DNA of 64,000 nt from Clostridia bacterium (lineage in GTDB: Bacteria; Bacillota; Clostridia; Christensenellales; CAG-314), in assembly GCA_028698585.1 (NCBI GenBank), contig JAQVWG010000002.1, positions 77,799 through 141,798 of the forward strand, given 5' to 3'. The position numbers and the translations under genes were made by a program. Within the stretch, counting starts at the first letter, position 1; each line of letters opens with the position of its first letter. The notes under the pieces are model-generated. The model made no database searches, had not been told where the DNA came from, and saw nothing but the letters and a program-made list of their open reading frames with translations. Positions 1-64,000 of this stretch are shown piece after piece.

Positions 1-1644
1 GAGAAGTTTATGACAAGCACTCCCTGTCCTGATTGTAATGGTATGAGACTTAAGAGGGAAGTATTGTCTGTGAGAATTGCGGATAAGAATATCTACGAGA
101 TAAGTCAAATGTCCATAGATGAGGCACTGGATTTTTTCGAGAATCTAGTATTGGATTCAACCAAGAGTATGATAGCCAGCGTAGTCCTTAAGGAAATCAA
201 GGCTAGGCTGAGATTTTTAATCAACGTAGGACTTAACTACCTCACTTTATCTCGCCCGAGTGCTACGTTGTCCGGTGGCGAAGCGCAGCGTATTAGACTC
301 GCAACACAGATTGGCAGTGGGCTAGTTGGCGTACTGTATATATTGGACGAGCCCAGCATAGGTCTACATCAGAGGGATAATCAGAAACTTATCCAGACAC
401 TTAAGAATCTGCGCGACCTCGGCAACACATTAATTGTAGTCGAACATGATGAAGAGACCATAATGGCAGCAGATCACATAATAGATATGGGAGTGGGCGC
501 AGGCGTCAATGGTGGCGAAATAGTGGCGACAGGTAGCGTACAAGATATAATCGATTGCAAGCAGAGTGTAACGGGTCAGTATTTATCAGGCGCTAGGCAT
601 ATAGATATACCTATTACGCGCAGACAGCCCAAGTCATTTTTGACCCTGCAGAACGCTACCAAGAATAACCTCAAGGACATTACTGTTGATATACCACTAG
701 GGTGTTTTGTGGCAGTTACAGGTGTGTCGGGCAGTGGCAAGAGTAGTCTAATCAATGAGACACTATTACCCTTCCTGTCTAATAAACTTAATAACGCACG
801 ATATCGTGCCATAGAGTGTAAACACATAATAGGCTACGAGCAACTAGATAAGGTAATCAATATAGACCAGAGCCCAATAGGGCGTACGCCTCGTAGTAAC
901 CCTGCAACATATACCAATCTATTCAACTTAATAAGAGATCTGTTCGCAAGTACGCCAGACGCTCTTGAGAGAGGGTATAAGTCGGGCAGATTCAGTTTTA
1001 ATATCGAGGGTGGCAGGTGCGAAAACTGCAAGGGCGATGGCATACTTAAGATAGAGATGAACTTCCTACCCGATGTATACGTGCCCTGTCCTGTTTGCCA
1101 TGGTGCAAGGTACAACAGGGAAACGCTTCAGGTAATGTATAAGGGCAAAACTATTGCAGATGTGCTAGATATGACTATTGATGAAGCGTGCGATTTTTTC
1201 TCTGCTATACCGTCTATTTCACGTAAACTGCAGACAATATACGATGTTGGACTGGGCTATATTAAACTGGGACAGTCGGCAACAACTCTGTCAGGTGGTG
1301 AAGCACAGCGAATCAAACTAGCGACAGAACTAGCGCGCCGTAGTACTGGCAAGACAATGTATCTGCTGGATGAACCTACGACAGGTTTGCATATGGCAGA
1401 TGTAGATATACTAATCACTATTCTGCAACGCCTTGTGAGTGCAGGTAACACTGTAGTAGTAATTGAACATAATCTCGACATTATCAAAGTATCAGATTAT
1501 TGCATTGACCTAGGGCCAGAGGGTGGCAACCAAGGTGGAGAAGTTATTGCATGTGGCACGCCCGAACAGTTGGCTCAGAATGATAAGAGTTATACAGGCA
1601 TATTCCTTAAGGAGATATTGAACAGACAACGCCGTTCAACCTAG
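1..1644 (+). CDS. uvrA: Excinuclease ABC subunit A (UvrA), C-terminal ~547 aa; the 5' end lies outside the window
   Basis: Frame 1 is open from base 1 (EKF precedes the Met at 10). Zinc-finger motifs CPDCNGMRL and [17 protein letters not shown], two [11 protein letters not shown] signatures and Walker [10 protein letters not shown] are present. TAG stop at 1642-1644. Confidence 0.95.
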
Positions 1645-2132
1645 CTTGTCTAGATACTGGCATTGACAGTTATATTGCGGTAGGCATGCTAATCATTCCA
1701 TATTCTGCATTGTGATATGCATAGAGATGATGATACTTGACAGTGATTATGAGTGTATTCTAGTTGAATGGCCTGTAATTTATTAGAATAATTGTGTACG
1801 TAATAACATACAATATGTTTGAGGCAGTATTATATTAGCACTATTTAGTATTAATATGATACTGTCTTAGTTTATTAGGTACCCGTTCTGTTATGTATTA
1901 ATCGAATGAAGTGTCAGTGTTATACAGATTTAATACATCGTGTAGTTGCATCGTTGTAATTTTTCACGTGAATCATACTGCCTTGAATTAATTGTTAATT
2001 ATACGACTTACATCAACTGTGTACAGTACAAGTGTTCTATATTGCACCGTACGGTGCGCGTGATATTGACACGGTTAACTGTGCGAAAGTAATATTTAAT
2101 TAACTTATTTTGGATAAAGTAGGATTGTTTTA

Positions 2133-2161
2133 TTGTTTTATTCTGCTAACTGTGCTATTAT
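2133..2161 (+). promoter_or_regulatory. Candidate sigma-A promoter for the riboswitch-folT transcript
   Basis: TTGTTT (2133-2138), 17-nt spacer, TATTAT (2156-2161). This places a transcription start a few nt before the riboswitch P1 stem. Confidence 0.4.
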
Positions 2162-2167
2162 GTAATT

Positions 2168-2278
2168 GCAAAGTAGATACAGTGCGTTAAGTGTGCTATG
2201 AATGGGAAGTTGTCTAGCAACGAAAAGATCATCAATATATTCTAGGTGATTTTGCGGTACTGTGTTGCGTCCGTTGCA
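2168..2278 (+). promoter_or_regulatory. THF (tetrahydrofolate, folT-motif) riboswitch
   Basis: GCAAAGUAGAU-ACAGU-GCGUUAAGUGUGCUAUGAAUGGGAAGUUGUCUAGCAACGAA ... GCGGUACUGUGUUGCGUCCGUUGCA matches, from memory, the conserved THF-I core (AGUAGAU..GCGUUAAGUG..GAAUGGGA..CAACGAA..GCGGU..UUGCAUCCG). Compensatory pairings are visible: P1 UGCAA/UUGCA, P2 ACAGU/ACUGU, P3 UGCUA/UAGCA. It sits directly upstream of a folate-type ECF S-component gene. Confidence 0.85.
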
Positions 2279-2370
2279 TAACTGTTGTTGTGAGTTTTTT
2301 TGCTCTAGCTTAATTATCCCAACGCAATTTAATCACGGACTTCCTTTTGCAGAAGGAGGTTTTTTTATTT

Positions 2371-3126
2371 ATGTTTAACGTCAAGAATGAGTTCACCACA
2401 CAGAAACTAGTTTATACTGCACTACTAGTTGCACTAAATGTTCTAGCCAACATATTCTCTATACCGATATTGGGCAGTAATTACATATCATTCACCTACT
2501 TAGTCTGTTTCCTTGCCGGTATGTACCTAGGTGTGGTACCAGCTGTCATAGTCGGAGGTATGGGCGACTTTTTAGGGTGTCTGTTAGTTCCTAAAGGGGT
2601 GTTTAACCCATTGATATTACTGTCAAGCATTATGCTGGCACTTATACCTGCCCTTATATTCAGGTATAGCAAACAAAACAAGTATATCAACGTAGCTATT
2701 AGCGTATTCTTGTGTCTGTTCCTCTGCACTGCATTCCTTAATACTTTGGGGTTGTGGTTGATATACGGATTTAATAATGAAGGTATCGAAATAGTCAATT
2801 TTGTTTCGTACATTCAGGCAGTTAGACCAATAAGAACTGGTTTTTGGACGTATTTGGCAGCTCGAATACCTTTCCAGACGCTCAACGCTCTAGTTAATGC
2901 CGTCTTGATATGTGTTATAATTAAGAGTGGTATCATGGATAAGGCCATGTCCGTACAGTTTGTCAAGAGGGGTGCAACTCTCAACAGAAGTGTGTCAACT
3001 GACAGTACATTAAATAAGGCCACAGATGAGAGCGCACTTGCAGTGGCAACACAGACAGTATCGGGTAGCGACAATACATGCAATATTCCCAATAGTCATG
3101 TACACAACAGCGCAGATAAGGGATAG
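2371..3126 (+). CDS. folT: ECF transporter S component, folate family (FolT-like), with a ~60-aa hydrophilic C-terminal tail
   Basis: AGAAGGAGG RBS at 2351-2359 lies 11 nt before the ATG at 2371; the tracked ORF start at 2347 is a TTG with no RBS. About 6 predicted TM helices. The THF riboswitch lies upstream and the shared ECF module ecfA1A2T is at 9.3-11.9 kb. Confidence 0.75.
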   Translation: MFNVKNEFTTQKLVYTALLVALNVLANIFSIPILGSNYISFTYLVCFLAGMYLGVVPAVIVGGMGDFLGCLLVPKGVFNPLILLSSIMLALIPALIFRYSKQNKYINVAISVFLCLFLCTAFLNTLGLWLIYGFNNEGIEIVNFVSYIQAVRPIRTGFWTYLAARIPFQTLNALVNAVLICVIIKSGIMDKAMSVQFVKRGATLNRSVSTDSTLNKATDESALAVATQTVSGSDNTCNIPNSHVHNSADKG

Positions 3127-3188
3127 AACAATATGCAGATATACACTGTCAACGTACTGACAGTGCGACTGCGCGTATATTAAGTGAT

Positions 3189-3917
3189 ATGGACAAGACT
3201 GAACAATTAGCTCAATGGATAGGTGAGTGCAACAACGTTGTTTTTTTCGGTGGCGCAGGTGTGTCCACTGAGAGTGGGATACCAGATTTTCGCTCGCAGG
3301 GCGGTCTATATAGCCAACAATATGAGTACCCACCAGAGACTATATTGAGCCACGAGTTTTTTCAATCCCACACAGACAAGTTCTACAACTTCTATCGGCG
3401 TAAAATGATAGCCACTCATGCGCTACCTAATAGCGCGCACTACTACCTAGCCCGACTGGAGAGAATGGGCATTCTCAAGGCAATTATTACTCAGAATATT
3501 GACAACCTACATCAGATGGCTGGTAGCAGTAACGTGTTGGAACTACACGGCAGTGTATATAGGAACTATTGTGTCAACTGTGGTGCATTCTATACCGTTG
3601 ATAAGATAATCAATAGCCAATCAGTACCAAGGTGTGATGTATGTGGTGGGATAATCAAGCCAGATGTCGTATTATACAACGAACCACTCAATCAACGAGT
3701 GTGGCAAAGTAGTTTAATGGCAGTTGCTCAGGCAGACATGCTCATAGTGGGTGGTACTTCGTTGACCGTCTACCCTGCTACGTATATAGTAGACTGTTAC
3801 CGTGGCAATAGGCTAGTTCTAATTAACAAGTCGGTAACTCAATATGACTATCGTGCCAACTTGTGTATCAATCAGCCGATAGGTCAAGTATTCGACCTCT
3901 TATCTAATGCTATTTAG
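3189..3917 (+). CDS. cobB: NAD-dependent protein deacetylase, Sir2/CobB family
   Basis: GAGVSTESGIPDFRS NAD-binding motif, QNIDNLH, and a zinc ribbon CVNCG...CDVCGG. Confidence 0.9.
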   Translation: MDKTEQLAQWIGECNNVVFFGGAGVSTESGIPDFRSQGGLYSQQYEYPPETILSHEFFQSHTDKFYNFYRRKMIATHALPNSAHYYLARLERMGILKAIITQNIDNLHQMAGSSNVLELHGSVYRNYCVNCGAFYTVDKIINSQSVPRCDVCGGIIKPDVVLYNEPLNQRVWQSSLMAVAQADMLIVGGTSLTVYPATYIVDCYRGNRLVLINKSVTQYDYRANLCINQPIGQVFDLLSNAI

Positions 3918-4369
3918 TCTATTAGGCGATTAGTCATTAGACTGATATTTTTGATTATTTTTAACTCAATATCTGCGAAGTGATTGAGGTAGAATCAGAG
4001 TTATTCTTTGTCTTAATTGATGATAAAGTGAGCACTCTGTCTACTCACAAGATGTTAGCCATTCTATTCAGTAACATAATGTCCGCAAAGTATAACATGC
4101 TATTATTTGTACTTACATTTATTGTCTGCAACTAACAGCATAAAGGTAGTTATTATCCCTAAGTCAATACAACACATAGACCTGTAGACACTCACTAAGT
4201 AACTTATGTATCCTAAATGCTTATTTAATAAGAACAATCAGTCAATTTTACTTATATGTATAGATATGCACAACGGTTGTTAGTAGTGTGCTTAATAAGA
4301 GTGTCATTATTCTTGCCAAAACCACTAATAACAGTTATCATTAGATATACATAACAGGAGGCATTATAT

Positions 4370-5389
4370 ATGAAATTAAAGAAGTGGCAAAGAGCACTCA
4401 TAATTGTAGCATGCGTTGTGTTCGTTTGGGGCGTTATTGCTGTTTTTCCTCGCACCACTGCACATGCAGATAATATCTATGTTGTTGGTAAGGATAATTT
4501 ACCCATACTTATAGCGCACGGTGGGGGCAATGAGGAGTATCCTGATAACACGTTAGAAGCATTCTGTAATGCGTATAGCATAGATAACAATGTAATGATG
4601 GAAACTGATGTATCTATCACTAAGGATGATGTCATTCTTCTTTCACACGATACCACAATCGATAGGAAAACCAATAAGAGTGGCGAGATTATTCAATGGA
4701 ATTACAGCGATTTGATTGAACAACAGGTGGATTTTGCTTATAACGGTGTGGACGAAGATAACGATGACCTAGTCTATACCAACTATAACGGAGACCATGT
4801 ACTGCCTACTGATGTTACTTATCCGCAGGCATATTATGACGCACTTGCAGATGGGGACATAGAAGAAAGAAGTACAACAGTTTTTTTGGCGACTACACTT
4901 GAGGATCTGTTGATAGTATTCCCCAACAACAGCATAAATGTTGAGATTAAGCAGAGTGGTGATACAGGGCTGAAGGCGTTACAGGTCGCTATGGACTTGG
5001 TTAGGGAGTATGATGCCTTGGACAGGGTTGTGTTCGCATCCTTCCATAAGGAGATATACGAACAGATTAAGGAATATTATAAGACCAATCCTAATATGAT
5101 GTTCAGTCCAGAGAAGAACGGTGTAGCAGGCATACTGGTAACTAGTTGGATATGGGTAGACTTATTCTACTTCGAACCAATAGCCGTACTCCAAGTGCCG
5201 ATGAGCGAGGGTGTAATTAACGTTGCTACCCGCAATTTCGTGGCTACTGCGCATAGACACAACATAGCAGTGCACTTCTGGACTATTGATGATGAAGAAG
5301 ATATGAGGTACCTAATTAGCATAGGCGCAGACGGTATTATGACTAATCGACCGACACTGCTTAAGGCTGTTCTGGATAGTTATATTTAA
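4370..5389 (+). CDS. Secreted glycerophosphodiester phosphodiesterase (GDPD) family protein
   Basis: AGGAGG RBS. N-terminal signal peptide (ALIIVACVVFVWGVIAVF..AHA). GDPD motifs HGGGNEEYPDNTLEAF, ETDVSITKDDV and C-terminal GADGIMTNRP. Confidence 0.85.
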   Translation: MKLKKWQRALIIVACVVFVWGVIAVFPRTTAHADNIYVVGKDNLPILIAHGGGNEEYPDNTLEAFCNAYSIDNNVMMETDVSITKDDVILLSHDTTIDRKTNKSGEIIQWNYSDLIEQQVDFAYNGVDEDNDDLVYTNYNGDHVLPTDVTYPQAYYDALADGDIEERSTTVFLATTLEDLLIVFPNNSINVEIKQSGDTGLKALQVAMDLVREYDALDRVVFASFHKEIYEQIKEYYKTNPNMMFSPEKNGVAGILVTSWIWVDLFYFEPIAVLQVPMSEGVINVATRNFVATAHRHNIAVHFWTIDDEEDMRYLISIGADGIMTNRPTLLKAVLDSYI

Positions 5390-5403
5390 TGGCGACTGCC
5401 CAT

Positions 5404-5674
5404 TAGTTAATCATCACCTGTATATATAAAAGGCTCTTTGTTGCCAAAGAGCCTTGTAATGCTGATGTAGATTATCTATAGATTCAGTATGAGTTTATTA
5501 TGTGTTACTCTTGTCAACTAACTTACCTCCTACTTAATTTAGTTAATCATCACCTGCATATATAAAAGGCTCTTTGTTGCCAAAGAGCCTTGTAATGCTG
5601 ATGTAGATTATCTATAGAATCAGTATGAGTTTATTATGTGTTACTCTTGTCAACTAACTTACCTCCTACTTAAT
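5404..5674. repeat. Tandem direct repeat, 2 x 135 bp (2 mismatches); each unit carries a terminator hairpin
   Basis: TTAGTTAATCATCACCTG starts at 5404 and again at 5539. The units differ only at cctgT/Catat and tagaT/Atcag. Confidence 0.95.
5430..5455. terminator. Stem-loop terminator between convergent genes; a second copy lies 135 bp downstream
   Basis: AAGGCTCTTTG-TTGC-CAAAGAGCCTT. It is flanked by an A-run on the plus strand and a T-run on the minus strand. Confidence 0.7.
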
Positions 5675-5727
5675 ATAGATAGTATGCTATTATACTATAT
5701 GAGTATATGAGGCTGTATTGAGGGATA

Positions 5728-6063
5728 CTAGTCTTGACTGCGGTTGTTATACTCGACTACGTTGAGTTCAACGATAGTGTAGTTATCGAGTAGTTTAGCA
5801 ACGAACAACTCTATGTCTTCTTGCGTAATGTTCTTACATGAGTAATATACATCGTCAACATCAACAATATATCTATCGTTCACGCTACCTATTCGTAGTA
5901 TCATTTTGTCCTTGACATATACGGAAAATCCGCCATCGCTACTCCTATAACTAATATTCTCAGGAATTAAGTCTGCCTCATCGAATACATAGCCCGTACT
6001 GCTTGGCAAGTTCAAGTCATAGTGTGTAATGACGAACGTCCTACTATTGGTGTTTACGCACAT
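5728..6063 (-). CDS. Hypothetical protein (111 aa)
   Basis: Its ATG overlaps the stop of the upstream ORF (ATGTGCGTAA), which suggests translational coupling. I recognise no family. Confidence 0.5.
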   Translation of the reverse strand: MCVNTNSRTFVITHYDLNLPSSTGYVFDEADLIPENISYRSSDGGFSVYVKDKMILRIGSVNDRYIVDVDDVYYSCKNITQEDIELFVAKLLDNYTIVELNVVEYNNRSQD

Positions 6064-6551
6064 ACTTCTATTCTATGTGGTTCGTTATTCCTGACTAATG
6101 TGCAGTACCTACATTGACAATTATCGTCTAAGGGTGGATTATACTCTCCATATGCAGAGAGTACATCAAACACATATCGTCCTATGTTACCGTTATTTCG
6201 ATAAATAACGGTATGCGCTGGATAATCGCCGTTATATGTTACATCGTAATAATTCTTCATATCCTCATTTGAATAGAATAGGTCAAAATCCAACATAAAT
6301 CTTAGTCCGTAACCCATGAGTTGACCTATCTCAGGCTCATCACTCGCAAGGGTAATAAATGTCATACTGTGTTCGGAGTCGCTAGTCACAAGGCTGGCTT
6401 GTGTCAATGACTCTAAGTCAGTGAACCATCTATTAACTAGACAATCACCATTACCGTCACATCCAGTAAGTCCTACACACAGACTAGCAAGTAACACTAT
6501 TGCTAGTATACACATTTTAACTTTTTCATGATTGTTTACCTCCGTGTCCAA
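6054..6551 (-). CDS. Hypothetical lipoprotein; start uncertain (ORF limits given)
   Basis: Signal peptide with lipobox: MCILAIVLLASLCVGLTG|C. The in-frame ATG at 6515 lacks an RBS. A strong GGAGGT RBS serves an out-of-frame ATG at 6529 (see findings). Confidence 0.6.
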   Translation of the reverse strand: MDTEVNNHEKVKMCILAIVLLASLCVGLTGCDGNGDCLVNRWFTDLESLTQASLVTSDSEHSMTFITLASDEPEIGQLMGYGLRFMLDFDLFYSNEDMKNYYDVTYNGDYPAHTVIYRNNGNIGRYVFDVLSAYGEYNPPLDDNCQCRYCTLVRNNEPHRIEVCA

Positions 6552-6789
6552 TAGGACATAGTTGATATAGTAATGCTATTATACTATATGAGTATATGGG
6601 CAGTGTATGTTCGTACATTGCATTTAGCCCATGAGTGTTAAAAACTAATATATTTATGTTAATCTATGAAAACTATTGTTTACTTTCCCTATCTACACCT
6701 TAACATATGGTATTGCACTATGTCAAAAGGTAATTATGGAATATTTCGTGAAAATTGGGTGTAAATTGTATGAAATTGACAGCAAAAAC

Positions 6790-6815
6790 AAGGCTCTTTA
6801 ACATTAAAGAGCCTT
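6790..6815 (-). terminator. Rho-independent terminator of the rplM-rpsI transcript
   Basis: On the minus strand: AAGGCTCTTTA-ATGT-TAAAGAGCCTT followed by GTTTTTG. Confidence 0.75.
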
Positions 6816-6967
6816 GTTAACAAGTTGTCTGGCAACGCATAACTGTGTATCTTGAATGTGCAGTCGACAAGATTAGAGGCTCAAGTTATGTGTAGGCAAA
6901 CAAAAACCGACAGATATAATTCTGTCGGTTGTATGTGTAATAGATTGAATATACGGATAATACGGTA

Positions 6968-7378
6968 TTATCTCTTTGAGAATTGTGGGGCTTTCCTTGC
7001 CTTGTGTAGTCCGTACTTTTTTCTTTCCTTCATTCTTGGGTCACGAGTTAAGAAACCAGCCTTCTTGAGGGCGTCCTTGTTTTCCTCAGCCTCAACCAGT
7101 GCTCTTGCAATGCCGTGTCTAATAGCACCTGCTTGACCGGTTGTGCCGCCGCCGTCTACATTGACAAATACGTCATACTTGGTAGTTGTGCCTGTGGCTT
7201 CGAGTGGTTGACGCACGATATACTTCAATGTGTCAAGTGGGAAATAGTCGTCAATATCTCTCTTGTTGATTGTGATTGCGCCAGTACCTGACGGAACTAG
7301 GCGTACACGAGCGATTGACTTTTTTCTTCTGCCGGTACCAATGAATTGAACCTTTTTCTTTAATACTACTTTTGTCAT
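6968..7378 (-). CDS. rpsI: 30S ribosomal protein S9
   Basis: [14 protein letters not shown] near the N-terminus and a C-terminal basic tail ..[21 protein letters not shown]. Confidence 0.97.
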
Positions 7379-7390
7379 TTTTTATCCCTC

Positions 7391-7825
7391 CTACTCGCCC
7401 AATACTAGCACTTCGGGTTGTTGTGCTTGATTATTGTGTTCGCTGCCCTTATACACTCGTAATTTCTTGAGCATTTGTCTGCCAAGACTATTCTTGGGTA
7501 GCATACCTTTAACTGCTCTCATTACTACGAAATCACTGCGCTCAGCCATCAGCTTGCCGTACTTAATTACGTGTAGGTTACCAATATTGCCACTGTGTCT
7601 CCTAAACTCTTTTTGCTCCAATTTATTGCCTGTTAGGACAATCTTGTCGGTATTGATAACTATAACGTGGTCACCTGTGTCTACATGAGGTGTAAATGTG
7701 GGCTTATTCTTACCACGCAGTATACTTGCCACTTGGCTAGCCAATCTACCAAGTACCATGCCGTTAGCGTCAATTAGATACCATTTGCGTTGGACGGTTT
7801 CTGGGTGTGCCATAAAACTTTTCAT
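7391..7825 (-). CDS. rplM: 50S ribosomal protein L13
   Basis: [31 protein letters not shown] is a typical L13 N-terminus. It lies immediately upstream of rpsI. Confidence 0.97.
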
Positions 7826-7980
7826 TTTTCTTTTCCTTTAATTTAAGATTTTTGCCGTTCACGGTTGAAATAGGCAGTTCAGTGGAGCGAACTATATTTT
7901 TTTGGACAACGGCAGAGCTTAAATACCATTATCGCCCATTTCACAGCCTTATAATTGTACATATGCGACTTATGAATGTC

Positions 7981-8260
7981 AAGTATTTTACATCAAGTGT
8001 ATAAAATTATCTCACATTACCAACCATGCCGTAAATGAGGATATGGTGCAGTCAGAATACGTACATAGCGGTGCTGTTGCTTTGTTGAATAGGCTAAAGG
8101 AGCGTTAAGTGTATTCAACCAAGTATTTTACATCAAGTGTATAAAATTATCTCACATTACCAACCATGCCGTAAATGAGGATATGGTGCAGTCAGAATAT
8201 GTACGTAGCGGTGCTGTTGCTTTGTTGAATAGGCTAAAGGAGCGTTAAGTGTATTCAACA
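7981..8260. repeat. Tandem direct repeat, 2 x 140 bp (about 3 mismatches), between truA and rplM
   Basis: AAGTATTTTACATCAAGTG starts at 7981 and again at 8121. Confidence 0.95.
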
Positions 8261-8577
8261 GAGATGATAGTGGTCTTAATTCAGTTAGCTCATAATACTA
8301 TGCAGGAAAAAAGAGTGACACTGGTACCGCGCTGAATGCACTTGTTTATACTATACGCTATCTAGAGTCATTGCTTTGCCTGACACAATAATTAACTGTT
8401 ACAATGTGAGTATATATTATGGGTAGTGAACAAGTGGGCTATTGAGTTATCAGTAATTATAGTGATGGTATGTAACTGGTGTGGCACAGCCACAGTCGTG
8501 AGTCGACATTTACGCTATGTTGACTTGTATATAAAGGGTGCCAACACTACTCTATAGCAGAATAACAACCTATATAG

Positions 8578-9315
8578 TTAGTATTGTACGCTGTCTAGGA
8601 CTAGTCCTTTGCCTGACACAGTCTTGTAATACTTGGTTTTCATGCCACAATCTAGCATTGTTCCTATATCTTGTAGAGTAATTTTGCCTGCAGATAAGAA
8701 TAGTAATACACCCACAATGTTGCGCACCATATTGTACAGGAATGCATTGCCTACAACTGCAATAGAGATAATATTGTCCTGTTGAGTAATCTCTATAGAG
8801 TACACCGTACGTACAGTTGTCTTATTATTACTGCCAAGTTTAGCAAAAGCACCAAAGTCGTGTGTACCTATCAACATCTGTGCGCCCTCTCGCATAAGGG
8901 TAATATTGGGCTGTGTGTATACTTGAAGGTGCGTTGGGTCCAGTAGAGCATGTCTTACTCTGCTAACGTATAGGTTATACACATACCGTTTACTCAATGC
9001 GCTCTTGCGTGCGTGGAAATGTTCATCAACATATTCGGCACAGGATGCGGATATATCGCAAGGCAGATATCTATTGAGCGCCAACACTATCTTGTCCGTG
9101 GTAATACTATTGGGTGCGTCATAGTGGCAAACATATCCTCTAGCATGCACCCCTTCGTCCGTTCTGCCTACACCATATACTCTGATAGGTTGTTCGTACA
9201 GTGACGCGAGAGCATTCTCTAACTGCTCTTGCACGGTGGGGCCGTTATTCTGTAACTGCCACCCACAGTAATTAGTGCCTATATATTCGATTGTCAGTTT
9301 AACTCTGTTAGTCAT
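8578..9315 (-). CDS. truA: tRNA pseudouridine(38-40) synthase TruA
   Basis: YGVGRTDEGVHARGYV catalytic Asp motif and N-terminal IEYIGTNYCGWQ. Conserved position after ecfT. Confidence 0.93.
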   Translation of the reverse strand: MTNRVKLTIEYIGTNYCGWQLQNNGPTVQEQLENALASLYEQPIRVYGVGRTDEGVHARGYVCHYDAPNSITTDKIVLALNRYLPCDISASCAEYVDEHFHARKSALSKRYVYNLYVSRVRHALLDPTHLQVYTQPNITLMREGAQMLIGTHDFGAFAKLGSNNKTTVRTVYSIEITQQDNIISIAVVGNAFLYNMVRNIVGVLLFLSAGKITLQDIGTMLDCGMKTKYYKTVSGKGLVLDSVQY

Positions 9316-9330
9316 AGCGTCTTCCGTGTA

Positions 9331-10170
9331 TTAAAACTTAATCCACAGAGGTAAGTGTTGCGCAATTATGCTATCGCTACGAGTTAAAAACACGGCAGTA
9401 AAGAACAGTATAACAACCAGCGTACCTATAGCGTCTCTTATTGATAACTTCATTAATCTCATCTGTGTTCTGTGTGTAGCACCCTCATAACACCTGCTGT
9501 TCATAGCTAGCGCCAACTCATCTGCTCGCCTGAATGACGATACCAGTAGGGGTATAAGTATGGGCACGAATGCCTTGGCCCTTGCAATCAGTCCACCAGT
9601 ATCAAAACTAGCACACCTCGCCTTCTGCGCTTTGATAATTCTGTCCGTTTCGCCAATCAGCGTTGGGATAAACGATAGCGCAAGAGACATAATGAGTGCT
9701 AACTCATGCACGGGGAACTTAATCCACTTGAGTGGGGTACACAGGCTCTCAATTCCGTGTGTTAAGTCTACTGGCGTAGTGGTCAGCGTCAGTAATGATG
9801 TACCCAGTACGAGCAACACCAGTCGCAACATAAGTCTTAATGCAGACAATATACCGTTAAGATATATTTTGATAATCCACCAGTCAACCAGCAGTTCACC
9901 ACCGTCAAAAAAGAATATGTTGAGTATACACATGAATATAATCAATACTGCAATACCCTTAATACTCCTTAGTACGCTCCTTAGTGGCACTCTAGAAAAA
10001 GCGATAGTAGTTAATAGGAAAAGTGTGACTAGTCCGAATCCTACGAATGATTGCACGTAGAATATAGATATAAGATAGAATGTGGACAGCACCAGTTTAA
10101 CTCTGGCATCCATACGATGAACAAAAGAGTCTGCAGGATAATATTGTCCAAGTGTTACATCTCTAAACAT
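9331..10170 (-). CDS. ecfT: Energy-coupling factor transporter transmembrane protein EcfT
   Basis: Polytopic membrane protein with the C-terminal ..A.KARC...G..ARA....P....SFRRADELALAM..R coupling-helix motifs. Overlaps the ecfA2 stop. Confidence 0.9.
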   Translation of the reverse strand: MFRDVTLGQYYPADSFVHRMDARVKLVLSTFYLISIFYVQSFVGFGLVTLFLLTTIAFSRVPLRSVLRSIKGIAVLIIFMCILNIFFFDGGELLVDWWIIKIYLNGILSALRLMLRLVLLVLGTSLLTLTTTPVDLTHGIESLCTPLKWIKFPVHELALIMSLALSFIPTLIGETDRIIKAQKARCASFDTGGLIARAKAFVPILIPLLVSSFRRADELALAMNSRCYEGATHRTQMRLMKLSIRDAIGTLVVILFFTAVFLTRSDSIIAQHLPLWIKF

Positions 10171-11029
10171 TATCTGCTCCTCTGCTGTTGCGACTGTATA
10201 GATCGAGTATACTGTTGAATACCTCTTCTACTCGCCTGCCTGTTAGGTATATACCCCTGCTTGCCAACTTGTTCTTGATACTGGCCATAGTGGGGAGTTG
10301 CAGACCGAGTTTATCTATCTGTTCACCCTTAGCGAATAGTAATTCTGTAGAGCAATCATCAATTATTCTGCCCTCGCCGAACAGTAGCACCCTGTTGGTG
10401 TTCTCATATATTTCGTTCATATCATGGCTGACCATAATAATTGTTGTGCCCAGTTGCTTATTGAGTTGTTTAACTAGGCTAAGTATCTCTCCCTTGCCCT
10501 GTGGGTCCAATCCTGCCGTTGGCTCATCAAGTATAAGAATGCTGGGTTGCATTGCCAGTACGCCTGCTAACGCCACTCTTCTGCGTTCACCGCCTGATAA
10601 ATCGAAAGGGGACTTATCCATAACTGAACGGTCCAGTCCAACCATATCTATTGAGTCATTAACTCGCTTATCTATTAGGTCTTGAGGTAGTTTGAGATTC
10701 TTGGGGCCGAATGCTATATCCTTACCTACGCTATCTGCGAACAGTTGATACTCAGGGTATTGGAAAACCATACCAACTGTTGACCTAAGTGCATTATAGT
10801 CGATTTTTTTGGCCGATAAGTCTATATTGTTGACAATAATACTGCCACTCTGTAACTTGATAAGACCATTGAGGTGCTGGACAAAAGTGCTCTTGCCACT
10901 ACCCGTGTGGCCGACAATACCAACTATCTCGCCGTCGTTTATGGTTACGTTGACGTCAATTAATGCATTGACGCTAAACTCTGTTCTGGGATTATAGGTA
11001 AAGCAAAGATTGTTTACAACAATTGACAT
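10163..11029 (-). CDS. ecfA2: ECF transporter ATPase EcfA2
   Basis: Walker A GHTGSGKST, signature LSGGERRRVA, Walker B ILILDEP. Operon context. Confidence 0.92.
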   Translation of the reverse strand: MSIVVNNLCFTYNPRTEFSVNALIDVNVTINDGEIVGIVGHTGSGKSTFVQHLNGLIKLQSGSIIVNNIDLSAKKIDYNALRSTVGMVFQYPEYQLFADSVGKDIAFGPKNLKLPQDLIDKRVNDSIDMVGLDRSVMDKSPFDLSGGERRRVALAGVLAMQPSILILDEPTAGLDPQGKGEILSLVKQLNKQLGTTIIMVSHDMNEIYENTNRVLLFGEGRIIDDCSTELLFAKGEQIDKLGLQLPTMASIKNKLASRGIYLTGRRVEEVFNSILDLYSRNSRGADNV

Positions 11030-11865
11030 AACTTATCCCCCAATGCGTCAATATCGGTGCAATATTCGCCCACATCTAGGCCTGCTTGTAGCAACATATT
11101 GCCCAGTTGCACTACTCTAGGTAGTGCTAGGTCTATACTGACCAGCTTATCTGCCTGTGCAAACACTGCTTGAGGGGTATCAATCATCTCAATCCTGCCC
11201 TTGTTCATCACGATTACTCTGTCGCTTTCCATAACTTCTTCCATAAAGTGAGTGATAAGGATAATGGTCATACCATGCTCTTTATTAAGTTTATGAGCGA
11301 TATCCAGTACCTCTCTCCTACCCTGTGGGTCAAGCATGGCAGTGCTCTCGTCTAGTACTAACACTTGTGGTTTAATGGCGAGTGCTCCGGCAATGGCTAT
11401 GCGCTGTTTCTGTCCACCCGATAGTCTATGTGGTGAACGCTTCGCGAACTGTTGCATATTAACGCTGTTAAGCGCCCAGTTGACACGCTCTACTATCTCC
11501 TCTCGTGGCAGTCCAAGATTCTCGGGACCGAATGCCACATCCTCTTCAATTATGCTTGCAACCATTTGGTTGTCAGGATTCTGGAAAACCATTCCCACGC
11601 TCTTGCGAATGTCGAATAAGTTATCCTTGTCTGCAGTGTCCATATTAAACACAGTTACACTACCGATGCGTGGCGTTAATAGAGCATTAAGAAGTTTTGC
11701 TAGCGTACTCTTGCCACTACCGTTGTGTCCCACAAGTGCTACGAACTCTCCACCATAGATGTCTAGGTTGATATCACGACAGGCATATATGTCTTGTGAC
11801 TCTCCATCATCGGTGAAACTTTTGTAGTAATAGGTCATATTTTTGATTTCAATAATTTTTTCCAT
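11014..11865 (-). CDS. ecfA1: ECF transporter ATPase EcfA1
   Basis: Walker A GHNGSGKST, signature LSGGQKQRIA, Walker B VLVLDES. First gene of the ecf-truA-rplM-rpsI operon. Confidence 0.92.
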   Translation of the reverse strand: MEKIIEIKNMTYYYKSFTDDGESQDIYACRDINLDIYGGEFVALVGHNGSGKSTLAKLLNALLTPRIGSVTVFNMDTADKDNLFDIRKSVGMVFQNPDNQMVASIIEEDVAFGPENLGLPREEIVERVNWALNSVNMQQFAKRSPHRLSGGQKQRIAIAGALAIKPQVLVLDESTAMLDPQGRREVLDIAHKLNKEHGMTIILITHFMEEVMESDRVIVMNKGRIEMIDTPQAVFAQADKLVSIDLALPRVVQLGNMLLQAGLDVGEYCTDIDALGDKLCQLL

Positions 11866-11975
11866 GTTGATATATTATACCACAATAGTAGTATGTTGAC
11901 AATTCAATAGTGGCTATCTGGTGTTGTAAAGAAGGGATTTTTTTACCTAGAAACACGCTTTTGATTTGACTTTTG

Positions 11976-12004
11976 ATGTAATAATCATTATAATGATAAT
12001 TAAC
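11976..12004 (+). promoter_or_regulatory. Candidate sigma-A promoter of the PFOR gene
   Basis: TTGACT (11976-11981), 17-nt spacer, TATAAT (11999-12004). The -10 box sits at the centre of a 14-bp perfect palindrome ATCATTATAATGAT (11994-12007). Confidence 0.5.
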
Positions 12005-12055
12005 TGTTTACAAAGGGATATTTAGCATTAAATATACACACCACACAAGGAGAAA

Positions 12056-15000
12056 ATGATGAAAAAAGTTACAATTGACGGTAATACTGCAGCAGCCCAT
12101 GTGGCGTATGCTTTTTCCGACTGTGCCGCAATCTATCCAATCACTCCTTCTAGCACTATGGCAGAAGTTGCAGATGAGTGGGCTGCAGCGGGCAGGGTTA
12201 ATCTGTTCGGGCAGAGAGTACGCATTGCTGAGATGCAGAGTGAGGGAGGTGCCGCAGGCGCACTACATGGTTCGCTTGTCGCAGGTGCATTGACCACCAC
12301 ATTTACAGCAAGTCAAGGACTATTATTAATGATACCCAATATGTACAAGATAGCAGGTGAATTGATACCTTGCGTTATTCATTGTTCTGCAAGAGCATTA
12401 GCATCTCACGCATTATCGATATTCGGCGACCATCAAGACGTCATGGCTTGCCGTGCAACAGGATTCGCTATGCTAGCTAGCAGTAGCGTCCAAGAGTCAA
12501 TGGACTTGTCATTAGTTGCACATCTGTCTACATTAGAGGCTAGAGTACCTTTCCTACACTTTTTTGACGGTTTTCGCACTAGTCATGAGGTAAGCAAAAT
12601 AGACCAGATTGAGTATGACGAGATGGACACTCTGCTTAATAGAGATTATGTAGATCAATTCCGTGCAAGAGCGCTCAATCCAGAACATCCACAACTACGC
12701 GGTTCCGCACAGAATCCTGATATTTATTTCCAGAATAGAGAGGCTTGCAACAGATATTATTCGGCCACACCTGAGATAGTAGATAAGTATATGAAGCAGG
12801 TTAGTAAACTCACAGGCAGAACATATAACCTATTCGACTATGTAGGTGCTATTGATGCCGAAGAAGTCATAGTAATAATGGGTTCTGGCGCAGATGTGTG
12901 CGAGGAGACAGTAGATTATCTATGTAATAAGGGCAGGAAGGTCGGCGTACTCAAGGTTAGACTATATCGTCCTTTTGCCGATGAATATTTTGTCAAGGCA
13001 TTACCCAAGACTGTTAAGCGCATAGCAGTATTAGACAGAACTAAGGAATCAGGTAGTCTAGGCGAGCCGTTATACTTGGATGTTGTTACTGCACTCAATA
13101 AACAGGGTTATCAAGCGGAGGTGTTCGGTGGCAGATATGGACTGGGCAGTAAGGAGTTTACGCCATCTATGGTGTTGGCAGTATTCAATAATTTTGAGCT
13201 CAACTCCCCCAAGAACAACTTCACTGTGGGAATAGATGACGATGTTACCAACACTTCACTTCCTATTACTGAGTTTATCGATATAGCCAGCCCAACAACC
13301 ACTCGCTGTAAGTTCTATGGGCTGGGTAGCGACGGCACTGTGGGTGCTAATAAGAACAGTATCAAGATTATCGGAGACCACACAGATTTATATGCTCAAG
13401 GATATTTCGAGTACGATAGCAAGAAGAGTGGTGGATTGACCATATCACACCTGCGTTTTGGCACTAAACCAATTAAGGCAAGTTATCTTATCGATCAGGC
13501 AGAGTTTATCGCATGTCATAATTCCAGTTATCTGCTCAAGTACGATATGTTAGCCGAGGCTAAGGAAGGTGGAGTATTCCTGCTTAATTGTATATGGAAT
13601 GACGCTCAACTTGAGGAGAATCTACCTGCTAAGGTTAAGAATGAGATTGCCAACAAGAAACTGAGATTCTACTGTATAGACGGATTAGACCTAGCCAAGA
13701 AGGCTGGCAGTACTAAATCACAGAATATGGTTATGCAGGCTGCCTTCTTCAAACTAGCCAACATTATACCCGTTCAAGATGCCGAAGAGTATATGAAAAA
13801 AGCCGTTATCAAGACCTATGGCAAGAAGGGTGAGAAAGTTATACAAGCCAACTTTGACGCTATCGAGGCAGGACTTAACGGATATAGACAGATTAACGTG
13901 CCCAGCAGTTGGGCGACTACCACTGTTGGCGCAGTGAAAGAGCAGGAGTCAACAGATGAATACTATCAAGCATTCATTAAACCCATTCTGGCTCAACAGG
14001 GCAATAGCCTCAAGGTGTCCACATTTAACGAGTCTGGCATAGTGCCAACTGGCACCACTAAATACGAGAAAAGGGGCATAGCAGTAGACTTGCCACAATG
14101 GGATGCGCAGAAGTGTGTTGGTTGTAATCAATGCAGTTTTGTGTGCCCTCATGCAGTCATTCGTCCTGTCTTAATGGCTCAAGATACTGAAGTAATAGAA
14201 GGGTTCGATACCACTCCCATTAAGTATGCCAAGGACGCTAAATTGCGTATGCAAATCAGTCCGTTAGACTGTACTGGGTGCAGTTCGTGCGCTAACGTAT
14301 GTCCGACCAAAGCAATATCTATGAAGCCGGCAGAACAAGTCAACGAGGAAGCCAACTATCAATTCTCACAGACAGTTGCTCAACTACCCAATCCAATGAA
14401 TAAGTACACAGTTATTGGCAGTCAGTTCGAACAACCCTTGTTTGAGTTCAGTGGAGCATGCGCAGGTTGTGGAGAGACTCCTTATATTAAACTGATTACA
14501 CAACTATTTGGTGAGCAAATGATTGTTGCTAACGCTACGGGTTGTTCGTCAATATATGGTGGCTCTGCTCCTACGTGCCCATATACAGTCAACAGTAATG
14601 GTCAAGGTCCTGCATGGGCTAACAGTCTGTTCGAGGATAACGCCGAGTTCGGATATGGCATGAATCTGGCTCTTGTTCAACGTCGTAACAGAATGGCTGA
14701 CATTGTCAGAGAATTACAGGTTAAGTGTCAAGGTTGGGCAGAGGCGGAAAAAGCATGTCAAGATTGGCTTACAGGTAAGGATAACACCGAGGCAAGTAAA
14801 CAGGCAAGTAAACTATTGTTAGAGTGTGCAGAAGGGTGTAAAGACTGTGGTTGCGAGTGTGACGTATTATGGAATGAACTGATAGCCAACAAGGATGTAC
14901 TGGTCAAGAAGTCCGTGTGGATATTCGGTGGCGATGGCTGGGCATACGACATAGGGTACGGTGGGCTGGATCACGTTCTGGCAAGTGGAGAGGATGTCAA

Positions 15001-15556
15001 TGTATTAGTACTAGATACAGAGGTGTACTCCAACACTGGCGGACAGGCAAGTAAGAGCAGTCCTACTGGCGCAGTTGCCAAGTTCGCCGCAGGTGGCAAG
15101 CCGATTAAGAAGAAGGATTTAGGCATGATGGCGATGTCTTATGGCTATGTCTATGTCGCTCAGGTCGGTATGGGTGCCAATATGAATCAACTGGTTACCG
15201 CACTTAAGGAAGCCCAGAGTTATCACGGCCCAAGTATCGTCATAGCATACGCACCTTGTATCAACCACGGCATGGATATGACCAACCCAATGAATGAGAT
15301 TAAGAAAGCAGTTGACTGTGGTTACTGGCAACTATATCGTTATAATCCTGTTCTGACAGAACAAGGCAAGAATCCGTTCATCCTCGACAGCACTGCACGT
15401 CCAGTGGGGGACTATCAAGAGTTCATAATGGGCGAGACTCGTTATAATTCTCTAGCCAAGACCAAGCCGGAGATAGCACAAGTGCTGTTCGCTAAGAGCG
15501 AAAATGAGTCCAAGCAGAGAGTCGCCAAGTACGCCAAACTAGCAGGCAAAGAATAA
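12056..15556 (+). CDS. nifJ: Pyruvate:ferredoxin (flavodoxin) oxidoreductase, single-chain NifJ type
   Basis: 1166 aa. N-terminus TIDGNTAAAHVAYAFSD, two 4Fe-4S ferredoxin motifs (CVGCNQCSFVCPH, CTGCSSCANVCP), and a TPP-binding region GGDGWAYDIGYGGLDHV. Confidence 0.96.
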   Translation: MMKKVTIDGNTAAAHVAYAFSDCAAIYPITPSSTMAEVADEWAAAGRVNLFGQRVRIAEMQSEGGAAGALHGSLVAGALTTTFTASQGLLLMIPNMYKIAGELIPCVIHCSARALASHALSIFGDHQDVMACRATGFAMLASSSVQESMDLSLVAHLSTLEARVPFLHFFDGFRTSHEVSKIDQIEYDEMDTLLNRDYVDQFRARALNPEHPQLRGSAQNPDIYFQNREACNRYYSATPEIVDKYMKQVSKLTGRTYNLFDYVGAIDAEEVIVIMGSGADVCEETVDYLCNKGRKVGVLKVRLYRPFADEYFVKALPKTVKRIAVLDRTKESGSLGEPLYLDVVTALNKQGYQAEVFGGRYGLGSKEFTPSMVLAVFNNFELNSPKNNFTVGIDDDVTNTSLPITEFIDIASPTTTRCKFYGLGSDGTVGANKNSIKIIGDHTDLYAQGYFEYDSKKSGGLTISHLRFGTKPIKASYLIDQAEFIACHNSSYLLKYDMLAEAKEGGVFLLNCIWNDAQLEENLPAKVKNEIANKKLRFYCIDGLDLAKKAGSTKSQNMVMQAAFFKLANIIPVQDAEEYMKKAVIKTYGKKGEKVIQANFDAIEAGLNGYRQINVPSSWATTTVGAVKEQESTDEYYQAFIKPILAQQGNSLKVSTFNESGIVPTGTTKYEKRGIAVDLPQWDAQKCVGCNQCSFVCPHAVIRPVLMAQDTEVIEGFDTTPIKYAKDAKLRMQISPLDCTGCSSCANVCPTKAISMKPAEQVNEEANYQFSQTVAQLPNPMNKYTVIGSQFEQPLFEFSGACAGCGETPYIKLITQLFGEQMIVANATGCSSIYGGSAPTCPYTVNSNGQGPAWANSLFEDNAEFGYGMNLALVQRRNRMADIVRELQVKCQGWAEAEKACQDWLTGKDNTEASKQASKLLLECAEGCKDCGCECDVLWNELIANKDVLVKKSVWIFGGDGWAYDIGYGGLDHVLASGEDVNVLVLDTEVYSNTGGQASKSSPTGAVAKFAAGGKPIKKKDLGMMAMSYGYVYVAQVGMGANMNQLVTALKEAQSYHGPSIVIAYAPCINHGMDMTNPMNEIKKAVDCGYWQLYRYNPVLTEQGKNPFILDSTARPVGDYQEFIMGETRYNSLAKTKPEIAQVLFAKSENESKQRVAKYAKLAGKE

Positions 15557-15609
15557 TCTACCCACTTTACAGAGCAATACTATTATTCAATTAATCTATC
15601 ATTACAGTT

Positions 15610-15635
15610 AAGGCTCCTCATACACGAGGAGCCTT
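15610..15635. terminator. Bidirectional stem-loop terminator
   Basis: AAGGCTCCTC-ATACAC-GAGGAGCCTT between convergent genes. Confidence 0.7.
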
Positions 15636-15695
15636 AGTATATAGTTGCTGTTTAGTAGTTGATAATATTCTGTTGGTCGTATATTCACCGATTGT

Positions 15696-16517
15696 CTAGG
15701 GTTCTACATCGTCTTCAATAGGAGTCCACTTGGCGCAGAGACGGGTAAATGATACAGGTTCTATGAAGCCAGGCTCATCCCGCTCAACAATGGTATCATT
15801 GTCAAAATCCCACGCATTAACACACTCTGTTTCCTTATACCAACCATCAAATGTATATCCTACTCTTACAGGGTCGGCAGGTATATAGTCGATAGTTGAG
15901 CCATCTTCAAAATAATCGAGCCAATATTCATCAGTCGCTGTGACATCACCAGTACCGTCACCTACATAATTATAATAAAAACTAACATTGGCTTCCTCTT
16001 GTCCGATCCCAGCTACACCAGAAATATAACAATTAAAATACTCAGTATTATCCTCATCTTGTGACAGAACGAACAAGACAGCGCAATTAGTAGTGTTGTG
16101 TACAATCTTTTCTAGATTGGGACAAGCAGATACATCAATGTAGCATTGACCCCAGAGTAATGACCATAATGTATGAGGTATATACAACACTTTCAAGTTA
16201 TCACTTACGAGAGTGTAATTCTCTCCAAGAAATGGGGTGTAGCCCATGTACTTCACTGGTAGTTCTCTTGCATACTGGGGGACAATTAATATCTCTTTTT
16301 GCTGGCCTTGTTCGCTGATACCGATAATACATGCACAATCATCTTTAAACTTATATATGAAGTCGCCCTCTGCCTCTCCAACTGTTGCGTCTTCGACTAT
16401 ATCATCCCAAACCTCGCCCGCCAGTGCAATCAATAACTCTTCTGAACAACCGGACACAGCAACCAATGATGTTGCCAGTAGTGTTAATGCTAGTAGTATA
16501 GATATGATTCTTTTCAT
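15696..16517 (-). CDS. Surface lipoprotein with a C-terminal Listeria/Bacteroides-type (InlB B-repeat) module
   Basis: Lipobox LVAVSG|C. C-terminal GYTFDGWYKE....WDFDNDTI repeat signature. Confidence 0.65.
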   Translation of the reverse strand: MKRIISILLALTLLATSLVAVSGCSEELLIALAGEVWDDIVEDATVGEAEGDFIYKFKDDCACIIGISEQGQQKEILIVPQYARELPVKYMGYTPFLGENYTLVSDNLKVLYIPHTLWSLLWGQCYIDVSACPNLEKIVHNTTNCAVLFVLSQDEDNTEYFNCYISGVAGIGQEEANVSFYYNYVGDGTGDVTATDEYWLDYFEDGSTIDYIPADPVRVGYTFDGWYKETECVNAWDFDNDTIVERDEPGFIEPVSFTRLCAKWTPIEDDVEP

Positions 16518-16812
16518 TATTATTATCTCCTCGAACTAGGAGAGGGATATACCCTTATATTGCATATGTGAACGTAGACTGGGGGTGATTATTCAATGCA
16601 GTCTACTCAATGATGTCTAATATTCCATATAGTATATTATGTTATTGACATTAATTATGTCATAGGTATTGTATACATATACATTGTCATACACTATAAT
16701 GCAATGTCAATAGCGACATGCCATACTATTGTGAATAATAGATGAATTATATGATTACTTAATCAAAGTTTATTACAATATAATACATTATTCGACACAT
16801 TGCGACTCCGTA

Positions 16813-17013
16813 CTATCTAATTCTTCTATCGTTGACATAATCGTAAGTGTTCGTTGCACTGCGAATCGCACTCTCGGTCATGCCTGCTCCAACGGTATAT
16901 ACGTCACGATATATTTCCTCTGCGTACGCCGTACCTATTGAGCATAGTCCTGTTGACGATAATAGCAATATTATCGCTAGCACAGTCCCTAACAATTTCC
17001 TTCTCTTTTTCAT
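16813..17013 (-). CDS. Small secreted protein (66 aa precursor)
   Basis: AGGAG RBS 7 nt upstream. Classical signal peptide MKKRRKLLGTVLAIILLLSSTGLCSIGTAYA|EE. Confidence 0.55.
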   Translation of the reverse strand: MKKRRKLLGTVLAIILLLSSTGLCSIGTAYAEEIYRDVYTVGAGMTESAIRSATNTYDYVNDRRIR

Positions 17014-17271
17014 AGTAAGTCTCCTAATTTTTTATTTTGGTGCTTGTGCGTGGATAAACGGAATTAATGCCATAGATAAGCCATATTGTGTGGCCATTTA
17101 TGAGTGTTTATTGAGTGGATAATTGAATAATGGTATGCCACTTGATGTGTTAATAGTAACATATTGGCATAATTTGTCAACGCTGTTTTGTACAATAATC
17201 TTGACTACTTATGTTATATAATGTCGAACTATGTGATAAGCGAAATTGTCAGGTGTATAAACTAGTATAAA

Positions 17272-17973
17272 ATGTTAAGAATTAGCAGTATGTTAATTAT
17301 ATTCTGTAGAGCATTCATACTGTTCATTATACTGTTGGTAGTAATAAGGCTAATGGGTAAACGACAGTTAGGTCAAATGGAGCCATTCGAACTGGTCATC
17401 ACCCTTATAATCGCCGACTTGACGTGTATACCCATGTCGGATCGAAGTATCCCCATAACATTCGGTATTGTCGCCATTCTCACTATGTTCGTCATACATC
17501 AAGTCATCTTGATACTGTCCAAGAACAGTAAGATTCAAGGTATGCTGTCTGGAAAGCCTGTTATGGTGATAGATAGGCAAGGTGTCAACGTGTACGCACT
17601 TCGCAGTATGAATATGCAGGTTGCAGACCTATTGCAGGCTATTAGAGCCCTAGGCTACTTCAGTATAGAGGAGCTTGATTATGGATTAATGGAAACTAAT
17701 GGTCAATTGTCCGTTGTGCCCAACAAAAAGATGGAAGATGTCGAAAAGAAACTGCCCATTGCGGTCATACTAGAGGGCAAGTGGAGTCAAGACGACATCG
17801 AGAGATATGCTATAGACAGGGGAATAATAGCCCAGATATTGACACAACATAATCTTAAGCTCAAGAATACGCTATTACTCACAGTAGACAAGAACAACCA
17901 CATATTCTTACAGTCTTATAAGAGACCGTATATGACTTTTGATTACAGAGGGGAAAAACTGCTAAATGAATAA
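17272..17973 (+). CDS. DUF421 (YetF-like) membrane protein
   Basis: LMGKRQLGQMEPFELVITLIIADL motif typical of DUF421. Paired with a DUF4363-like gene. Confidence 0.7.
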   Translation: MLRISSMLIIFCRAFILFIILLVVIRLMGKRQLGQMEPFELVITLIIADLTCIPMSDRSIPITFGIVAILTMFVIHQVILILSKNSKIQGMLSGKPVMVIDRQGVNVYALRSMNMQVADLLQAIRALGYFSIEELDYGLMETNGQLSVVPNKKMEDVEKKLPIAVILEGKWSQDDIERYAIDRGIIAQILTQHNLKLKNTLLLTVDKNNHIFLQSYKRPYMTFDYRGEKLLNE

Positions 17974-18343
17974 AAGCATTATAATAGCTATAGTTATCCT
18001 AGCTTTAGTGTTAGGCGCAGGGATAGTAGAAGTCGTATATATCAGCAGGATGTTTGACGACTTGACTGAGACAGTTGTTGCGCTCAAAGAGAGTGCTTTG
18101 GCCGAAACACTGGTGCGTCAGGACGGCACCGCCTTGATTATGCAGTGGAAACAGGTGCGTGAGAGGGCAGAACTGTTCTTACCACACACAGATGTATATG
18201 AACTCAACCTGCGCATGGCAGAGTGTCATGCTTATATAGAACAGAGTGATTATAAAATGGCATATGCTCAGCTGTGTATCATTGAGGAGTTGACGCAGTA
18301 TATTCCACACTTGATTACCCCAGACATCAAGCACATATGTTAG
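17966..18343 (+). CDS. DUF4363-like small membrane-anchored protein
   Basis: Single N-terminal TM helix. Overlaps the DUF421 stop (ATGAATAA). This gene pairing is conserved in Firmicutes. Confidence 0.5.
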   Translation: MNKSIIIAIVILALVLGAGIVEVVYISRMFDDLTETVVALKESALAETLVRQDGTALIMQWKQVRERAELFLPHTDVYELNLRMAECHAYIEQSDYKMAYAQLCIIEELTQYIPHLITPDIKHIC

Positions 18344-18473
18344 CTCATTATCGCCACTGGTTTAACTCTCAACAGTGTCGCCTTGGCGCGCTAGACGCTC
18401 ATTGTATTCGACATCACCTTATCAGCAACATGCACCTTATTATAGATACTGTGTCCATATTTACAATAATTAC

Positions 18474-18499
18474 CACCTCTTGAATGGGTTCAAGAGGTG
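18474..18499. terminator. Bidirectional terminator hairpin (convergent DUF4363 and serS)
   Basis: CACCTCTTGAA-TGGG-TTCAAGAGGTG, a perfect 11-bp stem. Confidence 0.7.
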
Positions 18500-18588
18500 T
18501 ATATTAATTGATAAATCTAGTTCAAGCTCATTATGTATATGGGGTCGATTGGGTCTCCATTCAATCAAATCATGTTAATTTGAGTAGA

Positions 18589-19866
18589 TTATTTAATTAC
18601 TGCGCAACCAGTCCACTTCTGTAACACTTGTGGTACGTTGACGCTACCGTCAGCATTCTGGAATTGTTCTACTATTGCAGGTATTACACGGCTGGTAGCC
18701 AGTCCACTTCCGTTAAGCGTATGCAGATACCTAGGTTTACCAGTGGCATCATCCCTGTATCGTGTGTTGTTGCGTCTCGCTTGATAGTCGTTACTGTTGG
18801 ATACACTGCTGACTTCCTTGTATATACCCATTGACGGCAACCACACTTCTATATCATAAGTGCGAGCCATTGACGCAGATATGTCTGCACCAGCCAACTT
18901 GCTCACTTGATAATGCAGTCCTAACAGTGTAACTAATCGCTCTGCTTTGGCTACCATTTCTTCAAAAATTGCTTGGGATTGTTCAGGTGTGGCAAAACAT
19001 AACATCTCAACCTTATTGAACTGGTGTCCTCTTATCATTCCACGCTCTTCACTCCTGTAACTGCCTGCTTCCTTGCGATAACATGGGGTGTACGCAAAAA
19101 GTTTAATCGGTAATGATTTCTGCGCAAGCGTCTCGCCACTGTACATATTAACTAGACTTGTTTCGGCAGTGGGTAGCATGAATTGTCCTTTAGTTCTGTC
19201 TTGCTCGCCGTCAATCCAATACACCTCGTCTGTAAACTTGGGGAATTGTCCTGCTCCGAATCCACACTTGTATGTCAGCATGTGTGGTGGCAGTATGAAC
19301 TCATATCCGTCAGCCAAGTGTTGCTCGACGAAGAAGTTAAGTAATGCCCATTCAAGCAATGCACCCTTATTGCGATATATCCAGTAACCATTACCGCCTA
19401 GTTTAACACCTCTTTCGTAGTCAATCATACCAAGTGCGGTGCATAATTCTACGTGATTCTTGGGCGCAAAATCGAATGTGGGTTTACTGCCTATCTGTCG
19501 TAATACTACATTCTGCTCCTTGTCTCCGGCAATAATATCGTCATCTGGCATATTGGGCAACAGCGCGACGGCGTCGAACAATTGTTTTTCCACCTCTGCC
19601 AGATGATTATCTAGTTGTTTAATGTCCACTCCTATTGTAGTAGACTGTTCAATAAGTTCGCTAGCGTCCTGCTTGTTGCGCTTAAGCACGGCAATCTGCT
19701 CACTCGCTTTATTGCGTTGCGCCTTCTTGCTCTCAACCTGTGCAATAATACTCCTGCGAGTCTTGTCTAGTACTATAATATTATCTAAGTCTGCTACGTA
19801 GCCTCTCTTAGATAGAGCGTCAGCCACCTTCTGTTTATCCTCAATAATCATTCTAATATCTAACAT
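18589..19866 (-). CDS. serS: Serine--tRNA ligase
   Basis: N-terminal coiled-coil arm. Class II motifs ..FRSEERGMIRGHQF.KVE.. and C-terminal GSGLATSR. Confidence 0.96.
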   Translation of the reverse strand: MLDIRMIIEDKQKVADALSKRGYVADLDNIIVLDKTRRSIIAQVESKKAQRNKASEQIAVLKRNKQDASELIEQSTTIGVDIKQLDNHLAEVEKQLFDAVALLPNMPDDDIIAGDKEQNVVLRQIGSKPTFDFAPKNHVELCTALGMIDYERGVKLGGNGYWIYRNKGALLEWALLNFFVEQHLADGYEFILPPHMLTYKCGFGAGQFPKFTDEVYWIDGEQDRTKGQFMLPTAETSLVNMYSGETLAQKSLPIKLFAYTPCYRKEAGSYRSEERGMIRGHQFNKVEMLCFATPEQSQAIFEEMVAKAERLVTLLGLHYQVSKLAGADISASMARTYDIEVWLPSMGIYKEVSSVSNSNDYQARRNNTRYRDDATGKPRYLHTLNGSGLATSRVIPAIVEQFQNADGSVNVPQVLQKWTGCAVIK

Positions 19867-19958
19867 AATTGTTACCTCAGTTTGTCCACTATTTATTCCA
19901 CAATTCTAGCACATTAACTTAGATAAAACAAGAAAATATAATTACATTGTCCGTTATG

Positions 19959-19987
19959 TTGACTTAAAAAGTGATTAAGTGTAATAT
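19959..19987 (+). promoter_or_regulatory. Candidate sigma-A promoter of cysS
   Basis: TTGACT (19959-19964), 17-nt spacer, TAATAT (19982-19987). Confidence 0.5.
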
Positions 19988-20020
19988 TGTAATACAATAC
20001 TAACGTTAAAGAGGTTAACA

Positions 20021-21403
20021 ATGCAACTTAGACTATACAATACTCTATCTAGGCAGAAGGAAATATTCATACCCATCAAGCAAGGCCAAGTGTCCATATA
20101 CTCCTGTGGCCCTACAGTATATAAGTACGCTCATGCAGGCAATATGCGTGCATACATTTTCGTTGACAGTTTAGTCAGGGTGCTTAAATACGCTGGTTAT
20201 AAGGTTAAGAGCGTAATGAATATCACCGATGTCGGCCACTTGCAGTCGGACGCAGATGAGGGCGAGGATAAGATGAACAAGTCTGCACAGGAGGAGGACA
20301 AGTCTCCACTAGAGATTGCCAAGTTCTATACAGATGCATTTATGACCGACTTTGCAAGACTTAATATATTAACGCCCACTATTATGCCACGCGCAACGGA
20401 CAATATTCAGCAAATGCAGGAAATAGTTGCAGATTTACTTGCTAAAGGGTATGCATACCAGACTAGTGACGGTATCTACTATGACATCAGCAAGTTTAGT
20501 AATTATGGTAAACTGAGTGGTATCAACCTTGATGAGCAACTGTCTGGCGCTAGAGTAGAGATTAATAGCGAGAAAAGACACCCTGCAGACTTTGCACTCT
20601 GGAAGTCTGCTCAACCTAATCACATTCAACAATGGGACAGTCCGTGGGGGAGAGGCTTTCCCGGCTGGCACATAGAATGCTCTGCTATGAGTAAACGCTA
20701 TCTAGGTGAGGTGTTCGACATTCATACAGGTGGTGTAGATCATATACCCATTCATCACGAGAACGAGATAGCGCAGAGCGAGGCATGGCTGGGCAAGAAG
20801 ACCACCAACTACTGGTTACACAACGAATGGATGTTATACGAGGGTGGCAAGATGAGTAAGTCCACAGGCAACGGATATACCATAGGCGAGCTTATAGATA
20901 TGGGCTATACGCCACTTGCATTTAGATATTTTTGCCTTAATACGCATTACAGACAAAAACTTAATTTTTCCTTCGCCTCATTAGATTCTGCGCAGACAGC
21001 GTATCTTAGACTCTTATCTAATGTCGCGCAACATAAGGCTAGTATGCAGAGGACGAATCAAGGCATAATTGACCAGTATCAACAACAGTTCGAGAGTGCA
21101 ATTGCAGACGACTTGAATATCCCTATGGCACTGGGAGTGCTGTTCAAACTGCTAAGAGAGCCCAAGAGTATCGATATATACAACCTAATATTGGTTATGG
21201 ACAGGGTATTCGGGCTAGGACTAGATAGTGGTAGCGCACCGAAGAAAAGTGTTGTTCTTACCCAACAAGCACAACTATTACTTGAACAGCGTCAGCAAGC
21301 AAGGGCAGACAGAGATTATCAACTAAGCGATAGATTAAGAGATCAATTAGCACAACTTGGATATATTGTAAAGGATACTAAGGAAGGGCAGATAATTCAA
21401 TAA
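20021..21403 (+). CDS. cysS: Cysteine--tRNA ligase
   Basis: YSCGPTVYKYAHAGNMR (HIGH region), GFPGWHIECSAM, and the KMSKS motif GKMSKSTGN. Confidence 0.96.
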   Translation: MQLRLYNTLSRQKEIFIPIKQGQVSIYSCGPTVYKYAHAGNMRAYIFVDSLVRVLKYAGYKVKSVMNITDVGHLQSDADEGEDKMNKSAQEEDKSPLEIAKFYTDAFMTDFARLNILTPTIMPRATDNIQQMQEIVADLLAKGYAYQTSDGIYYDISKFSNYGKLSGINLDEQLSGARVEINSEKRHPADFALWKSAQPNHIQQWDSPWGRGFPGWHIECSAMSKRYLGEVFDIHTGGVDHIPIHHENEIAQSEAWLGKKTTNYWLHNEWMLYEGGKMSKSTGNGYTIGELIDMGYTPLAFRYFCLNTHYRQKLNFSFASLDSAQTAYLRLLSNVAQHKASMQRTNQGIIDQYQQQFESAIADDLNIPMALGVLFKLLREPKSIDIYNLILVMDRVFGLGLDSGSAPKKSVVLTQQAQLLLEQRQQARADRDYQLSDRLRDQLAQLGYIVKDTKEGQIIQ

Positions 21404-21488
21404 TGCTTTTGCGGTATTACTATTAGTTAATCTAAATCACTATTGCGTTGATTCTTGGCAATAGTTGGCTGATAACCTAGGAGATAAT

Positions 21489-22679
21489 ATGAAAATCAAC
21501 TTAACCAGAATAATAGTGGTATTGTTGATAATTGTTTGCTTATTAGTAACGTCTGCATGTACTGTATGTGGCGGTGATAACAACAATACAGATGGTGATA
21601 ATATAGACAACCAGTCTGTACACATATCGCTGGGTGCTAACCACTCGTTTGCAATAGACAGCTAGGGTAACCTGTGGGCATGGGGCAACAATAGCATATA
21701 TCAACTTGGTAATGGTAACAGGCGCAATCAATATAATCCGGTTAAGATTAAGATGGGTACACACTTCGTCAACGTTTGCGCAGGAAATAACCATTCTCTT
21801 GCAATAGACAGCGAGGGTAACCTGTGGGCATGGGGTAATAACAGTATAGGCCAACTGGGTGATGGCACAACGAACAATGTCTATATGCCTAAACAAATAA
21901 TGATAGAAACAACATTTACTTCTATCAGCGCAGGATACTATCATTCTATCGCAATAGACAGTAAAGGCAATCTGTGGTTGTGGGGACGCAACAACTACGG
22001 TCAACTGGGCAACGCCACTACCGATTACAGACTAGAACCTGTCAAGATTATGCAAGATACGCATTTTGACTCAATCAGTGCGGGTGACAATCATTGTTTA
22101 GCAATAGACACTGAGGGCAACCTATGGGCATGGGGATATAATGAATACGGTCAACTGGGCAACGGCACCACTCAAGAGGTATACACTCCGAGCATAATTA
22201 TGGCTGGCACACACTTTAACAGTATCAGCGCGGGCAGACACCACAGTCTAGCAATAGATGTTGATGGTAACCTATGGGCATGGGGAGATAACAGCCTGTA
22301 TCAACTGGGCATTGATACTAGCGACATTCAACTTACACCAGTTAAATTAAGTGTAACTATCACAGAGGATACTAGCGTTACGTTCAGTACAATTAGTGCA
22401 GGCAGACACCACAGTCTAGCAATAGATGTTGATGGTAACCTATGGGCGTGGGGCTATAACCACCGTGGACAGATTGGCAATGGCACCGTCGACATTCAAC
22501 CTACACCGACGCAGATAATGGAGGGGACAACGTTCGGTTATATTAGTGCAGGCGATTTTCACTCTATGGCAATAGATACTGAGGGTAACCTATGGGCATG
22601 GGGTAATAACGGTGCTGGTCAGTTAGGGGACGGTTACATTTACGACAGTTATACCCCTAAACAAGTACATATAGGATAA
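21489..22679 (+). pseudogene. RCC1-repeat lipoprotein gene interrupted by one in-frame TAG (21663-21665)
   Basis: AGGAG RBS precedes the ATG at 21489. Lipobox LLVTSA|C. ORFs 21465-21665 and 21753-22679 share one frame, and the sequence between them still encodes GNLWAWGNNSIYQLGNG. Later repeats read AIDSEGNLWAWG with GAG where this copy has TAG. Confidence 0.8.
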
Positions 22680-22802
22680 TACTGTATTATTATGCATAGA
22701 TAGCTAATGCTCTTGTTGCTGTCAACGTAGTTTCACTGCATATTTAACTAGATACTTGAATACCGACAGTAATTAAATTGAATACTTACATAACTATTCA
22801 CT

Positions 22803-22831
22803 AATTGCGTTACCTATATGGTAACGCAATT
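22803..22831 (+). terminator. Rho-independent terminator
   Basis: AATTGCGTTACC-TATAT-GGTAACGCAATT, a perfect 12-bp stem followed by an AT-rich tail. Confidence 0.7.
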
Positions 22832-22990
22832 ATTATATCTATGTATTTACGACATCATTTTCACGCCCTTTGTTGTGCACGCCTTTATTTGAGCATTATT
22901 CTTACGATATTACTATGGTGTAGATGTAGCAATAATTGACATATGAACGCATAATATAGTTAGAGAATAAGTATGTAGAGGAATTGTGCA

Positions 22991-23242
22991 GTGGATAATG
23001 AGCGTATCAGCATTTATAGTAATAGCATTACCATTAATGGTGTAAGCAACGTGGTGTCAATATTTGACAAAGAAGCAGTGATTAACACAGAGGGTGGACT
23101 AATCGAAGTAGTTGGTCAGGGATTGACTGCCAGTAAACTAGAACTAGACAAGGGATTATTAGTATTATCATTTGAGAGTCTAGTCAATATTAGGCTTGGC
23201 AGAGAGAAGAGGAAACTAAGTCTAAGTAACTTATTCAAATGA
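22991..23242 (+). CDS. yabP: Sporulation protein YabP
   Basis: ITINGVSNVVSIFDKEAVINTEGGLIEVVGQGLTASKLELDKGLL matches the YabP/YqfC pattern. GTG start after AGAGG. Followed by yabQ and a divIC-like gene, as in Bacillus. Confidence 0.8.
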   Translation: MDNERISIYSNSITINGVSNVVSIFDKEAVINTEGGLIEVVGQGLTASKLELDKGLLVLSFESLVNIRLGREKRKLSLSNLFK

Positions 23243-23571
23243 TGTTTAATGTCAACCAAATCTATATATTCTGCACATTCGTACTGGCAGGCATAGTAAT
23301 GGGTGTGTTGTACTCCTTTACTCATTTTGACTGTCGATCACTGCTACGAGTGTTCATTGATGTAGTGTATGGAGTGGTGGTGTGCTCCCTACTGTTCGCC
23401 CTTAATATGATTATCAATTATGGCAGAGCAGACCTATATTGTTTGGTGGGCGTAATTATTGGCATATATTTTTATTGCAAAACATTGAGGTACTATATTG
23501 ACATATTGGTGCTTCGGCTGTATAATATAACAACGAATGGTGTCAGCAAAACAGGGCATGACACAGACTAA
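23239..23571 (+). CDS. yabQ: Spore cortex biosynthesis protein YabQ
   Basis: Small protein with 3-4 TM helices. ATGA overlap with yabP. Conserved synteny. Confidence 0.6.
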   Translation: MMFNVNQIYIFCTFVLAGIVMGVLYSFTHFDCRSLLRVFIDVVYGVVVCSLLFALNMIINYGRADLYCLVGVIIGIYFYCKTLRYYIDILVLRLYNITTNGVSKTGHDTD

Positions 23572-23607
23572 GTGCTTGATTATACGCTCGTTGTAAGGTA
23601 GATAGAG

Positions 23608-23898
23608 ATGAGATTATTTGCCAATAAAAAAGTGTCAATAGTTATTACGCTGTGCATTGCGGTCATACTGATAATGTCTTTTTGGTTGACCACACTATAT
23701 GTACAGAAAACATCATTTATTAAGCAAGTTGACGCGTTGTTGGCGCAGATGCAGAGCAATCAAGAGTTAATTGACAAGTATAATCAAGATACCGAGTATC
23801 GCAACACAGTGGACTACATAATCGACTATGCCGAGCAACAGGGCTGGCTTAAAGATAATCAGAAGCAGTGGATACAGAGTAACCTTAATCACGATTGA
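23608..23898 (+). CDS. divIC: Septum formation initiator (DivIC/FtsB-like)
   Basis: N-terminal TM helix followed by a coiled-coil segment. The call rests on synteny after yabP-yabQ. Confidence 0.45.
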   Translation: MRLFANKKVSIVITLCIAVILIMSFWLTTLYVQKTSFIKQVDALLAQMQSNQELIDKYNQDTEYRNTVDYIIDYAEQQGWLKDNQKQWIQSNLNHD

Positions 23899-24312
23899 GT
23901 CTATATATTACACCAGACATAGACAACTGCTATATAAGCACACTTAGGCGACAGACTTCTGCGCCTTTATTTATTGTCCATAACCGTTATAATTAATGCA
24001 GGTTGTCTAACATGTAACGGTTATGCATAGACTAATACTTGCCTTGACATATGTTGTATATCCTAGTTATTCGCTTAACAGATTGAACATTAACATATTG
24101 TCTAAATGCCCTGATAATAACACACGATTGCTCACCATTCTGCAATAAAGTGCCTGTTGTTCCGTATATAGGGGAGAAGGGAATCGCATAACTATGATGA
24201 GCGCGGTTAAACATTTAGTACAAAACCGTTGAGTTTTTGAGCTAAATGTGGCATAATTAAATGTAATGTAAACTAAAGTGCAGTGAGCACTTAACATGAT
24301 TAGTGAGAGGTA

Positions 24313-25239
24313 ATGATGGCTTTGACGGATGCATTAAACGCGTTTGCGAGCAAAAATAATTTACACGTATTCGGCAATAAAGTGTATGGAACTTACGGCG
24401 ACTATGACGTGAGTCTAATTGTGCGTGGTGATACTTTGATATGTTTTTTTGTTACTCAGGTGGTCGAGGTAAATAACTTCGTAACTAGAATGGAAAAAGA
24501 TAGTAATCAAGTGGGTATAGTCAACTATCGAGTGTTGCCCTCACTTGTGTGTGTTTATGCGCTCAACCTAAACATTAGGCAAGTACTAGACTACGTATGT
24601 GGATGTTTGACCGAGAGTAAATCATCAACGACTCAACTGTGTGCATTCTGTGGCGAGATACTTAAGGAAGAAGACAGGGTGCACTTCTGCGTGGATAACG
24701 TTGTGTATGTTGGACATAATAAATGCTACGAGGAGTTCTGTGGTTATGTCAAACAGCAAACGGATCAACTCAACAGTAAACGCAGCAAACCACTAGCCTC
24801 AGTAATACTACCCACCATTCTATGTATATTGGTTATGGCACTGCTGACTACTTTGATATGGATTATCAACGAGCAGTCGAGCACAACACTATTGCTTGTA
24901 TGTGCATATATTACTGGCTATATTGCTAGCGCTGTGTATGCTTGGCAAGGTGGTAGACGATGTATTGGTCAGTATGTCAGCATTACTATATCTATCGTAA
25001 TTATGTTCATCGTAGCGCAAATTGTTGTGTGTGCATATACGCAAGCAAGTTTACTGCACATAAGTCTGTGGCAAGGCTTAGTAGTGTTCATATCCAAGTT
25101 CGGCGATATGGCATTATTGTGGCCTGCGCTGTCACAGACTGGATTATGCATACTGTTGAGTTTAGTGGGGATGTTACTTCAAGACATGCCCAGCATGAGG
25201 CGTGGGGTGGGTAAGCAGATACTGATTACTAAATTATAA
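24313..25239 (+). CDS. Hypothetical membrane protein with a Cys/His-rich cytoplasmic domain and 4-5 C-terminal TM helices
   Basis: GAGAGG RBS. CAFCG...HFC...HNKCYEEFC cluster, then hydrophobic helices. I recognise no family. Confidence 0.55.
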   Translation: MMALTDALNAFASKNNLHVFGNKVYGTYGDYDVSLIVRGDTLICFFVTQVVEVNNFVTRMEKDSNQVGIVNYRVLPSLVCVYALNLNIRQVLDYVCGCLTESKSSTTQLCAFCGEILKEEDRVHFCVDNVVYVGHNKCYEEFCGYVKQQTDQLNSKRSKPLASVILPTILCILVMALLTTLIWIINEQSSTTLLLVCAYITGYIASAVYAWQGGRRCIGQYVSITISIVIMFIVAQIVVCAYTQASLLHISLWQGLVVFISKFGDMALLWPALSQTGLCILLSLVGMLLQDMPSMRRGVGKQILITKL

Positions 25240-25275
25240 GCTGATTTCAGAATCACTAATAAGGAAGACTAGAAT

Positions 25276-26166
25276 ATGTATGATATAATAATAGTTGGTG
25301 GTGGACCAGCAGGATTGACCGCAGCTATATATGCTCTTCGTGGGGGCGCAAGTGTACTACTGCTTGAAAAGACGCTGATAGGCGGTCAGGCTGCTCGACT
25401 AAACGAGATTACCAACTTTCCCTCTTATTCATCTATCAATGGCTATGAGCTGACAGACAGAATGTTCAATCAGGCGTCTGCGCTAGGACTAACTGTTATG
25501 TATGAGGAGGTTAACGGACTGACTCGTGATGAGGGGTTATTCACCGTTACCACACCTAAAGGGTCATATAGTGCTAAGTCCGTTATAATTGCTACCGGCG
25601 CAACGCACACAACATTAGGCATTGAACAGGACTATATAGGCAAGGGTGCGCACTACTGTGCTACCTGTGACGGATTCTTCTATACTGGTAAGACAGTGGC
25701 GCTAGTGGGAAGTGGCAGAGTGGCGCTAACTGAGGCACTGTACCTATCCAACATTGTTGGCAAACTCTATTTCGTATTCAAAGGTGATGAAAATAAGAGT
25801 AAAGTTTTCCTATCTCCGTTACTAGCAAAAAATAATGTTGAGATAATATATAACTATCTGCCAACCAAGATTGAGGGGCAGACTGTTGAGCGACTAAATC
25901 TTGAGAATGCCAGCGGTGAGCATTTATCTATCGACATCGATGGATTATTCGTCAGCGTGGGTACTACTGCATTGACGGGTTTTGTCGCTAACACAATTGA
26001 CAATAAGAATGGCTCAATTATCGCAAATGGCAGTATGAAGACTAACCTAGATGGAGTGTTCGCTTGTGGCGATTGCCTCAACAAGGAGCTTAAACAGATA
26101 GTAACTGCGTGTAGTGAAGGCGCAACAGCAGGCGAGAGCGCACTCGAATATTTACAGAATCACTAG
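25276..26166 (+). CDS. trxB: Thioredoxin-disulfide reductase
   Basis: FAD motif IIVGGGPAGLTAAIYA, redox centre CATCDG, second dinucleotide fold VALVGSG, C-terminal FACGDC. Confidence 0.93.
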   Translation: MYDIIIVGGGPAGLTAAIYALRGGASVLLLEKTLIGGQAARLNEITNFPSYSSINGYELTDRMFNQASALGLTVMYEEVNGLTRDEGLFTVTTPKGSYSAKSVIIATGATHTTLGIEQDYIGKGAHYCATCDGFFYTGKTVALVGSGRVALTEALYLSNIVGKLYFVFKGDENKSKVFLSPLLAKNNVEIIYNYLPTKIEGQTVERLNLENASGEHLSIDIDGLFVSVGTTALTGFVANTIDNKNGSIIANGSMKTNLDGVFACGDCLNKELKQIVTACSEGATAGESALEYLQNH

Positions 26167-26180
26167 TTAGAGGTGTAGTA

Positions 26181-27290
26181 ATGGAAGGACAGAGAAGCCG
26201 AACATATTATGGTATGGTCAGTGGTATTGTGTCACTAGGATGCAATACAGTGCTTTTTATTTCTAAATTGATTGTGGGTATCATTTTCGGCAGTATGGCG
26301 ACAGTCGCCGACGCCCTTAATAACCTAACGGATTTTGGCACTAATACTGTATCGTTGATTGGGTTTAAGGTATCAAGTATGCCTGCTGATAAAGAGCATC
26401 CATACGGTCACGCACGGGCAGAATACATCAGTGCACTGGTCGTAGCTTTTGTCATACTGTTCCTTGGTATTGAATTGATAATATCAGCAGTTGAGAACAT
26501 AATTACACCCCAGCCTAGCGGTTTTTCGTACATAACGGCAGGTGTGCTACTGGCGTCGATATTGGTCAAACTATTCATGTTCATATTCAATTCTAAATTA
26601 GCCAAACGAATAGATAGTACGGTTTTGCGGGCAACTGCATTCGATAGTCTGTCAGACTGTATCTCTACAGGTGTGGTATTATTATCCTTATTTATTGCTA
26701 AATGGACTAATGTCGACCTCGATTCTTATATGACAATACTGGTTGCTTTGCTCATATTATACGGTGGTTTCCGCATAGTCAAAGAAGCTTTTTCGCAACT
26801 TCTCGGTGAGGCTCCAACGGCAGAGTTCGTGAGCAGTATCAAGAATCGAATCTTATCTTACTCTGGTGTAATTGGCGTACACGACCTTATATGCCATAAC
26901 TATGGAGCAGGCAAAACTATTGCCAGTGTCCATGTAGAGGTAGACGCTAATAAACCAATCATGGAAAGTCATGATATAGTGGATAATATAGAGGCGGATT
27001 TTGCGAGGGAAATGACGTTGGTTATTCATATGGACCCAGTTGTTACCGACAATCCAATGGTACAACAACTCAAGGGTGTGATTGAGCAATTTATACAAGA
27101 GATAGACCAGCCGTTGAGCATACACGACTTTAGAGTGGTTTTCGGCACCACACATCATAATTTGATTTTTGACGTAAGCGTGCCGTACGACTGTAAGTTA
27201 ACGTTCGAACAGATTTTATTATTGCTCAGGCAGAAAGTGGAGCAATACGATCCCATATACAATATAGTTGTAACATTCGACCGAACATAA
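26181..27290 (+). CDS. Cation diffusion facilitator family transporter
   Basis: Six TM helices with metal-site motifs ADALNNLTD and FDSLSDC. C-terminal cytoplasmic domain IGVHDL..H..G. Confidence 0.85.
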   Translation: MEGQRSRTYYGMVSGIVSLGCNTVLFISKLIVGIIFGSMATVADALNNLTDFGTNTVSLIGFKVSSMPADKEHPYGHARAEYISALVVAFVILFLGIELIISAVENIITPQPSGFSYITAGVLLASILVKLFMFIFNSKLAKRIDSTVLRATAFDSLSDCISTGVVLLSLFIAKWTNVDLDSYMTILVALLILYGGFRIVKEAFSQLLGEAPTAEFVSSIKNRILSYSGVIGVHDLICHNYGAGKTIASVHVEVDANKPIMESHDIVDNIEADFAREMTLVIHMDPVVTDNPMVQQLKGVIEQFIQEIDQPLSIHDFRVVFGTTHHNLIFDVSVPYDCKLTFEQILLLLRQKVEQYDPIYNIVVTFDRT

Positions 27291-27313
27291 TACACATAAG
27301 AGGAATATTTACA

Positions 27314-28141
27314 TTGAGCAGAGCAGATAAGATTTATATTGACAACATTAATAACATACTGGTAAACGGTTGCTGGGACACTGATATGGATGTACGCCCT
27401 CGTTGGGCTGACGGCAGTGTAGCCCACTCTGTTAAACTATTCGGCATTGTCAACAGGTATGACTTGAGCGAGGAGTTTCCCATACTGACAATACGCAGAG
27501 CGCCCTTCAAGTTGCCCATAGACGAAATGCTGTGGATATGGAGTAAGAAGAGCAATGACATTAAGCAGTTGGGAAGCAGTGTGTGGAATCAGTGGAAGGA
27601 TGACAATGATACCATAGGCAAGGCTTATGGCTACCAACTGGGGATTAAACACGATTATCCAGAGGGAGCATTCGATCAAGTTGACAGATTGCTCTACGAA
27701 CTGAAGAATAACCCATACAGTCGTCGAATGATAGCCAATATGTTCGTACATAGCGACCTCAATCAAATGAATCTCTACCCATGTGCATACTCATTAACAC
27801 TCAATGTATCTAATGGCACTCTCAATGGTATTCTTAATCAACGCAGTCAGGATATGGCTGTCGCTAACAACTGGAACGTTGTGCAGTATAGTGTACTCAT
27901 GTATATGTTCGCAGCCGTTAATGGGTACAGGGTAGGACAACTGATACACGTTATAGCAGATGCACACATATATGATAGACACCTAGAGCAGATTAAACGA
28001 TTGATAACTCAACCGCAGTTTAATGCACCAACTCTCTTAATGGATAAGCTAGATAACTTTTATGACTATTCAACGGACAATTTTAGGCTGAATGGATACA
28101 TCAATAGTGGCTTTTCGCCCAAGTTCGAAGTCGCCATATAG
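27314..28141 (+). CDS. thyA: Thymidylate synthase (ThyA, B. subtilis ThyA-like form)
   Basis: TTG start after AGAGGA. Motifs NPYSRRMI, active-site LYPCAYS, and RSQDMAVANNWNVVQY. Confidence 0.93.
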   Translation: MSRADKIYIDNINNILVNGCWDTDMDVRPRWADGSVAHSVKLFGIVNRYDLSEEFPILTIRRAPFKLPIDEMLWIWSKKSNDIKQLGSSVWNQWKDDNDTIGKAYGYQLGIKHDYPEGAFDQVDRLLYELKNNPYSRRMIANMFVHSDLNQMNLYPCAYSLTLNVSNGTLNGILNQRSQDMAVANNWNVVQYSVLMYMFAAVNGYRVGQLIHVIADAHIYDRHLEQIKRLITQPQFNAPTLLMDKLDNFYDYSTDNFRLNGYINSGFSPKFEVAI

Positions 28142-28162
28142 TACATATAAAAGGAAATATAT

Positions 28163-28669
28163 ATGAAACTGATTGTAGTAGTAGATGATAACTGGGCAAT
28201 AGGTAAGGGCAATAAACTGTTGTATAACTTGCCCTATGACCTCAAGAATAATTTTCGCAAGGAAACCAAGGGCAAAGTAGTAATTGTTGGGAGTAATACC
28301 CTGCTATCCTTCCCCAATTCTCGTCCTTTGCCACATCGCACCAATATAGTGCTATGTAATACAGGCGAAGTGTTCGCTGACTGCATTATGGCCGACAGTC
28401 TGACAACGCTTAAGGACATAATATGTAATTATGACAAGGATGACGTATTCGTATGTGGCGGTGCAACGGTATATCGATTGTTATTACCTTACTGTGACGG
28501 CGCAATAATAACTAAAGTTAATGCTACCACAATAGACGCGGACAGTTTTTTTCCTAACGTAGATTTATTACCCAACTGGCAGTTACAACGGCAATCATTT
28601 CCCATACAGGATAATGGCTATACCATTACGATTAATCATTATCGAAATGATTCTCCTAAACAACTATAA
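28163..28669 (+). CDS. folA: Dihydrofolate reductase
   Basis: Motifs MKLIVVVDDNWAIGKGNKLLYNLP.D, VIVGSNT and VCGGATVY. Directly downstream of thyA. Confidence 0.9.
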   Translation: MKLIVVVDDNWAIGKGNKLLYNLPYDLKNNFRKETKGKVVIVGSNTLLSFPNSRPLPHRTNIVLCNTGEVFADCIMADSLTTLKDIICNYDKDDVFVCGGATVYRLLLPYCDGAIITKVNATTIDADSFFPNVDLLPNWQLQRQSFPIQDNGYTITINHYRNDSPKQL

Positions 28670-28681
28670 GAAGAGGATTAT

Positions 28682-40066: not shown

Positions 40067-40327
40067 AAAATTATCTCCTATATATTGGTTATCGTTATAT
40101 TATTCAGTGCTCTGCACTATGTTGCCAGTGCGTTATTTATCAGTATATTTACATTGTATTGTTGTACAGATAATGCTTGTGGGTGATACATATTATCTAT
40201 TATGGGCATTCTTTGGTGTACTGTTATATAGATTGTAGAGCACTAAACAATCGTTAAGGTGGGGGCATAGTAAAATTATCGTAATGCTATACTCCTAACA
40301 CTCAGGCTCTAATGCTCATAAATTGTG

Positions 40328-41569
40328 TTAATTGGCGTGGTGTACAATCTGGCCCTTAATGATGACTGTTTGCACATGATTGATACAAAAATTGTATGCC
40401 AAAAAATCAATACTGGGCATATCGTGTATTAGTAGATCTGCCTGTTTACCTTTCTCGATAGTGCCTATTATATCCCCTCGTTTAATGGCACAAGCACCGT
40501 TGATGGTCAGCGCACATAGTGTCTCTGCGACAGTCATATTAGTTTGTAATGTGGCTAGTGCAATTAACAGGGGTATACTGTTACTGTAACAACTGCCTGG
40601 GTTAAAATCTGTTCCTAACGCCACTGCGACACCATTGTCAATTAAATCACGTGCTGGTGCATACTGCTCTCGTAGGCTGAATGCCGTGCATGGCAGTAAT
40701 ACTGCTATAGTGTTGCCGTGAGATAATTCGACGATATTCTTGTCGTCAATATGTAATAGGTGTTCAACGCTGGTTGCACCCATTCTGCTGGCAATACCAC
40801 TGCCCCCAAGACACTCTATTTCTTCTGCGTGCATTTTGATATCCAGCCCTAGTTGTTTAGCCTTCAACAACAGTCTAATACACTGGTCTACACTGAACAC
40901 GTTCTTCTCGCAGAAACAATCCACGAACTGCACATCCGTTCTCTCCTTAATAATAGGTAGAACTGTGTCTATCATATACTCAACGTACTCATCCGTCGTC
41001 CTGAACTCTGGTGGGGTAGCATGCGCACCCATATAAGTTCGTGCTATCTGTATAGGTTGTAATTGTTCGAGTTGTCGCATAGTATCGATTTGCTTAAGTT
41101 CGGTCTCTATGTCTAATCCATACCCACTCTTGCCCTCAATGGTAGTAACGCCAAAAGATAAGTATTGTTCCAGCGCCTTGAGTCCGCTCCTGATAAGTTG
41201 TTTTTGCGAGGACTGTCGGGTAGCGTTGACAGTATTTATTATGCCACCACCCTTGTTCATAATCTCCATATAAGTGGCGCCACTCAGTCTGTCAATGAAC
41301 TCCTGTTCCCTGTATCCACCGAACACGAAGTGTGTATGACTGTCTACGTAACCTGCAGTGATAGTCTTGCCCATGCAGTCAATCCTAGGTACATTCTCTG
41401 TTGGGTACTCGTTAATCTCATCCTTAGTGAATACAGCCTGTATCTTATCTCCGTCTATCAACACACATCCGTTCTTGATAATAGTTGGCATATTCATAGA
41501 CTCGCCTTTAATGGCACTGTTCCCCGTAAAGGTGACTATTTGATTGGCATTATATAGTAGTTTTTTCAT
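40328..41569 (-). CDS. hutI: Imidazolonepropionase
   Basis: Amidohydrolase metal motif GYVDSHTHFVFGG, plus ..MHAEE.. and GTDFNPGS. Confidence 0.92.
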   Translation of the reverse strand: MKKLLYNANQIVTFTGNSAIKGESMNMPTIIKNGCVLIDGDKIQAVFTKDEINEYPTENVPRIDCMGKTITAGYVDSHTHFVFGGYREQEFIDRLSGATYMEIMNKGGGIINTVNATRQSSQKQLIRSGLKALEQYLSFGVTTIEGKSGYGLDIETELKQIDTMRQLEQLQPIQIARTYMGAHATPPEFRTTDEYVEYMIDTVLPIIKERTDVQFVDCFCEKNVFSVDQCIRLLLKAKQLGLDIKMHAEEIECLGGSGIASRMGATSVEHLLHIDDKNIVELSHGNTIAVLLPCTAFSLREQYAPARDLIDNGVAVALGTDFNPGSCYSNSIPLLIALATLQTNMTVAETLCALTINGACAIKRGDIIGTIEKGKQADLLIHDMPSIDFLAYNFCINHVQTVIIKGQIVHHAN

Positions 41570-42543
41570 TAAAAATTGTTTTCTAATACGGTTCTTTCTG
41601 TAAAGTTTTCGATTAGCAGATATTCCACTGCCTTATCTATTAGTTGTTTAGATGTGTATGCTGATAAGTCGGCTTTACCCTCTGCGTCTACCTGTACGTA
41701 ATACTTGGCGCAGTCAATGAGTGCTTGCGCAGGACATAATCCTATCAGCTCTGTGCCGATTATTTTGACACCGTAGCGTCTGGCTTCCATTCTAACCATT
41801 TCTAGTGTGGTGTATATAGGTGTCTTGGTATAGTTGGTTAGATTCATAGATACTTGAGCCGTATTTCTCTGCTCCAGCTCTACTCCTATTGCCTTACAGT
41901 AACGCAGTCCACCACCGATAAAGCGTACTTTCTTGCTTATCTTGGTGGCTATATTAACATCGCTTGTGTCCAAGTTGACATTAAATGCAACTAGTGGCAT
42001 ACGCATACCTACAGCGGTAACGCCTGCAGTTGGGTGAGGGTGATTCTCACCATAGTCAGGGTGCCATTCGTCAAGTAGCATTTTGTCTGCCATTCCCTCA
42101 AACTCGCCCTTGCGTATGTCTGCTAGATTTTCCCTGTTAGGAGCAGTAGCAGACTTCTCGTATAGGAACACGGGTATACCGTATCTAGCGTATGCTTGTT
42201 CACCAACGTAGTGGCTCAATTCTATAGCCTCGTTTTCGGTGACGTTACTGATTGGTATAAAAGGCACGACATCTGTAGCACCCATGCGTGGGTGTTGTCC
42301 TTGGTGTTGCGTCAAGTCTATTAGTTGACTTGCTCTATGCATAGCGTTAAGTACAGCCTCAGCTAGCGCGTTAGGCTGTCCTACCACCGTTACCACCATT
42401 CTGTTGTGGTCTGCATCCTTGGAATAATCCAATAGTTTAACATCCGCTACATTGCGAAAACAGTCTAGTATTCTCTCAATTACTTCCGTGCGTCTGCCCT
42501 CACTAAAGTTCGGTACGCATTCTACTATCTTGTCCATTGCCAT
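41569..42543 (-). CDS. ftcD: Glutamate formimidoyltransferase (FTCD N-terminal-domain family)
   Basis: ECVPNFSEGR N-terminal signature. One-base overlap with the hutI start. Confidence 0.9.
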   Translation of the reverse strand: MAMDKIVECVPNFSEGRRTEVIERILDCFRNVADVKLLDYSKDADHNRMVVTVVGQPNALAEAVLNAMHRASQLIDLTQHQGQHPRMGATDVVPFIPISNVTENEAIELSHYVGEQAYARYGIPVFLYEKSATAPNRENLADIRKGEFEGMADKMLLDEWHPDYGENHPHPTAGVTAVGMRMPLVAFNVNLDTSDVNIATKISKKVRFIGGGLRYCKAIGVELEQRNTAQVSMNLTNYTKTPIYTTLEMVRMEARRYGVKIIGTELIGLCPAQALIDCAKYYVQVDAEGKADLSAYTSKQLIDKAVEYLLIENFTERTVLENNF

Positions 42544-42603
42544 ATTAATTGTTCTCCTATTATTTAATTGTAATTTATTGCAGTGAAATTATAGATAAGT
42601 TGA

Positions 42604-44646
42604 TTAACAACTAGTTTCTCGCTTATATTTATCGTACTCCCGTGCGACAAGTTGTTTAATCATATCTGTATTGGCAAGATAGGGGAGTGTTATGTGGTCG
42701 TTCTGTCTTGTCTTGTTGTACTCTATACTTGTTATAAGTGCATTATCGTTCCTTGCCCAACTGCGCCTAGCAACTCCTCCCATAACGTCCCAAGGAAAAG
42801 CGTTCTTGAGTATCAAGTCCACTCTTTCGCTACCGTCGAGCACCATACCGAATCCACCATTAATAGCCCTGCCAATGCCTGTGCCACCGCCATTATGCAG
42901 AGCACAAAGGCTCATACCCCTTGCACAGTTGCCAGCATAGACAAGCGTTGCCATATCTGCCATTATGTTGGAGCCATCTTTAATATTGCTCGTTTCTCTA
43001 AACGGTGCGTCCGTGCCACCTGTATCATGGTGGTCTCTGCCCAGCATTACTGGACCAATCTCGCCCTTCCTTACTAGGTCATTAAACATTAACGCTATTT
43101 TGAGTCTGCCTAGTGCATCTTGATACAATATTCTTGCTTGGGTGCCTACAACTAGATTGTTCTTTTCGGCATCTCGTATCCATACATAATTATCATTATC
43201 TTGATAACGCCTGTTGCGGTCAATACAACTCATAGCAGCCATATCAGTCTTGTGTAAGTCCTCTGGTTTCCCAGATAAACACACCCAACGGAATGGGCCA
43301 TATCCATAGTCGAAGCATACAGGTCCCAGTATATCCTCAACATAACTGGGAAAAGCGAAACCATCTAGTTCGTTGACACCGTTACGACATATTTCCTTAA
43401 CACCTGCGTCAAACACCGATTTCATGAAACTGTTGCCGTAGTCGAAGAAGTATGTGCCCCTTTGTCGCAGTGTTTTGATACATTCATAGTGTAATTTGAG
43501 CGTTTTGTTAACCAGTTGAATAAATGTATGTTTATCATTCTGCAACATAACTGTTCGTTGCTCGTAAGTTAAACCTTGTGGACAGTAGCCACCGTCATAC
43601 ACTGCATGGCAACTTGTCTGGTCAGACAATAAATCTATATGTTTATTGCTATCTATTGCGTATTGAAGCAGGTCCACTATATTGCCGTGATAGGCAATGG
43701 CGATACCGTGCTTGTTAGTGATACTGCGTTGCGCTAGGTCGAATGCCTCACAAGGGCTGTGTGCTATTGCCGATACCCACCCTTGAGAATACCTAGTCTG
43801 TATCCTACTGATATCAACCTCTGCGATAATGCCTACTCCATTGAGTATCTCTACTGCCTTGCCTTGCGCTCCACTCATACCACCCAATCCACTCGATACG
43901 AACAATATGCCTGACAAGTTATCGTGCTGGCCCAGTCCTAGTTTGAGCCTCGCTGCATTAAGTATGGTATTATATGTACCATGCACTATGCCTTGCGGTC
44001 CTATATACATCCACCCACCTGCAGTCATCTGTCCGTAGTTAGCTACTCCCAGCTCCATTGCCCTGTGCCAACTCTCTTGATTGTCGAACATACCTATCAT
44101 TAGTCCGTTGGTGAGTGTTACTCGTGGTGCACTCTGTTGGCTGGCGAACAGACCTAGGGGGTGTCCACTCGCTACTACCAGCGTCTGTTGGTCTGTCAGT
44201 TGTTCTAGATATTTTTTGATTAGACAGTATTGCATCCAGTTCTGGCATACTTGTCCAGTCTCACCGTATGTAACCAACTCGTAGGGATAGAGAGCAATTT
44301 CGAAGTCCAGATTGTTGTCAATCATCACCTGAAATGCCCTGCCTTCTATACAGTTGCCCTTGTACTCATCTATAGGCTTACCGTATATGCGACCTTCTGG
44401 CCTGAATCTATATCCGTATATTCTGCCACGAGTGTATAATTCTTCTAAGAACTCCGGTGCCAGTATCTCGTGCCATTCCTCAGGTACATATCTCAATGCG
44501 TTGGCTAGTGCCAACTCTGTTTCCTGTTGAGTCAATGTAAACTCTCTCTTGGGTGCACGCCTTATCCCCTCTATGAAGGGCTTACGTGGGGGGAGCTCAG
44601 TTAACTTAATTGTCATTGCGCTGTTAATATTATAATTGTTTATCAT
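42604..44646 (-). CDS. hutU: Urocanate hydratase (long ~680-aa form)
   Basis: Motifs GGMSGAQ, YIGPQGIVHGTY and GRDHHDTGGTD. Confidence 0.93.
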   Translation of the reverse strand: MINNYNINSAMTIKLTELPPRKPFIEGIRRAPKREFTLTQQETELALANALRYVPEEWHEILAPEFLEELYTRGRIYGYRFRPEGRIYGKPIDEYKGNCIEGRAFQVMIDNNLDFEIALYPYELVTYGETGQVCQNWMQYCLIKKYLEQLTDQQTLVVASGHPLGLFASQQSAPRVTLTNGLMIGMFDNQESWHRAMELGVANYGQMTAGGWMYIGPQGIVHGTYNTILNAARLKLGLGQHDNLSGILFVSSGLGGMSGAQGKAVEILNGVGIIAEVDISRIQTRYSQGWVSAIAHSPCEAFDLAQRSITNKHGIAIAYHGNIVDLLQYAIDSNKHIDLLSDQTSCHAVYDGGYCPQGLTYEQRTVMLQNDKHTFIQLVNKTLKLHYECIKTLRQRGTYFFDYGNSFMKSVFDAGVKEICRNGVNELDGFAFPSYVEDILGPVCFDYGYGPFRWVCLSGKPEDLHKTDMAAMSCIDRNRRYQDNDNYVWIRDAEKNNLVVGTQARILYQDALGRLKIALMFNDLVRKGEIGPVMLGRDHHDTGGTDAPFRETSNIKDGSNIMADMATLVYAGNCARGMSLCALHNGGGTGIGRAINGGFGMVLDGSERVDLILKNAFPWDVMGGVARRSWARNDNALITSIEYNKTRQNDHITLPYLANTDMIKQLVAREYDKYKRETSC

Positions 44647-44886
44647 AGTAATTGCTCCAATTGTGTTGGTAATGAGTATATATTGTTGAGTGATATTGAA
44701 CTTACACCCTATATGAATGGTTGGCGCAAATAACGCTTGTTCACACCATTATTGACTGTTTTCTGCAATCTCTTGCTGTGTGATTGCTCCGCCGTTACAG
44801 ATAGCATGCTATTATAATCACAGACTGTTACAGATTGTTTTATGTGTTAATCTGTAACAATTACTTGACCGTATGCCTATTAAGGA

Positions 44887-46422
44887 TTATTCAAGTTGAC
44901 CTATTGCAGATGTTACTGCGTCTAGCAGTTGTCCACTCCTAATTAACTCTGCACACTTATGTATGTCTGGAGATATATATCTGTCGTTTTCCATGAATGA
45001 TACTACGCTTCTTACGAGTTGATAAGCCGGCTTAGTGCCTGCTCCCAGAGTGGCCTTGTCATTGCCCAAATCTATTGCCTGAGTAGCAGTTAATAACTCT
45101 ATTGCCAGCACATTAGTAACGTTATCTATAATTGTCTTCAGCTTACGTGCAGCAGTCATACCCATACTGACATGGTCTTCTTGGTTGGCGCTACTTGTTA
45201 TACTATCCACAACTGCTGGATGTGATAGTACTCTGTTCTCACCCACCAAGGAAGCAGCCACATACTGAGGTATCATCATGCCACTGTTAAGTCCGCCATT
45301 CTTGACTAGGAAGGGTGGAAGTCCCGATAGTTGACTGTTGACCAATCGCTCAATTCTTCTCTCACTGACATCTGCTAGTTCGCTCATAGCAATAGCGAGG
45401 AAGTCTAATGCCATAGCGAGTGGTTGTCCGTGAAAATTGCCTCCACTGATAGCCTCGTTAGTGTCTGCGAATATTATGGGGTTATCTGTAACTGCATTTA
45501 TCTCCTTGCTGACTATATTGTCAACATAATTAGTTGCGTCTTTACTGGGACCATGTATCTGTGGCACACACCTGATTGTATAGGCGTCCTGTACTCTTAA
45601 TTGTCCCTGTCTAGAAGTACGCTGACTGCCACTCAGTAACTTACGAATATTGTTAGCTGTGCTTATCTGTCCGTCTTGATGTCTAAGTAGATGTAGTCTG
45701 GGGTCAAAAGCGTCTATAACTGCATTCACTGCTTCCATTGTGAGTGCAGACACTATATCTGCTACCTTGTTGAGATTAAGAGCGTCATACACGCACAGAG
45801 TGGCATATGAGTTCATTGCTTGCGTTCCGTTGATGAGTGCAAGTCCTTCTTTAGATGTCAACTCAATGGGGGTGAGATTGGCTCTTTCAAGTGCTTCGTA
45901 AGATTCCATAAGTTGACCATTATAGTATGCTTGGCCTAATCCTAACAGAGTCAGTGTCATATGAGCAAGTGGTACGAGGTCGCCAGATGCCCCCAGAGAG
46001 CCTTTAGACGGCACGTATGGAACTACCTGACTGTTGAGAAGTGCCAGTAGAGAGTCAATTGTCGGTTGACTGATACCTGAGTTACCAACAGCTAATGCAT
46101 TAATCCGTAGTAACATCATAGCCCGAACATATTCCTCCGTTATAGGTTCACCCACTCCACATGCGTGTGATACGATAAGGTTAGCCTGTAACTGTTTAGA
46201 ATCCTCTTTACTGATTGAAACGTCAGCGAACTTGCCGAATCCGGTAGTGATACCATATATAACCCGTGCCTCATTGACACAATCCTCTACCAGTTGGCGA
46301 GAAACGGCCATACGCTTATACGACTGCTGGCTTATGCATACAGGTCTATGGTGTCGTGCTACGTCTACTACGTCTGCTATTGTCAAGTCTTGACCACTAA
46401 TAATCAGTTTATCTGTTTTCAA
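44887..46422 (-). CDS. hutH: Histidine ammonia-lyase
   Basis: MIO-forming GSLGASGDL motif. GGAGAGG RBS 8 nt before the TTG at 46422; the tracked GTG start at 46467 lacks an RBS and adds 15 atypical residues. Confidence 0.93.
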   Translation of the reverse strand: MKTDKLIISGQDLTIADVVDVARHHRPVCISQQSYKRMAVSRQLVEDCVNEARVIYGITTGFGKFADVSISKEDSKQLQANLIVSHACGVGEPITEEYVRAMMLLRINALAVGNSGISQPTIDSLLALLNSQVVPYVPSKGSLGASGDLVPLAHMTLTLLGLGQAYYNGQLMESYEALERANLTPIELTSKEGLALINGTQAMNSYATLCVYDALNLNKVADIVSALTMEAVNAVIDAFDPRLHLLRHQDGQISTANNIRKLLSGSQRTSRQGQLRVQDAYTIRCVPQIHGPSKDATNYVDNIVSKEINAVTDNPIIFADTNEAISGGNFHGQPLAMALDFLAIAMSELADVSERRIERLVNSQLSGLPPFLVKNGGLNSGMMIPQYVAASLVGENRVLSHPAVVDSITSSANQEDHVSMGMTAARKLKTIIDNVTNVLAIELLTATQAIDLGNDKATLGAGTKPAYQLVRSVVSFMENDRYISPDIHKCAELIRSGQLLDAVTSAIGQLE

Positions 46423-46725
46423 TCTAACTACCTCTCCGTTAATAATGCACCTATCATTATTACACACTTTTCGCTTTTTTTCAACACCTTATATGAACAA
46501 AAAAATGGTTATTTTTTTACATTATGTATAACTACTGGCAGTTAATAATGTCCAAAACCAGTCTGTTATAGGATATTATAATATTCTGATATCGCCCATT
46601 TATTGGCAAGCTCGAGTGTTATATGCATCTAGTATTGAGTCGGTCTTATCAAGTGATTTACTTGATATAACACGTAACTTATGTTATACTTATCTCAGCA
46701 AGAACTAACTAAGGAAGTGTTCATA

Positions 46726-48606
46726 TTGAAAAGAAGAATTGTTACTGCAATAGTGTTGGTCATCATTATGTTGATATCGTGTGCAATAGTTGGCTGTGAA
46801 AACACAAGAACAGACAAAGGGACAGGAACAGGTTCTGGAACAGGTTCAGGTTCAGGGACTATTCCACCCGTTACACATAAGGATAATGACAACGACGGTA
46901 TATGCGATGATTGCAATGCAAGCGTCATCATTAACTACGACATATACGGTATTAATGATTTACACGGCAAGTTCGTCGATACAGAATCTCAAATAGGTCT
47001 GGACGAATTAACTACATATATTAAGAACGCTCGCTCAACACAGGACAATGTTATACTATTATCAATGGGAGATATGTGGCAAGGAGATGCAGAGTCCACG
47101 TTGACGCACGGATTAATTATGACGGACTGGATGAATGCCATTGATTTTGACTGTATGACTCTAGGCAACCACGAGTACGACTGGGGCGAGACTTATATAC
47201 AGAATAATGCTGATGTGGCTGAGTTTCCATATCTTGCTATCAATATATATTCTAGCATAACTAACGAATTGGTAAATTATTGCCAACCGTCAATTATGAT
47301 TGAGAGGGGTGGTATCAAGATAGGCGTTATTGGTGTCATGGGGGATTGTTATTCTTCGATATCGTCTAATCAGGTAGAGGATGTGTATTTCGTTGTGGAC
47401 ACGTACGACGCCACACCATTAACTGATCTTGTCAAAGCCGAATCAGTATCTCTGCGTTCTCAAGGTGCGGACCTAATAATCTACTGTGTGCACGACGGAT
47501 ATAACGCATATGATACAGAGTTGTCAAGTGGCGGATATGTGGACTTAGTATTCGAAGGTCACACTCACACTAGTTATGTTAAGAAAGACACATATGGTAT
47601 ATATCACCTTCAAGGCGGTGGAGATAATGATGGCATAACACATGTCGACTTGAATTATAACTATGTAACCGACACATATAAGGTGGTTAGTGCCAACACA
47701 ATACCTACCAGCACGTATGCATCACTCGCCGATGACCCTATTATCGAGCAATTACTCGATAAATATGAAGATATTGTCGGCACGGTGCGTGATACAATAG
47801 GAGTCAACGATGTTACACGTGATGGGGACGAACTGCGCAGTTTAATTGCTCAACTGTACTATGAGAAGGGCATTGCCAAGTGGTCAAGTAGTTATGATAT
47901 CGTGCTAGGGGGCGGATACTTGTCTGTGCGTGCACCGTACAACCTGTATGCAGGCGACGTTACATATGCAGACCTATTGTCGATATTCCCATTTAATAAC
48001 GACTTGGTTCTGTGTTCAGTCAAGGGTGAGGATTTGAGTGATAAGTTTTTCTTTTCAACCAACTCCAACTACTATATACACTATGGAACGTATGGTACTC
48101 AAGTTAAGAACAACATAGTCGATGACCAAACCTATTATGTAGTCGTAGACACGTATACATCAACCTATGCGCCCAATAAATTGACCGAGGTGGCTAGATA
48201 TCAAGACGGCATATATGCGAGAGATTTACTTGCAGAGTACATTCAAAACGGTGGATTTACCGACCGTATTATCGGTGGCGACTATGATTTAACAGACATA
48301 CCCACGCTTATTGAGATAGGTGAGGCTCTAGATAGTAATCAATCCTCACAGGACGTGTACTATGTGAGTGGCACGATTACCAGTATTGAGAACACCACAA
48401 CTGGCATAATGACTATAGTTGATTCTAATGGCAACTCATTATATATCTATCGCCTCAATAGTGGCGCAACTAAATACGGTGATTTAGATATCAAGCCCAT
48501 TGTAGGAGACACTGTGGTATTATCTGGCAGAATGTATAAATATGCTAATAGTAGCAGTACCATTATTGAGTTGAAGGATGCTCAGTTAGTAGAATTAGTT
48601 GAATAA
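46726..48606 (+). CDS. Lipoprotein: metallophosphoesterase/5'-nucleotidase with a C-terminal OB-fold-like module
   Basis: AAGGAAG RBS 8 nt before the TTG at 46726; the ATG at 46681 has no RBS. Lipobox AIVG|C followed by a GTGTGSGTGSGSG linker. Metallophosphatase motifs GINDLHGKF, GDMWQG, GNHEYDWG and a 5'-nucleotidase C-terminal region. Tail: VYYVSGTITSIENTTTGIMTIVDSNG..GDTVVLSGRMYKY. Confidence 0.85.
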   Translation: MKRRIVTAIVLVIIMLISCAIVGCENTRTDKGTGTGSGTGSGSGTIPPVTHKDNDNDGICDDCNASVIINYDIYGINDLHGKFVDTESQIGLDELTTYIKNARSTQDNVILLSMGDMWQGDAESTLTHGLIMTDWMNAIDFDCMTLGNHEYDWGETYIQNNADVAEFPYLAINIYSSITNELVNYCQPSIMIERGGIKIGVIGVMGDCYSSISSNQVEDVYFVVDTYDATPLTDLVKAESVSLRSQGADLIIYCVHDGYNAYDTELSSGGYVDLVFEGHTHTSYVKKDTYGIYHLQGGGDNDGITHVDLNYNYVTDTYKVVSANTIPTSTYASLADDPIIEQLLDKYEDIVGTVRDTIGVNDVTRDGDELRSLIAQLYYEKGIAKWSSSYDIVLGGGYLSVRAPYNLYAGDVTYADLLSIFPFNNDLVLCSVKGEDLSDKFFFSTNSNYYIHYGTYGTQVKNNIVDDQTYYVVVDTYTSTYAPNKLTEVARYQDGIYARDLLAEYIQNGGFTDRIIGGDYDLTDIPTLIEIGEALDSNQSSQDVYYVSGTITSIENTTTGIMTIVDSNGNSLYIYRLNSGATKYGDLDIKPIVGDTVVLSGRMYKYANSSSTIIELKDAQLVELVE

Positions 48607-48775
48607 TAATTAATAATACTTGTGGCTCTAACCTAACTTAATTAACGATGCTGCTGAACACATACTGTGTATAAAAAAATGAGTTAAAAGTATAGGTATT
48701 AGATTGCATGATGTTACGAAATATGTTATACTGTGTAATGGCTAAGAAGGGTGTACGTATTGGGGGCGAAATGTA

Positions 48776-49531
48776 ATGATACTTGATTTGCAAAAAGCGA
48801 GCATGTGGAAACGAATATCTGCTTCACTTTTTGACTTTATAATCGTTACCATACTGATAGTTGGATTTGCTGCGCTGTTGTCCTGGATAGTTGATTATGA
48901 CGCTTATAACAGGAAAGTGCAGACAGCGTATGATGAGTATGGGGAGGCTTACGGCGTAGATTTACACGCTGATGAGAATACCCTTACCGAACAAGAGAAG
49001 ACCAACTACTATGCCGCCCTTGAGGCGCTCAATCAAGATACACAAGCGCTTCAAGATTATACCATGCTGTTTTATTTGACATTAATTGTTACTAATATAA
49101 GTATATTATTGGGTTTTATCATTATGGAGTTCGTACTGCCCATCATTTTCAAGAACGGGCAGACACTGGGCAAAAAAATCTTCGGTATATGCGTTATGCG
49201 AGTTGACGGAGTAAAAATAACCAATATTCAGTTGTTCATGCGCTCCATACTGGGTAAATGCACTGTAGAGACATTAATCCCTGTCCTGTTGCTGATTATG
49301 ATTATGTTCGGCATGTTAGGACTAACGGGGACTGTCGTGCTGATTTTATTTGCATTACTGCAGATAATACTGGTGGCAACAACCAACGCTCGCACGCCCA
49401 TACACGACTTATTAGCAGGCACAGTTACTGTAGATAAGGCAAGTCAGTTGATATTCGATTCAACTGATGAATTAATTGAATTCAAGAAAAGAATGGCAGC
49501 TGAGCAAGCTGAGAGAGCGCAATACAAGTAA
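48776..49531 (+). CDS. RDD family membrane protein
   Basis: KRISASLFDFIIV N-terminal pattern with 3-4 TM helices, and GKKIFGICVMRVDG. Confidence 0.65.
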   Translation: MILDLQKASMWKRISASLFDFIIVTILIVGFAALLSWIVDYDAYNRKVQTAYDEYGEAYGVDLHADENTLTEQEKTNYYAALEALNQDTQALQDYTMLFYLTLIVTNISILLGFIIMEFVLPIIFKNGQTLGKKIFGICVMRVDGVKITNIQLFMRSILGKCTVETLIPVLLLIMIMFGMLGLTGTVVLILFALLQIILVATTNARTPIHDLLAGTVTVDKASQLIFDSTDELIEFKKRMAAEQAERAQYK

Positions 49532-49604
49532 TACACTGTTCAATCGTCAAGTATACACATCACGCAAGATAATTACTGAACTACTACTTATATAGAGGGA
49601 GCAT

Positions 49605-50843
49605 ATGAAAGTTGAATTGCAAAACGTTACTAGGATTTTTCCTAGCAGGAACAAGAGAGAAAAGAATGATGTAGTTGCCGTCAATAACTTTACATTCGAG
49701 ATACCCGATGGCAAACTGATTGGATTGTTAGGACCAAGTGGTTGTGGTAAGAGCACGACCCTATATATGATATCTGGTCTGCAAAGGCCTACATCAGGAC
49801 GTATTTTTTTCGGTGAGGACGATGTTACGGATTTGGCTCCTGAGAATAGGGGAGTAGGACTGGTATTCCAGAACTATGCTCTATATCCTCATATGACGGT
49901 CAAACAGAATATTCTTTTCCCACTGCAGAACCTCAAGGGTGAAGACAAGATGACCAAGGAGGATATGTTGGAGAGAGCTTACAACGTGGCTCGTTTGGTA
50001 CAGATTGATGAGTTAATGGAGCGTAAGCCCAGTGAGTTGTCTGGTGGACAACAACAGAGAGTTGCTATTGCTCGTGCACTTGTCAAGATGCCAAGAGTAT
50101 TACTCCTAGATGAACCGCTATCCAACCTAGACGCTCGTCTACGTTTGCAGACTCGTGAGGAGATAAGGAGAATACAGAGAGAGACGCAGATAACTACCGT
50201 TTTCGTAACGCACGATCAAGAGGAGGCTATGAGCATATCTGACACTATCGTAGTTATGAAACTAGGCGTTATTCAACAGATTGGTAAACCACAGGATGTC
50301 TATGATAACCCCACCAACCTATTCGTCGCCAAGTTCTTAGGTACCCCTCCTATCAATATTTTTAAGGGCTATGTGCGTAACGAAATGCTGTATATAGGTG
50401 ACGACCCCATTATGTCAGTGCCCGGCATTCAACTACCGGAGAAGAAGGTCAAGGTTGAGCAACAAGACAATCAGGAGAATATATCCACAGAGCATAATAC
50501 TGCTAACGGACAAGCAGTAGACAGCCAGACAGCTGAGTATAAGACAGTCGAGGACGGCGTGAAAGGACACCCAGTATATATAGGCATTCGTCCTGAGGGA
50601 TTCATAGTCGACGAACAGAATGGACCACTACACTGTCACTTGAACAATGTCGAGGTGATGGGGCGTGATATGACAGTAGTATCTTCTAACTCTGATAGTG
50701 AGTCGGGCATTATAAGATCCATTATCAACAGCGATTCCGGACTGGATAGACAGGCAGAGACGGTGAGATACTCCCTAAAGCCACATAAGGTGTTCATATT
50801 CGACCTAGACACAGAAGAAAGAATCCTTTTCGAGGTGAAATAA
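49605..50843 (+). CDS. ABC transporter ATP-binding protein, MsmX/UgpC/MalK type, with a ~45-aa insertion in the C-terminal regulatory domain
   Basis: Walker A GPSGCGKST, Q-loop FQNYALYPHMTV, signature LSGGQQQRVA, Walker B LLLDEPLSNLD. 412 aa. Confidence 0.9.
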   Translation: MKVELQNVTRIFPSRNKREKNDVVAVNNFTFEIPDGKLIGLLGPSGCGKSTTLYMISGLQRPTSGRIFFGEDDVTDLAPENRGVGLVFQNYALYPHMTVKQNILFPLQNLKGEDKMTKEDMLERAYNVARLVQIDELMERKPSELSGGQQQRVAIARALVKMPRVLLLDEPLSNLDARLRLQTREEIRRIQRETQITTVFVTHDQEEAMSISDTIVVMKLGVIQQIGKPQDVYDNPTNLFVAKFLGTPPINIFKGYVRNEMLYIGDDPIMSVPGIQLPEKKVKVEQQDNQENISTEHNTANGQAVDSQTAEYKTVEDGVKGHPVYIGIRPEGFIVDEQNGPLHCHLNNVEVMGRDMTVVSSNSDSESGIIRSIINSDSGLDRQAETVRYSLKPHKVFIFDLDTEERILFEVK

Positions 50844-51787
50844 TGTACGATACCAAAAGACAATGGAAAGCATGGTTATATTTATTGCCGATGCTAGTTC
50901 TGCTGGCAGTCTTTACCATATGGCCCATAATCAATACGGTAAGAATGTCTATGCTAGAGAAGTATCAAGCGCTCGCGGCGGCAGGTGGCAAGACTTTTGA
51001 AGTAAGTTTCTATAACTTCAAGGATGTTCTCTCGTACAACAAGTTTCTCACATGCCTGAAGAACACAATGATTCTGTGCGTTGTCACAGTGCCCGTTTCC
51101 TCGATTTTAGCACTGCTTATTGCAGTTTTTCTCAACTCTATAAGACCACTCAAGAGAGTGCTCCAAACTATCTTTTTCCTTCCTTATGTTACCAACTCCA
51201 TTGCAATAGGTATGGTGTTCGCAGCTATGTTCAACATCGTTGGCAGTTTTCACGGTACACCTAACCAGATAATCGAGACAGCAGGCATAATCAATAATAT
51301 GCTGGGTGTGTTCGGCATTGAGCCTATTAACTGGATTAACCCGGGCTCAACTTATGGTGCTAACATTACCGTACTGGTAATATATATCGTATGGAATGCT
51401 CTGCCTTTCAAGATTCTTATACTACTAGGTGGACTTCAAGGTATCAATAAACAATACTATGATGCAGCCAAGGTAGATGGCACTCCCCGTAAACGCATTT
51501 TTACACGCATTACTGTCCCACTGTTATCACCAATGATTGCCTATGTCGTAATTACGGGATTTATCGGCGGATTCAAGGAGTACACTAGCATTGTCGGTAT
51601 ATTTGGCGAAGACATGGGGCCTGCTGGCGCATCCAAGAGACTCAATACCATGGTTGGATTCATATATGACGCCCTCGAGAATGGTAGACAAGGTAGGGCA
51701 AGCGCAGCTGCACTTATACTTTTTGCGATAATACTGGTTGTAACACTCATCAACCTGTACGTCAGCAAGAAGAGAGTGCACTACTAA
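50843..51787 (+). CDS. Carbohydrate-type (CUT1) ABC transporter permease
   Basis: Six TM helices. EAA-loop AAKVDGTPRKRIFTRITVPLLSP. ATG overlaps the ATPase stop. Confidence 0.88.
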   Translation: MYDTKRQWKAWLYLLPMLVLLAVFTIWPIINTVRMSMLEKYQALAAAGGKTFEVSFYNFKDVLSYNKFLTCLKNTMILCVVTVPVSSILALLIAVFLNSIRPLKRVLQTIFFLPYVTNSIAIGMVFAAMFNIVGSFHGTPNQIIETAGIINNMLGVFGIEPINWINPGSTYGANITVLVIYIVWNALPFKILILLGGLQGINKQYYDAAKVDGTPRKRIFTRITVPLLSPMIAYVVITGFIGGFKEYTSIVGIFGEDMGPAGASKRLNTMVGFIYDALENGRQGRASAAALILFAIILVVTLINLYVSKKRVHY

Positions 51788-51798
51788 GAGGTGTTAAT

Positions 51799-52689
51799 AT
51801 GAAAATAGATACAATGCATGAATTGAATGTTCAAGATGTCTCCAATAAGCAAAAAGTTGGCAAGATTATCGTAACAACACTCCTATATGTATTTCTGATT
51901 TTTATGGCGATAATTGTGCTGTTCCCATTCTACTGGATGATTAACTCGTCACTCAAGAGTATCGGCGAGTATTTACTGCCCGTACCCACATTCTGGCCAC
52001 ATAGGATACTGTTTGTTAACTATATAGATGCGTTCAAGACAGCCAACCTAGGCAGGCTGTTCCTCAATACAGTCTATGTTGGTGTTGTGTCCACACTGTT
52101 GTCACTGGTAATCACCATACTTTCTGCTTTTGCTTTCGCACGTTTAGAGTTCAAGGGCAAGAACGTGCTGTTTGCCTGTTTACTGGCTACTATGATGATA
52201 CCAGGCGAACTATTTACCATTACCAACTATGGCACAGTCAATGATTTAGGGTGGATGAACACATATACAGTGTTGATTGTCCCCTTCCTTGTCAGCATAT
52301 TCTATATATATCTGTTAAGGCAGAACTTCAAACAAATACCTAACGAATTATATTTGGCTGCCAAGGTTGACGGAACAAGCGACCTCAAATATCTAATTAA
52401 AGTAATGATTCCTCTTGCTTTGCCCACACTAATATCGATAACTATATTGAAAATGATGGGTGCTTGGAACTCATATATATGGCCTCGTTTAGTAGCTAGA
52501 GATATAGATCACACATTAATTACAGTAGGACTACGTAACGCATTTACTATCGATCCTGCCATAGGCTATGTCAATTATCCACAGCAAATGGCAGCAGTTG
52601 TCATAGTATCTGCACCATTGTTCCTAGTGTTCATATTCTTGAGAAAATATATCATGAAAGGCGTTAGCCGTAGCGGTATTAAAGGATAG
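51799..52689 (+). CDS. Carbohydrate-type (CUT1) ABC transporter permease
   Basis: EAA-loop AAKVDGTSDLKYLIKVMIPLALP. GAGGTG RBS. Confidence 0.88.
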   Translation: MKIDTMHELNVQDVSNKQKVGKIIVTTLLYVFLIFMAIIVLFPFYWMINSSLKSIGEYLLPVPTFWPHRILFVNYIDAFKTANLGRLFLNTVYVGVVSTLLSLVITILSAFAFARLEFKGKNVLFACLLATMMIPGELFTITNYGTVNDLGWMNTYTVLIVPFLVSIFYIYLLRQNFKQIPNELYLAAKVDGTSDLKYLIKVMIPLALPTLISITILKMMGAWNSYIWPRLVARDIDHTLITVGLRNAFTIDPAIGYVNYPQQMAAVVIVSAPLFLVFIFLRKYIMKGVSRSGIKG

Positions 52690-52726
52690 AAATAAACCAA
52701 CCAAAAAAATATAAAGGAGACTAAAA

Positions 52727-54172
52727 ATGAAGAAATTCTTATCAACAATCCTAGCAGTACTTATGTTATTGACAACAGCAATTGGCTTTGCAGCATGTAC
52801 TCCAGGCCCCGGCCCAAACCCAGGTCCTTCTGCCGAGCCTAATTTTGATGTCCCTGCCGAAGGTTACGACGGTAGCGAAGTAACAATTAAGTTCTACCAC
52901 ACCATGGGTAGTAATTTGACTGATGTGTTGAATCGCTACATCCCACTATTTAACGAGTTATACCCCAACATTACTATCGTACACGAGCAAGTTGGTGGTT
53001 ATGATGACGTTAGGGATCAAATCAGCACAGAGATTACTGAGGGTACACAACCCAACATTGCATACTGTTACCCAGATCACGTTGCTATGTACAATCTAGC
53101 CGGCGTTGTTACTACACTAGACAACTTAATTGATAGTGAGATAGTTGTTACACGTGCAGATGACACCACAGAAGTGCTAGGTCTAACGGCAGCACAGAAG
53201 GCTGACTTTATCGAAGGTTACTACAATGAGGGTAAGCAATTTGGCGATAACCTAATGTATACAATGCCCTTCTCCAAGTCAACAGAAGTGTTGTACTACA
53301 ACAAGACCTTCTTCGATGCTAATGGATTAACAGTTCCAACTACATGGGATGAGATGGAAGCACTATGCGCAGCAATCAAGCTACTAGATCCTACTTCAAT
53401 TCCACTAGGATATGACAGTGAAGCAAACTGGTTCATCACAATGTGTGAGCAGTATGGTTCAGGCTACACTAGCGCAACAGGCGACCACTTCATTTTCGAC
53501 AATGATACCAACAAGGCATTCGTTAAAGAAATTAGAGAATGGTATCAAGCAGGCTATTTAACCACACAAGAGATTTACGGCGCATATACCTCCACATTGT
53601 TCGTTTCCACAGAGGGAACCAAGAGTTATATGTCAATCGGTTCATCTGCTGGTGCTACTCACCAACGCCCTGCACAAGATACAAATGGTAACTATCCATT
53701 CGAAGTAGGTATCGCTCCAATCCCACAATTGAATCCAGATGATCCTAAGGCTATTTCTCAGGGCCCAAGCGTATGTATATTCCAGAAGGAAAACCCACAA
53801 GAAGTTGTTGCATCTTGGCTATTCGTCAAGTTCTTGACAACCAGTGTAGAGTTCCAAGCTGAGTTCTCAATGGCATCAGGTTATGTTCCTGTACTTAAGT
53901 CAGTTGCTGACAATGCTATCTATAAGGCATTCGTCGATGCTGCTAACGGTGGTAGCCACATTTCTGCACTGAGTGCTAAAGTATGTCTAGAACAACAAGA
54001 GTCATACTATGTATCCCCTGCATTCAATGGTTCTTCCACTGCTCGTGACCAAGTAGGTCTATTACTCCAAACATGCTTGACCACAGTGCTATCCGGAGGC
54101 CAAACTGTTGACGATTTAATTGATAGTGCATTCCAAGACGCAGTTGACGAGTGCGAATATTCTGCAGGTTAA
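52727..54172 (+). CDS. Extracellular solute-binding lipoprotein (family 1)
   Basis: AAAGGAG RBS. Lipobox IGFAA|C with a PGPGPNPGP linker. Size and composition are typical of CUT1 binding proteins. Confidence 0.85.
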   Translation: MKKFLSTILAVLMLLTTAIGFAACTPGPGPNPGPSAEPNFDVPAEGYDGSEVTIKFYHTMGSNLTDVLNRYIPLFNELYPNITIVHEQVGGYDDVRDQISTEITEGTQPNIAYCYPDHVAMYNLAGVVTTLDNLIDSEIVVTRADDTTEVLGLTAAQKADFIEGYYNEGKQFGDNLMYTMPFSKSTEVLYYNKTFFDANGLTVPTTWDEMEALCAAIKLLDPTSIPLGYDSEANWFITMCEQYGSGYTSATGDHFIFDNDTNKAFVKEIREWYQAGYLTTQEIYGAYTSTLFVSTEGTKSYMSIGSSAGATHQRPAQDTNGNYPFEVGIAPIPQLNPDDPKAISQGPSVCIFQKENPQEVVASWLFVKFLTTSVEFQAEFSMASGYVPVLKSVADNAIYKAFVDAANGGSHISALSAKVCLEQQESYYVSPAFNGSSTARDQVGLLLQTCLTTVLSGGQTVDDLIDSAFQDAVDECEYSAG

Positions 54173-54203
54173 CAATGAATCGTCACTCTAATAGGTGATT
54201 ATT

Positions 54204-55547
54204 ATGAAGAAACTGACAAAACTAACAATAATACTGCTTGTAATATGTCTACTGGCAACTTGTGTTGCGGGTTGTGAGCATTACAAGCCCGGACCCGATC
54301 CTGATCCGGTTGAAGTAGACTATGCTGTAGCTGTGGCATTTGATCCAACATCAACTGCCACCGTTAAGCAAGCAGTAACTGTCAAGACCTACATTGATGG
54401 TGATACTACTCACTTCTATGTACCCACAAGCATTGCCGAGTCGGGGACACTAAAGGCAAGATATCTAGCCATCAATACTCCAGAGTGTTCTGGCAAGGTA
54501 GAGGAGTATGGCAAGATGGCAGCCAAGTTTACCAAGGAGAAATTATCCTCAGCAACCTCTATATATATAGAATCTGATGATACTAGTTGGAATCTGGACT
54601 CTACCGGATACAGACACTTGGTGTGGGTATGGTATAAGACTGCTGACTCTGATGTATTTAGGAATCTCAATATTGAGATACTGCAGAATGGTTTAGCAAG
54701 GGCGTCTTCATCTGCTAACAACCGTTATGGCACGACCTGTATGAGCGCCATAGCTCAATCCAAACTGTTCAAGTACAACTTATATTCAGGTTTACCAGAT
54801 CCTAACTTCTACTATGGTGCAGCACAAGAGTTGACTCTTAAGGAGTTACGCTGTCACGTTGAAGATTATGTGGATACTGCAGTAGCATTCGAGGGCGTGG
54901 TTACCCGTAATAGCGGGAGTAACGGCGTATATGTAGAGAGTTATGATGCAGACACGGATATGTACTACAGTATGTACATTTACTATGGTTTTGCTTTGAG
55001 CGGTGACGGTCTCAATATACTGTCCGTTGGCAATCTAGTGCGTATAGTAGGTACTGTGCAGTACTATGAGGCAGGCGGCACTTATCAGGTGTCCGGATTA
55101 CAGTATTCTCCCATGCGCCCAACTGATCCAGCCAATATTCAGAAACTGGGTGAGGGGTACAGTCCTGCATACGACCTTATCACAGCTAATCAACTGAAGT
55201 ACGGCACAGTAATCATTACAGACGAGAACGATATTGCCACCACGTACGACTACGGTGAGTTAGCTTTGAGTTCGTCCGTATCATTGGAGAACTTGTACGT
55301 AACAAGTGCATATACCACGGATAACGGGGAAAGTTCATCATACGGAGCTATTACACTTACATGTCGTGCAAGTGACGGCACTGATATTACTGTCCGCACT
55401 ACGGTTATGTATGATGAGTACGGTAATCGTGTATTGCAGTCTGCATACGAGTATAAGACAATCAATATCAAAGGATTTGTAGATTACTACAGTGGTAAAT
55501 ATCAAATCAAGGTCTTGGATGATGTAGACATAACAATTGTAGATTAA
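54204..55547 (+). CDS. Lipoprotein: staphylococcal-type thermonuclease (SNase) domain plus C-terminal OB-fold-like modules
   Basis: AGGTGA RBS, then the ATG at 54204. Lipobox CVAG|C. SNase pattern VKTYIDGDTTHFYV..LKARYLAINTPE....EEYGKMAAKFTKEKL......NIEILQNGLA. Then VAFEGVVTRNSGSNGVYVESYD..GNLVRIVGTVQYY. Confidence 0.8.
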   Translation: MKKLTKLTIILLVICLLATCVAGCEHYKPGPDPDPVEVDYAVAVAFDPTSTATVKQAVTVKTYIDGDTTHFYVPTSIAESGTLKARYLAINTPECSGKVEEYGKMAAKFTKEKLSSATSIYIESDDTSWNLDSTGYRHLVWVWYKTADSDVFRNLNIEILQNGLARASSSANNRYGTTCMSAIAQSKLFKYNLYSGLPDPNFYYGAAQELTLKELRCHVEDYVDTAVAFEGVVTRNSGSNGVYVESYDADTDMYYSMYIYYGFALSGDGLNILSVGNLVRIVGTVQYYEAGGTYQVSGLQYSPMRPTDPANIQKLGEGYSPAYDLITANQLKYGTVIITDENDIATTYDYGELALSSSVSLENLYVTSAYTTDNGESSSYGAITLTCRASDGTDITVRTTVMYDEYGNRVLQSAYEYKTINIKGFVDYYSGKYQIKVLDDVDITIVD

Positions 55548-55581
55548 AAAAACCTATAAAAATAAAAAAGGAGATCAAAAA

Positions 55582-58500
55582 ATGAAAAAATTCATTGCTA
55601 GCATAGTGTTGTTACTAGTATTAGTTATGGCACTAGGAGCATGTCAGCCACCTGAACCGGGCAGTACAGAACTGAACCCAGTTAAGAGGGCTTTAGAGGC
55701 TCTATACGCAGAAGAGTCCGAGATTACCCTAGTTGACTTCACAAGACCCACCAGTATCGAAGTCGAGGGCGTAATCTATACACTCGAATGGAATGTAGAG
55801 GTTACTGAGGGTCTCGCAAGTGATGTTAAGGTAATACTCAATGATGACGGTACCGTTACAATTGACGTAGGTACAGCACCAGCCAATTCAGATGGTATTG
55901 AATACACCTTAACTGCAACCATTAGCAACGAAGCCGGCATCACTAAAGATGTGGAGTTTGATTATATTATTCCGTATTCTAAGCTAGTGTTGGCTAGAAA
56001 CTATCTATATGAGATGTATAAGGATGCATCTGCCATTACAGGAACTGATTTCACAAGAGTTAGTAATGCATTAGGCGGAGGGCAGACTTTCCCTATTTCT
56101 TGGACAGTTGACGTTACTACCGGTAACGAAACCGATGTTACCGTTAGTTTAGCTGATAACGTTGTAACAATCGACGTTCCAGATAGAGCAGAATCCAATA
56201 TTGCTTATGATTTGGTTGCAACAATTACCGATGCTGAAACTCAAAATACATTGTCTTTAACTTATCACTACACAGTGCCTAAGTTTGAGATTAACACTTT
56301 CGCTGAGTATGCAGCAGCAGAAAAAGACGCCAATCTAGTTATTCAAGGTATCGTTACTGGTATCATCAGCAAGACTGACGGTCGTAGTAGTAACTGTCTA
56401 TATATACAAGACTTGAATGATGAAGGTGGTTACTACGTCTATGGTCTAACAGATGATCCCAAGACCACTGGTATTGAGATAGGCATGAAAGTTCTAGTTA
56501 CCGGTCAGAAAGACATCTACAGTGGCACGTACGAATTAGTTAAGGCTACAGTGGAAGTTCTAGACGATACAATAGCAACAGTTACACCAGTAGATTTTAC
56601 CACGCTATTTACTGATGCTACAGCATTGACAGATACCGCCTTGGTTGCTAAACAAGGAATGCTTGTTACAATTAATGATGTTTCCATAACCGGGCAGGAT
56701 ACAACTAATGGTTACTACAAATTCGAGTTGGATGGATTAGAGAGTTATATTAGAATATCCAGTTCTGTATGTCCTCTAACAAATGACGAGAAGAATACAT
56801 TCATTGCTGACCACACCTCACACCTAGGCTATATTGCAGACGCTACAGGTGTTATCTGTGTATACAACGGTGCATTCTACCTAACTCCTGTTACCGTCGG
56901 TGCATTTAATTATATCTCTCTACCTGAGAGATCAGACGCTGAAAAGGTAGCCTTCGAGAAAGAAAATCTAGCTATCGAATTGGCCATAACCGAGGACGGA
57001 GAGTTCACACTGGATACAGTTGGTCAGAGTTATAACACTGTAACTATCTCTTGGGCAAGTGATAACGCATGTGCTGTTATTGATGCCGGTAAGGTCACAT
57101 ATACACTGCCAGAGGATGCAGCAACAGTTACTATTACAGCAACAATAACCTGTGGTGAAGTAACAGATACCAAGACATTCTCAGTTGCAGTTGACGCAGC
57201 AAGCACATCAGTTTATGTTGCTAAACCAGTTGCTGAGCCAGCAGTTAATACTGCTTATAAACTAGCAATAGCACAGAACAACCTAGGTCTAACACTATAC
57301 TTTGCAGGTACAATCAGTGGCAACTACCTACAAACAACGGATAAGGCTGAGAAGGCTGTTGACGTATTCATGGAAGCAGTAGAGGGAGGATTCCAATTCT
57401 ACTTCATGGATGGCGAGACCAAGACTTATATTGACATCAATACAAGCGGTAAAGCAGCACTAGTTACTGCTACACCTAATGCAGTATTCACACTAGACGC
57501 AACACTAGGTATCTATAAGGCAACGGTCGGTTCATACGACTATTATCTAGGCACATACAATCAATACAACACAATCAGCGCTAGCAAGACATCTTATATT
57601 AACGCTGACAATATTGACGTATCTCAATTCCCAGCAAGACTATGTGAGATTGCCTATGGTATGAATGTTGCTGAGCCAGTTGCTGAGCCAGCAGTTAATA
57701 CTGCTTATAAACTAGCAATTGCACAGAACAACCTAGGTCTAACACTATACTTTGCAGGTACAATCAGTGGCAACTACCTACAAACAACGGATAAGGCTGA
57801 GAAGGCTGTTGACGTATTCATGGAAGCAGTAGAGGGAGGATTCCAATTCTACTTCATGGATGGCGAGACCAAGACTTATATTGACATCAATACAAGCGGT
57901 AAAGCAGCACTAGTTACTGCTACACCTAATGCAGTATTCACACTAGACGCAACACTAGGTATCTATAAGGCAACGGTCGGTTCATACGACTATTATCTAG
58001 GCACATACAATCAATACAACACAATCAGCGCTAGCAAGACATCTTATATTAACGCTGACAATATTGACGTATCTCAATTCCCAGCAAGACTGTCAACAAT
58101 TGAGATTGTCAGTGAGAATACCGACATGACCGACGCAGAAAAAGTAGCCGTCGTTAAGGAAGCATTAACACTATCCAATACTCAAATTACCGCTAACTTT
58201 ACCCTACCTGTAGCAGGCGAAGAGTTCGGTACAATAGCATGGGCTGAGAAGGTTGACTCCGATGCTATTGCTATTACTGATGGTAATGTCACAGTTACTC
58301 GTCAAGTTGCTGACACCGAAGTTGTTCTAGTTGCTACCATTACAGTTGGTGAAGCAACAGACACTAAAGAGTTTACTATTACTGTTAATGCTGCTCTAGC
58401 ACTAACACACGCTGGAACACAGGCTGACCCATACTCAATAGCTGACGCACTACTAGTTGCTGGTGAACTGGCAACAGGCGGATTCACAGCAGAACAAGTT

Positions 58501-59457
58501 TACATTACCGGCATTGTTACTAATGCTGGTAATGATAACGGTACATATGTATCCCGTTTCTACCTAGCTGATACTATAAGCGGTACGACACTACTTGTGT
58601 ATAGTTGTAATGATGCTAATGACGTAACTTCAATAGCAGTTAATGATACTGTCGTTATTTATGGCAAACTGTGTAACTATAACGGAACACTTGAGGTTAC
58701 AAGTTTCACAACTATGATTGAGGGTGTAAGCACTATAGTGTACCCAACATTCATTTCTAAGACTGCCGGCACCTCAACAATCACAGTTGACGAGGCTATT
58801 GTCAATGCTACAGTAACCAACCTAAGCGCAACAAGTGGTCTAAATGGTTCTACATTTACATTTAATGTTACACCTGCAACAGGTTATGTTATCAGCGCAG
58901 TTAAGGTTAACGGCGTTATTGTTACAGCAGATGCTGAGACTAACGTGTATACAGGTACAGTTAATGGAAATACAGTTATTGTAGTTGAGACTGCTGCTGA
59001 TGATGCACCAGTAGTGCTTCAAGCTGTCGCAACCAAACCAATCGGTCCAGATTCTCCATATCTAACTACAGATCCAGATACGACCAACTATGCTGCTAAC
59101 ATTTCTCTAGACGAGACATTGTTTACTGTTAATTATGTTAAGAACGCATGCTCTAACGCTTCAGGATTTGTTAGATTGAATCCAACCAACCTACAGATAT
59201 ATTCTAAGGCTGGTATGAACATCACAATCAATGCTCCAGAAGGTAAAGTTGCCAATATTACTCGTATAGTAATCAAGACTACCAGCACTAAGGACATCAC
59301 AGTCAACGGTACTGCATATGGTGGCACAGGCGTAGCACTAACCACTGATATTGACCAAGTAATTAACGCAACAACAGTTTCTATCGTGGCTAACGGTACT
59401 GCCCAAATTAAGATTACCGGAATCACTATTTACTATACCTTAGAGGATGCCGAGTAA
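55582..59457 (+). CDS. Giant (1291 aa) multi-domain surface lipoprotein with two OB-fold-like modules and Ig-like repeat modules
   Basis: AAAAGGAG RBS. Lipobox MALGA|C. OB-like segments LVIQGIVTGIISKTDGRSSNCLYIQD..GMKVLVTGQKDIYSGTYEL and VYITGIVTNAGNDNGTYVSRFYLAD..NDTVVIYGKLCNYNGTLEV. Several internally repeated ~100-150-aa modules. Confidence 0.8.
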   Translation: MKKFIASIVLLLVLVMALGACQPPEPGSTELNPVKRALEALYAEESEITLVDFTRPTSIEVEGVIYTLEWNVEVTEGLASDVKVILNDDGTVTIDVGTAPANSDGIEYTLTATISNEAGITKDVEFDYIIPYSKLVLARNYLYEMYKDASAITGTDFTRVSNALGGGQTFPISWTVDVTTGNETDVTVSLADNVVTIDVPDRAESNIAYDLVATITDAETQNTLSLTYHYTVPKFEINTFAEYAAAEKDANLVIQGIVTGIISKTDGRSSNCLYIQDLNDEGGYYVYGLTDDPKTTGIEIGMKVLVTGQKDIYSGTYELVKATVEVLDDTIATVTPVDFTTLFTDATALTDTALVAKQGMLVTINDVSITGQDTTNGYYKFELDGLESYIRISSSVCPLTNDEKNTFIADHTSHLGYIADATGVICVYNGAFYLTPVTVGAFNYISLPERSDAEKVAFEKENLAIELAITEDGEFTLDTVGQSYNTVTISWASDNACAVIDAGKVTYTLPEDAATVTITATITCGEVTDTKTFSVAVDAASTSVYVAKPVAEPAVNTAYKLAIAQNNLGLTLYFAGTISGNYLQTTDKAEKAVDVFMEAVEGGFQFYFMDGETKTYIDINTSGKAALVTATPNAVFTLDATLGIYKATVGSYDYYLGTYNQYNTISASKTSYINADNIDVSQFPARLCEIAYGMNVAEPVAEPAVNTAYKLAIAQNNLGLTLYFAGTISGNYLQTTDKAEKAVDVFMEAVEGGFQFYFMDGETKTYIDINTSGKAALVTATPNAVFTLDATLGIYKATVGSYDYYLGTYNQYNTISASKTSYINADNIDVSQFPARLSTIEIVSENTDMTDAEKVAVVKEALTLSNTQITANFTLPVAGEEFGTIAWAEKVDSDAIAITDGNVTVTRQVADTEVVLVATITVGEATDTKEFTITVNAALALTHAGTQADPYSIADALLVAGELATGGFTAEQVYITGIVTNAGNDNGTYVSRFYLADTISGTTLLVYSCNDANDVTSIAVNDTVVIYGKLCNYNGTLEVTSFTTMIEGVSTIVYPTFISKTAGTSTITVDEAIVNATVTNLSATSGLNGSTFTFNVTPATGYVISAVKVNGVIVTADAETNVYTGTVNGNTVIVVETAADDAPVVLQAVATKPIGPDSPYLTTDPDTTNYAANISLDETLFTVNYVKNACSNASGFVRLNPTNLQIYSKAGMNITINAPEGKVANITRIVIKTTSTKDITVNGTAYGGTGVALTTDIDQVINATTVSIVANGTAQIKITGITIYYTLEDAE
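57226..58091 (+). repeat. In-frame tandem duplication inside the giant lipoprotein gene: two 416-bp copies at a 450-bp (150-codon) period
   Basis: Copies at 57226-57641 and 57676-58091 differ at a single synonymous base (gcaatA vs gcaatT). Confidence 0.95.
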
Positions 59458-59498
59458 GTGAACTTATCAATAGATTAGGCTATCTATTCCATATCATA

Positions 59499-59526
59499 AT
59501 GGCTCCCGTATGGGAGCCATTTTTGG
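59499..59526 (+). terminator. Rho-independent terminator of the lipoprotein/ABC block
   Basis: ATGGCTCCC-GTAT-GGGAGCCAT followed by TTTTTGG. Confidence 0.85.
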
Positions 59527-59930
59527 TATCGTATTCAACAACTATTGTGCGGATATGCCAATATGAGCAGTAACATATAAGTGTCTGCAATACGTTGCAA
59601 TGTCAGATGTATGCGGTGGAGAGTCAAGAAGCCAATGCATAATTGCTTACCCAGTTAATGCAGAACGTTCAGTTGGTCTTGAGCACGTGGCATTAGAATA
59701 ACAGTTTATAAGCATTTATAGTGAACATCTCAGTTAATGCTATAGCAATAAGCATTGAACGATTGATACAATAAAGACATAATACGCTGTAATTACTGAT
59801 TGAATTAAACATGCACTGATGACTCTACACAGCATAGTAATTATAGTGAGGTGCTCATATGTATTGTCCTATCGTCATTCCTCAATGATTAGCATGACTG
59901 AAGGTTGTGGTCAACTAAGTACTGCATTAT

Positions 59931-60645
59931 AGCAGAATAGTATGTGTGTAGTTGTCAGTAAACTAACGCTTGCAGATAGTAAATAATGTTAAGAGTCTAA
60001 CGATTAATGTTCTGTGGTTAATAATAAGCAATTGCACACAATCAGTAACATGTAATAGCAGAATAGTATGTGTGTAGTAGTCAGTAAACTAACGCTTGCA
60101 GATAGTAAATAATGTTAAGAGTCTAACGATTAATGTTCTGTGGTTAATAATAAGCAATTGCACACAATCAGTAACATGCAATAGCAGAATAGTATGTGTG
60201 TAGTTGTCAGTAAACTAACGCTTGCAGATAGTAAATAATGTTAAGAGTCTAACGATTAATGTTCTGTGGTTAATAATAAGCAATTGCACACAATCGGTAA
60301 CATGTAATAGCAGAATAGTATGTGTGTAGTTGTCAGTAAACTAACGCTTGCAGATAGTAAATAATGTTAAGAGACTAACGATTAATGTTCTGTGGTTAAT
60401 AATAAGCAATTGCACACAATCAGTAACATGTAATAGCAGAATAGTATGTGTGTAGTAATCAGTAAACTAACGCTTGCAGATAGTAAATAATGTTAAGAGA
60501 CTAGCGATTAGTGTTCTATGATTATATTAACTAGTGATTGCACACAATCAGTTAAACGTTATAGCAGAATAGCCTATGTTGAGGAGTCTGTAAACAATAG
60601 TTGTAGATAGTAACTTAATATTGATAATCTACTGTTGATGTCGCT
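59931..60645. repeat. Tandem direct repeat array: 5 units of 126 bp plus a decayed sixth unit
   Basis: AGCAGAATAG starts at 59931, 60057, 60183, 60309, 60435 and (diverged) 60563. Units 1-4 differ at only a few positions. Divergence increases toward the nrnA side. Confidence 0.93.
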
Positions 60646-60680
60646 ATCGTTAACTATTATTAAGACTGCTGATTATTTGT

Positions 60681-61655
60681 TTATAGCCAGCTACTATAAG
60701 TAGCCTTATACTCTGCAACCATACTGTCAGCCTGCTCGACGAGTCCAATTATCTGCTCTTGATTGTCAAGTGTTGCGCCGGCTGCACAGTCATGCCCACC
60801 ACCACCGTATTTCTCTGCCAACTGGTTGATAGTCATGAATCTCGAGCGCAACCTAACTCGCACTGTGCCGTCATCACATTGAATGAAACCAATCCACACA
60901 ATGCACCCTTTAATTGAGTCAAGTAAAGATACGACATTACATGCTTCCTCGAACGATATGCCGAATTGTTCTCTAGTCTCTATGGAAATATAAATATGCA
61001 CCACTCCGTTATCTGTCAGTTGCATTTTCTCGTACACGTACGATGCGTACTTCAAACTAGCGTAGTCATCTAGGTATAGTTGAGCATACAACATATCGGT
61101 GTCAATACCATAGTCTAGTAGACTGCCTGCCAGTCGCATAGTTTCGCCACTTACCGACCTGTACCTGAATCGTCCGGAGTCAGTTACCATTCCTGCGAAT
61201 ATATACGTAGCAGACTGCTTGTCCAGTATGAGTCTATCGCTATACGTTATACACAAGTCAGCAATCATTTCGCATGCTGAAGAACGCTGTTCTTCTACCC
61301 AAGAATAGTCGCCATAGGGGGTATGGTCGATGTGGTGGTCTATCTTAATCAACTCTTGAGCAAGAGCGTACTTATCATTGCTTATTCTATTAAGCGAGGA
61401 TGTGTCCACTACTATCATCAAAGCATCTGCATACATGCTGTCATCTATTATGTCGGTCCCGTTACCCAAAAAAGCCATATATTCGCACTCGTCCTGATTG
61501 ACTAGATATATTTCCTTGTTAGGATAAGAGGCTTGTAATACTGCCTTAAGTCCCATAGTGGAGCCGACTGCATCGCCGTCCGGCCTTATGTGGCGAGAAA
61601 TTATTATTCTGTCATATGCTTCTATTTTGTCAATAATTGTTTGCTTAATATCCAT
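60681..61655 (-). CDS. nrnA: DHH/DHHA1 phosphoesterase, NrnA-like (oligoribonuclease / pAp phosphatase), paralog B
   Basis: DHH motifs SRHIRPDGDAVGS, VDTS, DHH. DHHA1 motif YGGGGHDCAAGA. Confidence 0.85.
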   Translation of the reverse strand: MDIKQTIIDKIEAYDRIIISRHIRPDGDAVGSTMGLKAVLQASYPNKEIYLVNQDECEYMAFLGNGTDIIDDSMYADALMIVVDTSSLNRISNDKYALAQELIKIDHHIDHTPYGDYSWVEEQRSSACEMIADLCITYSDRLILDKQSATYIFAGMVTDSGRFRYRSVSGETMRLAGSLLDYGIDTDMLYAQLYLDDYASLKYASYVYEKMQLTDNGVVHIYISIETREQFGISFEEACNVVSLLDSIKGCIVWIGFIQCDDGTVRVRLRSRFMTINQLAEKYGGGGHDCAAGATLDNQEQIIGLVEQADSMVAEYKATYSSWL

Positions 61656-61660
61656 TACTA

Positions 61661-62596
61661 TTACTCCTGACTCAATCTGTCTAAATCATCTAACATCTGC
61701 ATAGCCTGTTGCCTGTTGGCTAATGTAGCGCCACTTGCCTTAGCATGCCCGCCGCCGCCGTACTTAACGGCCACAGGGTTAATATTATATTTACTTGACC
61801 TTATCTCGCACAACACACTGCCGTTATGCTCGGTAAAATTAACCCATATGTCTACGCCCTTGATGTCTGACATTGTGCCAACCATACCTCGCGATATATC
61901 GAATGGATCTGCACTTAGCTGTTGAATCTGCTCATCGGGTGTATAAATGTAAGCCACATTGTGCTCGGTAAATGCTATTTTGAGCACGAATTGCGCCCTC
62001 AACCTAATCATATCGAAGTCGTCTGCGTATAAATGGCTGTAAATAGAACTTATATCGATTGGTTGTTCAAGCAGTTTACTAGCCAACATAAACGTTCTTG
62101 GAGTGGTAGAGTCATAGCGAAATCGCCCCGAGTCTGTAACTAGGCCCGTATAGAGTGATTGAGACGCTAATACATTGAATGTCCACCCTGCCTCTATCCC
62201 GCAAGCAGTGACAAGTCCGCAACAACTCTCATAAGAGGTGTCCACTATCTCTGTATCAACGATTTTCTCGCAGAATATGTGGTGGTCCATACGCACACCC
62301 TCACGAGCAAGCGCGTACCTGCTGTCTGCTATCAGGTGCGATGCCCCCGTATCTAGTATTATTGCCAGCGCTCCTTCATAAGCGCTGTCATCTATGCTAT
62401 CCATTATACAGTCGTCCATAAAGGAATATCGTGTAGTGTAATCGCCTACTATGTATACGCATTTAGTAGGGTAGTTAGCAAGTATAAGATGTTTGAGCCC
62501 TATTTGACTGCCCAATGCGTCTCCGTCAGGATAAGAGTGTCTGTGAATGATAATGGTGTCATATTGTTCAATTTTGTCTAATATCTGTTCAAACAT
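61661..62596 (-). CDS. nrnA: DHH/DHHA1 phosphoesterase, NrnA-like, paralog A
   Basis: Motifs HRHSYPDGDALGS, LDTG, DHH. DHHA1 motif YGGGGHAKASGA. Ends 5 nt before the start of paralog B. Confidence 0.85.
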   Translation of the reverse strand: MFEQILDKIEQYDTIIIHRHSYPDGDALGSQIGLKHLILANYPTKCVYIVGDYTTRYSFMDDCIMDSIDDSAYEGALAIILDTGASHLIADSRYALAREGVRMDHHIFCEKIVDTEIVDTSYESCCGLVTACGIEAGWTFNVLASQSLYTGLVTDSGRFRYDSTTPRTFMLASKLLEQPIDISSIYSHLYADDFDMIRLRAQFVLKIAFTEHNVAYIYTPDEQIQQLSADPFDISRGMVGTMSDIKGVDIWVNFTEHNGSVLCEIRSSKYNINPVAVKYGGGGHAKASGATLANRQQAMQMLDDLDRLSQE

Positions 62597-63070
62597 TATT
62601 ATACCTCGTAATTGTTTGACATCACTATATCACCGACATCGCAGTTTGTCAATAAATGAACGCTTCAATCGGCACTGTCCTTGTCAATAATTCATTGTAG
62701 CATTGTACATGCGTATCATTGTTTGCTCGCTTACTAAGTCTGCAAAAAAGGTAAGACTTCTTTAGTTGACAAATCACTACAATATGGCATTCGAAGTGAT
62801 TGACTGCTCAGATATGAATATTGCACACTTTATGACAAGTTTAGTTATAAAAAAACGTCCAAATTGGTTTTTATTGCTGGAATCCGCGTATATCAATAAA
62901 ATAATTATTATTGTACAAATATGTGTTGCGTATTCACATGATAAATGATATATTAGTCATAACTCAATGGTTGTTTAGTAATTGAATCAATAATTGTAAA
63001 TGTTTAATAGGTTTTTTGCATGCTTCCTTACGTTTAGCATGTAAAATAATATATTTTCGAGGAAAAGATT

Positions 63071-64000
63071 ATGAAAAGACTTTTGTTGTCTTTACTAGTA
63101 ATGTTGCTAATAGTTAGTATGGCTAATGCTTTTACCGTAACAGAGTCTGCTGTTGCAAATGATTCCTACAGACTGTTATTACCTATGTCACGGAGTACAC
63201 CAGAGAATAACACGCCCGTTCTTAAGCAATTTGATGCGTTGTTATTACCAGATGAAGTGCGCTTCGGCCAGACTATACAACGTATCAATAGAGATATTAT
63301 GTCTGTAATGGATGGAATGATGCTTGGGAAAATTGCTGTAGCTAAGTATGAGTGGCTGATGCATGATGTACCAGCTGCTACTATTACTATTGATGATTAC
63401 CAAAATAGAGCTGTGTATGATCAAACACTTATTGATAGAGAATACTATTATTCTCAGCTACCACAGGGATATAATAATGGTTCTTCATGTGCTCATGTCG
63501 CAACTACGTTGCTGTTGGGATACTATGATTTGTTTTGCAATGATTCTATAATACCGAACACCATAATATATGGTGATGTCATCTACAATAATATCTTAGA
63601 AGGTAAAGAAGATTCTCCATACTATGACGACAGGCGATTTAGCAGTTATGGGATTAGTAAAGATTTCCATGATTATTTGCTACAGTATGGTTATGGAGAG
63701 TTAAACTACCCGATTGATGAGGGGTTGACATGGATTGAGTTACGCAATTTAATTGATTCATATCTGGATACCTGTCCAATAGGGTATGGTAATAACATAT
63801 CTGTAGAGACTACTGACTCTGTTGGGAGTGCCAAGGAGAGGTTGGATAACGGTCAACCTTTGATAATGTGCATGTCGGGTTACAGCTATGCAGTGAACAA
63901 TTCATTCTACATGCATTCTAATACAGGACACGCTGTAGTTGTATACGGCTATCAAGAAACCAATCTGGGAACTTACTATAAGGTGCACATGGGTTGGTAT
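63071..64000 (+). CDS. Secreted papain-fold cysteine peptidase (C10/C47/C39-like); 3' end outside the window
   Basis: Not in the ORF track because no stop falls inside the window. My translation runs open for 310 codons from the ATG at 63071 (GAGGAAAAG RBS). Signal peptide MKRLLLSLLVMLLIVSMANA. Putative catalytic Cys in NNGSSCAHVATTLLLGYY and catalytic His in NTGHAVVVYGY. Confidence 0.6.
   Translation, partial: MKRLLLSLLVMLLIVSMANAFTVTESAVANDSYRLLLPMSRSTPENNTPVLKQFDALLLPDEVRFGQTIQRINRDIMSVMDGMMLGKIAVAKYEWLMHDVPAATITIDDYQNRAVYDQTLIDREYYYSQLPQGYNNGSSCAHVATTLLLGYYDLFCNDSIIPNTIIYGDVIYNNILEGKEDSPYYDDRRFSSYGISKDFHDYLLQYGYGELNYPIDEGLTWIELRNLIDSYLDTCPIGYGNNISVETTDSVGSAKERLDNGQPLIMCMSGYSYAVNNSFYMHSNTGHAVVVYGYQETNLGTYYKVHMGWY

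Follow-up and report, generated by a model that had tools for sequence, protein, structure and literature searches.

What does a sugar-type ABC importer take up when its genes stand among those of a surface nuclease, a 5'-nucleotidase and OB-fold lipoproteins? This question is raised by a locus in a 64,000-nt stretch of DNA from a gut Clostridia bacterium (the window, that is, the whole stretch analysed), for which an earlier note proposed that capture, cleavage, dephosphorylation and uptake of extracellular DNA or RNA are coupled in one operon. We postulate from sequence comparison a nucleic-acid scavenging and uptake cassette that imports short phosphodiester-containing products, a reading to which we assign a probability of roughly 60%. 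As a tethered nuclease lies beside an importer whose substrate-binding protein (SBP) most resembles a dinucleotide binder, extracellular nucleic acid is probably eaten as short phosphorylated fragments.

Gene organization and conservation of the cassette

Our gene calls agree with the NCBI annotation (MDD3831403-MDD3831410, on a 292-kb contig named 'MAG: Clostridia bacterium'), including the first gene's previously given start at 46726. The locus comprises eight co-directional genes rather than the seven counted earlier; the missed one encodes an RDD-family membrane protein (48776-49531, + strand; Pfam PF06271, E 5e-13), the conserved first gene of the cassette. The intergenic gaps are short (-1 to 73 nt), as the earlier note had it, except that 169 nt separate the 5'-nucleotidase gene from the RDD gene. 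Within this gap, 5' of the RDD gene, lies a promoter-like site (48704-48732, + strand), TTGCAT-17-TATACT with a TG extension (extended -10), recognized by consensus match only. Transcription of the conserved unit probably starts here, and TGnTATAAT occurs 60-90 nt ahead of the RDD gene in many related loci. The unit is closed by an intrinsic terminator (59498-59521, + strand; 10-bp stem, 6 GC pairs, T tract), the strong terminator formerly placed at 59499. The 5'-nucleotidase gene probably has its own promoter, with a promoter-like site at 46662-46690 (+ strand). Translations bear out the four lipobox signal peptides described before: IVG|C in the 5'-nucleotidase, FAA|C in the SBP, VAG|C in the SNase protein and LGA|C in a 1291-aa protein.

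Among 80 related loci, 58 have enough upstream sequence for the gene order to be compared. The order RDD, ATPase, permease 1, permease 2, SBP and SNase is kept on one strand with gaps below 400 nt in 57 of them; in the remaining locus the six genes are all present, but one gap is larger. Such conservation supports a functional link of the nuclease to the CUT1-type importer. A variable OB-fold lipoprotein follows the six-gene core. Carriers belong to the Oscillospiraceae, Lachnospiraceae and Sphaerochaetaceae. Diverged versions are found in a cultured Mollicute, Alteracholeplasma palmae; there and in locus L084 the architecture is retained with an SBP identity of 38-39%. For another locus, L082, the cassette is borne out by gene calls made independently and by Pfam annotation. 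The RDD gene is present in 60 of the 80 loci and is first every time. Locus L084 has three RDD paralogues.

The default annotation would make this an ordinary oligosaccharide importer, with a nuclease co-transcribed by chance that serves matrix or NET/eDNA degradation or defence rather than nutrition; the mycoplasma literature does discuss SNase lipoproteins as virulence or NET-evasion factors. We regard this explanation as very improbable, given the strict synteny across families and phyla, the fusion of the SBP to an SNase domain or to OB modules in some relatives, and the weaker PDB matches of sugar binders described below. Furthermore, no glycoside hydrolase was found in the cassette or among its recurrent neighbours.

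Surface nuclease, nucleotidase and OB folds

The lipoprotein nuclease (54204-55547, + strand) has more than 6000 homologues. It comprises a Pfam SNase domain (about nt 54357-54788, + strand), a match anticipated by the earlier note along with Metallophos and 5_nucleotid_C in the nucleotidase, and two OB folds 3' of it (about 54879-55094 and 55206-55541, + strand). The catalytic residues D21, R35, T41, E43 and R87 are invariant. Since the Ca2+ ligand D40 is invariantly replaced by N, metal dependence and the level of activity are uncertain. The AlphaFold2 (AF2) model of the C-terminal half (pLDDT 88.6) consists of the two OB folds, and the best Foldseek matches of this tandem are tandem-OB DNA binders such as Teb1, Deinococcus/Thermus SSB, RPA70 and POT1. 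The C-terminal module of the 5'-nucleotidase (nt 48298-48543, + strand; AF2 pLDDT 86.5) is likewise an OB fold, matching the anticodon-binding domain of Lys-tRNA synthetase in Foldseek with a TM-score of 0.61-0.68. Its relatives in large databases carry PF01336, and some are named 'DNA/RNA endonuclease YhcR' (JGI) or 'predicted extracellular nuclease'.

The last gene (55582-59457, + strand) encodes the 1291-aa modular surface lipoprotein, with two aBig_2 domains (Pfam) and an N-terminal repeated module; an in-frame duplication of 450 nt lies at 57215-58091 (+ strand). With an HMM of the nucleotidase OB module, this protein gives one match at aa 959-1034 (E 1e-4) and a second, weak one at aa 247-313 (E 0.2), with OB-like segments at about 58456-58683 and 56320-56571 (the latter weak; both + strand). 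The segments of about 80 aa shared by the three lipoproteins, read from their pattern as OB folds, are thus recovered as such by AF2 and Foldseek in two proteins and by HMM in the third, and by Foldseek they are of nucleic-acid-binding rather than carbohydrate-binding type. The slot of the 1291-aa protein is the variable position of the cassette, occupied in 40-54 loci by a lipoprotein with one to nine OB modules. We propose from its OB folds that the protein captures nucleic acids.

The lipoprotein 5'-nucleotidase (46726-48606, + strand; Metallophos and 5_nucleotid_C by Pfam and NCBIfam) is an accessory, window-specific neighbour outside the conserved cassette. In 79 of the 80 related loci the neighbourhood lacks this gene, and the single orthologue sits on the opposite strand. 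Of the coupling suggested earlier, the link between nuclease and importer stands, but dephosphorylation as an obligatory step is not supported. The same observation bears on the original version of the scheme, in which degradation to nucleosides (or deoxyribose or ribose) is completed outside the cell and a CUT1 transporter imports the dephosphorylated, sugar-containing product. An OB-tagged nucleotidase directly upstream in the window is what this version would lead one to expect, CUT1 cargo is mostly sugars, and NCBI names both permeases sugar/carbohydrate permeases. However, the cassette is conserved without the nucleotidase, and SNase leaves its products with 3'-phosphates, on which a 5'-nucleotidase does not act. 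We consider this version unlikely, also in view of the SBP and the cytoplasmic enzymes discussed below.

B. subtilis YhcR is a wall-anchored endonuclease that unites OB, SNase and 5'-nucleotidase domains. The locus shares this repertoire (PF01336-type OB folds, SNase, Metallophos and 5_nucleotid_C), and the view that it is split over separate products holds. Whereas YhcR is a single sortase-anchored protein, the locus has separate lipid-anchored lipoproteins inside an importer operon.

The importer and its predicted cargo

The transporter consists of a UgpC/MalK-like ATPase (49605-50843, + strand; ABC_tran E 1e-36) with 63-72% identity across syntenic loci, a UgpA-like permease 1 (50843-51787, + strand), a UgpE-like permease 2 (51799-52689, + strand; BPD_transp_1 in both permeases) and the lipoprotein SBP (52727-54172, + strand; SBP_bac_1/8). 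Its earlier assignment to the CUT1 type is retained, but all parts are nearer to UgpC, UgpA, UgpE and UgpB than to MalK, F, G and E in NCBIfam. The best NCBIfam match of the ATPase is UgpC (345 bits); transporter scores lie far under the equivalog cut-offs, for example 55 against 411 bits for the SBP.

In a PDB search with the SBP family profile, 7C0F/7C0X (1e-22) and E. coli UgpB (1e-14) outrank the sugar binders (at most 49 bits), and a sugar-like binding protein was rejected on these grounds. The SBP thus groups with the UgpB, GPC-binding and UpG-binding proteins and not with oligosaccharide binders. Its score against the dinucleotide binder exceeds that against UgpB by 26 bits; identity to 7C0F is low, about 25-30% over 220-240 residues. 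In 7C0F, from Thermus thermophilus, the ligand is U3G (uridylyl-3'-5'-phosphoguanosine), and the protein belongs to the CUT1 phosphate-ligand clade (PMC12718374, section 9 and Table S5). The phosphate-holding Tyr/Ser/Ser/Tyr set is conserved in 73-74 of 74 SBP orthologues and in 55-61 of 67 members of the wider family. UgpB residues W192/W195 (Trp169/Trp172), the glycerol clamp, and G306 are replaced by A/F and Q in the SBP; the Thermus protein (7C0F/7C0X) shares both the phosphate Tyr/Ser set and A/F/Q, in a comparison limited to these positions. The C-terminal alignment is unstable, with UgpB R397 pairing with G444 in one alignment and with the invariant R440 in another. The Thermus structure was reportedly described by Chandravanshi et al. 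(FEBS J 2021). To our knowledge, this protein is the only known dinucleotide-binding protein, and we know of no linkage of it to a nuclease. It is periplasmic, whereas the window's SBP is a lipoprotein with a Pro/Gly-rich tether.

Placement of the SBP in the phosphate-ligand clade therefore narrows the cargo question towards phosphorylated fragments. On sequence grounds, the cargo is most likely short phosphorylated oligonucleotides rather than nucleosides, against which the phosphate-binding set speaks. A Ugp-like organophosphate importer would also fit this clade; it would take up glycerophosphodiesters, G3P or another phosphodiester for general phosphate scavenging, the nuclease merely freeing phosphate-rich material. 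Among curated families, E. coli UgpBAEC indeed scores highest for each of the four parts, its phosphate-binding residues are conserved in the cassette and common to UgpB and the GPC-binding protein, and the Thermus protein is said in its primary paper to bind GPC as well, at a second site. However, the clamp tryptophans and E89 of UgpB are missing in all SBP orthologues, no UgpQ/GDPD phosphodiesterase was found in the window or among recurrent neighbours, the SBP scores better against the dinucleotide binder, and its partners are OB folds and an SNase. We rate this explanation slightly below extracellular conversion to nucleosides.

Predicted route and related systems

Uptake of short phosphodiester-containing products would begin with the OB-fold lipoprotein and the two OB folds of the nuclease, which by their fold may retain extracellular DNA or RNA on the cell. 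The SNase domain, whose catalytic residues are present, would follow the chemistry of its family and degrade the polymer to mononucleotides, dinucleotides and oligonucleotides with 3'-phosphates. The SBP, by its similarity, would bind one of the short products that contain a phosphodiester, for example a dinucleotide, and the UgpAEC-like translocator is predicted at family level to import it, phosphate included. The conserved RDD membrane protein is a member of the unit, and the OB-tagged upstream 5'-nucleotidase may provide a window-specific branch of extracellular dephosphorylation.

In the cytoplasm, two NrnA-like DHH oligonucleotidases, placed by the conserved neighbourhood, could complete the degradation, yielding phosphate together with nucleotides or nucleosides. 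In the window, an NrnA-like DHH/DHHA1 phosphoesterase of oligonucleotidase/pAp phosphatase type (60681-61655, - strand; Pfam DHH and DHHA1) lies convergent with the cassette, and a second such paralogue follows at 61661-62596 (- strand; Pfam DHH and DHHA1). Both fall under the NCBIfam equivalog cut-off, the first with 237 bits against 350. Among the 51 loci with at least 6 kb of downstream sequence, the DHH pair occurs downstream in 33 and SurE, which passes the curated cut-off, in 29; in about one-third the pair was not found within 10 kb. The pair is convergent with the cassette and not co-transcribed in most Clostridia; A. palmae has two DHH genes co-directional with its SNase gene. In ten loci the upstream region contains a PHP pNp-phosphatase/RNase AM-like gene. 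By neighbourhood, SurE 5'/3'-nucleotidase or the PHP enzyme may thus join cytoplasmic processing in many relatives. For imported nucleosides, conserved oligonucleotidases and nucleotidases in the cytoplasm would be pointless.

The BmpA/PnrA-RnsBACD importers are ABC systems that likewise have a lipoprotein SBP and salvage what is left of degraded nucleic acids, but they belong to another SBP fold class and transporter family and carry nucleosides; Pfam and NCBIfam find no BmpA/PnrA-type component in the cassette.

The transporter type had been thought undescribed, a view that does not hold: a dinucleotide-binding CUT1 protein is solved (7C0F), and operons joining an SNase lipoprotein to a sugar-type ABC transporter have been described in mycoplasmas since 2007 (PMC3585158, PMC4045577, PMC5533444). 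The uptake scheme of the cassette has already been proposed there, the operons being polycistronic and thought to import nucleic-acid precursors; they comprise M. hyopneumoniae mhp379, M. agalactiae MAG_5030-5070, M. bovis MBOVPG45_0307-0311, M. hominis MHO_720-760 and M. gallisepticum MslA/MGA_0676, of which MslA binds ss/ds DNA (same sources). The evidence of sequence kinship with the cassette consists of the clear A. palmae homologue and of NCBIfam lipo_P68, which the SBP N-lobe matches weakly but consistently (30 of 33 members, best 4e-12). An RDD gene, OB-fold tails and a multi-OB capture lipoprotein, all present in the cassette, are not reported for the mycoplasma operons. Both contain an SNase lipoprotein and a second lipoprotein (in mycoplasmas, modelled as a solute-binding protein of the sugar type) along with two permeases and a single ATPase. 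The mycoplasma order is lipoprotein, SNase, ATPase and permeases, in contrast to RDD, ATPase, permeases, SBP, SNase and OB lipoprotein in the cassette; the adjacency of binding protein and SNase, in that order, is common to both.

A conserved nuclease-transporter cassette

The cluster at 46726-59457 consists of eight co-directional genes on the + strand, in agreement with the NCBI gene calls MDD3831403-MDD3831410 on a 292-kb contig named 'MAG: Clostridia bacterium'. The first gene encodes a lipoprotein 5'-nucleotidase (Pfam Metallophos and 5_nucleotid_C), and the second an RDD-family membrane protein (48776-49531; Pfam), which was overlooked in the earlier note, where seven genes of one direction were counted. 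These are followed by an ABC ATPase (49605-50843; ABC_tran, 1e-36), two permeases (BPD_transp_1, 7e-19 and 5e-17), a lipoprotein substrate-binding protein (SBP; SBP_bac_1/8, with SBP_bac_8 at 2e-35), a lipoprotein carrying a staphylococcal-nuclease domain (SNase; 54204-55547), and a 1291-aa lipoprotein with two aBig_2 domains. The four lipobox lipoproteins previously proposed can all be read directly in the translations, the SNase and 5'-nucleotidase domains assigned to two of them are confirmed by Pfam, and the closing terminator (59498-59521) is the strongest of the region. Intergenic gaps range from -1 to 73 nt, with the exception of 169 nt ahead of the RDD gene, which contain an extended -10 promoter-like site (48704-48732). 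No known RNA leader or riboswitch was matched in Rfam within 46400-49700 even at E ≤1, and a search for a conserved upstream regulatory motif among related loci returned nothing beyond generic extended -10 boxes. The left boundary is formed by divergent urocanase and histidine ammonia-lyase (hut) genes (42604-46467, - strand); these are unrelated to the cassette, as is a THF riboswitch at 2167-2278 (+, 67.9 bits).

Full-length relatives of the nuclease protein number more than 6000. A synteny scan with one genome per GTDB species yielded at least 547 relatives, and the best 80 of these at least 547 loci were compared; they belong to gut and rumen MAGs of Oscillospiraceae, Lachnospiraceae, Faecousia, Ruminococcus and Christensenellales, with Sphaerochaetaceae and MAGs labelled 'Mollicutes' and 'Bacilli' also among them. 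Where at least 5.7 kb of upstream sequence was available (n=58), the order RDD-ATPase-permease 1-permease 2-SBP-SNase was fixed on one strand with gaps below 400 nt in 57 loci, and the 58th holds all six genes with a single 890-nt gap. Across syntenic loci the transporter proteins are 61-84% identical and the nuclease 51-64%, while the lipoprotein encoded downstream is variable (27-53% identical, 115-2544 aa long) and bears a lipobox in 64 of 73 cases. In one related locus, L082, the cassette was confirmed by independent gene calls with Pfam labels. The proposed synteny with the transporter therefore holds for the nuclease (57/58) and fails for the 5'-nucleotidase, which has an orthologue in only 1 of the 80 loci, on the opposite strand; the remaining 'matches' to it reflect its OB module alone. 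The 5'-nucleotidase lies outside the conserved cassette.

In the conserved gene order, the RDD gene comes first. We know of no established function for RDD proteins, and their position here gives them a consistent genomic context. A diverged variant, L084, encodes three RDD genes (1884-5606), two SBPs, an SNase and an 830-aa OB protein. L055, L058, L067 and L070 (Sphaerochaetaceae), L052 ('Mollicutes') and L066 ('Bacilli') encode transporter proteins that share 65-80% identity with those of the window; the presence of the cassette in MAGs assigned to Spirochaetota and other classes suggests that it spread horizontally between anaerobes of the gut, or that the MAGs contain binning errors.

A related gene set is known from mycoplasmas, in which an SNase lipoprotein (mhp379, MAG_5040, MBOVPG45_0310, MHO_730 or MGA_0676) is encoded beside another lipoprotein, the ATPase and the two permeases of a 'sugar' ABC transporter (PMC3585158, PMC4045577, PMC5533444). 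The other lipoprotein is either P80, which has been modelled as an SBP of the sugar type, or MslA, for which these sources report demonstrated binding of ss and ds DNA; they also describe the unit as polycistronic, with import of nucleic-acid precursors proposed since 2007 (PMC3585158, PMC4045577, PMC5533444). The window (49605-55547) has in common with this operon an SNase lipoprotein beside an SBP-like lipoprotein, an ATPase and two permeases on one strand, and thus contains a module laid out like the SNase-ABC operon of Mollicutes. The same module occurs in the cultured Mollicute Alteracholeplasma palmae J233, whose SBP is 39% identical to that of the window and whose genes run ATPase-permease-permease-SBP-aBig_2 protein-SNase-DHH-DHH on a single strand. 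A DNA-degradation cluster of Izemoplasma, combining a thermonuclease with ABC transporters, has likewise been described. Because of these precedents, the earlier description of the transporter type as undescribed cannot be upheld. NCBIfam lipo_P68 was considered as a further bridge to the mycoplasma operon and rejected; the similarity is weak, and the match says little because P68 is mhp390, not the operon lipoprotein.

Our literature search for Clostridia and gut Firmicutes found no description of the cassette, only gene-cluster inferences for Mollicutes and Izemoplasma. Within the literature searched, four aspects appear to be undescribed: the Clostridial/Sphaerochaetal form with its RDD protein, OB-tailed nuclease and multi-OB lipoprotein; the breadth of the cassette across species; the placement of the SBP beside the dinucleotide binder; and the conserved NrnA pair.

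The binding protein and the phosphate-ligand branch of CUT1

A MalK/UgpC-type ATPase, two BPD_transp_1 permeases and an SBP_bac_1/8 protein encoded together make up a CUT1 (TC 3.A.1.1) importer. This class had been proposed before with a UgpC-like ATPase and MalF/MalG-like permeases; the class stands, and the permeases are closer to UgpA/UgpE than to MalF/MalG (NCBIfam). All four parts score highest against UgpC/A/E/B, above MalK/F/G/E. Identity with the glycerol-3-phosphate importer UgpBAEC itself was nonetheless rejected: the NCBIfam equivalog cut-offs are missed throughout (UgpB 54.7 vs 411, UgpA 69.6 vs 335, UgpE 99.7 vs 297, UgpC 344.6 vs 432 bits), and the ligand-binding residues are replaced. 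In UgpB (E. coli precursor numbering) W192 and W195 clamp the glycerol, alongside E89, whereas in all orthologues of the cassette SBP W192 is A/S/G/D, W195 is F/Y and E89 is P.

A profile built from 33 SBP orthologues and run against the PDB finds as its top match a Thermus thermophilus 'sugar ABC transporter' protein (7C0X/7C0F; 1e-22, 83 bits), ahead of E. coli UgpB (1e-14, 57 bits) and of sugar binders, all at 49 bits or less. Table S5 of PMC12718374 lists 7C0F as the binding protein of the dinucleotide uridylyl-3'-5'-phosphoguanosine (UpG, U3G). Section 9 of the same source groups UgpB, a mycobacterial GPC binder and the UpG binder into a single CUT1 branch for phosphate ligands, defined by a pair of Tyr and a pair of Ser that grip the phosphate; within this branch, as it is set out there, the two glycerol-clamping Trp belong to UgpB alone (PMC12718374). 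In our alignments the Tyr/Ser/Ser/Tyr set (window Y92, S185, S306/S307, Y386) is kept in 73-74 of 74 SBP orthologues and in 55-61 of 67 wider representatives, the A. palmae protein included, and the UgpB Trp clamp is never present in either set. At UgpB positions W192, W195 and G306 the family has A/F/Q, as does 7C0X; the equivalent of UgpB R397 is ambiguous because the C-terminal alignment is unstable. Judged by these residues, the SBP would fall within the phosphate-ligand clade of UgpB, GPC-binding and U3G-binding proteins, and by the profile search its closest solved relative is the dinucleotide binder 7C0F, with which it has pocket substitutions in common.

The SBP family comprises at least 456 clusters at 50% identity (E of 1e-30 or better). 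Some relatives carry an SNase domain or OB modules in the same chain, which may reflect real fusions or merged gene calls, and many others have long N-terminal extensions ahead of the SBP domain (P0220, P0263, P0228, P0321, P0293; P0197, P0203, P0217, P0223). The extensions were discarded as informative domains, as they are variable Cys-rich or LRR spacers. The ATPase of the window is 412 aa long, compared with 357-385 aa in relatives, and its C-terminal regulatory domain contains a low-complexity insert of polar character (~aa 275-330 of the product of 49605-50843).

Nuclease and OB-fold surface lipoproteins

The SNase domain of the window (PF00565) scores 31.6 bits against a Pfam cut-off of 21. 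All 29 aligned family members share D19, D21, T22, R35, T41, E43 and R87 of S. aureus nuclease A, and 29/29 have Asn in place of its Ca2+ ligand D40 (codon 91 of the ATG-start protein in the window). The chemistry of the SNase family yields 3'-phosphorylated mono-, di- and oligonucleotides. The enzyme is probably active, with a D40N metal site; its homologue in M. agalactiae is Mg2+-dependent.

The C-terminal 251 residues of the SNase protein are predicted to form two β-barrels (AlphaFold2, pLDDT 88.6, pTM 0.85). In a Foldseek search of the PDB, every top match is a nucleic-acid binder with tandem OB folds (Teb1 AB at 2e-7, Deinococcus and Thermus SSB, RPA70 AB, POT1 and HIN-200), and anticodon-binding domains of Asn/Asp/Lys-tRNA synthetases are matched as well. 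The 5'-nucleotidase ends in a module that occurs repeatedly: an HMM of this module detects 139-196 copies in lipoproteins downstream of the nuclease, in 40-54 of the 80 related loci, with up to nine copies in one protein. In the 1291-aa protein the HMM picks out aa 959-1034 (E 1e-4) and, with a weak match, aa 247-313. The AlphaFold2 model of the module (pLDDT 86.5) resembles the OB anticodon-binding domain of Lys-tRNA synthetase (Foldseek TM 0.61-0.68 over ~111 columns). By sequence, the OB segments of the window reach only E ~0.01-0.03 in Pfam; database relatives often carry a precomputed PF01336 match, and the JGI names among them include 'DNA/RNA endonuclease YhcR' and 'predicted extracellular nuclease'. 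The models support the earlier assignment of a ~80-aa pattern to an OB fold, and the modules are predicted to be nucleic-acid-binding OB folds of the PF01336 type. A carbohydrate-binding role for them is ruled out by the AlphaFold2/Foldseek matches and the PF01336/YhcR-type relatives.

YhcR combines OB, SNase and 5'-nucleotidase domains in a single sortase-anchored chain, whereas in the window these domains reside on separate lipoproteins that lack an LPXTG motif. The 1291-aa gene contains an in-frame 450-nt tandem duplication (57215-58091, 1.9 copies, 99% identical) that gives two near-identical 150-aa segments; it is either a recent event or an assembly artefact.

Downstream enzymes and a proposed import route

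Two NrnA-like DHH/DHHA1 genes (60681-62596) lie convergent to the cassette on its downstream side. Both domains are present in each product and NCBI calls both proteins NrnA, although their scores (237 and 231 bits) stay below the equivalog cut-off of 350 for NrnA, a bifunctional enzyme with oligoribonuclease and pAp phosphatase activity. Of the 51 loci whose downstream side extends for 6 kb or more, 33 contain the DHH/DHHA1 pair and 29 have SurE as well; the order is always SurE-DHH-DHH, on the minus strand, directly after the variable lipoprotein gene. SurE exceeds its curated cut-off. In L082 the arrangement persists despite the insertion of a restriction-modification system (12842-17508; HTH, two D12-class methyltransferases, RE_AlwI) between the cassette and SurE-DHH-DHH. 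A PHP protein is encoded upstream on the same strand in 10 loci, with top scores to 3',5'-nucleoside bisphosphate phosphatase and RNase AM.

Four stages of nucleic-acid capture, cleavage, import and processing are the best-supported reading of the cassette. Its domains, predicted folds, synteny, residue conservation and closest solved relative are shown by the analysis; the ligand, the direction of flow and co-regulation are inferred. Nucleic acid would be retained at the surface by lipoproteins with OB folds and by the OB tail of the nuclease itself, and the SNase domain would cut it into 3'-phosphorylated products. The UgpB-derived SBP would pick up a short phosphodiester-bearing product, the Ugp-like translocator would bring it in, and in the cytoplasm the breakdown would be completed by NrnA-like enzymes together with SurE or PHP phosphatases; the 5'-nucleotidase of the window may serve as an accessory extracellular branch. 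The earlier picture of nucleic-acid harvesting is borne out in its observations, corrected to eight genes, and only in part in its interpretation.

We tentatively postulate, with a probability of roughly 0.4 for the reading as a whole, that the cassette represents a large and so far unrecognised family of bacterial importers dedicated to oligonucleotides, comprising an OB-tethered nuclease, a UgpB-derived SBP, an NrnA-like pair and the conserved RDD protein as a new accessory subunit. As parts of this same joint estimate, 3'-phosphorylated di- or trinucleotides would enter intact, phosphate included, to be dismantled by the dedicated NrnA-like pair, and the cassette would stand as the first 'oligonucleotide utilisation locus' of the nuclease-to-nanoRNase kind beyond Mollicutes, occurring widely in Clostridia of gut and rumen and in Sphaerochaetaceae. 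The family size refers to the at least 456 SBP clusters (50% identity, E ≤1e-30) and at least 547 species-level genomes.

Gut and rumen contents are rich in extracellular DNA and RNA, the use of which by the dominant Clostridia there is, to our knowledge, largely unknown; the characterised salvage importers that we know of carry nucleosides, not phosphorylated fragments. If short oligonucleotides are imported with their phosphate, this would be a major phosphorus and nucleotide route in hundreds of gut species, currently mis-annotated as 'sugar ABC transporter'. It would also provide a tractable, widely distributed counterpart to the mycoplasma 'nucleotide transporter operon' hypothesis, with a homologue in cultured A. 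palmae, a physiological partner for paired NrnA paralogues and a first functional context for RDD proteins, and would suggest a natural entry of short oligonucleotides into Gram-positive cells. The question of the cargo can now be put to a sharp test on a single recombinant protein.

The slot that holds SurE in relatives is taken up in the window by a non-coding tandem array (59929-60613; period 126 nt, 5.4 copies, inner copies 96-100% identical), which lies between the terminator of the cassette and the NrnA-like genes; every copy bears a promoter-like TTGTCA-17-GATAGT. No SurE remnant was detected in this slot by tblastn, and the array has no Rfam or tRNA match and no copy in related loci; a structured RNA was rejected on folding z-scores of ~0 to -1.2 on both strands. 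A fused NT5C-like 5'-nucleotidase and guanylate-kinase-like protein recurs beside the SBP or cassette (L085, 7783-8916, with DeoC near the fusion gene) and is encoded upstream of RDD in four further loci (e.g. L057, 2653-3786).
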